The notes below the pieces were generated by a model. The model searched no databases. It saw only the letters and a program-made list of their open reading frames with translations, and was not told the origin of the DNA. A stretch of 63,098 nt of DNA, counting the filler, from Pelomyxa schiedti (taxonomy: Eukaryota; Protista; Evosea): NCBI GenBank assembly GCA_020536535.1. It is 7 parts of 7 records of this genome, joined end to end, with 100 filler letters (N's around TTAATTAATTAA, not from the genome) between each part and the next. Parts side by side here need not be neighbours in the genome. Positions count along the whole stretch, not along the records: positions 37,168 to 53,355 come from JAHLWZ010000040.1; 6 more parts are not named here. One strand, given 5' to 3'. Position numbers and translations under genes: made by a program. The stretch's first letter is position 1. Every line of letters begins with the position of its first letter. Positions 1-63,098 of the stretch are shown piece after piece.

Positions 1-3000
1 GGTGGCAAGAGGACTACGGGGCCGAAAGACGCCGCGACACAGTTCCACATTCTTTTGTCTGGGATGCCAGGAGTTGCCCGGGAGAGAATAGATTCACTTC
101 CAGCCAGTCCCGCTGAACCAACAGCGCCAAAAGCAGCTACAGCAACACCAACACCAGCAGTAGCGCCGACATCGACGTCCACGGCACCATTTACTTTGGT
201 GGACAAGGCGCAGGTAATGAAGTTGCTGGATGAGTTTGACGGATGGAACAGAAGTAAGAGCAACCCCGATTTTGAGACACACGTGTCGTGGATGATTGGG
301 GGGTTGACGGAGGCCGTACGGGGTCTGGCGATGCTGCCTGGGCGCGGTTCTGTCTCTGGTAGTCACATGTTTGATAATGCCATGTTCTTGATTTGTCTGT
401 TGCTGAGACTGCTCGAGTTGTCTTCCTCTCCAGAATCGAGCTGTATCGTCTATTCTTCCTCTTTTTTTAACTGGTTTTTCTCAGGGAATATTCTATGTGC
501 AGAGAGCCGGAAAAGGAGACAGGAGAGGATCTGGTTGAAGCTGCCAGTCATCTGTGTGACTCCATTTTCCAATCTCCCTCCACTGATGAGACTATGGTTG
601 CAGCAAAAGATGATGCAATTCTAAGAGTGAGTTCTCTATTAATGTAATGTTTTTAACAGCTCATTCAGTCACTGAAAGTGCTTCAACAAGAGGATCCCTC
701 TCTTTTTGACCTCATTAGGGGCTTATTGGCTTCCAGGTGTTCAAGTACTCTTCTACAACGCACCTTTTTAACTGTATTCCTTATTCCTAATTTCTGTTTG
801 CTCACTTCCACAACAAACAGCCACAACGTGAACTTCAACTTCAAATCCTGCACTTGGCGCTGAATTTCGTCAAAGGGATCCAAGATGAGCACCAGGTTTT
901 TCTATCCCTCTTTTGTGGACCACCTTTTTTCCTTGTTTATTGTTGACAACCAGCTCCTAAATGGATGGAACAGTTTTGTTCAGGAGCAGTTCTTCCCACG
1001 AATTTCTCCCGGGCTTATTGTTGACTTCTTCAACAAGTATGTCTTGTCAATTTGTTTGTTGAACCTTCTCTCACGGGAATTCAGACCACCAGTTCTTTAC
1101 AAGCTACTCTCGTCAAAGATGCCACCACAGGTGTCACTGAGTGTGTTGCAAGGTGCTGTAAACCTCTTTAAGAGGGAACTCAGAGGTGCAGACCGGGAAA
1201 GTGCAGAGGCAACATGTGATCTTATTGTGAAAAGCGCTTATTCGATTTGTCCTGGTGGCTGGTCTATTCCCAAAGGGAACACTGATGGAACTCGGGTTTG
1301 TCTCCTCCAATCATCTTTTTTTCCTCATCTCCATCTCCCAACCCACCGTTTCTGGAACTCACCACCATTATTTATTTTTATTTAGAAACTTGGCAAGTGT
1401 TACCAGGATTTGCTCAACCTCACATGCCCTTCTCTGAGACAAGGAGAGACTGGAAATTCACAGAGGATGGGACAGTGGTGGTACTGGTTGGAGTTGGTCA
1501 CATTGGCTGCTGGTCTGGAAGATCTGTTTGTGCCTTCCAATTACGTTTCTTCATTCTCACTTCCTTCCCAGAGCACAGAACCAGTCTATCACTGCTCCTT
1601 TCTTGCAGGTTTGGTTTTTTTTGTTTTCCGTTTTCCGTTTGTTGTTTGTTGTTTGTTGTTTGTTGTTTGTTTGTTGTTCTTGGTTTTTTCTCTCTTTTTT
1701 TTTGGTTCCTTTTTCCTCCTCTTTGTTTTGCCTTTCCAGAGAGCACTACAGTATGGACTTGAGGCCATCAGATCCACATTGTCAGAAGACACTCTCAAGT
1801 TCTTTGATGCATCAGTGACCCATTTTCTTCAATTGTCACCACCTTCCTCATTTGCTGAGCTCGAACTGTAAGCTTGTTTCTTTTTTTTGCTTTCTGAAAT
1901 CTGAAAAAGAATTCCAGTGAAGTTCCTTGAACTCAAAATTCTCCAAACCATCTTGGAGAGGAATGCCCCTGTATGGGAAGCACATCAAATTGGTTGGGTG
2001 TTGGACAAATATGCTCAAATACTTGTTTCCCGACACAACTTCGATCCACAGTCTGGTGATCCCAGAGTTAAATTCCTCCCATTGCATGACTTGCTCTACA
2101 AGTCATTCAAGTGCAGTTTCATGTGAGTGTGGCCCTGACCCCTCATTTCTTTCTATTTATCAATGCAATACACACAGAAACATTGTTCCATTCATCCGGG
2201 TTTCCCTTTACTGCCCTGAATACTCAAACTTGTTTTCTTTTGAGGATGATCGTGACATCATGGTATTGAAAGACATCATGAAAGATGTGAGTTGACCCTT
2301 CCTCTTCCCACTTTTTTTTCTTTTTATCTCAAGGAAACCAGGTTGATGTGAAACCACTGTCACGGCAATTGACCAACACTGTGAGGTCATTGCTCCAGGC
2401 TGAAATGGAAAAACTTGACCAATGTCAGTCACCACTGTTCCTTCTCATGCTCAAGACTTTTGGTATCTCCTCATCACTTGGTGAATTCCCCTTTTTTCTC
2501 ACTTTTTTTTGTTCCAGCTTCTCTTGTTGTCAGGTATATTGCCCTGTTGTCACCCCCACAGCACAACTTTTTTTTCTTTTTCTTCAAATGCCAATTCTTG
2601 AACAGTGCCCAAACACCACCAGGCAAGTCGATCTCAGCACAGCTTTGTGCACTTGGAGGATGGCTCGAACGACACCTCCCCAACCTCTCAAAACGGGAGA
2701 GAGAGAGCTCTTTTATCATTGCAGTTTTGAACGAAAGTGTGTGCCCAAGGTGCATGATGGCAGTTGAGGAAGTCATGAAGCTCACCCCAGCCGTTCTTTC
2801 CTTGTTGCGATTCAGGGACTTGCATTTGGATCACCCATTTTTCGGAAACTATGAAACAGGCTGTCAACAAGTGAGATTAACTTTACATCTTTTGTGCCTT
2901 ACCACAAGCCTCTGAACAACCAAAAAAACAGTTGTGTGACACCATCAGAGAACAAGTTGACAGGATCTGTGACAATCGAGTCACGCTTCAAGAAGTCAAA

Positions 3001-6000
3001 GCTTTTGCTGGTGACCAACTGTATGTGTCCTCACCATTTGCCTAAATTTCAATTCCTCTTATCGTATTGCTATGTAGACTTAAAACAGTGACACCAAGCA
3101 ACACAGTCTCAGAAACGGCAGTGCCACCAAGAAAGGAACCCACAGTTGAGAGCGCACAATACCTGCAATTTGTTGAAATCTGCAAAATGTTGTTCCCACA
3201 TGTCAAATTGCCAGACATGGGACAAGTTTACAAGTGCTTCCTGAATACCAAAGAGTACCTTCACCACCTGGAGATTGTGCGGGATTGGCTTGAACAAAAA
3301 GGAAGGGTCCATCTCAGAGCTGTGGGATTTGATGTCAATGTACCGCGAAAATCATTCCCTCTGTCTCCCCTTTGCTCACCACAAAAAAAAAAAAAAAACC
3401 ACAGAGAGAAACCGGCACGTTGTGCGATATGGAGCAGTGCTGCAAAGAGTTTCGCAGGTCAATTCCCATGCGAGAAATGACATTTCATGCCGTATTTCTC
3501 CCCTCCCTCCTTTTCTTTGGTGCTGTCTTTTCTCACTTGGAAACTCCCCAAAACAGTTGAAATACTTCTTGGTCAACAGCAGTGCTTTCTTTGAGGTTTA
3601 CTTCTTGGACTACACAAAGAAGCACCATGTACCTCTGCCCCCACCCCCCTCACCTCCCCCCTTTTTGTTTTTTTACCTGCTGCGACCTGTTAATACAGGG
3701 AGAGAAGGAGGTTCCACCTGGCGATATTGATGAAATTGTTGATAACGTTGTCCGTGACTTGCAGCAACTTACCGATGGCACACTGTGGCTCAGGCAGGTT
3801 CGTGGGATTGACAAACAAATAAACTGAACACTAATAATCAAACCAGATAAAAGACTTGCACGTCGCAGCCGAGAAGAACAAAGGAAGCACCGAGGAGACC
3901 CAAATTATGTGTGTCACTCTTTTCCACCCTGAAGCAAAATTTAACACACGCCATCAGAGATGGGTTCTTCTCAGTGAAGGATAACACCTTGCTGCATAAT
4001 TACCCATCTTTCATACAAGAAGGACTTGCTCTCATGCAATACCTGGAATGCATTCCCGCTGTTGTGTACTGTTGCAAGCAATTTAATTTGTACATTAAAA
4101 CAGCTGGTGAACTTTCAGAGTTACATCACTCCCTCACAACATCCCAAGTGTCACTCAGACTTTTCAGACAACAGCTTGACAATGTAAAGAAACAGGTTAG
4201 TCTTTTGATAGAGCAATACCCTGTTCACCTCTTCAGTTTGAGGATATTCTCCCTCATTTACCACTGGACGAAAAAACGAGAGTTTCTGAAGAGGGGGCAC
4301 TGACACAGCAAAAATCGCCACTGAATGAAGAAAGTCAACTCGAGACAGAACTAGTGGATCCCTCTACAGAAAGTCACCACCAATTAAGTATACAAAAGCA
4401 GCAATCTCCCAGTCTCATATATGAAAGACAAGTTGCACTTACTCAACTCAAGGCTGTGCTTGATATGGAGAAGAAAAATGCACTTGAGCAACAAAAAGGC
4501 GCACTAGAAGCCGAAAAGGAAACATCATTACACAAACAAAGAAGGGCACTAGAGGTAGAAATGCAACAAGCCTTGAGGCAGCAAGCTTTAGCCCTCAGCA
4601 GTGAAAACCAGGCCGCCCTGAGGAAGCAAGAGGCGGTGCTGACGACTGATAAGCACAAGGCTCTTGAACAACAAAAAAAAGCACTTGAACTTGAAAAAGA
4701 ATCAACACTACAGCAGGAAAGAGAGGCACATGAGAAGAATTACAGTGTACTCCAACAGGAATCGGCACTTATCACCAAAAAGAATGATTCACTCAATACG
4801 CAAAAGAGTGCACTTGAACACGCCTACACCCTTTCAATGGCTTCTGACCTGGAAACAGTTCTCTGTGGGTTCAAGAAAGGAGTGATGGCATTGGTGGAAG
4901 TAAACGATCTCGATCTGACAAGAGCAACCTTCATTGCCAACGGGTCGTTCGGAACTGTGTGCAAAGTTCCTGTTGCATTCCCAAAGTGGTCGAGTGTCAG
5001 TAGGGGAGCACGCAGTGCGCCAACTGAGGTTGCATTGAAAATGATGTTCAACTACAGTGCTGGAATGAGGACCCTTCAATTGAGAACCGAGTTTGAAAGG
5101 GAATATGAAGTTGCAGTGATGCACCCACATTGGTGCTTCACAAATGTCTTCAACCATTTCCGTGGTGACACTTCACTCTCACTCATCAAGGAGAGCTTGA
5201 GAGGTGACTACACAATCGTTGATGGAAACCGAAATTGGGTATCAGGGTGCCGTGAGGGTCAGAGAGCAATTACAGTTTACCAGCGGACCGCATTCATGAC
5301 AATGGAACTGGGAAGGTGCACCCTGGAATCCATCATTTTTCCTCGGATCAGTAACGGGGAGCCACTACATCCCGAAGTGTCACACACACAAGCACAGCCT
5401 TTGTCTCTTCAGAACCAGGCCCCACCACTTCGCCTCACAAAGGATTTGCTCCAGCTCGCATTTTGCGTGCTGTGTGCGGTTGATCACCTCAACACACGAG
5501 GGTGGTTCCACTGTGACATCAAGCCCGACAACATCCTGCTGATGGAGAGGCCACACATCAAAGGAAACATCTGGGCTCTCTGCGACCTCGGAACTGCCGT
5601 GTTCTGCGAAGGCGGGAACCCTCTGGTTTTGCCCAAGGGCGAAACATTCACTGGGAATGCTCAAAACCGGTCACCTGAAGTGATGCAAGCAGAACGAGAA
5701 TTCCCACTTCTCAAGAACGACGTGTGGGCTGTCGGCTGCGTTCTCTTTGAAGCCGTTTCCGGCCGGCATCCATTCACCAATGAGAACCAGGTGAACAGCA
5801 ACCTTATCCGAGATACCACACTCCCTCCCGTCATCCCAGACTGCTCCTCCCTCACGCACGAACCTCACCCCGATCCCACAATCTCGCCCGCTTTGGTCTC
5901 TGGGCTTGTTGGTTGGCTCCTTGAGCGGGAACCCAACAGTCGGCCCACCTCACGCGTGGCGTTCCTCGCTTGCGGAGCTCTCCTGTCACTCCCACACCAG

Positions 6001-6429
6001 GTCATCACCACATTCGTCACCCACATCCAACAACAACAGCGGGCACAGAATCCATCACCTCCGACTTCGGCCCAGTCTGCCACCACACCCAGCACACCGC
6101 AGCCAGACCAGCCAACAACCCCAGCAACAACAGCAACTGGACAGCCAGTCCGTGAGGACCTGCCCACCACCATCCAACAAGCACTTCTGGAGGTGCAAAA
6201 GCGGACTGTGACAGATGTCTTCCAGCACAACGGGTTGCGGTTCGGCACAGACGTTGTTCCCTCAGTGACATCACCCACATTCGAACCACTTCAAGCCACA
6301 GTGAATGAAGTGATGAGGCTTGTTTATTGCAACATGGCACTGCGTGACGTGCCTGCTGCTGCTCGTGCTTTGATCTCATTCCTCGATGCTGCCTCCTCTC
6401 CCCGTTACAACCTCGATATTCTCTCCTAA
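1..6429 (+). CDS. 5'-truncated multi-exon gene: helical N-terminal region, coiled coil and PINK1-like Ser/Thr protein kinase
   Basis: Many short GT-AG introns from 359 to 4236. The final exon 4237-6429 (FEDILPHLPL... in frame with ORF 4354..6429) encodes a coiled coil and then kinase motifs GSFGTV, ALKMMFNY, HCDIKPDN, DLG, GNAQNRSPE and KNDVWAVG, ending at TAA 6427-6429. Upstream exon boundaries are approximate. Confidence 0.8.
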
Positions 6430-6999
6430 AAGCTTAAAATATTGGAGTTTCAGTGTAAAATGTTTTATTCAAAAACTTTCCGTAGTTCGCGAACAAAATC
6501 TTGTTGAATGAGCAACTAACAGTGCCAGGGGAGATATCTTAGTGCATCGATCTCATGGGTGATGTATTGAGTTCGAGGAGTTGCTCGGGCAAGTTGAGCC
6601 TTGTCGAGAATTACCGCTTTGAATACCGGCATTGTAAGTGTCGCCAAGGAGTTGTGTTGGTTGGAGGTGTCCTGGTGGAGGGAGAACAGAATCCACCGAA
6701 GAAACGGAGAGGAGCCTGCTGCCGGAGGCATCGAACATTTAGGAAATGCGGGCACAGTCCAGCCACTGACCTGGCGTCCCTACCAACATTGTAGTATTGT
6801 CTCCTGAGAAGATAGCCACTGATGTATTGATTGTTGTGTTATCAATTGGGAAAATTTGTACAGCCAAGCTTGTAGTCCAGTTATTTGCAGTTGAGGTAAT
6901 AAAACAAAAAACCAAGAAAATATTTAATATTTATTGGCGGGTAATTAGTAATGGTAATCCCAAAGGGAAATGAAGTCTAAGAGAGTAAAAGAGAGGTAA

Positions 7000-7099
7000 N
7001 NNNNNNNNNNNNNNNNNNNNNNNNNNNNNNNNNNNNNNNNNNNTTAATTAATTAANNNNNNNNNNNNNNNNNNNNNNNNNNNNNNNNNNNNNNNNNNNN
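7000..7099. other. Artificial contig linker (N44-TTAATTAATTAA-N44)
   Basis: The same six-frame-stop linker recurs at 32133-32232, 35144-35243, 37068-37167, 53356-53455 and 57073-57172. Confidence 0.95.
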
Positions 7100-9108
7100 T
7101 GGTTGGCCTTGATTTGAGAGTATTGCAGGTTGAACTTCTGAATCACCCACTTGACAACCTTGCTGGAGTATGGATGGAATGACTCTGATGTAAGGCAGTG
7201 TCCAAAAAAATTGGGTGTCATAAGTGTGGAACACTCCTGGGGACACAAAACATCAAAATCTGAACACAGGTGCTGGAAACCCCTCAGGTGAAGTTTCATG
7301 AACCCAATCACAATCTCCTTGAAATCACCTTGCCCAATGCCTCGTACAACTGCAGGGAATGTATCCAACAGCAGGGCAACTGAATTCACACAATTGAGGG
7401 CTTGTGAAATGGCCTTGTGAATGCAACTCATGCTTATCCCTGAATGATCCGGTGCTGAGAGATGCTGAAGGAACCACTCCAATCCCACCACAGAGTCTCT
7501 GTAATCACCAGACTCTGTGCAAAGCTGAATCAAGCAGTTTTCAGAAACCTCTGTGTTGGAATTTACAGCCTGCATAACGTGGAAGGTCTCATTCAACCAC
7601 TCTGCAACTTCAATGTTGCCCCAACTGAGCGCAAACACAAGTGATTTGATGATGTCACTTTGGGAGAGTGTGACCCTCGTTGACAACCACCTGGCAAGTG
7701 TGGATCCCCTTGAACATGCTGATGCAAAGGTTGCTGCTGTTGGTCTGAAATTATGCTCTGTGACAAGCCACTGGGCGAGTTCCACATCCCCAGTACTTAC
7801 GCAAACACGATTGAGCACAGCATTATCATGTGGAAGGGTGGGTAACACAGTGAGCAACCACTTGACAACCTCTGGATTGCGCACATCTTGCAGGATGTCA
7901 GTCTCACCATTTTCCTGAAGGAAATCTTGCACCAACGGCCATTGGCAATCTTCCACCGTGCTGTGCTTGTTTGACAGGAGGTAAAATATCAGGCGACTCC
8001 GTTCAAAGGAGCACAATGGGAAGCCGGAAAGGAACCACTTCACATTGCCAGGGTGTGGTCCACATGCACACGAGTTGCAAAGATCGGAAAGCGCCGTTTG
8101 GTGTTTCCCAAGCTCAAACCTCTCAAACAGCCACCTCACAACTTCCATGTTCCCATCATACAGACAGCTCCGAATGGGCTCATACAACAACCACGGTGCT
8201 TCTTTGGTCTCAACGCCAAGCACGCCCACGAGCCACCTGACACCATCAACACTCCCAGAGCTGCACACACTCTGCCCCAAGTGCAAATTCCCACTCTCTC
8301 TCATGTGTTCAATCACTTTCTCCCTCAGCCCAGCAACCCCCCCATTCACCGGGTGATCACTCCCATTCTCAGTGTGACAGGCATTTTCCCATGATACTAT
8401 GCGGTGCCCATCCCACAATCGCGGCAGCGTGCAACCGGTGTTGTTGGTGGTGCTGGTGCCGCACCCTATGGACTCGGGATGGTTGACATCACCAAACAGG
8501 GAGGTGGCCAGTCCCACGTGGCCACCCATCAGCAACCCTGCCAGGGTCGCACTCACTTCCTTCACAACAACACCAAAATCAACAGCATCAACACGCCTGC
8601 TATCGGAATCCCTCTCACCCCCCTGTGACCCTGCCCTCTTTGGGGAAGCCGCAAGAACTACTTTCGCATCTGGTGCCCCACGACCCACGTAAGCCACATC
8701 CATTGGGAACGACAGCTCCCTGATGTCGTTGCCGATCCTCCCGCGCACGTGCCTGTTGTTGAGGATCCACGCCACGCACGACGGTGCCGGAATGGAAGCT
8801 GCGGTGGCGATGGCGCAGTAGCTCCCGATGTAGGCGCCCCATCGTGGGTCGAACGCGAGGACCCTGCGGCACACGAGCCCCACGATGGGGAACATCGCCT
8901 CGGCTGCTCGGAACAGGTCCCACTGCCGGCACCCGTTGGTTCCGCACTTGATGTTCCCTCGCGAATCCCTGGGCCCGTCGAGCCACCCTGGCGACACAAC
9001 GTTGTCCCAAACAACTCGTGACACCGCGAGAACCCTGTCGATGTTGGTGTTGTTGGTATCATCGTCGGTTCGTTGTTGTGGTGCTGGGGGCGCGTGGTTG
9101 TTCGCCAT
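7100..9108 (-). CDS. Family A helical/ankyrin-like repeat protein, copy A1 (3' end lost at the contig edge)
   Basis: Long ORF with repeated G(N/D)x(E/D)(V/L)(V/A)xWL motifs (GSVDGVRWL, GNMEVVRWL, GDVELAQWL, GNIEVAEWL). Nearly identical to 15204-17629. Confidence 0.75.
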
Positions 9109-9148
9109 CGTTCGTTTTTGGAGCCTTTCCTTGAATTATTAATAAGAT

Positions 9149-9239
9149 TGGTTGAATAAAATAATCAACAGACCGGAACGCTGTACTTTTCGTTATCGTC
9201 GCTCAGGATCGGTGGTCTGGTGTTTTTTTTATTCAGCCA
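9149..9239. mobile_element. 91-bp MITE-like element with about 26-bp imperfect terminal inverted repeats
   Basis: Reads TGGTTGAATAAAATAATCAACAGACC ... GGTCTGGTGTTTTTTTTATTCAGCCA and is flanked by GAT on both sides. It is absent from the paralogous site at 17667-17669, which has a single GAT. Confidence 0.7.
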
Positions 9240-9613
9240 GATATCTTGGTAGAGGGCATCGCACGTAACCTTCCAATGGGAACGAGAGTGTTTAAGTCCG
9301 AGTGTATATCTTTTCAAAAAAAAGAAAAGTGGGGATGGATTGTGCCCCTTTTGTCCGTGTTTGTTTATACACTGGGTATAAAAATCAAAGGCTTTTCCCT
9401 CAAAGCGCCAAAAACCCCAGGGTAAAGGATCTGGCTTATAAGCAACGCACACTTTCACAACACCTCCAAAATAAACACTTGGTTTCCTCTTTATCTCGCT
9501 TCAGTACGAACACGTCCGTCACTCCCTGTCAGTACTCTCACACTGTGCAAGATATTTCTCTATTTTTTTCGTTTTTAGCAAAGGTATACACCCAGACCTT
9601 AAAGAACTGAGAC

Positions 9614-9841
9614 TTAACTCAAAGGCATGCCAAGCCACAACTTGACAGAAACTTCAAAGGTGTGTCTGGACTGTGCAGTCACATACTCACGGAATTCGTC
9701 AATTGTGAGGCCAAACGAGCTGATGATGTGGGTTGCAACGTGAGGAGAACGTGACACGAGTGGCATCAAGTGCTTGCGTATCAGAGAACGGTCAATTGAG
9801 GGACCATAGCGATCCAGAATCATGTGCCAACCTGTGAGGTC
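9614..9841 (-). CDS. 3' end of a family A gene (cut by a scaffold gap)
   Basis: DLTGWHMILDRYG...VKLWLGMPLS* is nearly identical to the 3' end of 18042-20528. Confidence 0.75.
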   Translation of the reverse strand, partial: DLTGWHMILDRYGPSIDRSLIRKHLMPLVSRSPHVATHIISSFGLTIDEFREYVTAQSRHTFEVSVKLWLGMPLS

Positions 9842-9941
9842 NNNNNNNNNNNNNNNNNNNNNNNNNNNNNNNNNNNNNNNNNNNNNNNNNNNNNNNNNNN
9901 NNNNNNNNNNNNNNNNNNNNNNNNNNNNNNNNNNNNNNNNN

Positions 9942-10477
9942 TGAGAAGAAGATGAAGAAGAACATAAGGTGGTGCCCAGTGAGCTGTCAAGAACAAAGAA
10001 CCGGGAGACTTCGGAATCGCGGGACGCACAGAGGAACCTGTCGGGGCCGAGGCACCCCCTGATGGCCAGCCTCCCGACGGTCAGCTTGTCGGTTGCGCAC
10101 ATGCGCCACCGCACGACCCCCATTGTGGGAGACACCCCCGCGAACACGTGCACGTCGCCCGTTTCCGGGGCGCGGCCGCCCACGCGGTCGCCCACGGACT
10201 CGCCCGCGGGGCTCACCAGCCCCGCCAGGAGCTGCAGCTTGAGGGTGAAGCCCAAGTGGCGGGAGACCGAGAGCACCCACCGCCGGCCGATCTCGGCCAC
10301 CACGTCGGGCGGCAGCACGACCGCCGGGGCGGCGCGGCGGTCGTCGGCGGGGCGGCGGCCCGGCGAGGGGGGACAGAAGGAGGGAGCGGCGAGGGCGATG
10401 AACTGGTCGCGGGCCATCACTGCCACCACCTCCATGCCGATGCGGGGCATCATCACGGGACTGCTGCTTGCGTCCAT
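9942..10477 (-). CDS. 5' part of an ARDQF-box family protein (cut by a gap)
   Basis: ATG at 10477 (MDASSSPVMMPRIG...MARDQFIALAAP...LPPDVVAEIGRRW...VSPTMGVV). Paralog of 10710-12111. Confidence 0.7.
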
Positions 10478-10709
10478 TGATGAGCGAAACGATTTTTTTT
10501 TTTTTCTTGTCCGAGGAGTAGCAGATGAGATGTAGGTGATGCACCCAACCAGGACATCAAGAATCCCAGCTGGATCTGTGCTGAAAATGATGAGTGGTCC
10601 GTCGTCACCAGTGTCTTTGTTTTTGCTTGTGCGGCTTCGGTTGTAGTGCTGTGAGAACAGCTGTGTGTCGACGAGTTGCGGCCACTGACGGAGGAGGAGG
10701 ACGGGGTGG

Positions 10710-12111
10710 TCAGTGTTTGGATTTGGTTGGACCCGGTGGTGGTTGTGGAATTGTGATGATTGCAAGGCGGGTTCCTGTGGCAACATCAACGAGTGCCACT
10801 CTGTGTGGATCATGTTGCGGTTCCCGTTGTTGAGGAGGGAGTGATGTTGTAGCCGCAGTTGCATTACTCCTTCCGGTGTTATTGCCTGTTTGTTCAATCA
10901 ACACAGGAAGTATTCCAGTTCTGCCGCTGAGTGGCTTGTTGCATGAACGCTCTGCATCACAGGCGTGAACAGAGGTCATGATTGGAGTGTTCAGGTTTGA
11001 CAAGTGGTATACCGATGCGCCGGAACTTCCGGCAACGCAGAAGTGCTCTGGCCCGATGATGTACCTGAAAGGCCAGTTGATGAATTTGTGTATTTGGCCC
11101 GGTTCCGCAGTTGCAGTATTCTTGGCCGCCATGCGGAGCTTGTTAGAGTGCACCGTGAAGATAGTGCTTGGTTCCAGGAACATACAGGACCGGCACTGCG
11201 TCACTATCTCATTTAAGACGGCCAGCTTTCTCAGTGTGTGGGTTAGCTCCAGGTCAACGAGTAACACACGGTCACTGCAGCATAAAAGCACTGTGTTCCC
11301 GGTTTCGCTGCAGAAAACGGCCTTGCGAAGATCGTCAACAGTATTGAAACCCAGACAGCCGGCGGCAAAAACCAACCTTCAAAGCGCCGCCAACAACCGG
11401 CATGGTCATCAGCCCACCATCCCCAAGTGCCACAACCCACCTCGTGTTGCAGTACGCCCGCCTGGATATGCCCCCCATATCACTGAAGCACCCAAGTTCA
11501 GGGCCACTTCTCCCTATCCACTCAGTCCTCAAACGAAATGTACTGAGAGTAGTAGCAGTAGTAGTAGCAGCAGCAGCAGCAGTAGCGCTGGAAGAAGAAG
11601 AAGAAGAGGATAAGGTGGTGCCCAGTGAGCTGTCAACAACGAAGAACCGGCACCGGGGCGGCCAATCGTAAGAAGCACAGAGGAACCTGTCGGGGCCGAG
11701 GCACCCCCTGATGGTCAGCCTCCCGACGGTCAGCTGGTCGGTTGAGCACATGCGCCACCGCACGACCCCCATTGTGGGAGACACCGCCGCGAACACGTGC
11801 ACGTCGTCGCGCTGGCCCTCGCCCTTGCCCGCCCCGCGGCCGCCTCCGGTGCGCCCCCCCGCGCCCACGCACCCCCCCGTGGAGTTGACCAGCGCCGCGA
11901 GGACTCGGAGCCTGAGGGTGAGGCCGACGTGGCGGGTGGCAGGGAGCACCCACCGCCGGCCGATCTCGGCCACCACGTCGGGCGGCAGCACCGCGCGGCG
12001 GGGGGGCGAGGGAGGACTGAAGGAGGGAGCGGCGAGTGCAATGAACTGGTCGCGGGCCATCGCTGTCGCCTCCATGCCAATGCGGGGCATCACGGGTCCG
12101 CTCCTGTGCAT
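10710..12111 (-). pseudogene. ARDQF-box / predicted beta-propeller family gene with an apparent frameshift near 11340-11375
   Basis: ORF 11335..12111 (ARDQFIAL...IGRRW, VSPTMG, CNTRWVV) continues in another frame as ORF 10710..11375 (VLLVDLE...VALVDVATG). A sequencing error is possible. Confidence 0.55.
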
Positions 12112-12146
12112 CGATCCAAACGTGATCCACTACAGCAAAGAAATTT

Positions 12147-24201: not shown

Positions 24202-25395
24202 ATGGATAACGACGAAGACCCCTCGTTCACACCTACGTTTTGTGGAGTAATCGACGCACGGAGCCAATTTATCGCACTTGGTGTCGGGGGGATTGTGGGA
24301 CGGTGCGGAGCCCACAGTGCGGTGTCGTCGCTCTCGCAGCCGTTGTTGTCGCTCATTGGTCGTGACTGGATCGTGTTCCCCGCGCGGAGATCTGTTGTCC
24401 AACTTGTCGACAGTGGGTGGAAAACGACGCTGTTTGTGGAGTTCAGTGTGTCTCCCACAATGGGCCTGGTCGACCACCCCACTGCGGGGGACTTTGGCGG
24501 TAAAACGATGAAAAAGTTCCACGGGTGGGTTGGGCCAAAGTCAGCCGGGACCAGGTTCCCATTAATGGCCTCTGACAGCCTGCAGGTCACGGACAGGAAT
24601 TGGAAGCCTGGGAGCTCATGGGAATTGGTTCTGAACAACACTCGCAGTGTAATGAGCACCAACGTCGTGGCTTGTGTGAATGGGGGAAGCACGGTCTTTG
24701 GTTCCGCATGGGCTGCAAAAGGGAGGTGGGTTGTGATTGACAAAGATTTCAGGAGTGACTTGGTTGGTGGGTGCGGATGTACAGCCCGTGCTCTGACACT
24801 GTGGAATTTTGGTGAGATTGAGAAGGCTGTGGTAACTTACTCTGAAGTGCCTGTACCCTGGCAAGTTGTGAAGATGGTGTTCGTTGGTGATGACGCACTG
24901 GCTGTTCTTCACGAATCGCCAACTGGCCGCGCAGTGGATGTCATTGATCTCGCCGGCACCATGCAACACAAAGAGCTGAGGGTCACAAGGAAGTTCACTC
25001 TTGCAACGGACGAATGCCAGTTTGGGAATCCAGTGTGGTGTTGGCATGGAAGATTGTACACCACCACAAACAGGGACCAGCACATAGTGTGTGTCACCAC
25101 TGGTGAGAGAATTCAACTTCCAGGAGTAAATCGCAGGCCACTGTGCCCAGTTGGTGGTCCATATTTCAAGCTGAGTGAACTAGACATGCACCCAACAGTG
25201 GCGGTGCTCAGTGTCCTGGAACCAACCAAGGTGTGTTACACTTACATTGGGAGAAAGACATGCTCCATAACCTTTGGCAATGAACTGGTATTGAGGCACG
25301 AAGGGACTGAGATTCAAGTCCTTGAAGTTTCATCTGGAATGCCAATATTCACAATCACACTTGGAGGGAAGCTATTTCCGCACAGTGTTTCGTAA
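24202..25395 (+). CDS. Family B protein B5
   Basis: Intact 397-aa ORF with all family blocks. Confidence 0.75.
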   Translation: MDNDEDPSFTPTFCGVIDARSQFIALGVGGIVGRCGAHSAVSSLSQPLLSLIGRDWIVFPARRSVVQLVDSGWKTTLFVEFSVSPTMGLVDHPTAGDFGGKTMKKFHGWVGPKSAGTRFPLMASDSLQVTDRNWKPGSSWELVLNNTRSVMSTNVVACVNGGSTVFGSAWAAKGRWVVIDKDFRSDLVGGCGCTARALTLWNFGEIEKAVVTYSEVPVPWQVVKMVFVGDDALAVLHESPTGRAVDVIDLAGTMQHKELRVTRKFTLATDECQFGNPVWCWHGRLYTTTNRDQHIVCVTTGERIQLPGVNRRPLCPVGGPYFKLSELDMHPTVAVLSVLEPTKVCYTYIGRKTCSITFGNELVLRHEGTEIQVLEVSSGMPIFTITLGGKLFPHSVS

Positions 25396-25627
25396 TACTT
25401 GACTTGTTGAGCGGACAAATTCAACAGAATAAAGGGTCCAAAACATTTGTAACAAAAAACAGTGCCCAAACAACAAATACACAGTGGTTCTCATGTGTTA
25501 TGTTTGCTTATATAACAACTTTGTCTTAACTATTGACACGACAGAGGGGGTTTATAAGGTGGGTCGGTTCGCTGGTGCCTGTTAGACTACTTTGATCCAA
25601 GTGTTCCGGTCTTTCGATTATTGATTG

Positions 25628-26839
25628 ATGTACAGCGTTGGTGACGACGAGTTGTATGAACCCGACACAGCCCCCGAAATCACTTTCAGTGGAGTAAACG
25701 ACTCACGGAGCCAATTCATCGCACTGGGCGTCGGGGGGATTGTGGGACGGTGCGGAGCCCACAGCGCGGTGTCGTCGCTCTCGCAGCCGTTGTTGTCGCT
25801 CATTGGTCGCGACTGGATCGTGTTCCCTGTGAGGAGATCTGCTATCATGCTGATCGATTTTGGGTGGACCATTTCCTTGTTCGTGGAGTTCAGTGTGTCT
25901 CCCACAATGGGCCTCGTGGATCGCCCTACCGTCGTCTATTATGGCGAAAATATCGTCCAGTTCCGTGGGTGGGTTGGGCCAAAGTCAGCCGGGAACAGGT
26001 TTCCGTTGATGGCCCCTGCTTACTCACACTTGCAAGTCACTGACAGGAACTGGAAGCCTGGGAGCTCATTGGAATTGGTTCTGAACAACACCCGCAGTGT
26101 AATGAGCACCAACGTTGTTGTGGCCGGGCTTGGCTACGGTGGCAACTTGGCAACCAACGGGAGGTGGGTTGTGATTGACAAAGAATGTGTCCTTGGAGGC
26201 CAGGCTCTGGCATTGTGGGATTTTGGCCAGATTGAGCGTGGTGTGGTGTCGAATGCTGAAGTGCTTTGGCAGTTGGAAGTTGTGAATATGGTGTTCCTTG
26301 GTGATGACTCACTGGCCGTGCTGCACAAAGTGCCAACTGGGCGAGCAGTGAATGTCATTGACCTTGTGGGAACAATGAAACACAAAGAGATGAGGGTTGT
26401 GAGTCAGTTCACTCTTGCAACAACCAACGATCCAGTGTTTGGCGTGAATCCAATGTGGTGTTGGGGAGGAAAGGTGTACACAACAACAGACAGGGACGAG
26501 CACCTTGTGTGTGTCACAACTGGCGAGAGAATTCTCCTTCCACTTCCTCCTGGAATAAAACGCAGGAGACTGCTCCCAGTTGGTGGCCCATACTTTGCAC
26601 TGAGTGAAGAGTGTACACCAAACACAGTGGAGGTGTTCCATGTTGTGGATCCAACCAAAGTGTGCTTCACTCACATTCAGCCCCCTCACATAGTGTTTTG
26701 GAATGGACTGGGCGTAGTGTGCCTGCCCTGTAGTGAGCAAGAGCATGAATTCAAATGCCAAGTCATTGATGTGGCTTCTGGGTTGCCTCTCTTCACAATG
26801 ACAACCAGTGTTGAGTTGCTTGTCCAAAGTGTTTCATAA
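25628..26839 (+). CDS. Family B protein B6
   Basis: Intact ORF with all family blocks. Confidence 0.75.
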   Translation: MYSVGDDELYEPDTAPEITFSGVNDSRSQFIALGVGGIVGRCGAHSAVSSLSQPLLSLIGRDWIVFPVRRSAIMLIDFGWTISLFVEFSVSPTMGLVDRPTVVYYGENIVQFRGWVGPKSAGNRFPLMAPAYSHLQVTDRNWKPGSSLELVLNNTRSVMSTNVVVAGLGYGGNLATNGRWVVIDKECVLGGQALALWDFGQIERGVVSNAEVLWQLEVVNMVFLGDDSLAVLHKVPTGRAVNVIDLVGTMKHKEMRVVSQFTLATTNDPVFGVNPMWCWGGKVYTTTDRDEHLVCVTTGERILLPLPPGIKRRRLLPVGGPYFALSEECTPNTVEVFHVVDPTKVCFTHIQPPHIVFWNGLGVVCLPCSEQEHEFKCQVIDVASGLPLFTMTTSVELLVQSVS

Positions 26840-27029
26840 TACCTTTGTATTGTTCTTGTGTTGGTAGGTGTGCCTTCTGTGTCGCATAGGATCCCAGTAT
26901 CCCTGAATTGGATGAAAATCGCCTTGACAGAGTCACGTTGTTTGCGCAAATCAATCTTACCTGGTGCCTTAGGTCTGAGATCTGATCTGTGAGAATCGCA
27001 AAAAAGAAAATCAAACCCAAAGAAAAGAA

Positions 27030-28794
27030 ATGTCTGCATCTCTTCGATCCGCGTGGGACGCCCCTGTAGCAACTCGGGGCTCGCCAACACCAACACCAAC
27101 ACCAACACCAACACCAACAACACCAACAACGACGACGCCGTTGGGCGGCGGGGGCATGCGAGCCACGGTGTCGCTGTGCGGGGTGAGCGCCCTGCCCCAG
27201 AACAAGGCCTCGGAGCTCCGCGACCTCCTGCAGTCCGTCTGCGAGACCCTCCTCGACGTGTTCGGCAGCTGCCGCGACGCCGCCGTCCCCGTCGCCGCCA
27301 AGGTCCGCACGCTCTCCCGGCTCGAGGAGACCGCCCCCGCGCTGGCCCAGATCGTCGCGCTGTGCGGCGAGGAGGCCGCCGTCACCGCCTCCAACCTCGC
27401 CGACCAAGCCGGCGGCTCCTCGCCCCCAGAGTGGCGCGAGTGCGCGAGGGAGGCCCTCGACGCCCTCAGGGACCTCAGGGAGACTGAAGAGAACGAGCTG
27501 GCCCCGGTGTTCGCGGCAATGAGGGCCGCGAGCAGCAGCAGCAGCGGAGGAGGCGGAGGCGGAGGCGGGAGCGGAGGAGGCGGCGCGGCGGCGGGGACGG
27601 CCGAGGCCACTAGGAACGCGAAGATTGCCTCGCTTGGAATGTTGAAGTGCATGGAGCGCGTGATGCAGCTCATGAGGTGCTCTGATAAGGGGATTATACT
27701 GAGGTTCCGCGGCTTGTGCGACATCGCTGACAAGTCTTTGCAGTGCTTGATTGAGGCTGAGCGAGCTAATGACAAGGTAGCCAGCAGTTGATTTTTGCTT
27801 TTTTTTTTTTTTTTTTTGTTGTAGTTAACGACGCGATGGCTAACAACACTATTAATTCATTCGACAGCCCCTGTTTCAGAAAGCTCTGGTTTCGTTCACA
27901 GACGTTTCTGTTGTATTGCATAACTCCTTCCAACGGCGGGTCGGGGTACTGGCAGACCAGCCCTCAAAAGACAAGTAACTCACCTTCTCACCATGTTTCG
28001 GTGGATTAAACCAAAAAGCCTACAGGCTGTCAGCAGCGATTTCAAAAATGCGTGATACATCCCAAACTATACTTCAGCGTTTACAAAACAAGAATAATTC
28101 TAATTTGGATGCCTTGATGGTGGACTACCTTTCTGCGGCTCATGTATTTTTACCCATTTTGATTACGGAAAATACCCTAACAACGTAATGAAGGACGCAT
28201 TGGAGGCTAGTACGCATAGCCCTGAATTCTATGCAAAATTCAATATTAGCTATCTCACTGATGAATTGGATGCTGCACTCCAAGTAGGCCTACTAATAAT
28301 TTGAAGTTTATTACTGCCTAAAGTCATTTGTAGAAACTACAAGAAGCGGCTACATTTTCTTCACATGCGGATGTTCTTGCACGAGCCAAGGAGCTGGTAG
28401 ACGTTTCCAAGTTGTTGTTTGAAGGGGATGCCGCAGTCAAGATGCACCAACCAATGATGAACGTACTCGCTGCCGCAAAGCAATGCGTTCAAGGTATCCA
28501 AACATTCTCCGCCACCTCGGACTTACTCTCAAACAAGCAACAAATGAACTGGATAAAGTTATGGCACAGTCTCAACTTGCCTCATGCATAGCCCAGGTTG
28601 ACATCCTGAGAGCTAAAGCGGCACCACAAACAGCAACGAAAACCAAAACAGTTAATGCGGTAAGCCACTCCCCGCGTTGCTTTCCTATTCCTCTTACGCA
28701 CTGACAGAGCTATGAAATGATGAACGCCGCAAAATTGCTTGTGACACAAGGAATGGCCGCATTGACTGAGCAGACCAAAGAAGGAAGTTCATGA
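27030..28794 (+). CDS. Multi-exon hypothetical alpha-helical bundle protein
   Basis: GC-rich first exon (ORF 27030..), a donor near 27777 and several short introns. The last exon SYEMMNAAKLLVTQGMAALTEQTKEGSS ends at TGA 28792-28794. Confidence 0.55.
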
Positions 28795-28829
28795 GTAAGC
28801 TAGTTACTAGTTTTTTTTTTAGAACAGTT

Positions 28830-29940
28830 CGTGTGGTGGCATACCAAGCCACAACCTGACAACTGGTGAAAACGCACCTCCAAAAGGCTTGTTGAGCTCT
28901 GCGTCCACATAATCACAGAATTCATCAATTGTGAGGCCCAAGGAGTTGATGGTGTGGATTGCAACGTGTGGTGAACGCGACACGAGTGGCATCAAGTGCT
29001 TTCATATCAGTGCACCGTCAATTGTGGGACCACAGTGGTCCACAATCATGTGCCAACCTGTGATGTCCATGCTGTCATCAGTCTCACCGGCCAACCGGGC
29101 CATGTCCACAATCTGGGAATGAGTCATGAGGGTTGTTCATTAATGCAGTGGTGGAGGGGGCTGACAAACATCAGACAAAGGAATGTCAAAAATGTTGAAG
29201 AGCCACTGTACACAACGGTTCTTTCGCCTTGTTAAGAGTCCGAACAAGAGCCGGTTGTGGTTGGCCTTGATTTGAGGGTATTGCAGACTTGACAACCTTG
29301 CTGGAGTATGGATGGATTTCTCTGATGTCAGGCACTGCCCAATGAACTCTGGTGTCAACACTGCAGAACGAGAACCAGCACACAGGTGCTGGAAACCATT
29401 CAGGTGAAATTTCATGAATTCAATTACAATCTCCTCGAACTGGCCTTGGTAAAGGAGCGGGTAAACTGCAGGGAATGTCTCCAACAACAGTGCAACCGAA
29501 TTCACACGATAAGGAAGGGCTTGTGAAATGGTCTCGTGAATGCAACTCATGCTTATCCCTGAATGATGTGGTGGTGAGAGATGCTGAAGGAACCACTCCA
29601 ATCCCACCACCTTGTATTTGTAATCACCATTCTCCCTGGAAAGCTCAACCAAACAGTTCAGATTCAAAGGTTGCTGCTGTTGGTGTTAAATGGTGCTCTG
29701 TGACAAGCCACTGAGTGAGTTCCATGTCTCCAGTATTTTTGCAGACACAATTGAGTGCAAATCTTTCTGGAGGTTCAGGTAACGCAGTGAGCAGCCACTT
29801 GACAACTTCTGGATTGTGTACGTCTGACAGGATGGAACCATATCCACAGTATTCAGTACTATCCCGAAGGAAATCTTGCACCCAAGGCCATTGGCAATCT
29901 TCCACCGTGCTTGTTTGACAGGAGGTAAAATGCCAGTCAC
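28830..29940 (-). pseudogene. Degenerate family A copy A4 (5'-truncated, internal deletions)
   Basis: Matches the A2/A3 C-terminal half with deletions, for example TAATFES joined to NCLVELS, and with frame changes. Confidence 0.7.
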
Positions 29941-29988
29941 TGAAATAAAAAAAATTTTTCAACAAAACAAAGCCTGTCTTAAGGATCA

Positions 29989-31365
29989 TCACCACAAGAA
30001 GGATGTTGTTTGACTGAGTGACTCAAAGCACCAACCAGGGGCCAGGAACTCAATCATAACAGCAGTGTTTCCTGATGCCCCATCGATCACTTCCAGTTGC
30101 TTGCTGCCAGGCCTGACGAGAAAAATGAACCCACCGCCTGAAGTGAAAAGGCTGTTGTCCTTGCCCAGGTTGAGGATGCTCCTCAATGGCCTCCTTGTTG
30201 TTGCCCCTGAGGAAGGTGATAAAGTGTCACTGCAATCCCAAATTTCCAACACCTGGGTGCGCTTGTGGTAAATGCTGAACAGTGATTCACTCACCTGGCT
30301 CAGTGGAAAAGAGCCAATTTCGCAGTACAGCTGTGTGGTGTCCCCATTTGCCTGAACAGCATGCACAAAACTTGATGATGACAGGTTAGAACTCTGAATA
30401 AGAAACACAGTTTCGCAAGCTCTGTTTTGCATCACAGCAACACTGCACCAGTCGAATTTGCTCAGCCACTCTGGAGTCAGTGCACAATGAGTTGTGCTCA
30501 CCACTTTCAGGCTTCTTGTAGCGTGTGTTTTGGCCACATCAAGCACCAGCAGCGTCGTGCCTGGTTGATTGCCAGAGTCCACGATCATCACCGCATGTGA
30601 AGGAATCGCCTTGCTGAACTCGAATGACCTTCCAAGATACCTATACTCAGGGAGCCGAATCACAACAGCCTCGTCCTCGTCGTCGCCACCCCGACCACCA
30701 CCACGCCGCTCCTCCACATCATCACCACCAACACCCCTGAGGCTCCTCACAACCAACGAGAAGCCAGCACCGTCGCGCACCCTCTGCAGCATCCACTCCC
30801 GGTTCACAACGTACACCTCCACGTGGTCCATGCTGGGCAGCAGGCGCCTCTCCCTCCCGCTCCACCCCCCCGCGCCCCCCCACGGGCCCGTGCGCCTGGC
30901 CACCACGGCGTCCTGCCAGCCCGGCGGGGACGTGCCCCGCTCCACGCAGCACAGGGTCTCGTCCAGCCGCTGGCAGCGGTTGACTGCGTGGCCGTCCATT
31001 TCTGCCTCCCTCGGGGCTACGTGCACGGCGCCCACGAGCCCCAGGAGCAGCGGGGACAGGGTCAGCCTCACGACGAGGCGCCACTTCCCGAAGAGGGGGG
31101 GCGACGGTGGGTACGGCGCCACTGAGACGTCCAGGACCACGGGGCGCAGGCAGGAGAGGACGCACGAGTCCCACAGTTGCTTGACGAGGTGGGGGCCCAG
31201 GGCGCGAGCTGGGGAGTCGGCGCCGCAGCGGGGCGAGTGGCTGGCGAGGGCCAGGGCCACTACTTGTTCGGCAGCCCACACCCCTTGGACGATGCGAACT
31301 TCCCCAAGCCCAACTTCTCGGTGTTGTTGCTGGGTGGTGTGCTCATTGGTGTTAGGGATGTTCAT
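29989..31365 (-). CDS. Family C protein (divergent AxEQxxAL-RCGAxSPA box plus predicted beta-propeller)
   Basis: 458-aa ORF containing AAEQVVALALASHSPRCGADSPARALGPHLVKQLW, LSPLLLG, VVNREW, LEIWD and LEVIDGASG. Confidence 0.75.
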   Translation of the reverse strand: MNIPNTNEHTTQQQHREVGLGEVRIVQGVWAAEQVVALALASHSPRCGADSPARALGPHLVKQLWDSCVLSCLRPVVLDVSVAPYPPSPPLFGKWRLVVRLTLSPLLLGLVGAVHVAPREAEMDGHAVNRCQRLDETLCCVERGTSPPGWQDAVVARRTGPWGGAGGWSGRERRLLPSMDHVEVYVVNREWMLQRVRDGAGFSLVVRSLRGVGGDDVEERRGGGRGGDDEDEAVVIRLPEYRYLGRSFEFSKAIPSHAVMIVDSGNQPGTTLLVLDVAKTHATRSLKVVSTTHCALTPEWLSKFDWCSVAVMQNRACETVFLIQSSNLSSSSFVHAVQANGDTTQLYCEIGSFPLSQVSESLFSIYHKRTQVLEIWDCSDTLSPSSGATTRRPLRSILNLGKDNSLFTSGGGFIFLVRPGSKQLEVIDGASGNTAVMIEFLAPGWCFESLSQTTSFLW

Positions 31366-31392
31366 CTTGTGGTACAGATCACTTCACTTATT

Positions 31393-31457
31393 TGGTTGAA
31401 TAAAATAATCAACAGACCGGAACGCTGTACTTTTACTTTTCGTTATCATCGCTCAGG
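31393..31457. mobile_element. Truncated copy of the 91-bp TIR element
   Basis: TGGTTGAATAAAATAATCAACAGACCGGAACGCTGTACTTTT...CGTTATCATCGCTCAGG matches 9149-9207. Confidence 0.75.
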
Positions 31458-31588
31458 CCTGTTGCAGCCCCACATCTAAGTCAACTCTAGATTCTGTGTG
31501 GCAAATGTGTGTTTTGGTTTATGGATGCATAGTTTAACAACCATTTTAGCTTGGAACAACATGTTGAATGATGTCTTCTCTTAAGACA

Positions 31589-32132
31589 TTAATTGAAAGG
31601 TATTCCAAGCCACAACTTCACTGCACAATTTCTGGATTCTGCATCCACATAAGAATGGAAGACACTCATTGTGAGACCAAAGGAGTTGATTGTGTGGATG
31701 GCAACATGTGGTGAACGTGACACAAGTGGCAGAAAGTGTTTCCATATCAGATCCCCATCAATTGCAGGACCATAGTGATCCACAATCATGTGCCAACCTG
31801 TGAGGTCAATGCTGTCATCACTCTCCTTGGCCAGTTCAGCCATGTCCACAATCTGGAATGTTTTTGTGATTGAATTTGGGACCACGTAGGGGGTTGACAT
31901 ACATCATCCAAAGGGATGTCAAAAGATTCAACTCTGGTGTCAAAAAGGTGGAACTTGAAGTGGAGCACAGGTGCTGGAAGCCTTCCAGGTCGCACTGCAT
32001 GAACTCGGTCGCAATTTCTTTGAATTTTCTTTGGTCTTGGTGTGGTTCAAACACAGAGAAGGTCTTCAACAGCAGGGCAATGGAATTCCTGCGCGAATTT
32101 TGGAGGGCCTGTGACATGGCCTTGCGAACACA
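31589..32132 (-). pseudogene. 3' part of family A copy A5 with an internal deletion
   Basis: FQHLCS...LTPE is joined directly to the FDIPLDD segment, missing the central block. The last exon is IVDMAEL...VKLWLGIPFN*. Confidence 0.6.
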
Positions 32133-32232
32133 NNNNNNNNNNNNNNNNNNNNNNNNNNNNNNNNNNNNNNNNNNNNTTAATTAATTAANNNNNNNNNNNN
32201 NNNNNNNNNNNNNNNNNNNNNNNNNNNNNNNN

Positions 32233-32739
32233 GCTGATCCCAACGACTCTGATGAATTCCGGGTATTTCCCCAGAGTTCCGAATCGCTCACAATCATAAA
32301 AAAAGCCTCATGTGGGCCATTTGACTGACACAATAACAGACACGTGGATTTGGACCAACTGGACAACGGCTAGCAAAGGAGGATTTTCCGGCAGGATGCA
32401 TTGTAATTTACCCAACAAGCCCCGGTTCCTATTCCCATTTCATTTTTAAAAATTAACAGCCCTTAAATAGGGAAGACAACATTGGATGCGTGTAAATTGC
32501 CAAACAGAAGAAACAATGGATTCTTCACTGGGTGCTTCCTTGAAGGTGGGTTCGTTTTGTTTCGCTTCTTCTGTGTGTTATTCGTACCCACGACATACAC
32601 AGTTGCGGAGAAAGCAGCGCCTGGTACATCGTTCAGTGACATTGTAGACGACACGATGCTGATGGTACAGTCTCTGTCAACCGGTGACCAAACCCCATCC
32701 CTCTCAAAGAACGTTGGAACCCGGTTCGCTCTGTTCTAA
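32233..32739 (+). CDS. 3' fragment of a caspase-fold (peptidase C14, para-/orthocaspase-like) protein
   Basis: Splicing three short GT-AG introns gives ADPNDSDEFR-TRGFGPTGQRLAKEDFPAGCIVIYPTSPGKTTLDACKLPNRRNNGFFTGCFLEVAEKAAPGTSFSDIVDDTMLMVQSLSTGDQTPSLSKNVGTRFALF*. This follows the C14 C-terminal pattern PxGxxIxYxTxPGxxAxD...NGxFTxxLL...V...TxGxQxP. Confidence 0.65.
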
Positions 32740-33008
32740 ACGTTCGACTCAACTGCCAACCCAACAGGCAACCAGTGCGTCCCCTAATTCAGCACCAAGT
32801 TTGAGGCTCCAACCCCAGAAGTGAGAATTCTGCGGCCAAATATCGGCTGAAATACATGAGTTTCCAGTGATCAGAGAGACTTGGGTGCTGTGCTGTTTAT
32901 TCTCTTTTCCCAACAAATACAAAAAAAAAAGAGATAGAGACTGACTTTTACTGGGATGCAAACATCCCAACAGGGTGTTGCGTGGTGGACCATGAGTGCT
33001 GCGCCGCA

Positions 33009-33338
33009 CTAATTCTTGTTGGCCACGGCGGTGCTGAAGCAGTCGTCGACGACCCTCTCGGACGCGCCGGTGAGCGTCTTGAGCCTGTTGGCCAGCGTGC
33101 GCTTGACCACCACGAACGTCGGCATGGCCTGCACCGCGAACTCCTGCGCGATGGCGTCCTGCTCGTCCACGTCGACGCGCGCGACGGCGACGCCAGTGTC
33201 GTGCGACTTCTGGTGCACGTACGGCGCGATGCGCTTGCACGGCCCGCACCACGTCGCGTGGAAGTCGATGACGACCGCGCCGTGGGTCGCCACGTACCCC
33301 TCGAGCTGCGCTCTGCTTGTGATGTCTACCTCGGTCAT
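33009..33338 (-). CDS. trx: Thioredoxin
   Basis: 109 aa from ATG 33338, with VVIDFHATWCGPCK, VDVDE and AMPTF. Confidence 0.95.
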   Translation of the reverse strand: MTEVDITSRAQLEGYVATHGAVVIDFHATWCGPCKRIAPYVHQKSHDTGVAVARVDVDEQDAIAQEFAVQAMPTFVVVKRTLANRLKTLTGASERVVDDCFSTAVANKN

Positions 33339-33582
33339 TTTTTGTTTTGTTTTGTTTGTTCTTGTTTGTTTGTTTTTTTTTTTTTCTGCCTCCTTTTTGT
33401 GGGTTTTTTTTAAAAGAGTTCCGAAAATTACTAGGCGATACGGTGTTACCCGTGCTGAGGAGACGAAATGGACCTGTGTGTTTTGGTTGCACGGGATGAT
33501 TGGTGTGAAGTAGTCACATCTGGGGGAAGGTGTAAGCAAAGAATTTTGTACTTTCTGTAGGTACATAATTTCAATGAGTTGA

Positions 33583-35071
33583 CTAGAGCTCGAATAGTTC
33601 CCGTGCAGCCTCCCCTGGGGTCGGGCGTTTCTGCACCCAGACAGTATGTATTATCGCCAATATGAACATGAACAGTGGGTCAACGGCGGCAAATATGACA
33701 ATGGTAGTTATTTCCTGTGACTTGATGGCGTCGTCTACATCTATGCCAAATTAGGGGGAAACTATTTGTTGGGTGATTTTAGGGAGGTACTTATCCAACT
33801 GAGTATGACCGGGTCAGTGTCAATGGGAAATGGTGCAGTCACAGCATCTAAAATTTCTTTGGCTGTATCAATATTATCCTGGGTTGGAGTGACACCGGAC
33901 TGGATTGTCCTGTCCCTCCATCTCGTTAGGCAGGCATAGTCTTCAACAGCACCTTCAACGGCACATCCAAGGCTGGATGCAGTGCACATGGCCAGGTACT
34001 TGACTGGGGCTTGATTATCTGATTCAGTTGTCTCATTCAAACCAAAAACTGGAGCGAGGCACCCCAGTGATGGTTTGTTGGAATCAAAGAGCATAGCTTC
34101 GTAGTTTAGGAAAGCTGTTCTGTTGAAATCCACAACAGCCTGTCCAGAGTAGTCAGCCAAGGTGGCACCAGTGTAGGGATTAAGGGAGACAATCAATTGG
34201 TCACTTGTCGTGAGGTAAAGCCAAGCAGCACAGAAAGTTCCCATCAGAGGGCCTTTCTTTGATTGTTTCAGGGGGTATCATTATATTACAGCACCTGTTA
34301 GCAGTGCAGCTGTTACAGAAACTGTACAGACGAGTGTTGGGTAAGACTGTACAGGTTTTTCGCCCTGGATTCCATATGAAAAGCACTTGGCATTGATCTT
34401 TGTTATTGTTGAGGAAAAGTGGGTGAAGAATGGATACTACATACAACATGGTTTTTAAATACAATAATCCAAGCCACAAATATGAGAAAGGGACCTTTTT
34501 TTTTACACGCATAAGCGAAATTGTGAAAAAAACAACAGAAAGCAAGAGAGCAGAGAATAATCTAAATAAATATTAATATGAGAAACAAGCCTCCCAATAG
34601 CGCGGCCAACCAAACACAAACACGTAACTGTAATTGCAATTGCACTTTAACCGGCGCCACGGTCATACCCAGTAGAAGGCCAAAAACCACACCGGCCCAG
34701 GTGGAAGTCGAACCCACGACCCAAGCCGTGACCTGGCCCACAAGCACGCACGCCACGCAGCACGCCCCGAACCACGCCCCATGGAGGCACTGCCACCGAG
34801 AACCGCCCGCGCCCCCGCCGCCGGTGCAGCACAGCGAGTAGCAGGCGCCCCCGCCCCCGCCCCCGGTCCCGGTCACGCCTCGCCCCCGCCCCCGCCCTCG
34901 TGCTCTCCCCGCATCCTCCCTGTCTCCTGCGCCCAGCGGGTAGGACGCCCACGACGAGGTCGACGAGGACCCGGAGGGAAAAGGGGAGTCCATAGGGGGC
35001 TGCGGGCTCGGCCCCCCGTCCGGCGCGTCCTTGGGCATGTCGAAGTCATACGAGGTTGGTTCTGTGGCCAT
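33583..35071 (-). CDS. Multi-exon multi-pass membrane protein with a Cys-containing luminal loop
   Basis: ATG at 35071, hydrophobic segments (WFGACCVACVLVG, WAGVVFGLLLG), an internal exon at 33790-34245 and a last exon with the TM segment IVIFAAVDPLFMFILAII ending at TAG 33583. Confidence 0.55.
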
Positions 35072-35269
35072 TGGGTGGCGCCGGTTAAAGTGCCATTGCA
35101 ATTACAATTACGTGTTTGTGTTTGGTTGGCCGCGCTATTGGGANNNNNNNNNNNNNNNNNNNNNNNNNNNNNNNNNNNNNNNNNNNNTTAATTAATTAAN
35201 NNNNNNNNNNNNNNNNNNNNNNNNNNNNNNNNNNNNNNNNNNNATATATTATTAATACAGATCTTCAAA

Positions 35270-36960
35270 GATCCATCATATCATATCCAGGGGAAGAGGC
35301 GTGACAGATGGCGATGGTGGTCCAACTATGCCACTGACAGGGCTTTCCTCCACTCCACTGGTGCCGGTTCTTCTTTTCTTGATCATTCTGGGTGTCATAG
35401 AACAGGATGACTGCTGTGGTTCTGCAGCCTGTTGTTCCTCTTCAGAAGCTTGTTCCTCATGTTGATGCTTTTCCGGTAATTCCTTTGAAACCTGGCACTC
35501 TTCAAGCGGCTTGGGTTCTACAGATTATAAATATCGCAAATAAACAGGAACAAAACTTTTACTGGGTGTATTTCCTTTGCGGATAACGAAAGAGTTAGAT
35601 TGAGCACTGACGTCAGTTGCAAAACATATGACATAATACTGGAGAGGAGTGTAAAATGGATCTCTGTTTGCAAATGTGAGGGATTGCATGTATTTTTTTT
35701 GGAGAAGTTTACATTGGTGAAGAACAATTGTATTTGCATCCGCTGCAGACAAAACGAACATTATCACCATCAGGAAAAGATTCCTTGGACCAAGAACCAA
35801 TTGTGAAAAGCTGCCCGCACGGTGTCATCGGTTCTGTTCAATTTGAGAAAACTACTACCACTACTCCGAATATTACTTACGGTATTGCCGCTTGGAATAG
35901 CATGTGCCATTTGCTGCGGCCCGGCATATATCCTCATCAGAAAGGCTCATAGCTTTCATCCAAGCTTTTGATACATCGACAGTCATCTGGAAAAATAATT
36001 CAGTATGAATGGAAATTGGAATGGATATCTTACGGTAAAGGGCTTGGTGGTCTCAACAGTGAATGTGCTGATGGAGATACGAGGATTTGGCGCTGAAGGC
36101 AATTGAGAACACGGAGGTTTTTGATAAAGTGACGAATTGTTGTCGGTTTCCCCTTCATTGAGGGGAAGAGGAGACACGGGCGATGGCCGTCCTACTATAT
36201 TATCACTGATAGGGTGTTTCAGTGCTCTGGCGGTTCTTCTTGGCTGGATCATTCTTGGCGTGACAAAGGGCCAAACAGCTGCTGTCTGCGGGAAGGTGGA
36301 AGGAGCCTGGCACTCTTCAAGCAGCCCGGGTTCTACAGATTATAAACTTGGAAAATAAAGGGGAGAAAAACTTTTACTGTGTGTATTTCCTTTGCGGAGA
36401 ATGAAAGGGTTCGATTGAGCACTGATGTCAGTTGCAAAACGGATTACATAATAGTGGAGAAGAGTGTAAAATGGATCTCTGTGACAAACGTCAGGGATTG
36501 TATTTATTTTGGAGAGAGGTTTACATTGGTGAAGAGCAATTATACTTGCATCCACTACAAACGAAACGAAGAACGTCATCATCATAAGAGTATTCCTGGG
36601 CCCAAGAACCGAATGTAAAAAGATGTCCACACAATGTCATCGGTTCTGTTCAATTTGAGAAAACTACTACCACTACTCCGATTATTACTTACGATATTGC
36701 CGCTTTGAATACCATGTGCCATTTGCTGCGGCTCTGCATATATCTACATCGGAAAGGCTCAGAGCTTTCATCCAAGCTTTTGAAACGTCGACAGTTATCT
36801 GGAAAAATGTGTCAATATGTATCAAAATTGCGGAATATATTACGGTAAAGGGCTTGGTGGTCTTAACAGTGAATGTGCTGATGAAGATACGAGGATTTGG
36901 CGCTGGACACAATTGAGAACGTAAGTCGTTTTTGAGAAAACGACGAACCATTCATTCTCA
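35270..36960 (-). other. Tandemly duplicated (about 0.83 kb) multi-exon coding fragment, possibly a CudA/p53-like DNA-binding domain, partly degenerate
   Basis: 35500-36140 and 36310-36950 are direct repeats with conserved introns. One copy reads VRFVCSGCKYNCSSP-DPFYTPLQYYVICFATDVSAQSNSFVIRK. The domain call is a weak recollection only. Confidence 0.35.
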
Positions 36961-37462
36961 ACACATTTCTGTCTCCATCCTTGGAGTAAAAAAGTGAATA
37001 AAGAAATTTGAAGGTGAAGTGGATGTAAACCTGAACAAAGCCTTGTTGAGGAAGGGGGATAACGTTGNNNNNNNNNNNNNNNNNNNNNNNNNNNNNNNNN
37101 NNNNNNNNNNNTTAATTAATTAANNNNNNNNNNNNNNNNNNNNNNNNNNNNNNNNNNNNNNNNNNNNACAGAGAAGTGGACAGGGACACCAGACACATTG
37201 AGGAACGTGGTTCCGCCTTGAGTGGTGGTCCCGTAACTAGAAATTGCGAACAATTATGCAATGAGTGAGGGGATGCGTGTATGTAGAGGAGGCACCGTAC
37301 CAGTCCCCCGTGTATGAACACCTCCTCAACGCATCCACATCAACATCCACATCCGCACCCACATGTGCACGCCGGTTGTCATGTCGTACAAGAGAGAAAT
37401 AGATGGCTCAAGGATGCACGAATAAAGCGTCGAATTTCTTCGGCTTTTTGGTAACAGCCAAG

Positions 37463-37548
37463 TGGCAGAATAAAAAAAACTGCAGACCGCCGATCCTGGG
37501 ATCGCGACGATAACGATAAATGGCCGCGTTCCGGTCTGTTGATTATTT
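37463..37548. mobile_element. Diverged, inverted copy of the 91-bp TIR element
   Basis: TGGCAGAATAAAAAAAACTGCAGACCGCCGATCCTG...CGACGATAACGA...GCGTTCCGGTCTGTTGATTATTT matches the reverse complement of 9149-9239. Confidence 0.7.
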
Positions 37549-37708
37549 GAAAGGAACCATCAAAGCTCTTAAGCTTGAGTCCCCAGTCGACGAACCATCT
37601 TGTTTCCGGACTCGAATCGACGGTGTGGTTCGGATCCACCTTCGACGTTGAAGCTCTTCTAACCCTTAAGTTGACTCATCCTTGGGCCTGATAAAAAATC
37701 GTAGGAGG

Positions 37709-38602
37709 ATGCGACGTACAAAAGTGTGTGCACTTCAGGAGTACATCAAAACCAAGGGACCAGCACTGGATCTGAGCAGTAACCTACTTACTACCTCGTC
37801 ACTCTCGTTGTTGTTATCGTGATGTTGCTGTTGTTGTTGTTCCAATTCACTCACGTTGGCCACTTGTAGATACAGACCTCATCCATGGTGATGGCATAGC
37901 GATTTACCTGAGAAACGTGGAAGAGTTGTCCCTTGATGGTGGGTGACCCTTTTGGATTTGTTGATCGAGCAAGCCTCACTGCTCTTCTTCAGGGACACTG
38001 TTTGAACAGGGGTGTGATGAATTCTGGAGCATGGTAAGCAGTTCACGTGTACTCAGGACACTCAGGACACTGAGGCTTGCTGGTTTTCCTCTCTTTCATG
38101 GAGGGTGACAATGACTCCCTTTTTAGGTGCACATTTGACACCAGGGGCAGCAGATGGGCTCATACGTCTACTGCAAAATTCAGCCTCCATAAGTTCCCTG
38201 GATATCTCTGGTTGATTTCCCCTCTCCAGCTTCCATTTGAACACACCCACATCCAACACAAGGAAACCCAAATCTTGGTGATGATGCTGGTCGAAAAATA
38301 CTTGCAGTCATTACTCCGCGTATCACTCACTTGAACTGTGAGGGTACGGCCGTTTTATTTTTGTTGGGACACTCTGAAAAATTGCCACAGGATGTGGATT
38401 CTCACATGAAACTTGCTGCTTGATCACAAGCAAGGTGAATACCAATCGTAGGAATCAAGGCCTTGAGCCACAACCACAGCTGTCCCCTTCAGAAAAGTCA
38501 TCAGCAACCCAAATAATTTCATTGATCAAGAGGGAATTTGGTGCTTTGGGGGTTGATTTCAACCAAGAACAAGACATTCAAGCATTGGTGCAAATCCTGA
38601 AG
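37709..38602 (+). CDS. LRR-coiled coil family member L1 (5' part, cut by a gap)
   Basis: The spliced product has ALDLS, VEELSLDG, LRTLRLAG, ISSLDISG-NPNLGDD and ITHLNCEGCG, which are RI-like LRRs. Same exon structure as 45091 and 48079. Confidence 0.75.
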
Positions 38603-38702
38603 NNNNNNNNNNNNNNNNNNNNNNNNNNNNNNNNNNNNNNNNNNNNNNNNNNNNNNNNNNNNNNNNNNNNNNNNNNNNNNNNNNNNNNNNNNNNNNNNNN
38701 NN

Positions 38703-38855
38703 TGTTTTTGTTTTTGTTTTTGTTTTTGTTTTTGTTTTTGTTTTTGTTTTTGTTTTTGTTTTTGTTTTTGTTTTTGTTTTTGTTTTTGTTTTTGTTTTTG
38801 TTTTTGTTTTTGTTTTTGTTTTTGTTTTTGTTTTTGTTTTTGTTTTTGTTTTTGT
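38703..38855. repeat. (TGTTTT)n microsatellite
   Basis: About 25 perfect units next to a scaffold gap. Confidence 0.95.
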
Positions 38856-38862
38856 TGGATGG

Positions 38863-41800
38863 TTACCAAAGTTGATCAGTTTTTGGGATCCTAGGAAATC
38901 TTGGTTGCCTTCGTTTACGAAGGTGAGGTCTGATAGAACTACCCCTAGATATGGGACTGCCTGAAAATAGGGAAAAGGTAAGTGCTTTGCCGTTGGAAGA
39001 GGGAAAAATTACGGGGGATGCTGCAGCATCTAGGGCAACTCTCAGCTTTTTATAGTTGCCATTTAGGTCAACAAGTGCTTCAAGGTCACTGAAGTGTTGT
39101 TTCTCTTGTTTGGTGAGTACTTTCTTGTTCAAGTACTGTTAACCATTTGTTAATTGATAGTGGTGAGGTTGAATATATTTTACCTCATGTGTGTGGTGTA
39201 GTCTTACAACCGGAGCGGATCGAAGCGCTGCAACTGCGGCAACACAGGAATGGAAATTGTTCAATGCCAGGCATTCCTATGTCATTTTTAGAGGAGGAAA
39301 TACAAAAATAATGTCAGGAGACCTTTGCGAAAAGTATGATGTGACGGATTATTTCGGCTCGCTTCTTCTTGTCTTGATTTAGTAGGATTTCACTAGTAAG
39401 CCATAGAGATATCTGTTGTTTTGTTAGGAAGTTTGAGTTTCTGTGGTGCCTTAACCTTGTTCCATAGTACTGTCATTGCTGAAATGTTGGCTGCTTCAGC
39501 ACGTCTAGGGTCACCTACTGGTTTGTTCCAAGCTTGACTGAGAAATTCACTGAGTTTTATCTTTCTGAAAGACTGGCTGTCAAGCAGTGTGACCTGCCGC
39601 GCCAGCTCTGTTGGACTTATATCCAAGAACTCGAAGTTCCGCAAAGATTGAGCACTGATTATTGGTGGAGGAGCAGATGATCCTATCTCAAGGCTCAAGG
39701 GCTAAATGGTGTTATTTATCGTACTAAAAGAAGTGGCAGACCTCTCTTGTTAGCATCTTGATGACATTTCGCGCAACGTGGGGGTTTATGATAATGTTAT
39801 GAGCAAATAATTGCAACAGCGTTTTCAGCTCTTCCGACTCGGTGACTGTAAAAGAGAAGGGAAAATGAGGAAAAAAATAGTTTTACGGATGTTGAATACA
39901 ATCGCCGCGATACCTGTTTAAAATACGTTACAAGAAAAAAATGGGAATGAAAAGAGACTTATCAAGCCAGACTTGCAAAACGTAAATGACTCTGGGGTAA
40001 CCTAGTTAGAAACAAATTGTAAATGTCGTAGCTACCTGACTTGGATGGTGTCTCTATTTTTAAGATAGCGTTCCTTAGCCTCTGGTGTCATGCTAGGGGA
40101 TGGGTCTGGCATAACATATCTAGAGAAAATTAAAAAGCAAAAACAGTATGGGAAAAAAACCGTGCCACAAGTGTCTTCAGTAATTCAGTGGGTGTTGTGA
40201 ATGTACGATATGTAAGTAAAAGGGAGGTGACAAAGCTGTTATCTGAGAAGAGGTAAACATATACTAGATTGATAAATAATCCAACCAATGGGAGTACTTG
40301 GAGTCACTTTTTCAATCAACTTAGGGAGTGTGGCCGCCAAAATTTCTTTTTGTTGCTTTGAGGATGCTACGTGTATGTCAAGGGCAGTTAAATAACGAAT
40401 GCACATACCCTCCAGTTTTGCAGCAGCCGGAGTTGTAGCTGGAGGTTTCATCTGAAAATAGGGTGAGATAGTCAGAAGCAAAGTAATACTACATACTTCC
40501 ATCCATAATATATTGTCATCTGTATCGGCATCTGCAAATGGGTACTCGCCATGAACTGGGAAGGGATTTTTCCCGTCACGGATCAATTCTTCGTACATCT
40601 TTCTCCAAAGGGTAGCAGTATCAGCAGTGCAGCTTACAATGGACAGTGCTGGGGTGTGTGTTGAGGGATGGGGACTTTCACTTCTCGGCTTTTCAGTCCC
40701 AGAGGTAGGTGCTCCTGCATTGCTTCCTATTACGGGCCGGGCACTGTTTTTAACCAGGCTGGCCAAGTTCATTTCAGTTCGCATATGAACAAGTTTTGAC
40801 TCTGTTCGGGAAATCACATCTGTCGACTTTGTAAGCTCCTGTTCGGACTGTGAAAGAGCACTTTGTAGTGCGTCGAGCTGCTGAAGTAAGAAAGGGTATT
40901 GAATGCCGTGAGGTCAACCTGGGTGTTGAAGGATTGGACTTCTCTTTCTTTGGAGAACTTTTTGAACAACTTTTCAATCGTAGTTGACAACTCCTCCTTT
41001 AGTTGTTCTTTATCACGTTCACTTTGAGTCAGCAAATCTCTAAACGTAAACAATAAATAAAAAATTACACATGATGTGGAAGAGACCTCAAGACATTCAC
41101 TTTTTGTTGAAGCAACTGTTTTGCTGTTGTAAGCTGTGTAACCTGAAGCTTGAAGGCGGAAACTTGTTGTTCAAGTAACAACCTCTCTTTATCAGGACCA
41201 GTTCGTGGGCCTTGCCTGACGAATGAGGTCAAAGAAATGAATGGGGAAATGGAAAATACTGCAAGGTTCGAATTTCCTCATGAGAGGTATCCAGTTTTTG
41301 TGAAAGTGCTGCATTTGTTCTCCTCAGGCCTGAGTTTTCTGCTCTCAGTTGTTCTATCTCATGCCTCATGGCTTCTACGGCAGCATTTCCTGCATGAAAA
41401 TGAGTTGGGTTTTTAGAGAAACAACCTTGCAGCAAATTCGGATCTATGATACAGCTTGTCTGTTGGAATATTGTTATCTTATAACCGACGCATAGGGTGG
41501 AGTGTTACTCTTTGAGCGCAGGAATCAAATTCGGAGTACTCTTTGCCCACAGAGAGCTCTTCTATGGTTTTGGCGGGGGTATCTACAGGAGGTGCCTTAT
41601 CACGGAAGTGAGAGGAGGGTTTAAAGTGCGGGGCTGGCTACAGGTGCGTGCATATGCGGCAGTGATTTTGATGGTGTTCCAGGCTCAGCAGCTTTTCTTG
41701 TTCCCATCAGAGGTGCGTCGTGGCGTAAGTGATTGCCTTTCCCAATTTCCAAGTCAAATCCACCATGTGGCCCAGGACTCCGTGATGGAGTCATCCCAGG

Positions 41801-42378
41801 AGAAGTTGGTATTTGCCCTATCCCAAAAGTGTGTGTACTTGTAGTAGTAGTAGTAGTAGTTGCAGTATTACTACTAGTAGTAATTTCACCACCCAAAGAC
41901 GGGGATTGGCTCTGATCCACACCAGAATTTGCCAAATCCAGCGAGACAATTCCAGAACCGGAATCACCAGGTTGTGACGTCACCGCGTACGCAACTGCAG
42001 GCGGCGGAGGCGCCTTGAACGTAGGCAGCCTCGTCGTCGTCCCAGTCCCAGTGCCAGTTGAACTATTGGCGCCAACATTCGCCGAGGCAGAATTAGATCC
42101 AGATCCAACAGTGGCAGGAGTGGTGGCATTTGTGCTGCTATTAATAGGCGTTGGCGGGGCTGGGCCCCCGGGCCTGTGGGCCATCACGATCGGCGACGCC
42201 GTGGGGAGGGAGCGGCCTCCCATAATTGGGGGCTGCGACGACGGCGGCGGGGGCGGTGATGTTGACTGGGACGGCGCCGGTGATGGCGTACCTCCGCGCG
42301 AGCCTACACACGCCCGTCAGCATTGTGGGTGGTTTGTTGTTTGGACTACAACAGCGAAAAAACGGTACCTGAACTCAT
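38863..42378 (-). CDS. Ras guanine nucleotide exchange factor (REM plus CDC25 domains), multi-exon, 3' end lost at the gap
   Basis: ATG at 42378 in a 10-nt first exon, then a Pro/Ser/Thr-rich region and a coiled coil. REM: AATLPKLIEK, SFLLTYRTFTTPTELL. CDC25: FLDISPTELARQVTL, LNNFHS, NYKKLR, PYLGVVLSDLTFVNEGN, KLINF. Confidence 0.9.
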
Positions 42379-42524
42379 CGTCCTTCTGGTGGCGAAGTTT
42401 TGTTCTTTTTCGTTTGATGAGGTTTCACGTAACGGTTCGTACATCAAATTTTGGTGATGGGTGTTCAATTTATTACAAAGGCTGTTTGTTTGTTGTTTTC
42501 CATTTGTTTCTTTTGTGTTAATTC

Positions 42525-44873
42525 TCAACCTCTGTTGGCATATAGCTGGGCAGCACGTCTTACAATCCTTTTTATGTTGATGTGGCCTGGTGGCTGTAAG
42601 TAGAGCTTCTGAATATAGCCTATAATTGCTTCAAGTGAATTGAGTGTGACCAAGTGCGGTGCTATGCTGTTCAGTAGCTCAGTACAGACATACGGTAGGA
42701 ATTCAACAAATCCTTTGTATTCTCCCGACCTTGGTGCGGTGTTGTTGGAACGAGGGAAAAATCAAGCGAGGGAGGAATTACCGGCATTTAAAAGCAATGA
42801 AATGATCAAATAGAACTACGGAATCGGTGATCTTCAAGTCCCGCAGAAGGAGACAGAGAAACCATCTGCCTTTATATGAGTTTCTAGCACACTATTTTTG
42901 TTTGAGTAAACCGGAAAGCAAAGTGGTGCAACATGACACCGTTTCTCTCCAAATGAGCGAGTGCACGTGCTGTAACACCAATTACTTTAATTTAATGTGC
43001 CCGGTAGGGGGGTAAAACATACAATTCGTGTCAACCAACAGAGTTCGAAAGGACTCAATCATTTCTTGTGCAAAAATAAAACCGTTTGAGGGTGACGCAA
43101 GAGGCTTGGCAAATGTTAAGGAATGAAAATTAAGGAGCGCCGCCATACAATCAGTTGCTCCATCACTTTGCTCAAACAGAAAAAGGTGTCGGCCTCAATA
43201 AACTGCAAAGAAACAGGTGGCAAACAATCCATAACCTTTAAGTCACCTACCAACAAATTACTGGAATGCCAAAAAACTTCAATGTTCTGAACCTCTTGTT
43301 GCCGATAATAGGAACACAATCATAAAGATTGTTGGAATTTCGTTCAACCTGTCACGAAAATTAATATTGATATCGCGTTGGCAGTTCACAGTTCACATTA
43401 CCCCTGGAAGTAGCCAATTTGGTCATGTTGCTTTGCCCATATAAACAAAATTCGCTTCAACATGAGTCTGACATTGGGTGTCGCTAGCGCTTGGCTGAAT
43501 CCAAAAGGGTATGTGCGGAGCACATCAGTGTCAATCTGATAATACCTGACAATTAAATATAAATAAGCCACTTGATTTGGAAGAAAAGCCCATACAATGA
43601 AAGGTCTGGATCATTTCCAATGTAGTTCGCAAGGCAGATGTTGGGACCACTCCGTGTATTTGAGCTTGTTTCTGGAGGTGTTTCAGCAGGAAGAGGAGTG
43701 GCAGTTGCAGTGGGAGTTGGAGTTGGAGGTAAATTGGATATTTGAGGTTCCGGAGTTGGAGTTGGATCAGTGGGAATCACATTGAAAAATGATGCTGGGA
43801 CAGTTGCAGGTGGTGGGTTGATTGAAGGGATCGGCGGAATTGGATGTGCCGGTGGGGTGTGTTTATGTGGTGAGGGTGAGGGTTGTTGGGTGCCTTGAAC
43901 ACCAGTTGACAACTGGATAGAAGCTAGCTGTTGCCTTAAAAGCTCTTGCTGTTCACCAAGCCTTTTTTTTTGGTCCTCTTCCATCTGCTGCCTCAATTTC
44001 GCTTGCTCTTCAATGAGCAGCTTGTGGCACTGGTCTTGAGCTTGCTGCAACTGCTGGGGGCTCTGCGAACAAATGGAGCGGACTTTCGAGTCGACTGGGT
44101 TGTACGTCTCTCTTATCAACGCGGAATACTGATGCATGATATCTCTGTGTGCCCTCCGGTGCAAAGAAAGTTGAGGTGGAAGCACGCCGAGCATAATCAG
44201 CCAGACCGTGGCACGTGCCTGTGTTGGGGTCTTATTGTTCCACAATGACTGTGTCAATTCATCTGTTGAGAATATAAATACCCTCGGATCGAAGAGTATA
44301 CAAATCTATTGGTATATATTTTCATATATATTTACTCGGCGTTTGAAGTTAACTACCTATGCTTGCAGTAAGGTCGTTCTTCATCATCATGTCCTTGAAC
44401 TTTGCCACCACATCATCGGACATTATTGGAGGCAAGTTTTCCAAGTCAGCCTCCTCCCCTTCCGGCTCCACCACAACAATTTCGTCATCCTCTGCACCAC
44501 CCGGTGTGCTCGAAAGAGGTGCATTGCCAGTTGTATTGCCACTACTGCTGCTAGAACTACTGCTACTACTAGTAGCAGCAGCTCCTCCACTCTCATTATT
44601 ACTATCAGGAACAATACTAACTGTAGGAGTAGGAAAATTTTCGGCAGTCTTTGCAGTAACACATGACGTGGGATTCACACTCTGCGGTGATGCTGGTACG
44701 TTGCCCGGCTGATGTTGCGTGTTGTCGGCGGTTGTGTCCAACGAACCGCCAAACACGCCACTGACGCCAATCCCCGGCGAGACGTCGCGTCGGTATCCGG
44801 TACCCGTCGTTGACGAAGGAGGAGCGCTGGTTGCAGTTATGGGATAGCTGCTGTTGTCACTGTCCGACGTCAT
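42525..44873 (-). CDS. TBC-domain Rab GTPase-activating protein, multi-exon
   Basis: RATVWLIMLG, arginine finger QIDTDVLRT, glutamine finger GYFQGLNEI and IEADTFFCL. Ends RIVRRAAQLYANRG* at TGA 42525. Confidence 0.9.
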
Positions 44874-45090
44874 ACGGAGTGGCGTGGGGTCTCGGCCTGA
44901 TGGTTACTTTTTGATGGTGATTCAAAAGAGCTGAATCCGGTAGAGGGGCTGGAACCTTTCAGTAGCTTTACGACCTGCTTGACCAACACAACCTTTTTGT
45001 GAAGAAAATGAGGGAGGGTTACAGGATAACTCACGCAGTTCCAGGCCTGTTTTTGACCGAACGCAGCAAAAAATCTCTTTTCCATCACGG

Positions 45091-47946
45091 ATGTCGCTGA
45101 AGGTGAACGTGCTCAAGGAGTACGCCAAAACCAAGGGACCAACACTGGACCTGAGCAGTACTTCCCCCGCCCCCCCCCCCAGCCCCCTCGACCACCGCGC
45201 CGTCCCCGGTGTTGTTGTTATAACCCAATCGACTCACGTTTGATGTCCACGTTGTTTAGACACAGACATGGTGAAGGGTGGGGGGCTGGCGATATACATG
45301 AGAAACGTGGAAGACCTTAACCTCAGTGGTGCCACTACACTTGGAACTTTTTTTTTTTGTCTAGACACTCTTCTTCAGGGACTCTTTTTCAACAAGGGTG
45401 CGAGGAATTCTGGAATGTGGTCACTGCTTCACGTGTACTCAGGACACTGAGGCTTGCTGGTTTTCCTCTCTTGCACAGAGCCTTACAGTGACTCTCTTTT
45501 AAGGTGCACAGTTGATACCAACGGCAGCAGATGGGCTCATTTGGCTAATGACAGCTTCTGCTAGCATAAGTTCTCTGGATATCTCAGGTTGGTTTCCCAC
45601 CTTTTCGAAATTTGAACACACCCACATCCAACACAAGGCAACCCAAATCTTGGTGATGATGCTGGTCGAAAAATCCTTGAGGGTATATCTCCACGTATCA
45701 CTCACTTGAAGATTGATGGTGTGACCTTTTTCTTTTGTTGATACACTCTGAAAATTGCCACAGGATGTGGATTCTCACTGGAGACTTGCTGCTTGATCAC
45801 AGACAAGGTGCACACCAATCGTATCAATAAAGGCCTTGAGCCAGAAGTACATGAACAGTATCAAATAATTTCATTCCTCAAGAGGGAATTTGGTGCATTG
45901 GGGATTGATTTCAACCAACAACGAGAATTCAATGCAATGGTGCAAATACTGAAGGCTGGCTTTCAGAAGGTTGGGACAACGGTCACAATTTCCTTTGAAT
46001 CACTTTTCCAGGTGAAGGATGAGAACAACATTCTCCAAGCTCGTCTCTCAGCTTGTGAGACTGCACAAGTGCAATTACAGGTTTCCCAGAAGAAGTGGGA
46101 AGAAGACACCACACATTTCCAGGTTATGGCCATATATATAATATAAAATTATATTATATGTCTCATGCCCATTCTTCAGGATGATATCAAAGTACTCCAA
46201 ACGCATCTGTTGGGCTGTGAGACTGCGAAGCACAACTTGCAAGCCCAATTACAGGCCTCCCAGAAGTGGGAAGAAGAGGCAACACACCTCCAGGTTTTGG
46301 AACGAAAAACAATTTCTTGTTATCCAACTTTCTCACACTACATCTCCAAAATAGGATGATAACAGAACCCTCCAGTCTCGTCTGTTGGATTGTGAGACTG
46401 AAAAGAACAAGTTCCTGGCTGATGCAACACATTGCCAGGTGATAGAACAACATACAACACCCACAATTCTCACTCACGTCTCCATCTTCAGGTTGAAATA
46501 CGAATTCTCCAATCTCGTCTATCAGAATGTGAGACGGCAAAGAACAACAAGTTGCAAGCCCAATTCCAGGCTTTACTGACGCAACGGGAAGAAGAGATAA
46601 CACAGTACCAGGTTGTGCAACTCAACCTGAACCAGAAAATTGAGGAACTGGAGCAAAGGCTCCAACAACAGCGGAAACAACTCCAGCAATACGAAAATGA
46701 AGCTCAACTTATGCCTTCGAAGGAGTTGCTTCCAGGAAGCCACGAGTGCAGTTCACCAGTATTGCCTGAACTCACAGCAGCTTTCAAACTGGCCACACAG
46801 CTCAGATCACAGTTGAAAGAATCGGCACCACAGTTTGTTTCTCTTGTGGAGTCACTCAACAAACTGAGCAAGAGCCTCCAAACAGCCACACAGCACAATG
46901 AGAAGCTTGCATCCCACCTGCGGGATATCATTACGTTGAAGGACACACTGAAAAATCAACTCGAGGAAACTTGTGACTCTTGCCAGAAGGTTCTTGGGCA
47001 GACACTGACGGCTCAAAACAGTGAGGCAGAAATTCAGCAGTGCTTAAGGAACATCTCCGAATTGACAAAGAAGGTGTGGGGAATCAAACCAGTGAGCTGT
47101 GTGACTGAAAGCACCAATGACGCCCTTATTCCCTCACCACCAAAAGGTATTTTATGACTTCCTTAGCAAGACTTTAACAAAAAACCAAACAGGCATTGAG
47201 AACTTGTTGAAACCTGGGGTTTGTTTGCCAGAACAATGTCTGTCTAATACCACAACACAAGTGGAGGAACCTTTCCATTTTCTGGGCACACTCACTCACA
47301 CACTCACTCAACTTCAAGGGTGCCAGTTTGAGGAGTGCACTAAACTTGCAGACCAACACACCATGCTGTCAAAGCAGCTCTCTGAGCAGGTAACACTTGG
47401 TCACAACCTCCACAAGCAAATCGAAGTGATGCAAGGATCCTGTTCGGAGTTGATGAGGGAACACAAAACCAAGTGGGTGCTGAAGTGTGGGCTGGAGGGT
47501 AACGAGCAGTTCATTGCATTGCCACATGTGTGGTCAATGCTCTCTGAGGTGCTCCCTCAGGCTCAACAGGCTGTCATTGACCTCATTGTTTCCAAGTCAA
47601 CCTCTTCCAGCAACCATCAGAGACAAACACCAGTTATGCCACAGCAGACAACACTTCCAGGGTGCACTTCGACTTCAACCACCTCCTCATCAGCATCAGC
47701 CTTCCAACAACTTTCTGGTGCCAGCTCCAATGATGTGGATAAGTGCCTTGTGTGTGATGAGAGGCCACCCAGTGTTTGCTTCCAGCCCTGTGGTCATGTT
47801 GTCGTGTGCTCTGAGGTTTGTTTCCTTTTAGTGTTGCCTCTCCCATTAACGCTTCTCTATCGCCACCAAAAATACAGTGCTCAGGAGTCGTAAAGAGGTG
47901 CACACTGTGCCGCACTCTCATTCAACACAAGCAAACCCTTTTCTGA
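45091..47946 (+). CDS. L2: LRR, long coiled coil and C-terminal IAP/MGRN-type RING finger (putative E3 ligase)
   Basis: ATG at 45091 and LRR exons as in L1/L3. The spliced C-terminus is CLVCDERPPSVCFQPCGHVVVCSE-CSGVVKRCTLCRTLIQHKQTLF*, ending at TGA 47944-47946. Confidence 0.8.
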
Positions 47947-48078
47947 GAACGTTCTACCAAGAACAATTCGATAGGGAGCTGAATGAGACTCACCAACTCT
48001 GTGTGGCTCCACTAACTTGGTTTCGGCTGCTTTGATCACCGCAGATCAAAAACTTTTTTTCAGTGAAACACCCCACGG

Positions 48079-50917
48079 ATGACGCTGCGGTCAAAAGATG
48101 ACGTGCTCAGGGAGTACATCAAAACCAGGGGACCAACGTTGGATCTGAGCAGTACTTGCATCTCCCACCGCAATATTATATCATCGTTGTTCTGATCCAA
48201 CGACTCATGCTGTTGGTAGATACCAACGTCCTGGAAGGTAGTGGCTTGGCGATTTACATCAGGAACGTGGAAGAACTTAACCTCAGCGGTTCACCATGTT
48301 ATGTATTTTGTACTAAGTCAACTGACAACTCTCCAGGGACACTGTTTGGACAGGGGAGTGATGAATTCTGGAGCGTGGCCACCACATCTCGCAGACTCAG
48401 CACACTGGGGCTTGCTGGTTTGTTGCCTCACTCGTATGTGTTAACATTAACTCTCCTTTTAAGGTGCATATTTGTCACCAAGGTCAGCAGAAGGGCTCCT
48501 CCGACTACTACAAAGTCCGGCCCCCATACGTTCTCTGGATATCTCTGGTTGGTTTCCTGCCCTCAAATTCTATTGTTGGCCAACATACACAAGGCAACCC
48601 AAATCTTGGTGATGATGCTGGTCGAAAAATACTTGCAGTCATTACTCCGCGTATCACTCACTTGAACTGTGAGGGTACAGCCATTTTATTTTTGTTGGGA
48701 CACTCTGAAAAATTGCCACAGGATGTGGATTCTCACATGAAACTTGCTGCTTGATCACAGGCAAGGTGAATACCAATCGTAGGAATCAAGGCCTTGAGCC
48801 ACAACCAGTCTCTCAGCACCCACTCACCACACAACCGCTGCTTCTCCCAACAGTACCACAAGTAGAATCCACGCGGCAACCACAGCTGTCCCCCCCTTCA
48901 GAAAAGTCATCAGCAACCCAAATAATTTCATTGATCAAGAGGGAATTTGGTGCTTTGGGGGTTGATTTTAACCAAGAACAAGACATTCAAGCATTGGTGC
49001 AAATCCTGAAGGCTGACTTTCAGAAGGTTGGGGCAAAGAAAAAATCATTTGATTCACTTTTCCAGGTCAAGGATGAGAACAAACTTCTCCAATCTCGTCT
49101 GTCAGATTGTGAGACTGTGAAGAACAGTTTGCAGGCACAAGTCCAGGCTTCCCAGAAGAAGTTGGAAGAAGAGGCAACACATAACAAGGTTCAAACAGTT
49201 TATCCAAATTTCTCTCACATCTCCGTCATCTGCAGGCTGAGAACAAAACTCTCCAAACACAACTGAACAAATTGGAAGAAGAGTTGACATGCTGCAAGGT
49301 TTGTGTTCTTTATTGATGGCCATTATTAACTCAAAAAACAACAGCAAACGATCAGCACGATGACATCACTGATTTCAGCGGGAATATCACAGTTTGCTGT
49401 CAAAGACCTCCTTGGAACAGGGTCATACGGTGCAGCATTCAAGGTTCAATTCCGCGGGAACAGAGCGTCACCACAACAGATGATGGTCATGAAACTTCAG
49501 TTCAACATGGAGAACATTTCCACACAGACACTTCTGAGGAACAAATACATGACCGAGTGCCAGACACTTGCTTTGATTCCTCACCACTGGAACATCATTC
49601 ACCCTCTTGGTGGTTTTGTGATTCCCAGGTAAAAAAAACGAAATGTGCTTCCATTTTTGACTGATGAACTCACACAAAACAACAGCCTTCCACCTGAGTT
49701 CCTTCACTTCATTCATGACAAACCAGTTTATGAAGAATGGGCCCAACACAACAAATCCTTTGTGTTCTTCATGCCTTGCGGAGGGATTTGCCTTTCTGGC
49801 TCTCCACAGTCATTTCTGTCATCACTTCCACCCTCCAAACTTGTTGGTGTCACATTGGATGTTTTCAAACAAGCACTTTCAGCAGTGAACCACCTTGAGA
49901 AAAATCTGATTGTTCACAGGTTTGCCTCCTTTCCAGTTTTCTCAAGTGAGTGAAATCTTTCTTGTTGAAACAGAGACATCAAGGAAGACAACATCGTTGT
50001 TGACCCACAAACCAACAAGCTCACCCTCATTGACTTTGGGATGGCACAGGATTGCATTGCAGACAACCAAGGAAACATCAGCACCATCCTCACACCAACA
50101 GGCAACACATGGGGAAACCTTGGAACCATACCACCTGAGGTCATGACATTCATCAACACAAGCAGTGGTGCTCAGATGTTCTCGCTCTCCAAGTGTGACT
50201 CCTTCAGCCTTGCCCTCACGTTTTACAATGCACTGTTGCCTGCATCACACAAGTTCATCGGCAGCACATTGAATGGTGACATGTCACACTTCACCACAAA
50301 GGCCCTTGTGGAATCCTTCCCACTTCCTCCTCCCTTCACTCCACCACCATCCAGAGCACAACAACTGAGAGACACACAGGCGGAGGGACTGACAGGGGTG
50401 CTGATCAAAATGATGCACCCAGTCCAGTCCCTCAGGATGTCTGCTTCTCAGGCAATCTCCACAGTTGATGCCCTTCTGTCTACAACACAGCCAGTGACCC
50501 CATCAAGGGTTCTATCGCACTCACCCTCCACCACGGAAATCCACAGTAGTCCCTCTTCAAATGATGGGGATTCCTCTGTAATTGGAAAGCCATGCCCCCA
50601 GTGTGGAGTCAGAACAATCCACTTCAGGTTTCTCTGAATTTCTATCACTGGAACCCTTCTCAAACTTGTGTACAGGGACCATTACTCCCATGACATTCGC
50701 TGCCGCCTATGTGGATGCAAATTCTGGTGTGCCCCACTTCTTTTTTTTATTATGTGGTTTCTAAAGACTGGTGATTGACAGCTATGTGTGCCTCAGTGTG
50801 TACGAGGGTTACCCAGCGAAATGTAGGAACGGCTGCAAATTATTTTGCTCACCTCAATGTGACTGCCCTGTGTGCCCTGAGTGCACTGATACTCAGAAAT
50901 GTCCATACTCGAGCTGA
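48079..50917 (+). CDS. L3: LRR, coiled coil, PINK1-like kinase and RBR RING2/IBR-like Cys-rich domain
   Basis: ATG at 48079 and LRR exons. Kinase motifs GTGSYG, VMKLQFN, HWNIIH, HR-DIKEDN, DFG and GNLGTIPPE. The spliced tail is KPCPQCGVRTIHFR-DHYSHDIRCRLCGCKFC-YVCL...CDCPVCPEC, ending at TGA 50915-50917. Confidence 0.8.
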
Positions 50918-51225
50918 ACACAAATTAAATGCAGAGGACCCATAGAAGTTGAGTCCTGTAATTTGTGTGGTTAATGTAACTGGAAATTAATTAGGTATGT
51001 AGAAATGAAAATAAATTGGTAACGTGGAGAGAATAATTACTATTGGATGGATGTGCGGTGGGTTTGAAATAATGGCGGAAATTTACCGTGTATTATTACT
51101 GCCTCGTGACGCAGGTAAGTGGCACCCACAGCAGATGTCACTTATTTATACACCCAAACCAATTTTAATTAATCCAGTATCCTACACCTTCTCGGTAATA
51201 ATTCTCATAAAAATAATAATACACT

Positions 51226-51450
51226 ACAATACAATACACTACAATACAATACAATACACTACAATACAATACAATACAATACAATACAATACAATACAAT
51301 ACAATACAATACAATACAATACAATACAATACAATACAATACAATACAATACAATACAATACAATACAATACAATACAATACAATACAATACAATACAAT
51401 ACAATACAATACAATACAATACAATACAATACAATACAATACAATACAAT
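51226..51450. repeat. (ACAAT)n microsatellite
   Basis: About 45 units next to a scaffold gap. Confidence 0.95.
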
Positions 51451-51550
51451 NNNNNNNNNNNNNNNNNNNNNNNNNNNNNNNNNNNNNNNNNNNNNNNNNN
51501 NNNNNNNNNNNNNNNNNNNNNNNNNNNNNNNNNNNNNNNNNNNNNNNNNN

Positions 51551-52998
51551 AGCAACCCAAATAATTTCATTGATCAAGAGGGAATTTGGTGCTTTGGGGG
51601 TTGATTTCAACCAAGAACAAGACATTCAAGCATTGGTGCAAATCCTGAAGGCTGACTTTCAGAAGGTTGGGACAAAGAAAAAATTATTTGATTCACTTTT
51701 CCAGGTCAAGGATGAGAACAACATTCTTTATTGAGCCATTATTATGAACTCAAACAGCAACAGCAAACGATCAGCACGATGACATCACTGATTTCAGCGG
51801 GAATATCGCAGTTTGCTGTCAAAGACCTCCTTGGGACAGGGTCATACGGTGCAGCATTCAAGGTTCAATTCCGCGGGAACAGAGGGTCACCACAACAGAT
51901 GATGGTCATGAAACTTCAGTTCAACATGGAGAACATTTCCACACAGACACTTTTGAGGAACAAATACATGACCGAGTGCCAGACACTTGCGTCGATTCCT
52001 TACCACTGGAACATCATCCACCCTCTTGGTGGTTTTGTGATTCCCAGGTAAAAAAAACGAAATGTGCTTCCATTTTTGACTGATGAGCTCACACCAAAAC
52101 AACAGCCTTCCACCTGAGTTCCTTCGCTTCATCCATGACAAACCAGTTTATGAAGAATGGGCCCAACACAACAAATCCTTTGTGTTCTTCATGCCATGTG
52201 GTGGAATCTGCCTTTCTGGTTCTCCACAGTCATTTTTGTATTCGCTTCCAGCATCCAAACTTGTTTGTGTCACATTGGATGTTTTCAAACAAGCTCTTTC
52301 AGCAGTGAACCACCTTGAGAAAAATCTGATTGTTCACAGGTTTGCCTCCTTTCCAGTTTTCTCGAGTGAGTGAAATCTTTCTTGTTGAAACAGAGACATC
52401 AAGGAAGACAACATCGTTGTTGATCCACAAACCAACAAGCTCACCCTCATTGACTTTGGGATGGCACAGGATTGCATTGCAGACAACCAAGGAAACATCA
52501 GCACCATCCTCACACCAACAGGCAACACATGGGGAAACCTCGGAACCATACCACCCGAGGTCATGACATTCATCAACACAAGCAGTGGTGCTCAGATGTT
52601 CTCGCTCTCCAAGTGTGACTCTTTCAGCCTTGCCCTCACGTTTTACAATGCACTGCTTCCTGAATCGCACAAGTTCATCGGCAGCACATTGAATGGTGAC
52701 ATGTCACACTTCACCACGAACGCCATTGCCGAATCCTTCCCACTTCCTCCTCCCTTCAACCCACAAGTGGGCAGACGTAGAGACCCGCATGCTGAGGGAC
52801 TTACATGCGTGCTTTTCAAAATGATGCACCCAGTCCAGTCCCTCAGGATGTCTGCTTCTCAGGCGCTATCTGAAATTGACCACATAAGGGCGTGCTGGTC
52901 TTTAGGTGCAAAGCCCTGCCCAAACTGCAAGAGCTATGTAGTTCATTACAGGTTTCTATGGTCTTCCTCAAAATGTGCAACTAACGCCACTTTACAGG
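51551..52998 (+). CDS. L4: partial paralog of L3 (kinase plus start of the RING2-like domain); coiled-coil exon deleted, possibly a pseudogene
   Basis: Near-identical kinase exons followed by KPCPNCKSYVVHYR. There is a deletion at about 51725 relative to L3. Confidence 0.65.
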
Positions 52999-53355
52999 GA
53001 ATGCAATCCTGTGCCATCCCAAAGTCAATCAGGGTGAGCTTGTTGGTTTGTGGATCAACAATGATGTTGTCTTCCTTGATGTCTCTGTTTCAACAAGAAA
53101 GATTTCACTCACTCGAGAAAACTGGAAAGGAGGCAAACCTGTGAACAATCAGATTTTTCTCAAGGTGGTTCACTGCTGAAAGTGCTTGTTTGAAAACATC
53201 CAATGTGACACAAACAAGTTTTGAGGGTGGAAGCGATGACAGAAATGACTGTGGAGAGCCAGAAAGGCAAATCCCTCCGCAAGGCATGAAGAACACAAAG
53301 GATTTGTTGTGTTGGGCCCATTCTTCATAAACTGGTTTGTCATGAATGAAGTGAA
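52999..53355 (-). repeat. Inverted partial copy of the L3/L4 kinase exons
   Basis: Reverse complement of about 52125-52480 with several substitutions relative to both L3 and L4. Confidence 0.8.
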
Positions 53356-53455
53356 NNNNNNNNNNNNNNNNNNNNNNNNNNNNNNNNNNNNNNNNNNNNT
53401 TAATTAATTAANNNNNNNNNNNNNNNNNNNNNNNNNNNNNNNNNNNNNNNNNNNN

Positions 53456-53990
53456 TTTTGGCTTGAGCAGAGTGATAGCCTCATTCATTATGGCAGTGAT
53501 GGCTGTTGTGTGCCTGTATTCCAAGAGATTCTACATTTTGGTGATTGATGTGGCCAAGACGTACAAATCCAGAATGCTGTGTGTGGTGAGCGAAACTCTG
53601 TGTGATTTCCGTGGCATAGAGGAATGGGCTATGGAGAGTGTTCTTGTGATGCAAAATAAGGCTGGCCAAAACGTGTTCATTATTGATATTACTCAGAGGT
53701 GGGAATCCAAGTCTGTTGTGATTTCCATACTTGAAAATGGTGAAATGAACGAGCTCTATTGATTGCATCTTGGTTCAGGTTAGTGGCTCCATGTTTGCAG
53801 TTTATAACAGGAAGGAAGAGAGGCTGGACATCTGGGACAGCAATGATACAACAAAGAGGCACCCAGTCATCAAGTGCAAACAAACAAGAGACCGAGAATC
53901 GACGAACCTCCAAACACCACCGACAAACAGCAAAGTGAGGCCGCAACGACAACGGAAACAGCAACAAAAGCAAGTTGTGCGGGGAGTGGA
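53456..53990 (+). pseudogene. Family C fragment with a frameshift
   Basis: VIDVAKTYKSRMLCVVSET...VLVMQN...LVQVSGSMFAVY...LDIWD aligns to 29989-31365. The frame changes at about 53762. Confidence 0.65.
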
Positions 53991-54539
53991 TACGCTATCA
54001 AAGTGTGATATCTCTTAAGGGAGCTAAAGGGACACTCAGGGGGGACCCTGAGGAAGATCTGTTAGGCCACAATAGATATGACGTCACCATCACCCAAGCC
54101 TTAGGACCCTTAGAATAAAGTAGTTTACGAAGAAAATAGAACCCCTTAAGTCCACTATCGCATGTTTTTAAGCTAGATAACAGTGGACTCCAAGGAAAAT
54201 GGGAAAATAACACATCTACCATCTTGACCAGTGCGCAGCGGTTCCAGAGTAGACTTGATCGATGTTCACGCCTTCAGGTGTAGTAGCCCCCATGTTAATG
54301 TATTGGAGGTGTGGGGCATGAGGTGCCATCAGTAAAACACCCCAACAGGAAAAACCATACAACATTCTCGAACGAGGTTCAACGAACAACAGACAAACAA
54401 CAACAACCAAATGCCGGCAACAGTCAACACTGACTGTGGGAGGAGGAGTGCGGTGGCGGTGGGCAACAACAACGTTACGGCCAGTGGCGTGTGTACACTG
54501 GCTGCCTGCTAAACGGCGCACGCGAAACATACTACGGTC

Positions 54540-54800
54540 GTGGTGAGTTCCACAACAGCAAGCGGGGATGGGTGGGGTTGCGTGCAACACTGGGCACAGG
54601 GAAACAGGTTCGAGGGTCTGTGGAGAGATGAGCGCCAGAAAAGGGGTACCATGTGGTACGACACAACCAGCGACACGGCGTCGTATGCCACAAAGTGGGT
54701 GTGGAATGTAACGACAACGCGTAGCGTATTGTATGAGATGCAGGGGTGGGGGTGTGCGAAGGAGAACCACCACCGGCAACAACACAGGAACTGGCAACCT
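54540..54800 (+). pseudogene. Degenerate MORN-repeat fragment
   Basis: GWGCVQHWAQGNRFEGLWRDERQKRGTMWY. Confidence 0.45.
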
Positions 54801-56454
54801 GTTCACTTGTTCTCTTGCTCTCTGAAAATGAAATTGGAAATGATGAACTTAGCCTTGTGACCACATTGAAGTATCTTCAAACATCACATCACCGACACTT
54901 TCAATGAAAGAAGTCGGTGCCATCACATTTTCCTTTTAATCTCTTTGAGTCCGGGTGCATAATTTGCCCGATAAGGCAATTTCGATTTTTTGCAACAACA
55001 GCAAGGACTTGGGTGCCCCAACAGGGGCCCTCGGGAGTTACTTGACAACCCCCATGAACACAGCCACACACCCGCAGGCAAGCAGGTCCTGTTGAGGAGA
55101 TCTCAAAAAAAAAATTCCAAAAAAATTAAATTTCTCAGTCTTTTTTAACGGTAAAATTATGCACCTGGACTCAAAGACGTCCCCATGCATAATCCTCTCG
55201 TTGCTGTTGCCCCTAACGGCAACGAAAAGTGGATGTTTTTTTGGCTACCGGGGATGATTTTTGTTGCCGTTACCCCTATCGGCTCACCCAAGTTACCCCA
55301 GCCACCGAGATAATACCGGCCTGTTTCTTTTTTAACTCTTTTTTTGTTTGGTTTTGTACTTGTGGGTTTCTTGGTGGTTTTCCTCTTTGGATGCTTCCTG
55401 TAAGAGCGTGTGTGCCCCATCTTTTGGCTCTCATTGGTTGCTGGATACTTTCCTGGAATCCATACCTGTACTGTATATGTACTTAATAATGTTGAAAAAG
55501 CAATGAATAAAAACCTGCCGGTAGTGTGTGAAGCTGAAACCAGGCACTGCAGCAGGTTCCACGATAGAATCAGATGCAACAACAATGGGGGTTGTGCATT
55601 TTCTGGTAAACAGTAAGTAAACACGAAAAGCAGAATGTGTAATACCAGTGTCGATTTCTGCTCGAGTCCTTTTGTTGGCTCTGTGTCGGCGATGGATTGG
55701 GGTTGGAAAAGTAATTCTGGTGGCAATTGTTGTTGCAGCTGCGATTGTGGTTGCGATTTCAGTTGTGGTTGCGACTGTAAATGGGCAGCTGCAACTGTGG
55801 TGGTAGCTGCGCTGCGACTGTGACTGTGGTGGCTGCGACTAAATACCACACTGGAGGATGCACATGCCAGTGAGTAATACCCAAGGTCATTTCTCAGTGT
55901 ACATCACTACTGATACACTTGTTTCTGTTTAGAGTTGTTTGGGGAAGTATTGGAAAAATGGATAGAGAATAAGATACCGTAATTTGGCGGGGGTCTGTGT
56001 TTGGGTTTGGGAGGCCCTGGCACTCACTTGTGGCAGTAACCGTGCCTCACCAAGTAATGACATGCGTAAAGGTGGAAGATTCAGGATGTAATTACAACAC
56101 TGTTGTGGAATCGATTTCACAACCTGTGCGACAATAAATAATTATTAACTATTTAAAAAACTACGCATGTAGAAAGCAAAAATGGGCAAGTTGGTAAAAC
56201 AACTCTCAATTATACATGTGCTCACGATTACTGTGTGGAGGTGGTATTTCTGCACGTACCTTGAAGTGCTTCATCATCAGAGTACAGCTCGTTGCCCAGA
56301 TCCGTGTTGGAGCCAAGGCTGATGTTGGTGAGACTTTTTTGTGTGCCTGTGGAACAGCGGGCCCTGTGGGGCGTTTGTCTCTGGGACTGCTCATCACTGT
56401 TGGAACTCTTCCAAGAAACAGTTTGTGTGTGCTGCATGTTTATCAGATGTGCTA

Positions 56455-56733
56455 CAGCGAAATTACCGGATGTTGTGCTGATAAGCACATCTGATTGTGC
56501 TTATCAGCACAATTTGCGGTAAATTTGCTGTTGGACATCCCCGATAGTGTTTTTCAGCACAGTTTCCGGTAATTTTGATCCAGCACAGGTCCGATAGTGT
56601 TTATCAGCACAATTTCCGTTAAATTTGCTGTTGGGACGTCTCTGATAGTGTTTATCAGCCCAAAGTCCGGTAAATTTGGGCTGATAAACACTATCAGATT
56701 CTGCGGTGGCTTATCAGCCCACTTTCCGGTAAG
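56455..56733. repeat. Array of about 50-bp repeats in direct and inverted orientation with perfect hairpins
   Basis: Core C(C/T)GATAGTGTTTATCAGCACAATTTCCGGTAAATTT at 56491, 56541, 56591, 56642 and about 56701, with inverted copies at 56455-56489 and 56675-56698. Confidence 0.85.
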
Positions 56734-57040
56734 GGAAGGAACAAAGACATGGAGCAGGGATGGATTGTCATTCACTGGGTTGTGGGTGAGTGGAGTGCCC
56801 ACCAAGGGGACAAGGAGGTGGTCAAACGGTGACATGTTTGAAGGCACGTTCACACAAGATGGGGATTGTAATGGGAGTGGATGGGAGTGCCGTGGTGGCA
56901 AGGGTGTTGCAACACTGTCACTGTCATCTGTCCTGAAGGGCACCCTCAACAACAACCTGTTCCAAAGTTGGAATTCAGAGGTGCAACATCAAATGGGATC
57001 ATCACCTCCACTGTTTGAACACAATCAACAGATTGAGGTG
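56734..57040 (+). pseudogene. MORN-repeat coding fragment fused directly to the repeat array
   Basis: EGTKTWSRDGLSFTGLWVSGVPTKGTRRWSNGDMFEGTFTQDG. Confidence 0.6.
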
Positions 57041-57295
57041 TGTGGTACTTTTTGCTTTTGTGGGGTGGTTGGNNNNNNNNNNNNNNNNNNNNNNNNNNNN
57101 NNNNNNNNNNNNNNNNTTAATTAATTAANNNNNNNNNNNNNNNNNNNNNNNNNNNNNNNNNNNNNNNNNNNNGTTGTTTGCTCCCCGCTGTGCCTCTGAG
57201 AGATTCGGCTTTCAAGCTATCCCCGCACATCCCACTAAAATCCGCTTCCCCAGTTCTATAACTCTAACCGCCCCTCCGCGGCTCCCCGCCACAAG

Positions 57296-57306
57296 TGGTA
57301 GCAGAG
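57296..57306 (+). promoter_or_regulatory. Primer-binding site complementary to the initiator tRNA-Met 3' end
   Basis: TGGTAGCAGAG lies 2 nt after the LTR end. Eukaryotic tRNAi-Met typically ends ...CUCUGCUACCA. Confidence 0.85.
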
Positions 57307-57408
57307 AGCAGTTCGTTCTCATCGAGCCTCTACTTCAAATTCTGTAATCTCCGTTCTTTTGTTTCCTACCGGACATAGTCTCTCGCATCTGTAGCAAGTG
57401 AGCTAAAC

Positions 57409-58689
57409 ATGTTTGGACCTGATGGAAAACCTGTTACAGCGGCATTCTCGTGTACTACTTCATCCGCGGCTGCTGGCTTGCCTAATCCTACGACTCCTCC
57501 TCCCCCCTCACCTAACCCGAATTCATCAGCTATAACCCCTCCCAATAAGCAAATACCTTCATCGAATCCTGGAATGATTCCCCCTAGTATTGCTAATCCA
57601 TCCTCTGATCCTGGTAATCCGTTAAGGCAGCAACTTCCAGTGCCGCAGGCTATCCCTCAGCAAAGTTTCCAACATCCACCTCAGATAATTCAGAGTGCAG
57701 CTATGCAGAATGTGCAACTCCCTATCACCCAAACGTGGATCCCTACACCTGCTTCTCCGAGTCGTTCACCTATAGGGTTCGTGAGCGCTGAAGAAAAGGT
57801 AAACTTGCCAAAATTCGCGGACGAAACCGATGAAGATGCCCGAGTGTGGCTAGAGACTGTCATGACTTACAGAGAGCAATTTCGCTGGTCGGATGCCGTC
57901 ACGATTCAAAAGGCCATCCAGGCGCTACGCGGCAAAGCCTTGCAATGGATACCTGAAGCGCGAGGACATCTCATGTCATTTGCTGACTTCAGAGAAGCTT
58001 TCGAGGAGTACTTTCTAGTAGATGATGAAGCGCTCCGTTGCAAGGGAGTCATGCACCTTAGGAAGAAGAAGGATGAATCCAATGAGTCATTTGGAAGGCG
58101 GCTGAAGGCCAAAACTCACAATGTGCAAATGAGTGAAGCTGTCAAAGTTGAAGTATTCATGGATGGGATTGACTCTGCTGATAAGGATGAGCTCGAAAAA
58201 CAGACCTTTGACACTTTGAATGATGCTATTGCCATGGCCAAGAGACTGGAACTAATCAGAACAACTAAAGCTGCGTCCAGGAAGATGGCTCCTATAACCC
58301 CACGAATTCCTGAGTGCTTTCTGTGCAAGATGCCAGGTCACAAGCAAAAGGATTGCCCACTTCGACGAGGAACTCCAGCCAATATTCAAGTCGCCAAATG
58401 CCAACTGCCAGGATGTACAAGGAATGTGGCCCAATCAAGGAATGGCAAGCAATACATGTACTGTTGCACCAGTCATAGAGATGCTCATTTGGCGTTCCTT
58501 CAAAGTTCTCCCCGCTACTACCCAGTCCCCAATTCCACTCCTCCAACTCCAACACCACCTCCAAGTTCTATTCCAACACCAACTCCAAGCTCCTTTCCAA
58601 TCTCCTTCCTTCCAACCAACACCACCGTTCCAACAAACTCCACCACTCCACTGATAGGTTCCGTCAGTGGGGTGCAATCTCACCAGTAA
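57409..58689 (+). CDS. gag: Gag (capsid domain, CCHC knuckle and an extra Cys/His cluster)
   Basis: LPKF...WLE...LRGKALQW capsid region and CFLCKMPGHKQKDC. Confidence 0.9.
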   Translation: MFGPDGKPVTAAFSCTTSSAAAGLPNPTTPPPPSPNPNSSAITPPNKQIPSSNPGMIPPSIANPSSDPGNPLRQQLPVPQAIPQQSFQHPPQIIQSAAMQNVQLPITQTWIPTPASPSRSPIGFVSAEEKVNLPKFADETDEDARVWLETVMTYREQFRWSDAVTIQKAIQALRGKALQWIPEARGHLMSFADFREAFEEYFLVDDEALRCKGVMHLRKKKDESNESFGRRLKAKTHNVQMSEAVKVEVFMDGIDSADKDELEKQTFDTLNDAIAMAKRLELIRTTKAASRKMAPITPRIPECFLCKMPGHKQKDCPLRRGTPANIQVAKCQLPGCTRNVAQSRNGKQYMYCCTSHRDAHLAFLQSSPRYYPVPNSTPPTPTPPPSSIPTPTPSSFPISFLPTNTTVPTNSTTPLIGSVSGVQSHQ

Positions 58690-61600
58690 AAGAGTATAGT
58701 CTTGGTGGTAAACGTAAATTCAATAAACTTTTATCACCGAGCAATCTCTTTAGGAACCGTGTTCTTCGAATGAGAGTAAGAGCTAGAAGCAGACAGAAAA
58801 AGCATACCATCACTTCACCAAAGCTTTCAAGGACGGAACGAGAGAAGAATATTGCCATCATGAAGAGTATCGGAGCCACTGCTACGCTGAAAGTGAAGTT
58901 ACCCGACGGAAGTGAGATAGATGCGAGAATTGATACCGGCGCGGACGTTTCCGCTATTGATGCCAACTATTTCAAAAGGTGTAGACCGAAAGCTAAGCCA
59001 AGACCAGCAGCAATTCAACTCACCATCGCCAAAGCCAGTGAAACGTTGGAAGTTATCGGCGAAGATAGCTTCAACATCAGGATTGGGGCCCGATCAACCC
59101 CTATCACCGTCTTCATTGTCAGCAATCTGGTATATCCCATGGTTCTGGGATTAGACTGGTTATCAGATGTTGGCGCCGTTGTCGATCTGGGACGAAATCT
59201 GATTACTCTGCCAGAGCTTGCGAAGGTGGAGTATAGCAGTGCTAGCCATAACCGGAGCATGGTAGGTATTGCCACGATCCCAGCACGACAGGTCCGAGTT
59301 GGACCTCGCAGGCATTGCTGCATCATGGTCAAGGTCACTGACGCAACTCCAGGAGAAGCTATTCTCATCGAGCAGGTGCAACCTTATCCACATCTGTTGG
59401 TGGCAACCGTTTTGGCCACTGTGGACAAGGATGGATGCGCACCTATCCTGATTTCCAATCCAACATCACGGACCATTAGATTGAAGAGCCATAATCTTCC
59501 ATTACAGTATACCCGAGTAAACCAGGAATCATATTCCATTGGGACAATAGGAATCAGTCCTGGGAATACTCAGATGGAACCAAAACCACTGACTCATACC
59601 CCTTCTAGTACGTCAGAGCAGAAGAAGGTCGAGCTATTGAACAAGCTGGACTTGTCACATCTTTCAGAAGCCGATCAACGCAAAATACGCGATTGGCTTG
59701 AGTCAAATCTGGATGTAATGAGTGATGGAGTTACAACTGGAAAAACTACTTTGATGAAACATGACATTGACACAGGAGATGCTACTCCAAGCATGGAACA
59801 GATGTATAGACGATCTCCTACGGCTCATGAATTGGTTGAGAAAGAAGTAGCCAAAAACCTTGAAGCTGGAGTAATCGAACCCGCCAATACACCATGGGCT
59901 GCTCCAGTAGTTCTGCAACGCAAACCAGATGGTAGTGTTCGATTCTGTGTAGACTACCGCAAGCTGAATTCCGTAACGAAGAAAGAAGCGTATCCTATGC
60001 CAAGAATAGATGACACGTTGGAGTCCCTGGGTGGATGCAATTGGTACACTGGAATCGATCTCAAGTCCGGCTACTGGCAAGTAGAGCTAACGGAACGAGC
60101 AAAGGAGAAGAGTGGATTTAGAACTCGTAGTGGCCTATATCGCTTCAAAGTGATGCCTTTCGGGCTAGTGAACGCCCCTTCCACCTTCCAGCGGTTGATG
60201 AACATGGTTTTGGGAGGTCTGACACCTACCCTTGCAATGGTCTATCTAGACGACATAATCGTTTTCACTAGAGGAAGTCTAGACAAGCACATCGAGACTG
60301 TTGATCGTGTCTTTCAATGCCTTAGAAAAGCAGGATTGCAAATAGGCATACCCAAGTGTCAGTTTGCCAAGCAGAAGCTCAAATACCTCGGACATATCAT
60401 TTCAGAGAAAGGGATCGAAGTGGACCCAATGAAGGTACAAGCCGTACAAGATCTTCTTCCACCTCAGAATGTTCATGAGTTGCGAAGCTTTCTCGGGATA
60501 ATCGGATATTACCGTCGGTTCATTCAAGGGTTTGCTGAAAAGGCATGGGTACTGGAAGAGCTGAAGAAGAAAACACACACCTGGGAATGGAATTCAGATC
60601 ATCAGAAGGCGTTCGACGAACTTAAGGAATCACTGACAAAGGCACCACTTCTGCACTATCCGGACTGGAACGACGAGTTTACTGTTGTTAGCGATTCTTC
60701 CGGACATACTATCAGTGGAATCCTGATGCAGAAAGATAGTTCAGGAGAGTATGTACCTATTTCTTTCGTTAGCCGGAAGATGAAAGGAGCAGAGCTGAAA
60801 TACCATATCACAGAGCAGGAATGCCTCGCTGCTCTCTTCGCGATTTCCAAATTCGAACCCTATGTCTGGGGGCGACACTTTGTTCTGTTCACAGATGCCA
60901 CCTCCGTCTTAGCCCTGCGGACAACGGCCGGAAAGTCAAGACTGGGCAGGTGGGCATTAGCTCTGCAGGAATTCGACTTCGAAGCACACCACCGTCCAGG
61001 GAAGATGAACTGGGCAGATGGCTTCACTCGAGCCCCAATGAATTCAAGTTCAGAAACGGATGATGACCTACTAGAACCGTCATCACATCATGACTTAACA
61101 GACACGGACACTAACCTATTCATGGCTCCCATTCATGCTACTCCAGTAGATCCTCTCTTCATTCCCGTCATGAAACAAATGTGCCAAGGAAACGAGAAGG
61201 CATTGCTAGAGATAGAACCTGAGAATAGATGGAAGTATATTGCAGCTAGAGACCTATTTGTTGTCAAGGACGATAAGTTGTATCGCTTGAACAGACCTGT
61301 CAAACATCCACACCAGAGTAGAATGCTTAAGCTCTGTGTGGAGATAGAAGAGGACAGAAGAACCCTCATGACCGCATATCACAATTCTCTGAATGGAGGC
61401 GGTCACAGGGGTGAGACCAAGATGATTCATGCCTTATCCCAGAAGTACTGGTGGCCGAATCTATGGAAGGATGTGGAGAACTGGTGCAAGGAGTGTGTAG
61501 TATGCCAGCAATTCCGAGGCTACAAGCCATCCTTCGATCCTAAGAGTCTCATAGCGCATTACCCAGGAGAGTATGTAACTATGGACTTCTTCTTTCCGCC

Positions 61601-63098
61601 AGTACCTTCAGATAGAGGACATACATGTGTGCTGCTAATGGTCGATCTACATTCAAGGTTGGTTAGGTTGAAAGCATTGAAGAATCGAGAAGTACCGACT
61701 GTACTACGAGCAATAGAGAAAACGTGGATTCGTACACAAGGATGTCCAATGAACCTTCTTAGCGATCGAGACAAGTCGTTCATCAGTGAACTGAATGCTG
61801 AATTCTACCGTGCTTGGGGTATACGAAAGGTAACTGTCACAGCATATGAACCGCAAAGCAATGGTGCTGCTGAAATTACAGTCCGTGCAGTGAAACAGAT
61901 CATGAGTAAGTACTTTGCCAAGAAGCCTAGCAATTGGGAGAGAACGCTACATTGGGTTGAGTTCGACCTCAATACTAGTATGTCTGAACTTACAGGAGAA
62001 ACACCATTCTTCATAGAACATCTTCGAGATCCCCTTCTACCCATTGATACCAACATAGAGCAAATCATTCCCACCACTGTTGAAGCTGGACCTTATGTTC
62101 AGGAGACATTGCGGAGTCGAGCTGAAATCAGAGACCTGGTAAGCAGTCAGCAAAGAAAAGAGAAGGAGAAAGAGCTGCGAACTATGCGCAAGAGAGTGCG
62201 GTCAGAACCAGAAGCTTACGACATCGGGACGAGAGTATGGCTAAAAGTTCCAGAGAACCACCAAAGACCCATGGAACCGAAATGGTCAGGGCCATACCGA
62301 GTGCTTCGAGTGAGATCAGAACTAACCAGAGAGATAAATCTAGACGACTCATCAGGATATCGCGTTGTCCATGTTAATAGACTGAAACCTTTCTATGGGA
62401 ATGAAGAACTAGCTCATGAAGCCCGACCATCTAAACGCCATCATAAACATACACAACCGCAGATATCAGCTGCAAGACCTGAGAGAATTATTGATGAAAG
62501 AACCCAAGATGAAGTATTGTACTACCGTGTGAAGCTGCAAGATCGACTCAAGAAAGATGCTGTATGGTGCAAAAAGGATGATCTTCCCGCTGCACTAGTC
62601 CAGGTGTGGGAAACTGAGAAGCAATTTAAACTGGCCGGAACGAAACGCAAGACACCAACACGGCCGGTCACAACAACGAAAGTACGAGCCACGGAAGAAA
62701 CACGCAAACAACGAGGACGACCAAAGAAGAGAATACTACCTTTTCAATTTGGAACGGAGACACTTCCACCCGAAGTACCACCACCCCAGATCTCGCCAAC
62801 GCAACAACCAACTATGACCACAAGCAATAGATCTCAGCCAGTAACAACCACCGCACCGACATCTCCGTACTACGCACCGCTCTCACCGGTAGGGCCTGAG
62901 CACCCGGCCTTTTCAACAGGAGAAATGAGTCTCTTGTTGCTACGAACAGGCCGTAGCAACGCTTCAGCCCGGGGGAGCTGTGGCAAAGGTACCTCGGTTA
63001 GAAATTTGGGCTACCCCAGGAATTCGAGCTATTCGTTAGATTTGACCCAGAATCCCTGGCTGAGCAAACCAGCGCTTTTTCCCACCAAATCCCAAGTG
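58479..63098 (+). CDS. pol: Pol polyprotein: protease, RT, RNase H, integrase, chromodomain-like and AT-hook; no stop before the window end
   Basis: Manual translation of the -1 frame, open from 58479 with the first ATG at 58770. It has IDTGA (58929-), RFCVDYR, YLDD (60243-60254), RNase H SDSS/EQE/FTD, HHCC (61380-61506), D61584-D61764-x35-E61872 and GPY (about 62289). Confidence 0.95.

Follow-up and report, generated by a model that had tools for sequence, protein, structure and literature searches.

The scaffold JAHLWZ010000040.1 of the anaerobic amoeba Pelomyxa schiedti (Archamoebae) carries neighboring genes that begin alike, with leucine-rich repeats (LRRs) and a coiled coil, and end in unrelated effector domains. 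Are these real genes, how were their parts joined, and what might they serve? The entire scaffold occupies positions 37,168–53,355 of the window, that is, of the whole 63,098-nucleotide stretch of DNA analyzed. In line with the phagotrophic, symbiont-bearing protist of the initial annotation, P. schiedti carries bacterial and archaeal endosymbionts in its cytosol. The template DNA came from phi29-amplified single cells and was assembled with SPAdes --sc; the GenBank gene models are PASA/EVM products. Scaffolding was done with P_RNA_scaffolder, i.e. on RNA read pairs (PMC8887013). An Rfam scan of the piece gave no match. The genes and gene fragments are as follows.

37709..38602, plus strand: L1, 5' fragment running from the start codon through LRR exons 1–5 into the linker exon, of which 212 nt precede an N gap
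45091..47946, plus strand: L2, complete gene of 11 exons, single ORF, 761-aa model
48079..50917, plus strand: L3, complete gene of 12 exons, single ORF, 758-aa model
51551..53037, plus strand: L4, 3' fragment beginning mid-linker exon, with kinase exons 8–10 and a tail reduced to the first CxxC

We put at roughly 60% the probability that L2 and L3 are genuine and belong to a multidomain signaling family that is specific to Pelomyxa and was built by exon shuffling. The two lie together on 12.7 kb of gap-free sequence as a tandem pair, the L3 start being 132 nt past the L2 stop. All introns are GT-AG, of 44–102 nt in L2 and 46–68 nt in L3, and the start and stop coordinates of both genes coincide with those of the GenBank models (740 aa with PF13920 on record for L2; 745 aa with Pkinase on record for L3). 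Exons are better conserved between copies than introns (77%–82% versus 62%–69% identity), and dN/dS between copies is 0.31–0.58. Gene reality thus rests on complete ORFs over 11–12 canonical exons, PASA/EVM agreement on start and stop, the excess of exon over intron conservation, and the dN/dS values. L2 consists of LRRs, linker, four coiled-coil units, a helical/disordered middle and a C-terminal RING, laid out as listed here.

45260..45718, plus strand: LRR exons 2–5, one unit of 27–28 aa per exon, phase 1 at both ends
45764..46122, plus strand: exon 6, with the final LRR/cap, the invariant linker and coiled-coil unit 1
46180..46611, plus strand: coiled-coil units 2–4 (exons 7, 8 and the beginning of exon 9), repeat family D8 (DNA)
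47744..47943, plus strand: RING finger (C3HC4, IAP/MGRN/LRSAM1 type) at the extreme C-terminus, split by the intron 47816-47877

The N-terminal modules of L1, L2 and L3 are homologous, with matching introns, as the initial annotation had proposed: exons 2–5 measure 69/81(90)/84/81 nt and share phase 1, and the exon coordinates and phases of L1 agree with those of L2 and L3. Each LRR exon encodes one unit of about 27 aa, giving four to five 27–28-residue units in L2 and L3. A profile of 12 such units matches the solved LRR protein 3goz_A (E 9.3e-7); single LRR exons gave no Pfam matches, because they are too short. The linker QIIS(L/F)(I/L)KREFGALG(V/I)DFNQ occurs exactly as first described in L1, L2, L3 and L4, with 22 invariant columns across the four copies. 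In L2, coiled-coil units 2–4 are 43%–62% identical to unit 1, and exons 7 and 8 are in phase 0 at both ends. More generally, LRR exons are 1-1, coiled-coil exons are 0-0, and the kinase cassette begins at a phase-0 boundary. The dN/dS of the LRR part, 0.45–0.58, indicates relaxed purifying rather than positive selection.

Beyond the head and neck, the two genes part. L2 and L3 agree at 58% of positions in their opening ~255–290 residues and show no similarity thereafter, and this gap-free pair bears out the claim of unrelated C-termini on a shared head. The IAP/MGRN-type RING assigned to L2 was recovered as Pfam zf-C3HC4_3 (PF13920, E 4.9e-6) on exon 10, which encodes its first half, and PF13920 stands on the annotated product. 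The low-confidence predicted fold of exon 10 contains only long helices and disorder (pLDDT 49), and Pfam found no SAM domain in L2 exons 9 and 10. The LRR-to-RING exon join in L2 is predicted from the intact ORF and the annotators' model. In L3, the order is LRR, linker, coiled coil, kinase and Cys-rich tail.

49345..50487, plus strand: L3 kinase domain, exons 8–10, Pfam Pkinase
50593..50914, plus strand: L3 Cys-rich tail, exons 10–12, 15 Cys in 69 residues

A kinase followed by a RING2/IBR-like domain had been claimed for L3 and L4, and the kinase half of that claim holds: Pkinase scores 35.3 bits on L3 exon 10 alone and 71 bits on the annotated L4 product. The L3 domain retains the G-loop, the VMK lysine, the HRDIKEDN catalytic loop, DFG and PPE, with an insertion of ~25 aa ahead of strand beta-5; by its motifs it is a divergent and apparently active kinase. 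The RING2/IBR half is limited to Cys spacing. The first eight Cys of the L3 tail read C-x2-C-x16-C-x2-C ... C-x2-C-x10-C-x3-C. The tail opens with C-P-x-C and, 16 residues on, C-x2-C; it also has an F-C-[YW]-x-C motif, another group of four ligands and, after these, a third Cys cluster. We take this spacing to be close to that of Parkin RING2. Scanned exon by exon, neither exon 10 nor exon 12 matched IBR/RING2 (PF01485) in Pfam at E <= 10, and the annotated product has only kinase families on record, with no IBR or RING family. There is no Cys between the first CxxC (686/689) and Cys706 of the model, and His stands at 695, 699 and 702; since the catalytic-Cys position is His, thioester chemistry is not expected. 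None of the other paralogs among 50 proteins and 9 loci has a tail of this type. A homodimer prediction for the L3 linker–coiled coil scored 0.20, the mark being 0.32, which speaks neither for nor against pairing.

Sequence analysis further revealed at least 30 paralogs of this kinase in Pelomyxa (about 33 listed), whose heads are ankyrin, the commonest, SH3+CS, a Rho-type GTPase (Ras/Roc) or Sel1. The linker–coiled coil is homologous in P0006, P0007, P0008, P0021 and locus L003. In the kinase tree, L3 and L4 fall inside a 100/100 clade with ankyrin and SH3+CS members, and a GTPase-headed member is placed among the ankyrin members; P0014 combines a Ras/Roc-type GTPase with the kinase and has no COR on record. 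Because the same kinase and neck occur in at least 30 paralogs under other heads, the LRR head is not the constant part of the family, and the initial view of it as a constant sensor has to be given up. To judge from these architectures, heads are exchanged as well as tails, around the linker–coiled-coil neck. A transcript confirms one paralog: P0007 is an uninterrupted ORF of 497 aa on a contig assembled from single-cell transcriptome reads of P. schiedti. It matches the L3 model colinearly over the neck–kinase junction and without gaps at exon junctions 8/9 and 9/10. Most paralogs terminate 10–20 residues past the last helix of the kinase model, and family members are scattered across the genome amid housekeeping genes. 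Word searches covering proteins up to 640 aa found neither the LRR head outside this scaffold nor the special tails of L2 and L3 elsewhere among the sampled loci and proteins, and a word search with the linker alignment gave 0 matches among proteins of 85–271 aa. The linker/coiled-coil exon of L2 (exon 6) had 0 matches in metagenome contigs and 0 at E <= 0.001 among 1.84 billion cluster representatives; that library did not return L2 itself and evidently lacks this genome, so the latter result covers other organisms only. We found no description of the family in the literature. New here are thus the kinase family of at least 30 paralogs with PINK1 structures as its best solved relatives, the exchange of heads, and one transcript-confirmed paralog.

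Sequence comparison points, with moderate confidence, to PINK1 as the known kinase nearest to this domain. Profile A5, which leaves out the Pelomyxa protein annotated as PINK1, retrieved from the PDB twelve top matches that are all PINK1 (59.5–50.8 bits), the next family scoring 46.5 bits; the best, 6eqi, reached 59.5 bits over profile positions 5–276. The narrow profile A6 gave PINK1 36.4 and Pim-1 34.5, and the single sequence P0001 gave TBK1 32.8 and PINK1 30.7; PDB phmmer with single kinase exons yielded nothing below E 0.01. The predicted structure of the kinase (pLDDT 84) shows a two-helix insertion of ~25 aa between strands E84-88 and E114-120, which the HMMER alignment pairs with the PhPINK1 segment just ahead of its beta-5. 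This N-lobe insertion presumably corresponds to PINK1 insertion 3, a ubiquitin-binding element. The greatest structural overlap was with PINK1 (300–311 residues); Foldseek against the PDB did not tell kinase families apart, and feature searches of the ESM Atlas returned generic kinases only. In the model, the last helix spans 322–337 and is followed by disorder, and the long C-terminal helical extension that packs on the C-lobe in PINK1 appears to be absent.

These findings enable us to propose a putative working model. An N-terminal repeat module (four to five RI-like LRRs in the genes studied here; ankyrin, SH3+CS, a Rho-type GTPase or Sel1 in close paralogs) would bind a protein or surface. 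A conserved linker and a varying number of exon-sized coiled-coil units would connect this head to the output domain, and the coiled coil may pair or cluster molecules. Clustering could in turn lead to trans-autophosphorylation of the kinase, or to activity of the C-terminal RING as a dimer. The output is mostly a PINK1-like Ser/Thr kinase, apparently active, including in L3 and L4, to which L3 adds a Cys-rich zinc module; in L2, a helical/disordered stretch and an IAP-type RING seem to have taken the kinase's place, yielding a putative LRSAM1-like E3 ligase. Once activated, the output would mark nearby substrates by phosphorylation or ubiquitylation. Given the similar heads of L2 and L3, we propose that the two place different marks on similar targets.

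What such marks might serve is a matter of graded guesses. The reading that survives best next to ours, rather doubtful as we weigh it, is ordinary lineage-specific signaling or cytoskeletal scaffolding, in which the heads of an expanded kinome place kinases at cellular structures of an amoeba that is large and multinucleate, L2 being an isolated fusion. It is favored by heads that are generic protein-interaction modules, mostly ankyrin, by the dispersal of members among housekeeping genes, by an LRR dN/dS below 1, by the lack of NTPase, TIR and death-fold domains, by the precedent of the Giardia NEKs (PMC3218828), and by a 777-member cluster of Sel1-kinases from Mucoromycota, which came out as the top match by structure in the ESM Atlas. 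However, tracts between the copies are mosaic, 97%–100% identical with local divergent patches, and the number of coiled-coil units varies; this implies a fast turnover that is commoner in conflict or recognition genes. Moreover, PINK1-like kinases and IAP-type RINGs belong to ubiquitin-linked quality-control pathways, and prokaryotes live in the cytosol of this host. Within our preferred reading of a shuffled signaling family, the favored guess, itself rather unlikely, is a role in handling intracellular cargo such as endosymbionts, phagosomes or mitochondrion-related organelles. A role in immunity or in the surveillance of symbionts is plausible; the resemblance to cytosolic immune receptors drawn at first is not supported in that form, no NTPase, death-fold or TIR domain having been found in L2 or L3. 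A further version strikes us as improbable: the family would be target-directed writers of the ubiquitin system, with LRR, ankyrin or SH3 heads directing PINK1-like kinases to phosphorylate ubiquitin or ubiquitin-like domains, L2 ubiquitylating the same targets, the L3 tail a ubiquitin-binding derivative of Parkin RING2, and the whole a redeployed PINK1/Parkin-type pathway, multiplied to police or manage endosymbionts in a host with reduced mitochondria and a cytosol crowded by bacteria and methanogens.

The outer copies call for a separate account, as both abut scaffold joins.

38603..38702, unstranded: 100-N scaffold join
38703-38856: (TGTTTT)n microsatellite, directly after the 100-N join
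51218-51450, unstranded: (AATAC)46.6 microsatellite, downstream of the L3 stop
51451-51550, unstranded: 100-N scaffold join, right after (AATAC)46.6
53000..53355, minus strand: inverted partial copy of kinase exons 9–10, 356 nt, reaching the scaffold end

Both N gaps fall within the same conserved linker exon, and their outer sides are alike, the last 100 nt of L1 being identical to the first 100 nt of L4. Given this identity at two joins made from RNA pairs, the four clustered genes are possibly three: L1 and L4 may be one gene, and their placement beside L2–L3 is not secure. Of the proposed gene cluster, the L2–L3 tandem stands, and L1 and L4 may not belong beside it. L1 is a mosaic relative to L3, with 97%–100% identity from exon 5 on and 45%–80% upstream. 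The flanks of the gap 51451-51550 are discontinuous, (AATAC)n past the L3 stop on the left and the mid-linker exon of L4 on the right, so an ORF reading across it is an artifact. L4, whose GenBank model is Pelo_607 (P0001, 366 aa, 51779-53037), lacks coiled-coil units and the usual donor site; its kinase is 93.5% identical to that of L3 at the nucleotide level, with long stretches at 97%–100%. The inverted copy, 98% complementary to 49703-50058 and 95% to 52123-52478, stands in place of the last exons of L4 and cuts its tail, so the RING2/IBR-like domain once ascribed to L4 comes down to a first CxxC that runs into the inverted copy at 53000. Together with the single-cell phi29 DNA, SPAdes --sc and P_RNA_scaffolder, and with several paralog models that show obvious fusion or duplication (P0010, P0033 and P0021), these features could be taken to mean that the tail diversity is partly an artifact of assembly or annotation, through phi29 chimeras and RNA-pair scaffolding among near-identical paralogs, some of them pseudogenes. 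As an account of the tails this is very improbable, for it covers L1 and L4 only. L2 and L3 are gap-free, open in every exon and divergent at all levels (62%–78% nt), which excludes that they are a recent chimera of each other, and the P0007 transcript backs the neck–kinase junction.

If the shuffled family is real, it offers an unusually clean and dated instance of shuffled exons from a protist: a single head-and-neck cassette is followed by a ubiquitin ligase in L2 and by a kinase in the adjacent L3, and the phase-matched single-repeat exons indicate how the head–tail joins were made. PINK1-like kinases would also have multiplied greatly outside animals, uncoupled from import into mitochondria and joined to recognition modules instead, which would broaden the view of what PINK1-type kinases do and supply soluble, naturally diverse relatives for biochemistry. 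Pelomyxa lives in an obligate consortium with cytosolic prokaryotes. To our knowledge, almost nothing is known of how hosts of this kind perceive or control the prokaryotes within them, and the family would be a concrete candidate for it.

Among known systems, PINK1, the ubiquitin kinase of PINK1/Parkin mitophagy, which acts on Ser65 of ubiquitin and Ubl domains, comes closest to the kinase domain among solved structures. It is a single-copy protein, in contrast to the family's at least 30 copies; the family has LRR–linker–coiled coil (L3) or ankyrin, SH3 or GTPase heads instead of the PINK1 presequence, transmembrane segment and N-terminal extension, and a true PINK1 orthologue was rejected on these absences and on that of the C-terminal helical extension. 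A true RBR ligase was likewise rejected for L3, which, unlike Parkin, HOIP and Ariadne, has no RING1 and no Pfam IBR match, and has His at the catalytic-Cys position. So were an NLR/STAND receptor, as no NACHT or NB-ARC occurs in any L2 or L3 exon or annotated product, and a ROCO/LRRK kinase, as the Roc-COR tandem is absent from L3. L2 resembles LRSAM1 in its N-terminal LRRs, coiled coil and zf-C3HC4_3 RING at the very C-terminus, and differs from it in having four to five RI-like units of 27–28 aa and no SAM domain found. The repeats of LRSAM1 are shorter. No homology was found between the two beyond generic domains, the L2 neck exon having no sequence relatives outside Pelomyxa among the 1.84 billion representatives and the metagenome contigs, and the likeness is probably one of convergent architecture rather than orthology. 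In animals, LRSAM1, an LRR and SAM E3 ligase, recognizes cytosolic bacteria for xenophagy (PMC8567218, PMC11863841). RIPK4/ANKK1, LRRK1/2 and the Dictyostelium ROCO kinases (PMC9573974) are, in animals and amoebae, likewise cytosolic kinases with ankyrin or LRR heads; TKL/RIPK kinases were, however, not the closest to the family in sequence searches, and the coiled-coil neck and linker are peculiar to the Pelomyxa family. A parallel in scale is offered by the ankyrin/coiled-coil NEKs of Giardia and the Sel1-kinases of Mucoromycota, in which one kinase type has likewise given rise to tens to hundreds of paralogs fused to ankyrin, Sel1 or coiled coils. Those expansions involve another kinase family, whereas the Pelomyxa head and neck also occur with a RING replacing the kinase.

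The tandem genes L2 and L3 join one N-terminal head to two unrelated outputs, and they belong to a real, lineage-specific and recombining family. Four copies (L1–L4) stand on scaffold JAHLWZ010000040.1 (GCA_020536535.1), where GenBank lists the family genes as hypothetical proteins. The largest kinase exon of L3, used as query in a word search, matched P. schiedti proteins alone, all of them named hypothetical.

GenBank annotation around the family copies
38863-42184, minus strand, RasGEF gene (RasGEF_N and RasGEF; 861 aa)
42525-44873, minus strand, RabGAP-TBC gene (636 aa)
45091-47946, plus strand, L2, product with zf-C3HC4_3 (740 aa)
48079-50917, plus strand, L3, product with Pkinase (745 aa)
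51779-53037, plus strand, L4, kinase (366 aa)

L1 and L2 are separated by two ordinary genes, RasGEF and RabGAP-TBC, whose products both contain long Ser/Thr/Pro/Gln low-complexity tracts. The published gene calls combined Augustus, PASA and EVM with Smart-seq2 transcriptomes, giving 7.4 introns per gene, 98.4% of introns being GT-AG (PMC8887013). We built models of L2 (11 exons, 761 aa) and L3 (12 exons, 758 aa) from coordinates; each is a single open frame, and all introns are GT-AG and 44–102 nt long. Given that the start and stop codons coincide with those of GenBank and the lengths differ (761 versus 740 aa, 758 versus 745 aa), a few internal splice sites must differ. Protein alignment of L2 against L3 gave 58% identity across the first 255–290 residues and no significant similarity beyond them, bearing out the initial annotation, which had proposed homologous LRR–linker–coiled-coil heads followed by unrelated C-termini. 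Exons 2–5 of L1–L3 are all in phase 1 and encode one LRR unit each, with lengths of 69, 81, 84 and 81 nt in both L2 and L3; exon 3 of L1 has 90 nt instead of 81. The resulting 12 units align as a 27–28-residue repeat, the profile of which matches the solved LRR protein 3goz_A (E 9.3e-7). The linker, described earlier as common to L1–L3 and kept in L4, indeed has 22 columns invariant in all four copies. It is followed by a coiled-coil region of exon-sized, phase 0 units. L2 has four of these and L3 a long and a short one; L4 lacks them, and its linker exon runs directly into the pre-kinase intron with an in-frame GT donor after the linker. Judged from the gene structures, these exon phases fit shuffling. 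Relatives of the neck (linker plus coiled-coil units) were found neither among 1.84 billion cluster representatives nor in metagenome contigs, and no other protein or locus sampled had the LRR head, the tail of L2 or the zinc tail of L3.

The output of L2 is, by its sequence, an IAP-type RING. Both the family scan and the annotation place zf-C3HC4_3 at the extreme C-terminus, the place it also takes in IAPs and LRSAM1. No family match was obtained for the 330 residues ahead of it, and a weak predicted model of this middle part consists of long helices and disorder. L3 and L4 had been read as a kinase followed by a RING2/IBR-like domain. The first half of this reading holds, as Pkinase was detected in both; with G-loop, catalytic lysine, HRD...N loop and both the DFG and the PPE motif in place, the kinase looks active. 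The second half gained no profile support from a Pfam scan of the exons or from the annotated product. The L3 tail has 15 Cys in 69 residues, of which the first eight are spaced similarly to those of an RBR RING2, with a His at the position of the catalytic Cys.

The kinase itself is very divergent, and single kinase exons hit no kinase among solved structures at E < 0.01. We compared profiles of different breadth with solved kinases. With 19 family members, leaving out the Pelomyxa protein annotated as PINK1, PINK1 took the top 12 matches (59.5 bits, profile positions 5–276), against 46.5 bits over the core only for the best non-PINK1 family. A five-sequence profile of the closest clade also placed PINK1 first (36.4 bits; Pim-1, 34.5 bits), whereas the single sequence P0001, the annotated L4 product, scored higher with TBK1 (32.8 bits) than with PINK1 (30.7 bits). 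Among solved kinases, PINK1 appears closest to the family kinase by profile comparison. The protein annotated as 'PTEN induced putative kinase 1' (P0031; 362 aa) has a coiled-coil-like start and no obvious presequence or extensions, matches solved PINK1 weakly (34.5 bits) and stands apart from the family on a very long branch; instead of being a true PINK1 orthologue, it may be a divergent family member.

A search with P0001 yielded about 33 paralogs in Pelomyxa, 200–640 aa long. At least nine carry ankyrin repeats as the head, and single members have SH3+CS (P0006), a Ras/Roc-type GTPase (P0014) or Sel1 (P0030); the others have a coiled coil only, or a head that was not recognised. The linker plus coiled-coil unit is recognisably homologous in P0006, P0007, P0008, P0021 and locus L003, where the exons immediately 5′ of the linker encode ankyrin repeats. 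Maximum-likelihood analysis of the kinase domains paired L3 with L4 as sisters (100/99) within a clade (100/100) that also holds paralogs with ankyrin or SH3+CS heads, and the GTPase-headed member is placed among ankyrin-headed ones. Such mixing of head types within clades shows that heads have been exchanged repeatedly, the LRR version being derived. In the P. schiedti single-cell transcriptome SRR23919877, a Logan contig encodes P0007, an uninterrupted 497-aa ORF that aligns without gaps to the L3 model at junctions 8/9 and 9/10 and has no counterpart of L3 exon 7 (21 aa). This transcript confirms expression and the neck–kinase splice pattern for the family, not for L2 and L3 themselves.

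Several paralog loci have further peculiarities. The ankyrin–linker–coiled-coil–kinase locus occurs twice in near-identical form, at L003 9139-10671 (JAHLWZ010000753.1) and L004 7535-9067 (JAHLWZ010001242.1), representing either haplotigs or assembly redundancy; GenBank breaks it into 123-aa and 209-aa pieces and misses the ankyrin exons at ~8340-8960. Annotated models of P0010, P0033, P0021, P0028 and P0032 look merged or duplicated, the oddities including a kinase C-lobe repeated ahead of a full kinase, long unrelated C-terminal extensions, or a C-lobe running on into the ankyrin head of the next gene; this suggests tandem arrays elsewhere as well as model errors. Near the ankyrin-headed paralog on L003 are two tandem F-box genes (1264-3863) and a 1143-aa polyketide/fatty-acid-synthase-like gene (12809-16436; ketoacyl-synt, Acyl_transf_1, PP-binding). 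On L002, an 892-aa reverse-transcriptase gene (5112-10385; RVT_1) lies 4 kb from a family member truncated at the contig end, and on L008 a second large RasGEF adjoins the SH3+CS-headed paralog.

Between copies, exons 1–5 are 77–82% identical and introns 62–69%, with dN/dS of 0.45–0.58 for the LRR and 0.31 for the kinase. Identity is a mosaic along the copies: L1 and L3 share 97–100% from exon 5 on and 45–80% before it, and L3 and L4 share 97–100% over most of the kinase, apart from a patch at 82% and the tail, which has diverged. Such a mosaic points to gene conversion or recombination among the paralogs.

The P. schiedti assembly derives from phi29-amplified DNA of seven single cells (PMC8887013), assembled by SPAdes --sc with k up to 121 (PMC8887013) and joined by P_RNA_scaffolder (PMC8887013). 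Left of the N gap at 51451-51550, a non-coding (AATAC)46.6 microsatellite (51218-51450) lies 300 nt past the L3 stop codon; right of the gap, the sequence begins in the middle of a linker exon with 97% identity to L3 48912-49088. Thus the two sides are not continuous, and the ORF at 51024-51734, which reads across this N run, is an artefact. About 830 nt of L4 would be missing if the gene has an LRR head. The gap at 38603-38702 cuts L1 in the same linker exon, and the final 100 nt of L1 are identical to the first 100 nt of L4. Because RNA read pairs guided the joins beside both, and exons in this family are near-identical, L1 and L4 may belong to one gene as its opposite ends, and neither is securely placed next to L2–L3. 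A perfect (TGTTTT)25.7 microsatellite (38703-38856), like (AATAC)46.6, directly adjoins its join, and these long repeats probably caused the contig breaks at both 100-N joins. From 53000 to the scaffold end, an inverted copy of kinase exons 9–10 (98% identity to L3) stands in place of the last exons of L4, being either a genuine inverted duplication or an amplification chimera.

We propose that the heads would bind targets, that the neck would pair molecules and that clustering might switch on the outputs. The anaerobic amoeba P. schiedti and its three prokaryotic partners, two bacteria and one methanogen, form an obligate consortium (PMC10579272), two of the partners being free in the cytosol (PMC10579272). 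A possible part in the surveillance or management of prokaryotes inside the cell would suit this organism and the types of output domain. Most of the data are explained equally well by an ordinary kinome expansion, comparable to that of the ankyrin/coiled-coil NEKs of Giardia. The structurally closest ESM Atlas cluster, a 777-member Mucoromycota Sel1-kinase family (TM 0.68 by query, 303 residues aligned), is also a lineage-specific expansion of repeat-headed kinases. The Pelomyxa papers and the literature searched make no mention of the family. In summary, repeat-headed kinases and LRR-RING ligases are known kinds of protein, of which the Pelomyxa genes are a variant, made unusual by the PINK1-like type of kinase, the neck in common and the exchange of kinase and RING.
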